21,312 bases of DNA from an uncultured archaeon (lineage in GTDB: Archaea > Micrarchaeota > Micrarchaeia > Micrarchaeales > CABMGC01). How positions within the stretch are numbered: position 1 is the stretch's first letter; each line of letters opens with the position of its first letter. The stretch lies in NCBI GenBank assembly GCA_963787445.1, contig CAWBCT010000018.1:1-21312 (forward strand), in the 5' to 3' direction. Below, piece by piece: positions 1 to 21,312 of the stretch. Position numbers and translations under genes: made by a program. The notes beneath the pieces are model-generated. The model had not been told where the DNA came from and made no database searches. It saw nothing but the letters and a program-made list of their open reading frames with translations.

Positions 1-80
1 TCAGCGGCAAGATAGGAGTCGTCGTCGGGCCGGTAGACGCTCTCCGGGGTCTTCAGGTTGAGCTCAAGGTACTTCGGCAA
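1..80 (-). CDS. 5' end of a HemK2/N6AMT1-like (release factor glutamine) methyltransferase, running off the window
   Basis: Not in the ORF track. TTG at 80-78 preceded by GTGATG translates (M)PKYLELNLKTPESVYRPDDDSYLAA, matching the N-terminal VYxPxxDSxL motif of archaeal HemK2. Confidence 0.7.
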   Translation of the reverse strand, partial: MPKYLELNLKTPESVYRPDDDSYLAA

Positions 81-125
81 GGCATCACGCAACGTTTTAT
101 AATTGTGCAACCACTCTATATTCCT

Positions 126-704
126 ATGTCAAAAGCTAGCGGCACGCCGAGCGAGATGCCCACGTGGATTCAGTGCCAGGAGCTGCTGGTGAAGTGCAAG
201 AACGAGCTCATCCTGGAGGCTATTGACGCCTTGCATAGGGAGATAGCAGCGAACAGGATGGAGGTCAACGGCGAGATAGTGAAGATAGAGGGGAAAGCGA
301 ACGACATAGACAAGGACCTCTTCATAATAAGCAACCTGCTCGAGCAGGAGCCGAAGATACGCGAGCAGTACGGCAAGTACATAAGCGACGCCGAGCACGG
401 AAGGATAAGCGACCCGGCGATGATGGAGCGCGTGCAGGAGCTCAGGAAGTTCCTGCTCTCCCTGACGGAGATCCACCTGCTCATGAGGTTCGCGCGCTCG
501 TTTGATGAGTGGATGTCGGACTTCGGCGGGACCATGGAGCTAAGCGATCTGGCCGAGATAGTGGCGAAGACGGCGAAGCACAACGTGGAAAGGGTTGAGG
601 CCCTTGAGTTCATAGTAAATGACAAGGCCTTCATGAAGAACGAGGCGCTTTCGGAGAAGGAGTTTGAAGCGATCAAGACAGCATTCAGGATGTGCAGGCA
701 ATGA
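126..704 (+). CDS. Hypothetical helical protein (~192 aa)
   Basis: Host-like GC3-rich codons. TTTTATAA TATA-like box at 96-103. ATG126 is preferred over GTG105. The stop overlaps the nfo start (ATGA at 701-704). Confidence 0.75.
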   Translation: MSKASGTPSEMPTWIQCQELLVKCKNELILEAIDALHREIAANRMEVNGEIVKIEGKANDIDKDLFIISNLLEQEPKIREQYGKYISDAEHGRISDPAMMERVQELRKFLLSLTEIHLLMRFARSFDEWMSDFGGTMELSDLAEIVAKTAKHNVERVEALEFIVNDKAFMKNEALSEKEFEAIKTAFRMCRQ

Positions 705-1525
705 ACAGGATAGGATTCCACGTGTCGGCTGCGGGCGGGGTCAGCAACGCATTCGACAACGCCAGGGAGATCGGCTGCAACGCGATGCAGATCTTCCTGA
801 GCAGCCCTCAGATGTGGGATGTCAGCCCGATAAGCAAGGAGGAGAAGGCACGCTTCATAGAAAAGGATAAGTCGAGCGACATAAAGCCGGTCGTTGTCCA
901 CATGCCGTATCTCCCAAACCTTTCTTCGCCAAAAGCCGACACCTACAAGAAGTCGGTAAGCACGCTCAAGGAGATAGCGAAGAGCTGCAGCGCGCTTGGG
1001 ATAGGAAACGTGGTGATGCACCTGGGCAGCCATCTGGGGGAAGGCAAAGAGATCGGAATGAAAAACGTAGTCGCAGCCGTAAACTCTGCGCTTAATGAGG
1101 TGGACGATGTTTGCATGCTGCTCGAGGATCAGGCAGGCCAGACCAACACTGTCGGCACAAATATGGAAGACCTTGGCGAGATATACAAGCAGTTGAGCAA
1201 GAGGAATGCGGGAATCTGCCTTGACACCTGCCATCTTTGGGGAGCCGGGTACGACATAGGCGACCACGAGGTCCTCAAAAAGATAGACAAGACGTTAGGA
1301 TTCAAGAACGTGAAGCTGATACACCTGAATGACTCAAAATTCGGCATTGGCTTAGGCAAGGACAGGCACGAGCGGATTGGAGAAGGAGAGATAGGGGCCA
1401 AGCGCATAGCAAGCTTCCTCTCCTACAAGGGAATCGATAGCATCCCTCTGATTATGGAGACGCCGCACGAGACCACTGAGAGCCAGATAAAGGAGCTGGC
1501 GTTGGTAAAGCGACTCCTGAAGTAA
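701..1525 (+). CDS. nfo: Endonuclease IV (AP endonuclease 2)
   Basis: Motifs IGFHVS, QIFLSSP, HMPYLPNLSS, HLGS, LLED, CLDTCHLW, IHLNDSK, DRHERIGEG, IMETP. Start placed at ATG701, coupled to the upstream stop. Confidence 0.95.
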   Translation: MNRIGFHVSAAGGVSNAFDNAREIGCNAMQIFLSSPQMWDVSPISKEEKARFIEKDKSSDIKPVVVHMPYLPNLSSPKADTYKKSVSTLKEIAKSCSALGIGNVVMHLGSHLGEGKEIGMKNVVAAVNSALNEVDDVCMLLEDQAGQTNTVGTNMEDLGEIYKQLSKRNAGICLDTCHLWGAGYDIGDHEVLKKIDKTLGFKNVKLIHLNDSKFGIGLGKDRHERIGEGEIGAKRIASFLSYKGIDSIPLIMETPHETTESQIKELALVKRLLK

Positions 1526-1552
1526 ATAAAGGGTGAAAAATTAGGTGACAAT

Positions 1553-3181
1553 ATGACCATTAGTGTAAACCATGAAAAAAATATATTTGAAAAAGGTGAC
1601 ATAAAAATCGTCAGCAGATTGAAGATGACAAGAATGCCAGACGGAGATCATGCTTGGCGCTGGAAAAATCAGCTGATAAAACGAAAAATGCCAATCTCAG
1701 GAGGCATGAATCCTCACGCCGTGATAATAGGCGAGAGTGGTTCCGGCAAGAGCAACGCTTGCAAGGCTTTGATACTTAGCTTGCTTGATGAAAAATGCAA
1801 CTTCATCGTCCTAGATCCTCACAACGAGTACGTTGGCATGGCGGATATGATTAAGGCAAATGTATACAATTGCGCCAATGGAGGCATAAACATTTTTGAA
1901 ACAGATGGAATGTCATTTGTAGAAAAAAGTACTGAACTCACAATGATGTTCACAAAACACATGAGACTAGGCCATTATCAGAGCTCTGTGTTGTATAAGT
2001 GTCTTAGGTACATGTACGAACATAATGAAAAGGCGTCAGAGCCAACTAAGTATAGTCTCAGAAAAGTGATGGATGGCTTCTTGGCTAAGGCGGATAAGAG
2101 AGAGGCTAGTGCAATAAATACAATTAGCCAACGACTAGCGATGCTTCATGGCAATACTATAAGTTACTGTTTGAAAATCGAGGAGATTCTGAATTCGAAT
2201 AATGTATTGGCATTGTCAGAATTACATACTTCCGAGTCGCAAGCCGTATTCATAGAGGGTTTTCTACGAAAGGTCTATTCAACAATGCTTTCAACGCGCA
2301 GACCGAAAGGTAAAACAACTTACATAGTTGTTGAGGAGGCAGGTAAGTTGGGGGAGTGTGAGATACTCAAAAGATTAATTTCTGAAGGCCGTAAGTATGG
2401 AATTGGTATAATAGCGGTGGCTCAGAGCGCGAAGAGCTTGGATCGTGAGGTGAGGATAAATGCGGCACTATTCATTTCCTTCTATCAGCGCGAACCTGAA
2501 GAACTGAACTACGTAGCTAACTTCATATCAGGCGGCAATGAAGGCAAGCGTTTCATAGAGGTCAAAAAGGCGTTGAGAAGCCTGTCGAATGACCATGCCT
2601 TGGTTCTTTCCCATGGCATGCTCGAACCGGTCATTGCAAATTTTGCCCCAGTTAGATACCAAAAAGGGAATCTTGGTTATAGTATAGCTGAATTTACAAA
2701 AATACCAATCAGCAAAGGAGAGCTGTGTCGCAAGCTTTACTCCCAAGGTTTCAACTTCAGAGAAGCGGAGGCCACTATCGAGAGGCTTACTATAGAGGCG
2801 AAGCTCAGGAACTATGTTTTAGAAGGATGCGGTGAGTTCGACGGAAAATGGTATGTCAGTAATCCAACGTATACGCCAGAGCACGATGTGATGGTTGAAA
2901 TAATAAGCAGGAAGCTCACAAAGGTTGGCATCAGCAACAGAATTCACAACAAGGCCGGTGGGCCCGATGTAATTGGATATACAAAAGAGGGCAAGGTGGC
3001 TTTTGAATACGAAACTGGTAAAAATGCGAAAAGCCAATTCGCAGATGAACTTGCACGAAGGAAAGCACAGGATTATCGGGCTATTATTGTAATTGTGAAC
3101 TCAGAAAAACTGCATAACTATCTCCATTATAAAAAGGAGAAATCGGTCAGGGTAATCACGGAGAGGGAATTCCTAGCCTAA
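1553..3181 (+). CDS. HerA/FtsK-superfamily (DUF87-like) ATPase with C-terminal winged-helix and PD-(D/E)xK-like domain
   Basis: Walker A GESGSGKS, LDPHNEY, Walker B variant IVVEEA, EGRKYGIG...AQS. C-terminal GPDVIG...VAFEYETGK. GGTGA RBS upstream. Lower GC than neighbours by eye. Confidence 0.85.
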   Translation: MTISVNHEKNIFEKGDIKIVSRLKMTRMPDGDHAWRWKNQLIKRKMPISGGMNPHAVIIGESGSGKSNACKALILSLLDEKCNFIVLDPHNEYVGMADMIKANVYNCANGGINIFETDGMSFVEKSTELTMMFTKHMRLGHYQSSVLYKCLRYMYEHNEKASEPTKYSLRKVMDGFLAKADKREASAINTISQRLAMLHGNTISYCLKIEEILNSNNVLALSELHTSESQAVFIEGFLRKVYSTMLSTRRPKGKTTYIVVEEAGKLGECEILKRLISEGRKYGIGIIAVAQSAKSLDREVRINAALFISFYQREPEELNYVANFISGGNEGKRFIEVKKALRSLSNDHALVLSHGMLEPVIANFAPVRYQKGNLGYSIAEFTKIPISKGELCRKLYSQGFNFREAEATIERLTIEAKLRNYVLEGCGEFDGKWYVSNPTYTPEHDVMVEIISRKLTKVGISNRIHNKAGGPDVIGYTKEGKVAFEYETGKNAKSQFADELARRKAQDYRAIIVIVNSEKLHNYLHYKKEKSVRVITEREFLA

Positions 3182-3222
3182 GCGCCCAGTCAATTTTTAT
3201 TCCTTTAAGCCCATTCCTAATC

Positions 3223-4149
3223 ATGGAATCCATAGAGCTAGGCAAGTCAGGCGTGAAACTGCCAGTATTGGGAATGGGAACGTGGAAGCTCGGCGCGGAC
3301 TACGCGGGCTCGGTCCAGGTGCTCAAGCGGGGAATAGAGCTGGGAATACATTTCGTGGACACGGCTGAGCTCTACGGCAATGAGGTCATCGTGGGCGAGG
3401 CGATAAAGGGGAGCGGGGTCTTCCTGGCCACGAAGGTCTCCCCCGGCCATTTCAAGGAGAAGGACGTGCTTGCCGCCTGCGACGAGAGCCTGAAGCGGCT
3501 CGGCACGAAGCACATAGACCTGTACCAGCTCCACTGGCCAAACCACAACGTCCCCATAAAGGAGACGATGCGAGCTATGGAGAGGCTCGTGGACGAGGGG
3601 AAGATAAGGCACATCGGAGTGAGCAACTTCTCCGTGGCGGAGTTCGAGGAGGCCAGGGCGGCGATGCACAGGCACGAGATCGTCTCCAACCAGATAGAGT
3701 ACAGCGTGATCGTGCGGGAGGTGGGGGACGCATTTATGGAGTTTGCGAAGAGGAATAAGGTGGCGGTGATAGCCTACAGCCCGTTCGGGCACGGCGCGCT
3801 GTACGACGAGCGGTACGGGGGCGCGCACGCGCTGCTGGACGAGATAGGGAAGAGGCACGGGAAGACGGCGAGCCAGGTGGCGCTGAACTGGCTGATGGAG
3901 AAGGGGGACGTCTCGGTGATCCCCAAGGCCTCGAGCCTGCACCACCTGGAGGAAAATCTTGGAGCCGTGGGCTGGAAGCTCAAGCCGGATGACATCAAAC
4001 AGATCAACGAGATCGGCCAGCTCAAGGAGCCGCTCTCCAACCGGATGAACACCCCGGTGGCTAGGAAGATGTCGGGCTTCTGGTCCAAGGTGATGGGCAG
4101 GATGGAGAGCAGAGGAATTGCCAAGAAGCCCGGGCAGGAAAAGGATTAA
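3223..4149 (+). CDS. Aldo/keto reductase
   Basis: Motifs LGMGTW, DTAELYGNE, ATKV, IDLYQLHWP, IGVSNF, NQIEYS, AYSPFG, IPKAS. Confidence 0.95.
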   Translation: MESIELGKSGVKLPVLGMGTWKLGADYAGSVQVLKRGIELGIHFVDTAELYGNEVIVGEAIKGSGVFLATKVSPGHFKEKDVLAACDESLKRLGTKHIDLYQLHWPNHNVPIKETMRAMERLVDEGKIRHIGVSNFSVAEFEEARAAMHRHEIVSNQIEYSVIVREVGDAFMEFAKRNKVAVIAYSPFGHGALYDERYGGAHALLDEIGKRHGKTASQVALNWLMEKGDVSVIPKASSLHHLEENLGAVGWKLKPDDIKQINEIGQLKEPLSNRMNTPVARKMSGFWSKVMGRMESRGIAKKPGQEKD

Positions 4150-4174
4150 GAAGACGCCCAAGCCATACTAAACG

Positions 4175-5056
4175 ATGGCAATCTCAGACATCACCATAGG
4201 CATAATACTCGCGTTCATCGCGATGGTCTCCTGGGGATTCGGCGACTTCTTCATACAGAAATCAACCATAAAGATCGGCGACTGGGAGACTCTCTTCTTC
4301 ATCTCAATCATAGGCGTAATCATCGTCACGCCGTTCATCTGGAGCAGCGTGCCGGCTCTTTTCGCAAACCTCCCCGATCTGCTGCTTTTGCTGGTGGTCT
4401 CGGTGCTTCTTCTAGCGGCCGCGCTTTTTGACTTCGAGTCGCTCAGGCAGGGCAAGATAGCCATAATAGAGCCGATCTACGCGCTGGAGATCCCCGTTGC
4501 AGGACTGCTTGCATTCCTCATCCTGAACGAGACGGTGACCTTGCTCCAGCTTGGCCTGATAATAGGCATAGTGGTAGGGCTGGTGCTGGTCTCGCTGAGA
4601 AAATTCAACATAAAGGCAAAGCACCTGGTGGAAAGGGGCGTGATTCTCGCGGTGATAGGCACCATCTTCATGGGAATGGTGAACTTCGGGTTCGGCGTGG
4701 GCTCCAGAGCCACAAGCGCGCTCCTGACCAACTGGTTTGCCGATCTATTTCTGGCGGTCATCACCGTCGCCTACATCCTATACAAGAAGAGGCACGGGAT
4801 GGTACTCTTCCACTTCAAGCACAACAAGAAGGTGATCTTCAGGATGTCGATACTGGACAAGATCGCCTGGGTCTCCTTCGCGGGCGCGATGGTTCTGGCA
4901 CCCATAGTCATCGTGGTGCCCCTCTCGGAGAGCTACATAATACTCACCGTGCTGCTTGGAGTCATCATAAACAGGGAGAAGATCAACAGGCACCAGACGA
5001 TTGGGCTTGTAATTGGAGTAGGATGTGCGATACTTCTTGCGGCAAGCATCATCTGA
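4175..5056 (+). CDS. EamA/DMT-family transporter
   Basis: About 10 hydrophobic segments in two repeats. AMVSWG, LILNETVT and IINREKI EamA-type signatures. Confidence 0.9.
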   Translation: MAISDITIGIILAFIAMVSWGFGDFFIQKSTIKIGDWETLFFISIIGVIIVTPFIWSSVPALFANLPDLLLLLVVSVLLLAAALFDFESLRQGKIAIIEPIYALEIPVAGLLAFLILNETVTLLQLGLIIGIVVGLVLVSLRKFNIKAKHLVERGVILAVIGTIFMGMVNFGFGVGSRATSALLTNWFADLFLAVITVAYILYKKRHGMVLFHFKHNKKVIFRMSILDKIAWVSFAGAMVLAPIVIVVPLSESYIILTVLLGVIINREKINRHQTIGLVIGVGCAILLAASII

Positions 5057-5062
5057 TAAAAA

Positions 5063-8000
5063 CTAGACCTTCTCCACAGCGATATTCGCGGTCTCTTCCT
5101 CGATCTCGAACGGCTTCGCATGGGGGGAAGAGGCTTCAACGATGGAGGTCGCGTTCACGTCCTTCCTGATCTTCTTAATATTCTCTTTAATCAGTTTCAC
5201 CAATAGCGGCGAGCCGGTGTACTGCACCCTTACCTTATCGGGCTTGCGCAGCTCCATCTCCTTCCTGATCATCTGGACGTGCCTCTCGAACTCCCTGATG
5301 AGCGCCTCGGCCTGGAGCTCCCTGTCGATCTGCGGGTCGATGTAGGCTATGCCGGCACGGAAGGGCACGGCGTTGGGCTTGGAGGCCTTCTCGAGCAGGG
5401 TAAAGTGCTCCTTGGTCACCTCAACGGGCCCCTTGGAAGTATGCAGCATAAACACCCCCTTGGAAGATATGCCAGCCTCGAGTGCCTTGGCATCGGCGGT
5501 CTTGAGCGCCTCGGCCACAGCCGAAGCCTTCTCCTTGAAGGAGGGGCCAAGCTTCGCGAACATCGGGCGAATCTCCACCTCGAAGTCCTCGGTGCGCTTG
5601 ACTTCGAGGTGCTTCAAATTAGTATAGTCTTCCACAAGCCTTGCGAACCGTTGCAGAGACTGCTCAGATTCCGCCTTGTGGACTTCAAGGGTTGCCTTCG
5701 ATAAGGGTTGCCTCAACTTGATGTTCGCCTTCTCCCTGCTGCTCAATATGGCAGTGACCGAGTCCATCGCAAGGTCAAATCCGACCTCAACTTCGGTATT
5801 AATCAGCTTCTTGTTCACCTTAGGCCAGTCATTCAGGAAGATGCTCTCTGCTGAGCCCTCTTTCTTGTAATATTTCAGATAAAGATACTCTGAAGTGAAC
5901 GGGATGAACGGCGAATAGGCCGTGATCAGTGTATAAAGTAGGTAGTTAATTAGGTCCAGGGTCTTCTTTGCCTCTGACCTGCTCCCATCGATTATCCTCT
6001 TCTTGGCTATCTTGAGGTAGAATCTGCTCAAATCATTAAGGCAGAACTCGCCTAGAGCATTATTCGCTACCTGGACCTCGTACTTCTCAAGAGACTCACT
6101 CGCCGTCTTCAGAGTAGAGTTTAGCCTCGACACAATCCAAACATCCTCCAAATTACTCTTATCATTAATTCTTGGCTTCTTGATCTTGTCTGCCTTGTAG
6201 TCTATCGCAGAGGCGTAATCCTCAAACAACTGGAAAACGTTATACAAAATGTTAATCTTCTTGCTCGCCTCCTTTATCTCATCCTTCTTGAACTGCAAAT
6301 CAAGCCACTGCGTATGGCTGGAAACCCATAATCGATACGCATCCGCGCTGGTAAACGTCAAAAGTTCCTTCAATGAGATGTAATTGCCCCAACTCTTGTG
6401 CATCTCCCTTCCATCTTCAGCAAGTAGCATCCCGTCTATTACCACATTCTTGAAGGGGGTCTTCCCATAGACCATGACGCTGCTCTTCAGTAATACAGAA
6501 AACCACCCCCTTAGTTGATCCTTACCCTCTAAGATGAAGGCAGCAGGGAACAGCCTGTCAAACTCCTCCTTGCTCAGGCTTGCCACGAAGGCGATGCTCG
6601 CATCGAACCACACGTCGGCCACATCGCTGATGCGGCGCATGATGCTGTTACACTTAGGACAATCGAGTAAGATTGCATCTACGTGAGGCCTGTGAAGGTC
6701 ATGAAGTTTTGCCACTGCCTCCTTATTGTGGGCCTTCTCAGATAACTCATGAACAGATCCGATAACCTCGATGTGCTTGCACTTCTCGCACTCCCAGATC
6801 GGAATAGGAGTTCCCCAATATCTTTGACGAGAGAAACACCAGTCAGGCGAGTTCTGGAGCACATCTTCCATCCAAGATTGCGCTTCGGCAGGGTGCCAAG
6901 AAACCTTTCGGTTCTCCTTAATTATCTTCTTTTTGACCTTCTGGACGTTCAGGAACCACTGACGTGTGCCAATCATGATTAATTTGGTATTGCATCTCCA
7001 ACAATGAGGATAACTGTGAACTACATTGCCCACATCAAGAAGGGCTCCCGTAGTCTTTAAGTATGACAATACCTTCTCATTTGCCTCACCAGGAACAGCG
7101 ATGCCTTCCAAGGTTCCTGCATCAGAAGTATAGTGTGCATGTGAGTCTAGAGGCACGAAGATTGGTAGTTTGTTCTTCTTGCCCGCCGCATAGTCCTCTG
7201 CTCCGTGACCAGGCGCTATGTGGACAAGGCCGCTTCCTTCAGTTGATGAGACCAGGCCCTCTTCAAAGATGACCTTGTGAAACTTCCTGAACTCCTTCTG
7301 CTTTGGTATCTGGTCCTCAAGAGGGCTCAGATACTTTATCCCTTCAAGTTCGCTACCGTAGAACTCACTTTCAACGACAGCGCTCTCTCCAAGGACATCA
7401 ACAACCGCATCAAGACGGCTTTGGGCAATTATGAGTGACTTGCTGCCAACTGTTGCCTTCACATAACGTCCTTTGGGGTTTACTGCCACGGCTATGTTGG
7501 CAGGTATGGTCCATGGTGTGGTGGTCCAGATGAGCAGGTAGGTGTTATCATCTATCTTTATCTTTGGCCTTGACGCCTTCGTATCCACCTTGAATGCGAC
7601 AAATATGGCAGGATCCTTCTCATCCGAGTAGGAGACCTCGAGGGTTCCCTGCGCAAGGACTGTCTCGCAGTGCGTGCAGTAGAGCATGGACTTGAGATCC
7701 GAGTAAAGAAGTCCTTTCTCGTACTCTTTCTTCAGTATCGACCATCCTGCCTCTATGAACTCCCTTTTGTATGCAAAGTACGCATTGTCAAAGTCAAGGG
7801 ACATGCCGAAGCGCAGATAGTCCCTTTTCATATTGGGGATGAGGGCGTCGACGAACTCCTTGCAGCGCTTGATGAAGCTCTCGACCCCGATTCCGGTCTC
7901 GATATCCCTCTTGGAGGTTATCTTGAGCTCCCTCTCCACCTTATTTTCAATAGGAAGGCCATGGACGTCGTAGCCGGCGCGGTCGTGGACATCCCAACCG

Positions 8001-8203
8001 TTCATGCGGCGGTACCTGAGGAGTATGTCCTTAACGTCCTTTACCCAGATTTGGCCAGGATGAAGCTCTCCTGAGGCGTAAGGTGGGCCATCTAGGAAGT
8101 AGAAGGGCTTCTTGCCCTTGTTCTTGGCGCGTGTCTTCTCGAGGATGCTGTTCTCGCTCCAGTACTTGAGAACCTCCTCTTCGTTCTTATTAAGGTCGAA
8201 CAC
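5063..8203 (-). CDS. ileS: Isoleucine--tRNA ligase (archaeal/eukaryote-type, IleRS2-like)
   Basis: FLDGPPYASG-ELHPGQ (HIGH region), GYDVHGLPIE, WTTTPWTIPAN, GSGLVHIAPGHG, HSYPHCWRC, DWCFSRQRYWG, EGKDQLRGWF, EMHKSWGN. True start is likely GTG8203 (GGTGT RBS), not the ORF-track ATG8299. Confidence 0.97.
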   Translation of the reverse strand: MFDLNKNEEEVLKYWSENSILEKTRAKNKGKKPFYFLDGPPYASGELHPGQIWVKDVKDILLRYRRMNGWDVHDRAGYDVHGLPIENKVERELKITSKRDIETGIGVESFIKRCKEFVDALIPNMKRDYLRFGMSLDFDNAYFAYKREFIEAGWSILKKEYEKGLLYSDLKSMLYCTHCETVLAQGTLEVSYSDEKDPAIFVAFKVDTKASRPKIKIDDNTYLLIWTTTPWTIPANIAVAVNPKGRYVKATVGSKSLIIAQSRLDAVVDVLGESAVVESEFYGSELEGIKYLSPLEDQIPKQKEFRKFHKVIFEEGLVSSTEGSGLVHIAPGHGAEDYAAGKKNKLPIFVPLDSHAHYTSDAGTLEGIAVPGEANEKVLSYLKTTGALLDVGNVVHSYPHCWRCNTKLIMIGTRQWFLNVQKVKKKIIKENRKVSWHPAEAQSWMEDVLQNSPDWCFSRQRYWGTPIPIWECEKCKHIEVIGSVHELSEKAHNKEAVAKLHDLHRPHVDAILLDCPKCNSIMRRISDVADVWFDASIAFVASLSKEEFDRLFPAAFILEGKDQLRGWFSVLLKSSVMVYGKTPFKNVVIDGMLLAEDGREMHKSWGNYISLKELLTFTSADAYRLWVSSHTQWLDLQFKKDEIKEASKKINILYNVFQLFEDYASAIDYKADKIKKPRINDKSNLEDVWIVSRLNSTLKTASESLEKYEVQVANNALGEFCLNDLSRFYLKIAKKRIIDGSRSEAKKTLDLINYLLYTLITAYSPFIPFTSEYLYLKYYKKEGSAESIFLNDWPKVNKKLINTEVEVGFDLAMDSVTAILSSREKANIKLRQPLSKATLEVHKAESEQSLQRFARLVEDYTNLKHLEVKRTEDFEVEIRPMFAKLGPSFKEKASAVAEALKTADAKALEAGISSKGVFMLHTSKGPVEVTKEHFTLLEKASKPNAVPFRAGIAYIDPQIDRELQAEALIREFERHVQMIRKEMELRKPDKVRVQYTGSPLLVKLIKENIKKIRKDVNATSIVEASSPHAKPFEIEEETANIAVEKV

Positions 8204-8240
8204 GTAGACACCAATGAATAAGAATATAGGCGATGTGAAG

Positions 8241-8255
8241 CTCTTAAAGGTTTTG
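8241..8255 (-). promoter_or_regulatory. Putative BRE/TATA promoter of ileS
   Basis: Minus strand reads AAAACCTTTAAGAG about 40 nt upstream of GTG8203. Confidence 0.45.
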
Positions 8256-8289
8256 TGTGCGTGTTTTACACCCTTAAAATTTACTGTGG

Positions 8290-8354
8290 GGCTTTGCATT
8301 TTTAATCCAATTTTCGACCTATTAAAATTGCAAAGCGATGAATAAAATTGCAGA
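8290..8354. repeat. Left-end inverted repeat/hairpin of the element plus a third subterminal copy
   Basis: GCTTTGCATTTTTAAT (8291-8306) and ATTAAAATTGCAAAGC (8321-8336) form 16-bp arms with 1 mismatch and a 14-nt spacer. Third copy AATAAAATTGCAGA at 8341-8354. Confidence 0.8.
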
Positions 8355-8355
8355 C

Positions 8356-9556
8356 TTATAAAACCACCTTATTAAAGTTGGGTTCTATCCCCAACTCATA
8401 CATCTCCTGAATTAATACGGTTATGTTGTATGCTATTATCTTGCACAATAATTCATTAATTTGTGATGTTTTGTTCCTTGATTTGAGGACATCTCCGAGT
8501 TTCTTCTTCATAGATGCGAATGTACTCTCAACATTGCTTCTCATGTGATAGTGATTCATGAACTCCTCCTTGTTATAGGCAAAATAATGGAACATCTTGC
8601 GCCAGATATGGTTGCCGCCCTGCGGTTTGCTTGTGGAATTCTCCTTAAACGGTATGTATGCAGTGCCCCCTAAATCATCTACAAAGGCGATATTTTTCCT
8701 GCTCAAATACGCCTTATCTCCATAGGCTTCCTTAACACTAAACCCATTGTCGGATGTTTCCTGTATAAGTGGTATGAACTGCGGGGAATCTGCACCATCC
8801 TCATCAGTGATCCTTGCAGACGTTATTATGTTGGTTCTTACACCTATGCAGACGTGAGCCTTTAACCACTTGTGTTTCTTCTTTGTGTTGTGCTTTTCCT
8901 TGCAGTACTCGTTGAATTGCGTAGTCCTAAATCCTGTCGAATCTACAGCGAAATCTATCTCTATTGCCTTTAATGGCGATGCGGTTATCGTAATCAGATT
9001 GTGCAGTATGGGTGTTAAGTCCTCCCTGTTAAGAAGTGTAGACGGAAGATTGAAGTTGGGTATCGTGTCTATGTACCCTTTCTCCTTGGAAACGCCGAAC
9101 AGGGAGTTTACCCTCCTGCTCGACATCTGCGTGTATACCTTCTTTATCGCAACAAAAAGCCCCGTATTGAAGCCTATTCGTGGCCTTCCGTGTATTTTAG
9201 GCGGTTTTGGGTCTTCCACCTCTCTTGACCAAATCGGCAAGCAATTCCTCGAATAGCTTGCCTTCTTTGGTCTGCGCCTGATTATAGGTGCTCCATGCCT
9301 GTTTGTATGTGAGGCGTATCTTTTCTATCTCTGTGCCGGCAGGTTTTAGCTTTTCTATGTCAAGATAGTACCTTACAGCATATGCATGCTTGCAAGTGGC
9401 GTTATGCATTTCCGAATCAGGGCAGTCACAGGTAAAGTCCTCTGAGACCCTATGAAATCCGTATCCTGACTGGGATCTAACAATCCAGCCGTCTTCTGTT
9501 TCCTTTACGGCCTTTTGCCTTGCCAGCGCAAGCCCCCTACGTTGTCTTTTATCCAT
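8356..9556 (-). CDS. IS5-family (IS903-like) DDE transposase with N-terminal SWIM zinc finger; split by a 1-nt frameshift near 9221-9227
   Basis: ORF 9197-9556 has CDCPD...TCKHAYAV (SWIM). ORF 8356-9240 has AVDSTGF, WLKAHV, DSPQF, GDKAY and YHMRSNVESTF. The span is 1201 nt (400 codons + 1). Removing one A from GTCAAGAGAGGTG joins the two frames into ~399 aa. Confidence 0.9.
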
Positions 9557-9565
9557 ACTATCACT

Positions 9566-9635
9566 CTATTAACACTTATTAATAATTATTAACACAGTAA
9601 GGTATAAATACCTTTCTATTAATAACCATTAATGA
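9566..9635. promoter_or_regulatory. Divergent promoter with five 10-bp-phased ATTAA boxes around a palindromic TATA element
   Basis: CTATTAACAC/TTATTAATAA/TTATTAACAC (9566-9595), then AAGGTAT-AA-ATACCTT (9599-9614), then CTATTAATAA/CCATTAATGA (9616-9635). Confidence 0.75.
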
Positions 9636-9650
9636 AATTTAAGGGATTAA

Positions 9651-9791
9651 ATGGCCAAGAAACTTATATTAGATGTCGACGAAGAAACCTGGAAGGAAGT
9701 GCTAAAGTACAAAATAGATCAAGGCCTTAAGAATAACAATGAAGCCGTAGTAAAGTTAGTAAAATCAGGTTTGAAGAATAAGAATAAGTAG
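9651..9791 (+). CDS. Small ribbon-helix-helix-like DNA-binding protein (46 aa)
   Basis: Not in the ORF track. MAKKLILDVDEETWKEVLKYKIDQGLKNNNEAVVKLVKSGLKNKNK shows an alternating beta-strand followed by two helices with a Gly turn. Divergent from the transposase. Confidence 0.75.
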   Translation: MAKKLILDVDEETWKEVLKYKIDQGLKNNNEAVVKLVKSGLKNKNK

Positions 9792-9811
9792 AGAAGTATT
9801 GAATAACTAAG

Positions 9812-11200
9812 ATGGGCGACATGGCAACAGATAACAGGATTTCACAAAAAATCGAGGATAATCCATTCCAAGTTAATGAGTTAAGTCAGCACAATACGAC
9901 GTTATCAAAGATACAGGATTTAAAACCGGATAAAAAGTGGTCTTTTAATAATATTGAGAGAAGCGACACTAGTTACTTAACTCATAGCTATCATAGATAT
10001 CCTGCAAAGTTTATCCCTCAAATTGTTCATAAATTAATAGATACTTACGCTCCGGATAAGAGTCAAATAATATGTGATCCATTTGGAGGCTGCGGCACAA
10101 CACTTGTAGAAGCTAAGGTATTGGGATACAAAAGCATAGGCTTCGATATTAATCCTATTGCAAAGCTTATTACACAAACAAAGACCACACCGATTAATCC
10201 TAAAACCCTTCAAAAACAGAGGACTAAATTCTTACAAGCGTATGAACTTGCTAGTCCTATATCCCATATTCATCACCAACGAATTGAATACTGGTTTGAT
10301 AGCGACATCGTAAAGGAACTCGATAAGATATATTTTGTAATTAGGAAAATCAAAAACCCGAACGTAAGACGTTTTTTCCTTTGCGCATTTTCCCATAATC
10401 TTAAAAACTGCTCCAGATGGTTAATGAAGAGCATAAAACCTACTATAGACAAAGACAAAGTATTTCCAGAACCAAAAGAGACCTTTTTACATCACCTTGA
10501 CTCCATGATTAAAAAGAACGAAAAGTTTTATGCAAAACTCAAAGAGTCTGATAATTTATATTTACCATCAAAGATGTATCGCAGAGATTCAACTAAAAAG
10601 CTTCCAGTTATACCCGACTCTATAGATTTAATTGTTACTTCACCGCCATATGTTACGTCTTATGAGTATGCTGATTTACACCAGCTTTCTCTTTTATGGT
10701 TTGGGGACGATCCTAAAAACTTTAAAAAATGGCACAAATTTAGTAATGATTTTCTAAATTTCCGTAAAAGTTTCATAGGTACAACCTCTAGAAAAGCAAA
10801 AGAAGGTAGTTATAATAGTCAAATCGCTGAGAAGATTATAGGGGATTTAATAAAAGTGGACAAACCAATCGCATCTGATGTGGCTAACTACTTTTTAGAC
10901 ATGAAAAAGGCATTTACCGAGATGTATCGAATACTAAAAGTTGGTGGAAAAGCATGTATAATTATAGGCAATACAGAGTTAAGAAATATTAAGATCCAAA
11001 ACGCACAAGTTGCCATAGAACAAATGCAGTTTATAGGATTCAAAAAGGTTGAATTTATTAAAAGGAAAATCTCTAATAAGGTGATAACCCCTTGGCGTGA
11101 CTCGAATACCGGCAAGTTTACCGGTAAAGGAAATCCTTCTAGAAAAAGAGTATATGCTTACGAATACATATTGATAATGGAAAAAATCCAAAATCAATAA
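9812..11200 (+). CDS. DNA amino-methyltransferase, probably N4-cytosine, alpha motif order
   Basis: HRYPAKFIPQ, motif I DPFGGCGTT, GFDINP, and a later motif IV TSPPY. Start may be 9812 or 9821. Confidence 0.92.
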   Translation: MGDMATDNRISQKIEDNPFQVNELSQHNTTLSKIQDLKPDKKWSFNNIERSDTSYLTHSYHRYPAKFIPQIVHKLIDTYAPDKSQIICDPFGGCGTTLVEAKVLGYKSIGFDINPIAKLITQTKTTPINPKTLQKQRTKFLQAYELASPISHIHHQRIEYWFDSDIVKELDKIYFVIRKIKNPNVRRFFLCAFSHNLKNCSRWLMKSIKPTIDKDKVFPEPKETFLHHLDSMIKKNEKFYAKLKESDNLYLPSKMYRRDSTKKLPVIPDSIDLIVTSPPYVTSYEYADLHQLSLLWFGDDPKNFKKWHKFSNDFLNFRKSFIGTTSRKAKEGSYNSQIAEKIIGDLIKVDKPIASDVANYFLDMKKAFTEMYRILKVGGKACIIIGNTELRNIKIQNAQVAIEQMQFIGFKKVEFIKRKISNKVITPWRDSNTGKFTGKGNPSRKRVYAYEYILIMEKIQNQ

Positions 11201-11207
11201 ACAACTA

Positions 11208-11269
11208 ATGTTATCTTTATGATATAAATATGCAAAGGAATAAATATCCTTATGTTATATATATGGTAT
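11208..11269 (+). promoter_or_regulatory. Promoter with an 11-bp-phased ATGnTAT repeat array
   Basis: ATGTTAT 11208, ATGATAT 11219, degenerate ATGCAAA 11230, ATGTTAT 11252, ATGGTAT 11263. The skipped position holds AAGGA-ATAAATA-TCCTT (11235-11251). Confidence 0.7.
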
Positions 11270-11279
11270 TAGTGAATGA

Positions 11280-11513
11280 ATGGTAAAAGTCAAAGTCGAA
11301 GAAGAAACAAGTGAAAACCGATTTAAACGTATCGCTACTTCCAGAACCGTAAGGATACTAAATGACGTAAGACTTCTTGGAAATTGTTCAAATAAAGGAA
11401 ATTATAGCTATACTAGGGAAGAAGTTGACAAAATATTCTCCACCATAGAGAAAGAAGTTAAACGGGTCAAAATGATGTTTGACGCTCCAAAGACTGAATT
11501 CTCGCTAAAATAA
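11280..11513 (+). CDS. Small conserved-looking helical protein (77 aa), putative regulator
   Basis: RFKRIATSRTVRILNDVRLLGNCSNKGNYSYTREEVDKIFSTIE resembles a small uncharacterised family I recall near restriction-modification genes (unverified). Basic N-terminal helix. Confidence 0.8.
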   Translation: MVKVKVEEETSENRFKRIATSRTVRILNDVRLLGNCSNKGNYSYTREEVDKIFSTIEKEVKRVKMMFDAPKTEFSLK

Positions 11514-11522
11514 TGTGATTTA

Positions 11523-12158
11523 ATAACTCATTACCAACTAACAAAAAGTGATAAGGTTTTAATTTCGCTTTACGAAGTTAGCAAAGCGAATAAACCAGGA
11601 AGAAAAATTAGTTTAGAAGACGTCGCGGTTCACGCCTGGAAAAAATATCCTACGGATTTCTGTATGAGGGGTTATCCTGAATACCCAAACATGAGAGACC
11701 TAGAGCGTATGTTATCAAAATTAAGGAGTGAAAATCAGATTAAAGGTAACGTCTATAATTATGTAGTCTTACCTGCAGGCTTGAAAAATTTAAATCAGTT
11801 GCTTACTGGTGTTACTCAAATTAGTAGTTCTGTAGAAAACTCCGTTGCGGTAAGGAGAGATATACAACATGAGATAAATAGAATACTCAACACAAAGGTC
11901 TTTGAATTTTACCAGAAGACCCAAAGCATTGAACCAGTAGAATCAGATTTCTTTGAATTCTTAGGCATAAGCCCAAGATTGCTTTCTCCTGGTGCTCAAA
12001 TCACGACACTTCCAAAATATAGTCTTTGGGTTGATGAAGTTTTACCGTTCTGTGAAACAAACTAAAAACGTGACCAAAATTTGGAAATAATTGTTAAATT
12101 ATGGAAGATTCTTTTAAACCAATTTAAACAGCTAATTCCTGGTGAGAAAAATGGCTAA
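11523..12158 (+). pseudogene. Winged-helix-like protein gene (~211 codons) with non-ATG start and premature TAA at 12063-12065
   Basis: The frame of ORF 11664-12065 is open from 11514 (THYQLTKSDKVLISLYEVS...EDVAVHAWKKYPTDFCMRGYPEYPN). ATA11523 follows GTGAT. After the internal TAA the frame continues KRDQNLEIIVKLWKILLNQFKQLIPGEKNG to a TAA overlapping the next gene's start. Confidence 0.7.
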
Positions 12159-14100
12159 GATTCCTATAGTTGAAAAATTAGCGATGCACGTGCATCGACA
12201 ATACATATTAAAAGAAGCAGAGCATTTTAGAGATCATAAGAAGGGAATACCCGAATGGATTAAAAATTCTGATGATTCGTACGTTAGACATGAGGACTCC
12301 GAGAAAGCAAACTATTCAGGACTCCCGATAATATTGAATTTCAGTAAAAATGAAGTATTATGCTTAGATTTCGGAGGATCAAATGGGGACGATGTTATAA
12401 CTCACGTTCCATACTATGGCAGTCCCGATGCAGCAAAACAAGGAAAAACATTAAAACGAGAAGTAAGCGGTGGACATGGTAATGGTGGAAAGTACTATGG
12501 ACTATCGCAATTTAACGAGTGTCAAGTAATTAACTACTTTGATGGAAAATTAACAATGCTTACACTTAAAAAGGACGGAGATGAAGTAAATTATAAAAAT
12601 TATTCAGTCGACCCTATGTGGCTAATACGATTTCTTTATTTGGATAATTGGCTTTATTTCGACCAACAAGAAAAGATTCTTGAAGCAATCAAGTCTGGAA
12701 AGTTAAACCTGTTTTGTTGGAGAGGCATTAATCCAAAAGAGAAAATAAATAATCCAAGAGATTTGAATAGGCTCCTGGAGGCTGTAACTAAAAATCCGCA
12801 AGCAAGATCAGCATTGAGTACTAGAATAATTGATGTTCTACTAAACGGTAGCCTTTACTACCACCAATTAACTCCAATAAAGATGAACCCTGATCCATCT
12901 AAAAGTCCACGAGAATTTATATTACCAAATCAGCTAGGAAAATTTGCTTTCAATAAAACCCAGACTTCTACACTTAAAGTCAGTTTTTCTATCGAACCTC
13001 TCACAGGAGAAAGTAGTTCACTAAATATTCTAGAAATATTTTCTAATGGTAAACCTATAGCATTCTATAATATTTCCTCAATTTTGTTCGATAAGGGAGT
13101 TTCTAGAATAATGTATGCCGAGATAGATTGCCCCGAACTTAAGGAATATAACTGTGTAAGCAATGACCGAGTGGAGCTGGTTAATAATCCCGTTAGCGAG
13201 TTGTTTCTAAATTGGTGTACAGGTAAGCTGCAAGAAGTACTAACTGAACAAACTGACAAAGAAATGAAACGTGAACAGGACGAAAACTTAGATAAAGTAT
13301 CAGAATTTATCGATCAAATTGTTAAAGACTTGCAAACTTTGCTAGAAGAAGAGGTTCTAACCCAAGTTTATAGTAAAAACAGCACCACTCATTCTGTTGT
13401 TCCTACTCCCACAGATGAACCTGGCGGATTTGGAACAAATCATAAAATACGAAAGAAGGGAGGTGGCAAAAGAACTGGGAAACTAGTAGAAAAGGATAGC
13501 CCGGCAATACAGAAACCGAATAAATCGCACATTCGAGTTTTTATATCAAATCGCGATCCTGATCCACTAAGCCCAACAGGTGCAAAATACGATATGATAG
13601 AGAGGCAACCCGTGCTTAACCAAAGGCAACAAGATGTCCCATATGGATATTGGTGGATAAATAGTCAAAAGGAATATCTCAAAAAAATGAAAATCGAACA
13701 ACCCGCGGCAAAGGCTGTTTATTGTTTCTTAATAAAAGAGGTGTTCCTTTCTAGTACATACAGGAAAAAGTACCAAGACGAACCTGTAGATCACGTTACT
13801 CCAGATGCACTAGACGATTTAGACTTTAATTTGATAGATCGAGTCTTTAATAAAGTTGTTAGCAGACTTAGCATCAATATAACAGAGGTAAATATATCTG
13901 AAAAATTACGCCAGGCGATTAGAAATAAAGATAGATTTACAGTACCTGAACTCTCAGACGAGTTAAATATCGATCAGACTACTATAAACAGTTTTATTGC
14001 ACAAAATCAAGATGACATATCTAAAATGTTCAAAATTGTAAAAGGTAAAAATCCATATACTAATATAGGTCCACAAATAAACATCTATACTAAAAAATAA
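12151..14100 (+). CDS. GHKL (MORC/MutL/Hsp90-like) ATPase with possible C-terminal HTH
   Basis: N-box PEWIKNSDDS, degenerate G1 LDFGGS, G2 SGGHGNGGK. SNDRVEL then a coiled coil and a Gly/Lys-rich linker, WWINSQ, and terminal FTVPELSDELNIDQTTINSFI. ATG12151 has a GGTGA RBS. Confidence 0.8.
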   Translation: MAKIPIVEKLAMHVHRQYILKEAEHFRDHKKGIPEWIKNSDDSYVRHEDSEKANYSGLPIILNFSKNEVLCLDFGGSNGDDVITHVPYYGSPDAAKQGKTLKREVSGGHGNGGKYYGLSQFNECQVINYFDGKLTMLTLKKDGDEVNYKNYSVDPMWLIRFLYLDNWLYFDQQEKILEAIKSGKLNLFCWRGINPKEKINNPRDLNRLLEAVTKNPQARSALSTRIIDVLLNGSLYYHQLTPIKMNPDPSKSPREFILPNQLGKFAFNKTQTSTLKVSFSIEPLTGESSSLNILEIFSNGKPIAFYNISSILFDKGVSRIMYAEIDCPELKEYNCVSNDRVELVNNPVSELFLNWCTGKLQEVLTEQTDKEMKREQDENLDKVSEFIDQIVKDLQTLLEEEVLTQVYSKNSTTHSVVPTPTDEPGGFGTNHKIRKKGGGKRTGKLVEKDSPAIQKPNKSHIRVFISNRDPDPLSPTGAKYDMIERQPVLNQRQQDVPYGYWWINSQKEYLKKMKIEQPAAKAVYCFLIKEVFLSSTYRKKYQDEPVDHVTPDALDDLDFNLIDRVFNKVVSRLSINITEVNISEKLRQAIRNKDRFTVPELSDELNIDQTTINSFIAQNQDDISKMFKIVKGKNPYTNIGPQINIYTKK

Positions 14101-14127
14101 TAGTATTTTACTCGGATAGCTGATCTT

Positions 14128-14907
14128 ATGGGAGAATTGGAAGATCTTAAAGAAAAAATCCTTAAAGGATACGAAGGCCAATTTGTCTTCTTTCAGATTG
14201 AAGGCCCTTTAGAAGACATTGGGCATAGTGTGGCTCCTTGGGCTGGGGAAGATTACAAGGAATTTCTTGTTATAGCTAAGAAATTAGGTGCTAAACAAAT
14301 CTATTACTCTGAAGCTTTTGAAGATGAAGGCGAACATGGTGAGGATATAGCGGAGCTAGATTTAGGATTTCTTTTTGATGATACCTTACATTTATTCCAT
14401 GCTTATGCAGATTGGTATGAACCAGATGAGGGTTTGGTTGAGAATCAAGAAAATTCCAAAGAAAGCCTTGAAAAACATATAGAAAATACGCCAGTAGAAG
14501 AATTAGCTAACGAGATTTTAGATTATGCTAAAAAAGAGAACATTTCTATAGAACATGTCAGTAATAATTTGTATAGAACGACGCATGCAACCCCTATAAT
14601 GGACGCTTTTTTGGCTGAAAAGAAGATAGATAGATTTAGATCGCTTCTCACAAGTAAAACAAGGGTTAAATTGGATAGGGTAACAGAATTTATAGAAAGT
14701 AGAGCATTACAGAAAATACACTCAGAAGAAAAAGAAACTATACCCCCATTAACTAAAGAGTGTGTTGAATGGGCAAAGCAAAATGGCTTCAATAAATTAA
14801 CACGAGCAAATCTTAACGCATTTTTGTCAGAGAAAGACCAGAAGATAAGCTCTCACAGTCAAGATATTTTATACACAAGAGTAAATTCTGAACTTAAGAA
14901 GAAATAG
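14128..14907 (+). CDS. Hypothetical protein (259 aa), acidic N-terminal half, helical C-terminal half
   Basis: Long ORF 27 nt after the GHKL gene, same strand, same AT-rich composition. Confidence 0.8.
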   Translation: MGELEDLKEKILKGYEGQFVFFQIEGPLEDIGHSVAPWAGEDYKEFLVIAKKLGAKQIYYSEAFEDEGEHGEDIAELDLGFLFDDTLHLFHAYADWYEPDEGLVENQENSKESLEKHIENTPVEELANEILDYAKKENISIEHVSNNLYRTTHATPIMDAFLAEKKIDRFRSLLTSKTRVKLDRVTEFIESRALQKIHSEEKETIPPLTKECVEWAKQNGFNKLTRANLNAFLSEKDQKISSHSQDILYTRVNSELKKK

Positions 14908-14958
14908 GATAAGGTATTTAGATAAGTTCGATTCTAAGAGATTCTGGGGAGAAAGACC

Positions 14959-15105
14959 GTGGGGGTTCTTGTCAATCTGGCCATATGTGGCTTCTACTTG
15001 CTAGTCTTTGGAGCGGCAGCCTCCGGTATATACGAGACTTACCACCAACGAGGCAATAAGAAGATTATTAAGGACTTAGGGAAAAACGAATGTACGGGAG
15101 AGTAA
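14959..15105 (+). CDS. Putative 48-aa single-TM microprotein
   Basis: Not in the ORF track. GTG start after GGGGAG. (M)GVLVNLAICGFYLLVFGAAASGIYETYHQRGNKKIIKDLGKNECTGE has a hydrophobic segment followed by a charged tail. Confidence 0.4.
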   Translation: MGVLVNLAICGFYLLVFGAAASGIYETYHQRGNKKIIKDLGKNECTGE

Positions 15106-15150
15106 AGGAGAGGAATAGATTCGTACCGTATTGGGCGACAACTAGAAAAT

Positions 15151-15579
15151 TTAAAGACCAGCGATAATTAGAACAATGACTATTGTAATTACTAATGAAA
15201 TTACGTATGCAAGACAGAATGTGAAGACGGTTATTTGTGATTTGAGTCTAAGAATCTTATCGGCAATTAGTCCAACAACAAGTCCTAGAAGACCTATTGC
15301 AAAGCCTCTAAACCTAGAACTTTTCTCATCTAAAGCGTAAGACAGGAGAAGTAAGCCAACAGCAATATATGAAAGGAGAAAAACAGCATATCCGATTAAG
15401 CTATTTGCTCCAGAATGAGTAAATATTACAGCTGCTACATAACCAATTATCAAACCAATAAAAAAGAATGGTATTGATATTCGTGTTGGATTATCTGCCT
15501 TTGTTGCATCTGCAACAACGGTTTTGGTAGTTATGTCTTTTTTTACTTTGTTTGCTTTTTTGGTGGTTCCCATCTGCAT
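15151..15579 (-). CDS. Hypothetical 4-TM membrane protein
   Basis: Lys-rich N-terminus followed by four hydrophobic segments. Starts 4 nt after the upstream gene's stop. Confidence 0.8.
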   Translation of the reverse strand: MQMGTTKKANKVKKDITTKTVVADATKADNPTRISIPFFFIGLIIGYVAAVIFTHSGANSLIGYAVFLLSYIAVGLLLLSYALDEKSSRFRGFAIGLLGLVVGLIADKILRLKSQITVFTFCLAYVISLVITIVIVLIIAGL

Positions 15580-15583
15580 CAGT

Positions 15584-16222
15584 TTATGAGTGATTTATTG
15601 TAAGCGGTGCCAGATTCGGATATTCATCTCCAACATAAGTTAATGAGAATGTTATAAAAATCGGATAATTATTGTTATTTTGGAACTTGAAAGTATTTAT
15701 TCCTCGCAGTACTGGAACGTAATGATAGAATGTCGAATTATAAGCAGGTGTATCGGCAAAACCGGATATGCCTCTTTCTACGTCGCCAGAAGTCAAATAG
15801 TGTGTGGGACAACCGCCATAACAATATACGGATTGTGAGGCATTAGAATTGGATTCAAATCCATAAGTAAATATGGGCGCTGTAGTTGATTGTATATATA
15901 ACACCAAATAGCCGTCATATGGCGCATTAAACGTTATGTTGTAATCTCCGCTTATAGTATAGTTATTGTAAGTATCATATGAATAGTTGTAGAATACAAG
16001 ATTGCTCTGATAACCGGGAACAGTTATTGTATAATTTTGGTATAGATTATCAATGTAAGGGGTTGCTATGGTCGTTGTGCTAAGTATAGTCGTACTTGGA
16101 TTGAGGTTGGCGCCATTGGAAGAACCAATTTGTGTGGATTTTGTTATGTATAAGTACCCCAATATCAATGCCAATGCTACATAAGAAATGATATTTGATT
16201 TGCCGTTTGGTTTTTTCGCCAT
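15584..16222 (-). CDS. Hypothetical membrane-anchored or secreted Tyr/Asn/Thr-rich protein
   Basis: MAKKPNGKSN-IISYVALALILGYLYI signal/anchor, Thr-rich linker, several N-x-S/T sequons (NYT, NYS, NIT, NAS, NST). TTTAAATA box about 25 nt upstream of ATG16222. Confidence 0.8.
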   Translation of the reverse strand: MAKKPNGKSNIISYVALALILGYLYITKSTQIGSSNGANLNPSTTILSTTTIATPYIDNLYQNYTITVPGYQSNLVFYNYSYDTYNNYTISGDYNITFNAPYDGYLVLYIQSTTAPIFTYGFESNSNASQSVYCYGGCPTHYLTSGDVERGISGFADTPAYNSTFYHYVPVLRGINTFKFQNNNNYPIFITFSLTYVGDEYPNLAPLTINHS

Positions 16223-16292
16223 TTGAGTTACCCTTTTCATAGCGTATTTAAATTTCCCATTACCTACTTAATTTCTTATGATTCTTATATGT

Positions 16293-16342
16293 TCGCTTTG
16301 TCTAGAAATAGAAATTTGTAGAATACGAGATTTGAACAAGCC
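16293..16342. repeat. Candidate right end of the element (imperfect hairpin GCTTTGT...ACAAGC)
   Basis: TCGCTTTG at 16293-16300 is the reverse complement of CAAAGCGA (8331-8338). CAAGCC at 16337-16342 mirrors the left-end GGCTTTG. Span is 47 nt versus 46 nt on the left. Confidence 0.5.
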
Positions 16343-16375
16343 TTAACCCGTCTGGCTTACGCTCTTCACGCTATC

Positions 16376-16705
16376 TTACCTCCTTCTAAGACTCATAAAC
16401 GATCTTCGTCTGCTTTCAACAGCCTTACCTTTAACACCACCCTCTTCGTCTTCCTCTTCTTCCCCTTGCGTAGTAGCACTTCCTTGATTTGAGAACCCCT
16501 TCTGCAGGTCGTTCCTGTTCAGTACCAGCCCATCCCAGATGGCTAAGGCTCCAGGATCCCTCCTTAGGGCTGACTCGGCGAAGACTCTAAGTAGGTCTAA
16601 TTTTTCTATCGGGGCACTTTCCGGAGTGACGAGAGGAGTCCTAGTCGCTGGCGCTCTCGTTTTGGTTCTGACTTCAGCTACCATTTCCTCGATTAAATAA
16701 CTCAT
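16376..16705 (-). CDS. Hypothetical protein (109 aa) with acidic tract and basic tail
   Basis: ATG-initiated ORF filling the gap, with more host-like GC. No recognised motif. Confidence 0.55.
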   Translation of the reverse strand: MSYLIEEMVAEVRTKTRAPATRTPLVTPESAPIEKLDLLRVFAESALRRDPGALAIWDGLVLNRNDLQKGFSNQGSATTQGEEEEDEEGGVKGKAVESRRRSFMSLRRR

Positions 16706-16829
16706 TCCAAATATTTATACATTCTGTACAGTTGGATCTTTATCAAAGGAAAAGGTGTGATACACACAATATCAATATTGGTCGCAACTGATTAATAACC
16801 TTTTTGTTTAGGTATTCGCATCGGGTGTT

Positions 16830-17294
16830 TTGGTGAAGAAGTGTCTGGTTTCTACGACTATTGTGTTTGACAAGGATCATAAGAATGTAATATTGCTCAA
16901 TCATAAGAAACTTGAGGTATGGATGCCACCTGGAGGCCATATTGAACTAGGAGAACTGCCATCTGAAGCGGCGTTGAGGGAGGCAATGGAAGAGACCGGT
17001 CTAAAAGTGAAGCTACTATACACAAAGAAACAGGTCGTAAAGGGAGACGGGAACGCTATAGAGGTCCAGAGTCCATTCGTAGTACTTAACGAGAACGTAG
17101 AGTACAAGGACGAGCCCCATCTGCATTTCGATATGGTCTACATAGCTGAAGCAGAGAGCAAGAACGCTGCTATGAGCCATGAATCTACAGACATGGGATG
17201 GTTTGACAGGAAATCAATACAACAGTTGAAGATGTTCCCTAATGTCCGTTCAGTGCTAGAGGCTGCCTTCAAGGAGTTCGGCAGCAAAGAATAA
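16830..17294 (+). CDS. NUDIX hydrolase
   Basis: Nudix box GGHIELGELPSEAALREAMEETG, with LLNHKKLEVWMPPGG and HLHFDMVY. TTG or GTG start after GGGTGT. Confidence 0.93.
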   Translation: MVKKCLVSTTIVFDKDHKNVILLNHKKLEVWMPPGGHIELGELPSEAALREAMEETGLKVKLLYTKKQVVKGDGNAIEVQSPFVVLNENVEYKDEPHLHFDMVYIAEAESKNAAMSHESTDMGWFDRKSIQQLKMFPNVRSVLEAAFKEFGSKE

Positions 17295-17332
17295 AGTATA
17301 TGGTTTTATTGCTATAGTTTCTATCTGGTATT

Positions 17333-18946
17333 ATGAAGTTCAAGAACGAGTTCACCTACCGTAAGTTCCTTGAGGAAGGGAAAGAGACGGAATTCGATAG
17401 GCATTTCGATAATAGCGTGGCCAAGATTCGTAGTGGAACGCTCGGGAAGACCTTCCCAATTTACATAAACGGTAAAGAAGTCCGCACAAAAGAGGAATTA
17501 GTCGAGTATTCTCCTATTAACGGCTCCTTGATCGGCAGATTCCAGAAAGGTGATAGAAACACAGCCATAGAGGCCATCTCAGCCGCCAAGGCAGCCTTCC
17601 ACTCATGGTCAACCACTAACTACAAAGACAGGATCAAAATCCTCAGAAACGCTGCCTCCATAATCTCCACCAAGAAGTTCGAGCTCGCCGCCATCCTCAG
17701 CATAGAGAATGGGAAGACGCGCTACGAGTCTATCGGAGAGGTGGACGAGGCGATAGACTTCATCAACTACTACTGCATAGAGATGGAGCGTAACAAGGGT
17801 TTCATCAGGAGGTCAAAGCTTATCGGCACTAAAGAAACCGTAAAAGCCGGTTTCCAGGGGGCTCCTGGCCAGAAGGAGAAGGCCACCATACTATTCAAGC
17901 CCTACGGGGTCTTCGGGGTGATCGCACCCTTCAACTTCCCAGTCTCCATCTCAACGGGCATGAGCGTGGGGGCCATGCTCACGGGCAACACAGTGGTGTT
18001 CAAGCCCTCCTGCACGGACAACGTGTCCATGCTTACCGGCCTCAAGCTTTACGAGATCTTCAAGGAGGCAGGGCTTCCGGACGGGGTGTTTAACTACGTA
18101 ACAGGTCCAGGCTCAGAAGTGGGTGACGCCTTACTAACCAGCCCGGACGTCGCTGGCATCGCCTTCACCGGCTCCCGCGAGACCGGCCTGTCCATGATCG
18201 CCAAGTCCTACGCCCTCAGGCAGCAGAAGGTCTTCATAGTCGAGATGGGCGGGAAGAATGCCGCTATTGTTACTAAAAACGCCAACCTCGACGATGCGGC
18301 CTCGGGCATAAGCAGCGCGGCCTTCGGCTTCAGCGGGCAGAAGTGCAGCGCCTGCTCGCGCGTCTACGTGCACGAGTCCGTGAAGGAGGAGTTCGTGAGC
18401 AAGCTGCTGGAGAGGACCAGGTCATTGAAGATAGGGGATCCTTTAATCAAGGGCAACTACATCGGCCCGCTCATAAGCGTGAAGGCGCTGGAGAGGTACA
18501 AGGAGACGGTTACGCAGCTCAGGAAGGAGCACATAATGACAGGAGGCAATCTGGTGGAGACGGGCGTGGAGGGCCTTTACGTGGAGCCGGTGGTCGCAGA
18601 GGCAGAGCACGGCAACCCGCTGTTCAAGAAGGAGCTCTTCCTGCCAATATTGCTGGTTGACACTTACAAGAAGCTTGAGGATGCCATAAGGATGGCCAAC
18701 GACTCCGAGTACGGGCTCACGGCCGGACTGTACAGCAAGAAGACATCGGAGATCAAGCAGTTCCTAAACTCCATAGAAGCGGGCACGGTTTACGTTAATA
18801 GGGCCGTAAGCGCCACAACGGGTGCGATAGTGGGCTTCCACACCTTCGTGGGCTGGAAGGGCAGCGGGCTCACCGGGAAGGGCACCGGGAGCAGGGAGTA
18901 CCTCCAGCAGTTCATGCGCGAGCAGAGTCAGGCGGTGGTGAAGTAG
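17333..18946 (+). CDS. Aldehyde dehydrogenase, 1-pyrroline-5-carboxylate dehydrogenase-like
   Basis: Motifs EVDEAIDF, IAPFNFP, FTGS, EMGGKNA, AFGFSGQKCSACSR, ELFLP, YGLTAG, GWKGSG. Confidence 0.9.
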   Translation: MKFKNEFTYRKFLEEGKETEFDRHFDNSVAKIRSGTLGKTFPIYINGKEVRTKEELVEYSPINGSLIGRFQKGDRNTAIEAISAAKAAFHSWSTTNYKDRIKILRNAASIISTKKFELAAILSIENGKTRYESIGEVDEAIDFINYYCIEMERNKGFIRRSKLIGTKETVKAGFQGAPGQKEKATILFKPYGVFGVIAPFNFPVSISTGMSVGAMLTGNTVVFKPSCTDNVSMLTGLKLYEIFKEAGLPDGVFNYVTGPGSEVGDALLTSPDVAGIAFTGSRETGLSMIAKSYALRQQKVFIVEMGGKNAAIVTKNANLDDAASGISSAAFGFSGQKCSACSRVYVHESVKEEFVSKLLERTRSLKIGDPLIKGNYIGPLISVKALERYKETVTQLRKEHIMTGGNLVETGVEGLYVEPVVAEAEHGNPLFKKELFLPILLVDTYKKLEDAIRMANDSEYGLTAGLYSKKTSEIKQFLNSIEAGTVYVNRAVSATTGAIVGFHTFVGWKGSGLTGKGTGSREYLQQFMREQSQAVVK

Positions 18947-19583
18947 GACTTGGATTGGACATATAGTAAGATTTTGCATAAAGTCGTTCTTTTGGCAATT
19001 TTCTTGCGTCTCTAAGCGTATCTCGCACCTTCCTGCGGAAAGCAGGCTTGTACTTTTCAAGATAGGAGTTAAGCCTCCTTGAGTCAAGACCTGGAAGTAT
19101 GTTCTGCCATAGCTCATCCCTTATGGCGCCTCCGAAGTAGAGCATGTCTATTATTGTCTTTTCCAAATCAGACACAGGAACCCAGAATCCATCTCGCTTT
19201 ACAAGTCCATACCCAAAGAATAGTTCTGGCTTCATCCGGTATACCAGATAATTAGCACCTAAAAACGTCCGTAGACCCATTCGGACATTCTTTGGCGTGA
19301 TTACTATCGGATTTGTCCCTTGCATGGAGAGACCCCTTATTCTAAGAGCGTCCTCCAACCCGTAATATGAGGGAGAGAAAGCGAAGCATAGGACGACCAT
19401 GTCTTGATGGAACGTGTATATGCCCCTGGTTATCTTTGCTATAAGCCCCCGTTTGAGGAGGTTATGGATGAGGAGCCTGCGGTAACCCGCGCTAAGACCC
19501 TTTATGATCTTGAGTTCGTTGACGTTGAATACGGGTTTGGTAGTGCTAGAAAACTCCTCTTTGATATTCTGAAGGTATCTCAC
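18912..19583 (-). CDS. AbiEi-like type IV antitoxin / transcriptional regulator
   Basis: From GTG19583: N-terminal wHTH (VFNVNEL...LIHNLLKRGLIAKITRGIYT), PSYYGLEDAL, FFGY, VSDLEKTIIDM. The 3' end overlaps the ALDH gene by 35 nt, so the stop is uncertain. Confidence 0.85.
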   Translation of the reverse strand: MRYLQNIKEEFSSTTKPVFNVNELKIIKGLSAGYRRLLIHNLLKRGLIAKITRGIYTFHQDMVVLCFAFSPSYYGLEDALRIRGLSMQGTNPIVITPKNVRMGLRTFLGANYLVYRMKPELFFGYGLVKRDGFWVPVSDLEKTIIDMLYFGGAIRDELWQNILPGLDSRRLNSYLEKYKPAFRRKVRDTLRDARKLPKERLYAKSYYMSNPSPTSPPPDSARA

Positions 19584-20236
19584 TCTATCCCCCATTATCG
19601 TGTCTTTCATATCCTTAAGGGACGGAACAGGTCCGTTATAGACAATACTCTGAAGCTCCTTTTCGTTTACAGGTTCTTTGAGATGTTCTATGAACTTCTT
19701 CAGAGGCCTCCTAATGAGTTCCTTCTTACCCGAATAGGCAATCAACTGATATATATCGTAAATGTCTCTTGCATATTTTCTACTCTCGTATGCATCAATC
19801 TTCTCAAGTATGTACTGCTCAGCAGTAAGTGTGCGTAATTTCAGTGTTGTCCCATTATTCGTCCTCAAATTCCCTGAAGCTTCCATTTTCCTTGTCTTCT
19901 GGACACTTGATGTCTACGCTCAGTTTTGACTTTGAATTGGAGATATAAATTCTCAGAGATCTGTTTGTCGCAGATATTTTATCGGTGTAGATTCCGAGCC
20001 TTTGGAGGTTCGCTGCGATTGAGTTCTTAATTATCTTGATGCTCCTTTCCGATGCAACGTAAAGATCTATGTCAAATGAGAATCTGTTTCCTGGACAGCA
20101 TTGCCAGATTCCCGTTCTCCTCCATGGAGCACAAAACTGTTGTCTATAGCGAATATTGTGTTGATAAACAAGTCCTGAAGCTCAGCCAGATCTATGAACT
20201 CTTGGTTCTTCAAGTTAAGGCTATCGGAATTTTCAT
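19580..20236 (-). pseudogene. AbiEii-like nucleotidyltransferase toxin, broken by at least 3 frameshifts (real or sequencing error)
   Basis: Stitched frames give MKIPIA..NLKNQEFIDLAELQD...FVLHGG/TGIWQCCPGNRFSFDIDL...EKIDAYESRKYARDIYDIY, i.e. the GGT, RxSxDxD, EK and RDxYD motifs. Confidence 0.85.
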
Positions 20237-20244
20237 ATTACCAC

Positions 20245-20322
20245 AGTTATACTATAATATAATTATAGTAGGATATAAATATCTATCTTTTTTATTTACA
20301 ATAGTTATATTATAATATAATT
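20245..20322. promoter_or_regulatory. Twin palindromic operators flanking a TATA element upstream of the abiEii-abiEi operon
   Basis: AGTTATACTATAATATAATT (20245-20264) and AGTTATATTATAATATAATT (20303-20322) differ by 1 nt. The second contains the perfect 16-bp palindrome TTATATTATAATATAA. GATATAAATATC lies between them at 20272-20283. Confidence 0.75.
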
Positions 20323-20396
20323 TAGGTAAATATCAAAGGCTTTGAAGCGGGATGAGAAGACTTATATCGTTTTGACTTGCTTTAATACTGAATGAT

Positions 20397-20816
20397 ATGC
20401 GCGCTTAACGAAACTTATCTACGATCACACAAAGTTTGATACAGTTGAGATACTTGCTAAAGGTAAGAAACTCCGAGTCTGCCTGGCTGATTCTCCAACC
20501 AAGAACATGGTCGGATTAATGCACAGGCCAAAGATGGTGAGCCGATGGGATGCTCTTTACACCGGACAGGGAGGCAAGGCACGGGATCTGGATGCTGAAC
20601 ATGAAGTTCCCGATAGACATCCTCTGGCTTGACGGCTCAGGGAAGGTAGTTGACATTGCCCAGAATGCAAAACCATGCAAATCGATATTCAGCTGTCCCA
20701 CTTACAGGCCAAAGAGCGACGCAAGGTACGTTTTGGAGCTGCCTTCCGGCAACGCCAAGCGGTTTGGGCTTAGAGAAGGGGCCAAGGTGGACTTGACAAC
20801 AATTAATAATCTTTAA
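20397..20816 (+). CDS. DUF192-family protein, frameshifted near 20399 and 20543
   Basis: The upstream frame gives KKLRVCLADSPTKNMVGLMHRPKM. The downstream frame gives GMLF...IWMLNMKFPIDILWLD...YVLELPSG, typical of DUF192. Confidence 0.8.
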
Positions 20817-20830
20817 GTCGGGTGTTATTC

Positions 20831-21312
20831 ATGCCAAAAGCAAAAAGGATTCAGAAGCAGCCGTTCGGAAGACTGGGCAGATGGCTGTTCGTGATACTCT
20901 TCATTGAGCTGCTGGTCATCTGGGCGAGGGCAGGCATCGCCATATACTACCTTTCGGGCACTACAATACCGGTGCACTACGGCCTGAATGGCGCCCCCAA
21001 CGGCTACGGCAACAGCGGCGTGTTCTACATCCTCGCAGTGGCGTTCAGCATAGCCCCGGTCCTCATAATGCTCATCTCCTACTACCGCTTCAAGCTGATA
21101 AACGACTACCCGTACCTGATAAACATGCCCGCCTTCTACGCGAGCATCATGAAGGTCTCTGAAAGTAGGAAGGGCTACTGGATAAACCGCTACTTTGAGC
21201 TTGATACTGGCGCTGGGAGTGGTAGTCGCGCTGGTCTTCTACGCTGCTGGTTCAGCTGACCAACGCAGCCCAGACAGGCTATGCCAGCCCCGCGTTCGTC
21301 ACCTGGTTCCCG
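20831..21312 (+). CDS. DUF1648-like membrane protein, frameshifted near 21203 and probably running off the window
   Basis: TM segment then IPVHYGLNGAPNGYG, a second TM and YLINMP. Hydrophobic sequence continues in shifted frames (ILALGVVVALVF; LLVQLTNAAQTGYASPAFVTWFP). Confidence 0.75.

What the first reader, a model, noticed from the sequence alone, without database searches (positions are those of the whole stretch)
8290..16342. Candidate new cargo transposon: one SWIM-IS903-like transposase mobilising ~6.7 kb of defence and membrane genes
Seen: only one transposase gene. I found no terminal repeat directly upstream of it; instead a divergent RHH gene leads straight into the cargo. A matching end (reverse complement GGCTTGTTCAAATC...CTATT-N6-CAAAGCGA, versus left GGCTTTGCATT...CTATT-N7-CAAAGCGA) appears about 8 kb away, roughly where GC returns to host level. 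Known: the IS903 inverted repeat starts GGCTTTGTTG, and IS903-type transposases share DSTG / W-x-K-x-H / D-x-A-Y / Y-x-x-R-S-x-x-E; such IS are normally about 1 kb with no cargo. Inference: a non-composite archaeal IS5-derived transposon acting as a vehicle for defence systems.
Basis: partly seen in the sequence, partly recalled or inferred. Interest (0 to 1): 0.8.

Follow-up and report, generated by a model that had tools for sequence, protein, structure and literature searches.

The report
One-ended IS903-like defence-cargo transposon
The left end, the transposase and its small regulator belong to a real, widespread family of jumping genes that carry DNA-restriction genes, but this copy is broken, and the proposed right end 8 kb away is a chance look-alike in ordinary host DNA.

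Summary
Partly right. Position 8290 is a true transposon terminus. It has GGCTTTGCATTTTTAAT plus three 12-nt subterminal repeats, then a SWIM+DDE transposase gene split by a 1-nt frameshift, and a divergent 46-aa regulator gene.

Relatives show this family does carry cargo. I found 31 complete elements of 2.5-7.3 kb with 9-bp target duplications and (A/G)GCTTTG inverted repeats. Their cargo is mainly restriction-modification genes, and none ends within 1.1 kb of the transposase start.

The proposed right end at 16342 fails:
- It aligns no better than chance (90% of simulations do as well).
- It has no target duplication.
- It lies in flank DNA that two strain-variant contigs share without the element.

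The cognate second end is not in the window. An 18/19-nt inverted copy with the expected three direct repeats forms the last bases of another contig (C14). A 68-bp miniature element in a same-genus genome joins that terminus to 51 nt identical to window 8290-8340, with a perfect 9-bp duplication.

So the window holds a one-ended, probably inactive copy inside a hypervariable slot (8259-16198) upstream of IleRS. How much of the neighbouring methylase and GHKL-ATPase genes it carried cannot be fixed. Membrane-gene cargo is unsupported. This scan met the same family before in four other genomes.

The parts
8259..8289 (.). 30-nt spacer between the conserved IleRS upstream region (which ends at 8258) and the transposon terminus. 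Its last 9 nt (8281-8289, TTACTGTGG) would be one copy of the target duplication.
   Evidence: Four contigs of the assembly and one contig of run X2 diverge at 8258/8259. The 30-mer is unique in the genome. No second exact TTACTGTGG occurs in the window.
8290..8354 (+). Transposase-proximal terminus (IRR). It reads GGCTTTGCATTTTTAAT, with one direct (8295-8306) and two inverted (8321-8332, 8341-8352) copies of the 12-nt repeat TGCAATTTTAAT.
   Evidence: Verified relatives have the same architecture at their transposase-proximal ends. Bases 8290-8340 are identical to the right part of a 68-bp miniature element with a 9-bp duplication in same-genus genome G004.
8356..9240 (-). C-terminal, catalytic part of the transposase (DDE_Tnp_1; DSTG, DKAY, Y-2-R-3-E-6-K motifs).
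   Evidence: Pfam PF01609, E 6e-24. It is 75% identical to the 399-aa P0002.
9197..9556 (-). N-terminal part of the transposase with the SWIM zinc finger. The frame is lost near 9223 through one extra base in AAGAGAG.
   Evidence: Pfam PF04434, 22.1 bits against a cut-off of 19.6. The alignment to single-ORF homologues places the break at DLVK|EVEDP, read against the DNA.
9557..9650 (.). Divergent promoter region with two palindrome-like sites, TTAATAATTATTAA and TTAATAACCATTAA, around a TATAAATA box. These are likely operators for the small regulator.
   Evidence: Inverted repeat I14. The same layout with TAATAGTTATTA sites occurs upstream of the transposase in L006, and other palindromes in L008, L013 and L014. 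Function is inferred.
9651..9791 (+). 46-aa regulator gene, divergent from the transposase. The sequence pattern looks ribbon-helix-helix, but this is unproven.
   Evidence: Homologues of 57-80% identity sit in the same divergent position in L025/L006, L026, L067, L038 and L052. No Pfam hit even at E 1.
9812..11200 (+). Type II N6/N4 DNA methyltransferase, 20 nt after the regulator gene. It is probably cargo.
   Evidence: Pfam N6_N4_Mtase, 8e-21. PADLOC MTase_II, 3e-55. A 44%-identical homologue in G060 is followed directly by a large ATPase whose ELVCNAYDA motif I read as GHKL-type by eye; no search was run on it.
11280..14100 (+). Three-gene module: 77 aa, 133 aa and 652 aa (GHKL/HATPase_c_3-like). 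It is a candidate defence module. Whether it belongs to the transposon is unresolved.
   Evidence: The same gene trio stands alone, with no transposase or methylase hit in the loci, in metagenome contigs: all three genes in 11 of 14 loci and two of three in 2 more. ORF maps of 4 of them were inspected. The Atlas feature search gave HATPase_c_3 clusters at 0.96-0.97, which is a lead only.
14128..14907 (+). 259-aa gene of unknown function, the last gene of the low-GC same-strand block.
   Evidence: No family hit passing thresholds. No homologue in any fetched locus.
15151..16240 (-). Two genes for a membrane protein (142 aa) and a secreted or membrane protein (218 aa). They lie inside the variable slot, but nothing shows them to be transposon cargo.
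   Evidence: The promoter and first ~14 codons of the 218-aa gene are conserved in C19 and C10, where the rest is replaced or the contig begins.
16293..16342 (.). It is conserved host intergenic DNA, not a transposon terminus.
   Evidence: Nearly identical in C19 (one base missing) and identical in C10, both of which lack the element. The alignment score is at chance level.

Best explanation
The window contains one end of an IS903-like (IS5-family) unit transposon of a cargo-carrying type.

Shown:
- 8290 is the exact terminus on the transposase side.
- It is followed by a SWIM+DDE transposase gene, now split by a 1-nt frameshift, and by a divergent small regulator gene typical of the closest relatives.
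- Intact relatives are 2.5-7.3 kb, bounded by 15-19-nt inverted repeats that start (A/G)GCTTTG, and flanked by 9-bp target duplications.
- Each end of a relative carries three copies of a ~12-nt subterminal repeat.
- Relatives mostly hold restriction-modification genes between the distal end and the transposase.

Inferred mechanism:
- The transposase binds the terminal and subterminal repeats, probably using its SWIM zinc finger.
- It cuts at the GGC termini and inserts with a 9-bp stagger, preferentially a few bases from an A/T-rich, TATA-like box.
- The small regulator binds palindromes in the shared promoter region and controls both the transposase and the cargo operon.

In this copy the second end is missing from the window:
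- The only cognate distal end in the assembly sits at the very end of contig C14, beside other cargo (a retron-like reverse transcriptase).
- The window copy is therefore a one-ended, probably immobile remnant, or a half of a rearranged element.
- It lies in a slot upstream of IleRS (8259-16198) that holds different defence genes in each strain variant.
- The methylase next to the regulator, and perhaps the GHKL-ATPase module, most likely arrived as its cargo. The membrane genes and the 16342 'end' are not part of it.
For: Terminus:
- GGCTTTGCA ends sit 44-75 nt after the transposase stop in Methanothrix, Methanoregulaceae and other copies, and sequence similarity between copies stops exactly there.
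- The window has the same arrangement of one direct and two inverted 12-mers.
- A 68-bp miniature element in same-genus genome G004 reads: 17-nt terminus, then 51 nt identical to window 8290-8340. It is flanked by TGGGAAAGT on both sides.

Family:
- 575 tblastn-confirmed stretches in the genome collection.
- Of 93 loci with the transposase, 31 hold a complete element. I found 35 repeat pairs and dropped 4 that lacked the (A/G)GC(T/C)TTG start. Lengths are 2480-7338 bp, and 30 of 31 duplications are perfect.
- Among 84 cargo ORFs of 100 aa or more: N6_Mtase 9, Eco57I 6, Methylase_S 5, MmeI_Mtase 4, N6_N4_Mtase 3, HNH 3, plus MamI, Tsp45I, EcoRI methylase, GmrSD and HSDR_N.
- Cargo GC is lower than transposase GC in 28 of 31 elements, as in the window (0.345 against 0.436).

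Missing second end:
- The 12-mer repeat (2 or fewer mismatches) clusters only at 8295-8352.
- In the whole assembly, only C18:8290 and the end of C14 show the end architecture.

Right 'end' refuted.

Frameshift.

Target preference: an A/T hexamer lies within 3-16 nt of the duplication at 25 of 31 sites, against 9 of 31 in control windows.
Against: - I could not find where the element ends on the cargo side, so 'remnant' rests on absence. A diverged distal repeat could escape my searches; in L026 the two ends agree in only 12 of 20 positions.
- The assembly is a strain mixture (5.4% contamination, several alternative contigs), so contig C18 could be chimeric.
- Public runs gave only short, low-depth contigs. 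They bridge 15127/15151 but not the whole cargo.
- The frameshift could be an assembly error, and no read covers it.
- The three-gene ATPase module occurs elsewhere without any transposase, so it may have entered the slot by itself.
- The distal end on C14 sits beside a different type of small regulator, so it may belong to another element of the same repeat type.
- The TATA-like box next to the window's terminus is 0-1 nt from the presumed duplication. At most verified sites it is about 4-8 nt away, by eye.
Confidence: 0.8

Rival explanations
1. One reading: an intact 8.05-kb transposon running 8290-16342, in which one transposase mobilises the methylase, the ATPase module and the two membrane genes.
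For: - The size is only slightly above the largest verified relative (7338 bp).
- GC returns to host level near 16376.
- Both sites begin GGCTT and share CAAAGCGA.
Against: - The alignment is at chance level: score 6, tied with another site, and reached in 90% of 300 simulations.
- There is no 9-bp duplication.
- 16199-16342 is shared with C19, and 16211-16342 with C10. Both lack the element.
- The cognate end of this element type is an exact inverted copy of the 17-nt terminus, as the G004 miniature element and the C14 end show.
Confidence: 0.02
2. The element is complete in the real genome and the assembly splits it. On this reading the tail of contig C14 (small regulator, reverse transcriptase, two ORFs, distal end) is the true distal part, and contig C18 switches strain or locus somewhere to the right of the regulator gene.
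For: - The assembly holds exactly one proximal and one distal end of this repeat type, on two contigs, and both are oriented consistently.
- C14 stops exactly at the terminus.
- The bin is a strain mixture.
Against: - No sequence is shared between the last 8.3 kb of C14 and the window that could mediate a mis-join. The best blastn match is 51 nt at 73%, E 1.8.
- C14's tail has its own regulator of another type next to a tyrosine integrase, and it continues into host genes.
- An independent run has a 100%-identical contig across 15087-15237.
Confidence: 0.1
3. Only the transposase and its regulator are transposon-derived. They landed in a pre-existing defence island, and the methylase, ATPase module and 259-aa gene were never their cargo.
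For: - The slot 8259-16198 holds other restriction-modification genes in variants C19 and C16 without this transposase.
- The ATPase trio stands alone elsewhere.
- A methylase plus a large ATPase I read as GHKL-type by eye occurs in G060 near an ORF I took by eye for an integrase, with no transposase hit.
Against: - None of the 31 verified relatives lacks cargo on the regulator side; the minimum is 1149 nt.
- No terminus follows the regulator gene.
- By position, in L026, L038 and L052 the regulator gene is followed on the same strand by cargo genes reading toward the distal end, as here.
- The methylase starts 20 nt after the regulator's stop.
Confidence: 0.08

Closest known systems
IS903 / IS903B (IS5 family, IS903 group) of enterobacteria
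   Same: - It has a DDE_Tnp_1 transposase with the Y-2-R-3-E-6-K signature.
- IS903B is the best annotated match in the plasmid collection: 24% identity over residues 72-378, E about 1e-8.
- The best NCBIfam model is transpos_IS5_2, covering the whole profile.
- The inverted repeats begin with the same GGCTTTG (IS903B end read).
- That IS903 makes a 9-bp duplication is recalled. For this family it was measured.
   Different: - IS903 is about 1.06 kb with one gene (recalled; the IS903B transposase CDS spans 969 nt). These elements are 2.5-7.3 kb with 2-8 passenger ORFs.
- The transposase here has an extra ~90-aa N-terminal SWIM zinc-finger region.
- The NCBIfam score of 124 is below the curated cut-off of 140.
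- There are three subterminal repeats per end.
- There is often a divergent regulator gene.
- Insertion sites lie next to A/T-rich, TATA-like boxes.
Tn7-like transposons as carriers of defence systems (PMC8649781; I saw only the search listing and the start of the abstract)
   Same: Both are unit transposons whose variable cargo is rich in defence genes.
   Different: Tn7-like elements use a multi-protein machinery and dedicated attachment sites (recalled). Here a single IS5-type DDE transposase appears to do the job, in elements ten times smaller, and mostly in archaea.
IS-linked and transposon-like movement of restriction-modification systems (PMC3031569, listing and abstract start only; Furuta, Abe and Kobayashi 2010, recalled)
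   Same: Restriction-modification genes move with insertion-sequence machinery.
   Different: Those cases, as I recall them, involve composite or flanking IS copies or long target duplications. Here one transposase lies inside a single pair of short inverted repeats.
Miniature inverted-repeat elements (MITEs) derived from an autonomous IS
   Same: The 68-bp element in G004 is the two termini of this element type joined together, with a 9-bp duplication.
   Different: It is far shorter than typical MITEs (recalled as 100-600 bp). Only one copy was seen, and the 65%-complete G004 genome showed no transposase.

Membership tests
IS5 family, IS903 group | DDE transposase of the DDE_Tnp_1 type with DDE residues and the Y-2-R-3-E-6-K signature | tested here: met
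   PF01609, E 6e-24. DSTG, DKAY and YHMRSNVESTFASMK are read in the translation.
IS5 family, IS903 group | Passes a curated IS5-family transposase model | tested here: inconclusive
   For the closest full-length homologue P0002, transpos_IS5_2 is the best model and aligns over 3-288 of 289 positions. It scores 124.3 bits against a cut-off of 140.
IS5 family, IS903 group | Terminal inverted repeats beginning GGC (IS903: GGCTTTGTTG...) | tested here: met
   Window terminus GGCTTTGCATT. 31 relatives have (A/G)GC(T/C)TTG at both ends. The IS903B end was read as GGCTTTGTTGAATAAATCAG.
IS5 family, IS903 group | 9-bp target-site duplication | tested here: met
   Perfect in 30 of 31 verified relatives and one mismatch in 1. 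Perfect for the same-genus miniature element. Not testable for the window copy, which has one end only.
IS5 family, IS903 group | Simple insertion sequence of about 1 kb with no passenger genes | tested here: not met
   Verified elements are 2480-7338 bp, and the distal end lies 1149-5428 nt from the transposase start.
SWIM+DDE IS903-like cargo transposons (the group defined here and in earlier notes of this scan) | Single ~400-aa transposase with an N-terminal SWIM finger and a C-terminal DDE domain | tested here: inconclusive
   Both domains are present and 75% identical to P0002, but they are split by a 1-nt frameshift near 9223. Whether this is a real mutation or an assembly error is not known.
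SWIM+DDE IS903-like cargo transposons (the group defined here and in earlier notes of this scan) | Transposase-side terminus with one direct and two inverted subterminal repeats | tested here: met
SWIM+DDE IS903-like cargo transposons (the group defined here and in earlier notes of this scan) | Cognate distal terminus with three direct subterminal repeats, on the same molecule | tested here: not met
   None in the 21.3-kb window. The only one in the assembly is at the end of contig C14.
SWIM+DDE IS903-like cargo transposons (the group defined here and in earlier notes of this scan) | Restriction-modification or other defence cargo between the ends | tested here: inconclusive
   A Type II methylase and a candidate ATPase module lie next to the regulator gene. 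Without the distal end, their inclusion cannot be shown.

The most novel reading that the evidence does not exclude
The SWIM+DDE IS903-like elements are a large and, as far as my searches reach, undescribed family of single-transposase unit transposons. They act as a main vehicle for restriction-modification and other defence genes in archaea (DPANN, methanogens, Thermoplasmata) and in some bacteria. They home in on DNA a few bases from TATA-like promoter boxes. On this reading, the IleRS-upstream slot in this window is a population-level hot spot fed by such elements. Separated half-elements (the window copy and the C14 tail) and a 68-bp miniature derivative would show ongoing decay, shuffling and possibly mobilisation in trans.
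Probability: 0.45. Interest if true: 0.75.

Novelty: new variant of a known kind. Interest (0 to 1): 0.5.

Why it matters
- A 2019 survey of archaeal integrated elements stated that transposons carrying passenger genes had not been detected in archaea (PMC6563490, Discussion passage read).
- This family would fill that gap. It would also give a simple one-protein mechanism for how restriction-modification and other defence genes spread among small-genome archaea.
- Its apparent preference for promoter-proximal A/T boxes would make it a natural promoter-targeting transposon.
- For this particular window the value is smaller. It is a decayed copy, but together with the C14 end and the G004 miniature element it fixes the exact termini and the duplication length for this subtype.
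- It also marks a hypervariable defence slot with sharp borders upstream of an essential gene.

Tried and rejected
1. GCAAAGCC at 15299-15306, inside the 142-aa membrane ORF, as the distal end. Only 9-10 nt match, there are no subterminal repeats, the flank TCTAAACCT is not the duplication, and the ORF reads through it. GGCTTTGCA occurs 18 times in the assembly.
2. A distal end directly after the regulator gene (9792-9811): none found.
3. Weak similarity between window 15078-15127 and C14 38252-38302 (51 nt, 73%, E 1.8), considered as a trace of a deleted distal end. It is not significant.
4. Terminal repeats sought within 300 nt of the transposase in relatives: only chance matches. This is what led me to look further out.
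5. An empty site in other species of the genus. The right flank matched only the Nudix gene in G004 and G010, and no IleRS hit lay within 10 kb of it in G004, so no comparison was possible.
6. Public runs. Two soil-metagenome runs of one study hold small shares (0.09 and 0.06). When laid, they give short low-depth contigs. Parts without cover say nothing, and no joints were seen.
7. Homologues of the window's cargo inside verified elements: none apart from the regulator.
8. Pfam for the 46-aa 'RHH' protein, the 77-, 133- and 259-aa proteins and the two membrane proteins: no hit above threshold (PADLOC and NCBIfam). The RHH label therefore rests on sequence pattern and position only.
9. Rfam on the window: nothing. 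tRNA scan of the window: none.
10. Literature. Five full-text searches and term look-ups in two papers found no description of this family. Subscription journals, ISfinder/TnCentral records and paper supplements were not searchable, so 'undescribed' is provisional.


Full report
**Setting.**
- The window is contig C18 of a 1.05-Mb, 19-contig metagenome-assembled genome, 82% complete with 5.4% contamination.
- Its relatives are 0.4-1.4-Mb genomes. Public records that hold the closest transposase homologues are labelled Candidatus Micrarchaeota.
- Gene order:
  - IleRS at 5063-~8203(-).
  - A transposase in two overlapping frames, 8356-9240(-) and 9197-9556(-).
  - A 46-aa gene at 9651-9791(+).
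  - A DNA methylase at 9812-11200(+).
  - ORFs of 77, 133, 652 and 259 aa up to 14907(+).
  - Two membrane or secreted protein genes at 15151-16240(-).
  - A 109-aa ORF and a Nudix gene after that.
- GC is 0.50 in IleRS, 0.44 in the transposase, 0.35 in 9812-14907, 0.35 in 15151-16375, and 0.51 from 16376 on.

**Checking the observation.**
- The quoted letters are there.
- There is one transposase, and it has SWIM (22.1 bits, cut-off 19.6) and DDE_Tnp_1 (E 6e-24) domains.
- Nothing resembling the left end lies between the transposase start and 9900.
- The proposed pairing of the two ends does not hold:
  - They share 14 of 52 positions ungapped, and the only local alignment is an 8-mer.
  - Of 12 GGCTT sites on that strand in 9557-21312, the 16342 site ties for first with score 6.
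  - In 300 first-order Markov simulations of the region, 90% reach 6 or more.
  - The 9 nt outside the two sites differ: TTACTGTGG against TTAACCCGT.
- The left-end 'CAAAGCGA' belongs to an internal hairpin of that end, GCTTTGCATTTTTAAT / ATTAAAATTGCAAAGC.
- The transposase is interrupted. Homologues are single ORFs of about 400 aa (more than 4,100 hits). The alignment places the break at DLVK|EVEDP, which is one extra base in AAGAGAG near 9223.

**The family does carry cargo.**
- A profile of 28 homologues found 575 confirmed stretches in one-genome-per-species contigs. The records are labelled Micrarchaeota, Methanothrix, Methanoregulaceae, Thermoplasmata, Altiarchaeota, Dehalococcoidia, Acidobacteriota and others.
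- Copies within and between genomes stay similar for 250-520 nt upstream of the transposase. In the Methanothrix and Methanoregulaceae copies, similarity stops at ...TGCAAAGCC 44-75 nt after its stop.
- A forward GGCTTTGC then turned up 1.1-5.4 kb upstream of the transposase in many loci, paired with the downstream end and flanked by identical 9-mers.
- A systematic scan used three criteria: an exact 9-nt terminal match, 12 or more of 20 repeat identity, and a duplication with at most one mismatch.
  - It gave 35 pairs in 31 of 93 loci.
  - I dropped four pairs that lack the (A/G)GC(T/C)TTG start (L075 4853, L088 1713, L095 1557 and 1573).
  - That leaves 31 elements of 2480-7338 bp, median 4401.
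- Each end carries three copies of a ~12-nt repeat: three direct at the distal end, and one direct plus two inverted at the transposase end.
- Of 84 passenger ORFs of 100 aa or more, many match restriction-modification families: N6_Mtase 9, Eco57I 6, Methylase_S 5, MmeI_Mtase 4, N6_N4_Mtase 3, HNH 3. EcoRI methylase, MamI, Tsp45I, GmrSD_N and HSDR_N_2 have 2 each.
- The closest relatives carry:
  - a MamI-type pair (L026);
  - a methylase plus a 177-aa gene (L025, same genus);
  - a fused HSDR_N-methylase (L038).
- The 46-aa regulator is conserved (57-80% identity) in the same divergent position in L025/L006, L026, L067, L038 and L052. Other subgroups have zinc-ribbon or other small proteins there.
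- Cargo GC is below transposase GC in 28 of 31 elements, so the GC step at 9557 is normal for the family.

**The true ends of this subtype.**
- The window's 8290 end has the family's proximal architecture.
- In the whole assembly, only one other place has it: the last 60 nt of contig C14.
  - These read cATTAAAATTGCAgaatatggATTAAAATTGCAaaaccgATTAAAAATGCAAAGCC and then the contig stops.
  - That is an 18/19-nt inverted copy of the window terminus, with three direct repeats. This is exactly the distal-end pattern, with the element interior pointing into C14.
- Inside C14 lie the following:
  - a small regulator homologous to those next to the transposase in eight other loci;
  - an HsdR_N-like fragment;
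  - a frameshifted reverse transcriptase with an RT-16 RNA motif (Rfam, 64.5 bits);
  - two ORFs;
  - further in, a tyrosine integrase and a tRNA gene;
  - no transposase.
- A 17-nt pattern search of 248 genomes of the order found, in same-genus genome G004, a 68-bp element. It consists of the 17-nt terminus followed by 51 nt identical to window 8290-8340, and it is flanked by TGGGAAAGT on both sides.
- This fixes the terminus to the base, the cognate repeat and the 9-bp duplication for this subtype. It also shows what a real second end should look like, and nothing like it is in the window.

**The right side of the window.**
- The assembly contains strain variants of this locus.
  - C19 matches the window up to 8258 (95%) and again from 16199 (98.5%), with 980 bp of other DNA (a broken Vsr gene and small ORFs) between.
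  - C10 begins at window 16211.
  - C16 holds two further IleRS copies. Each is followed from the same base by other contents that I identified by eye from the translations: Vsr, C5 methylases, nuclease-like ORFs and a large ATPase-like ORF. A different DDE transposase also lies there (weak hit, E 1.7e-5).
  - A contig of public run X2 diverges at 8258 as well.
- So 8259-16198 is a hypervariable slot with sharp borders.
This is a direct refutation.
- The 218-aa gene keeps its promoter and first ~14 codons in those variants. It is better read as resident than as cargo.

**Cargo of the window.**
- The 462-aa protein is a Type II methylase.
- The 77/133/652-aa trio is a conserved module:
  - All three genes occur in 11 of 14 metagenome loci, and two of the three in 2 more.
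  - No transposase or methylase hit appeared in any of these loci.
  - In the two long contigs it sits among what look by eye like housekeeping genes.
- The 652-aa protein resembles HATPase_c_3 (GHKL) clusters by Atlas features at 0.96-0.97, which is a lead only.
- A 44%-identical methylase in G060 is followed directly by an 833-aa ATPase with an ELVCNAYDA motif that I read as GHKL-type.
- The block is thus plausibly a methylase-linked defence system. Its membership in the transposon cannot be shown without the distal end.

**Target choice.**
- In reconstructed empty sites, an A/T hexamer lies 3-16 nt from the duplication on at least one side at 25 of 31 sites, against 9 of 31 for windows 31-44 nt away. 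Among archaeal records the figures are 22 of 26 against 7 of 26.
- Many of these read TTTAAA or TATATA.
- Earlier notes of this scan on four other genomes describe the same family and a promoter-edge preference. My counts agree with them and were made independently.

**Comparison with what is known.**
- The nearest annotated relative is IS903B: 24% identity and the same GGCTTTG start of the repeat. That IS903 also makes a 9-bp duplication is recalled.
- The best curated model is IS5_2, below its cut-off.
- The differences are the SWIM extension, the passenger genes, the regulator and the subterminal repeats.
- I found no description of such elements in five full-text searches.
- PMC6563490 (passages read) says passenger-carrying transposons had not been detected in archaea.
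- In PMC13343696 (term look-up only), 'passenger' and 'SWIM' do not occur.
- ISfinder, subscription journals and supplements could not be searched.

**Verdict.**
- The thing itself is a one-ended, frameshifted copy of a real cargo transposon family, sitting in a hypervariable defence slot.
- Shown: the terminus, the family structure, the duplications, the cargo spectrum and the falsity of the 16342 end.
- Inferred: the roles of the SWIM finger, the repeats and the regulator; the history of the missing end; and whether the methylase and ATPase genes travelled with it.

Noticed in passing
window 8258/8259 and 16199-16211; G000 contigs C19, C16 (two copies) and C10: The DNA between the IleRS upstream region and the start of the 218-aa gene is a hypervariable slot with base-sharp borders. 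Four assembly variants plus one contig of run X2 diverge at 8258/8259. By eye from the translations, the contents are mostly restriction-modification genes (Vsr, C5 methylases, nuclease-like ORFs, a large ATPase-like ORF). The mechanism of the exchange is unknown.
   Followed up: partly
L105 (G000:C14:26375-38374), 4860-12000: The low-GC tail of contig C14 holds a tRNA gene, a tyrosine integrase, a family-type small regulator, an HsdR_N-like fragment, a frameshifted reverse transcriptase preceded by an Rfam RT-16 RNA motif (64.5 bits), two ORFs, and then the transposon's distal end exactly at the contig end. It looks like a retron-like defence cargo on a half-transposon beside an integrase element.
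   Followed up: partly
L143 (G004:C8) 1501-1568: A 68-bp miniature element made of the two termini of this transposon subtype, with a perfect 9-bp duplication (TGGGAAAGT). It lies 7 nt from an ATATATAT box, in a genome where no transposase was found (65% complete).
   Followed up: yes
L006 2384-2480; L003 (C16); L012; L015; L019; L064; L074: A conserved ~80-nt non-coding motif of the form ...AAAATGCG-N-GGCAACGCTATACAAA-N-AGCC...TTTCTGGGTG...TGTTAGCGTATGCT recurs in seven loci. In L006 it lies between the transposase stop and a methylase start. It may be a regulatory RNA or an operator. There was no Rfam hit in L025 or L107 (C16), the only motif-bearing sources that were scanned.
   Followed up: partly
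window 11280-14100; L115-L128: The trio of an 83-aa, a ~210-aa and a 652-aa (GHKL-like) gene is a conserved stand-alone module in DPANN-like metagenome contigs, and I could not assign it to a known defence system. In the window the middle gene is called at only 133 aa, so it may start earlier or be truncated.
   Followed up: partly
window 8299-9172 against 14961-16092, in runs X1 and X2: In the two public soil runs, contig pieces over the transposase differ from the window by 2-5%. Two X1 contigs diverge leftward at 8372 and 8420. Pieces over 12198-12619 and 14961-16092 are 100% identical. This suggests related transposase copies with other 3' neighbours in the same habitat. Depth is only 2-4x.
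   Followed up: no
L107 (G000:C16) 6431-7423: A different 330-aa DDE transposase sits in the C16 variant between two copies of the 109-aa-ORF homologue. It gives only a weak hit to the window transposase (E 1.7e-5), and its family was not determined.
   Followed up: no
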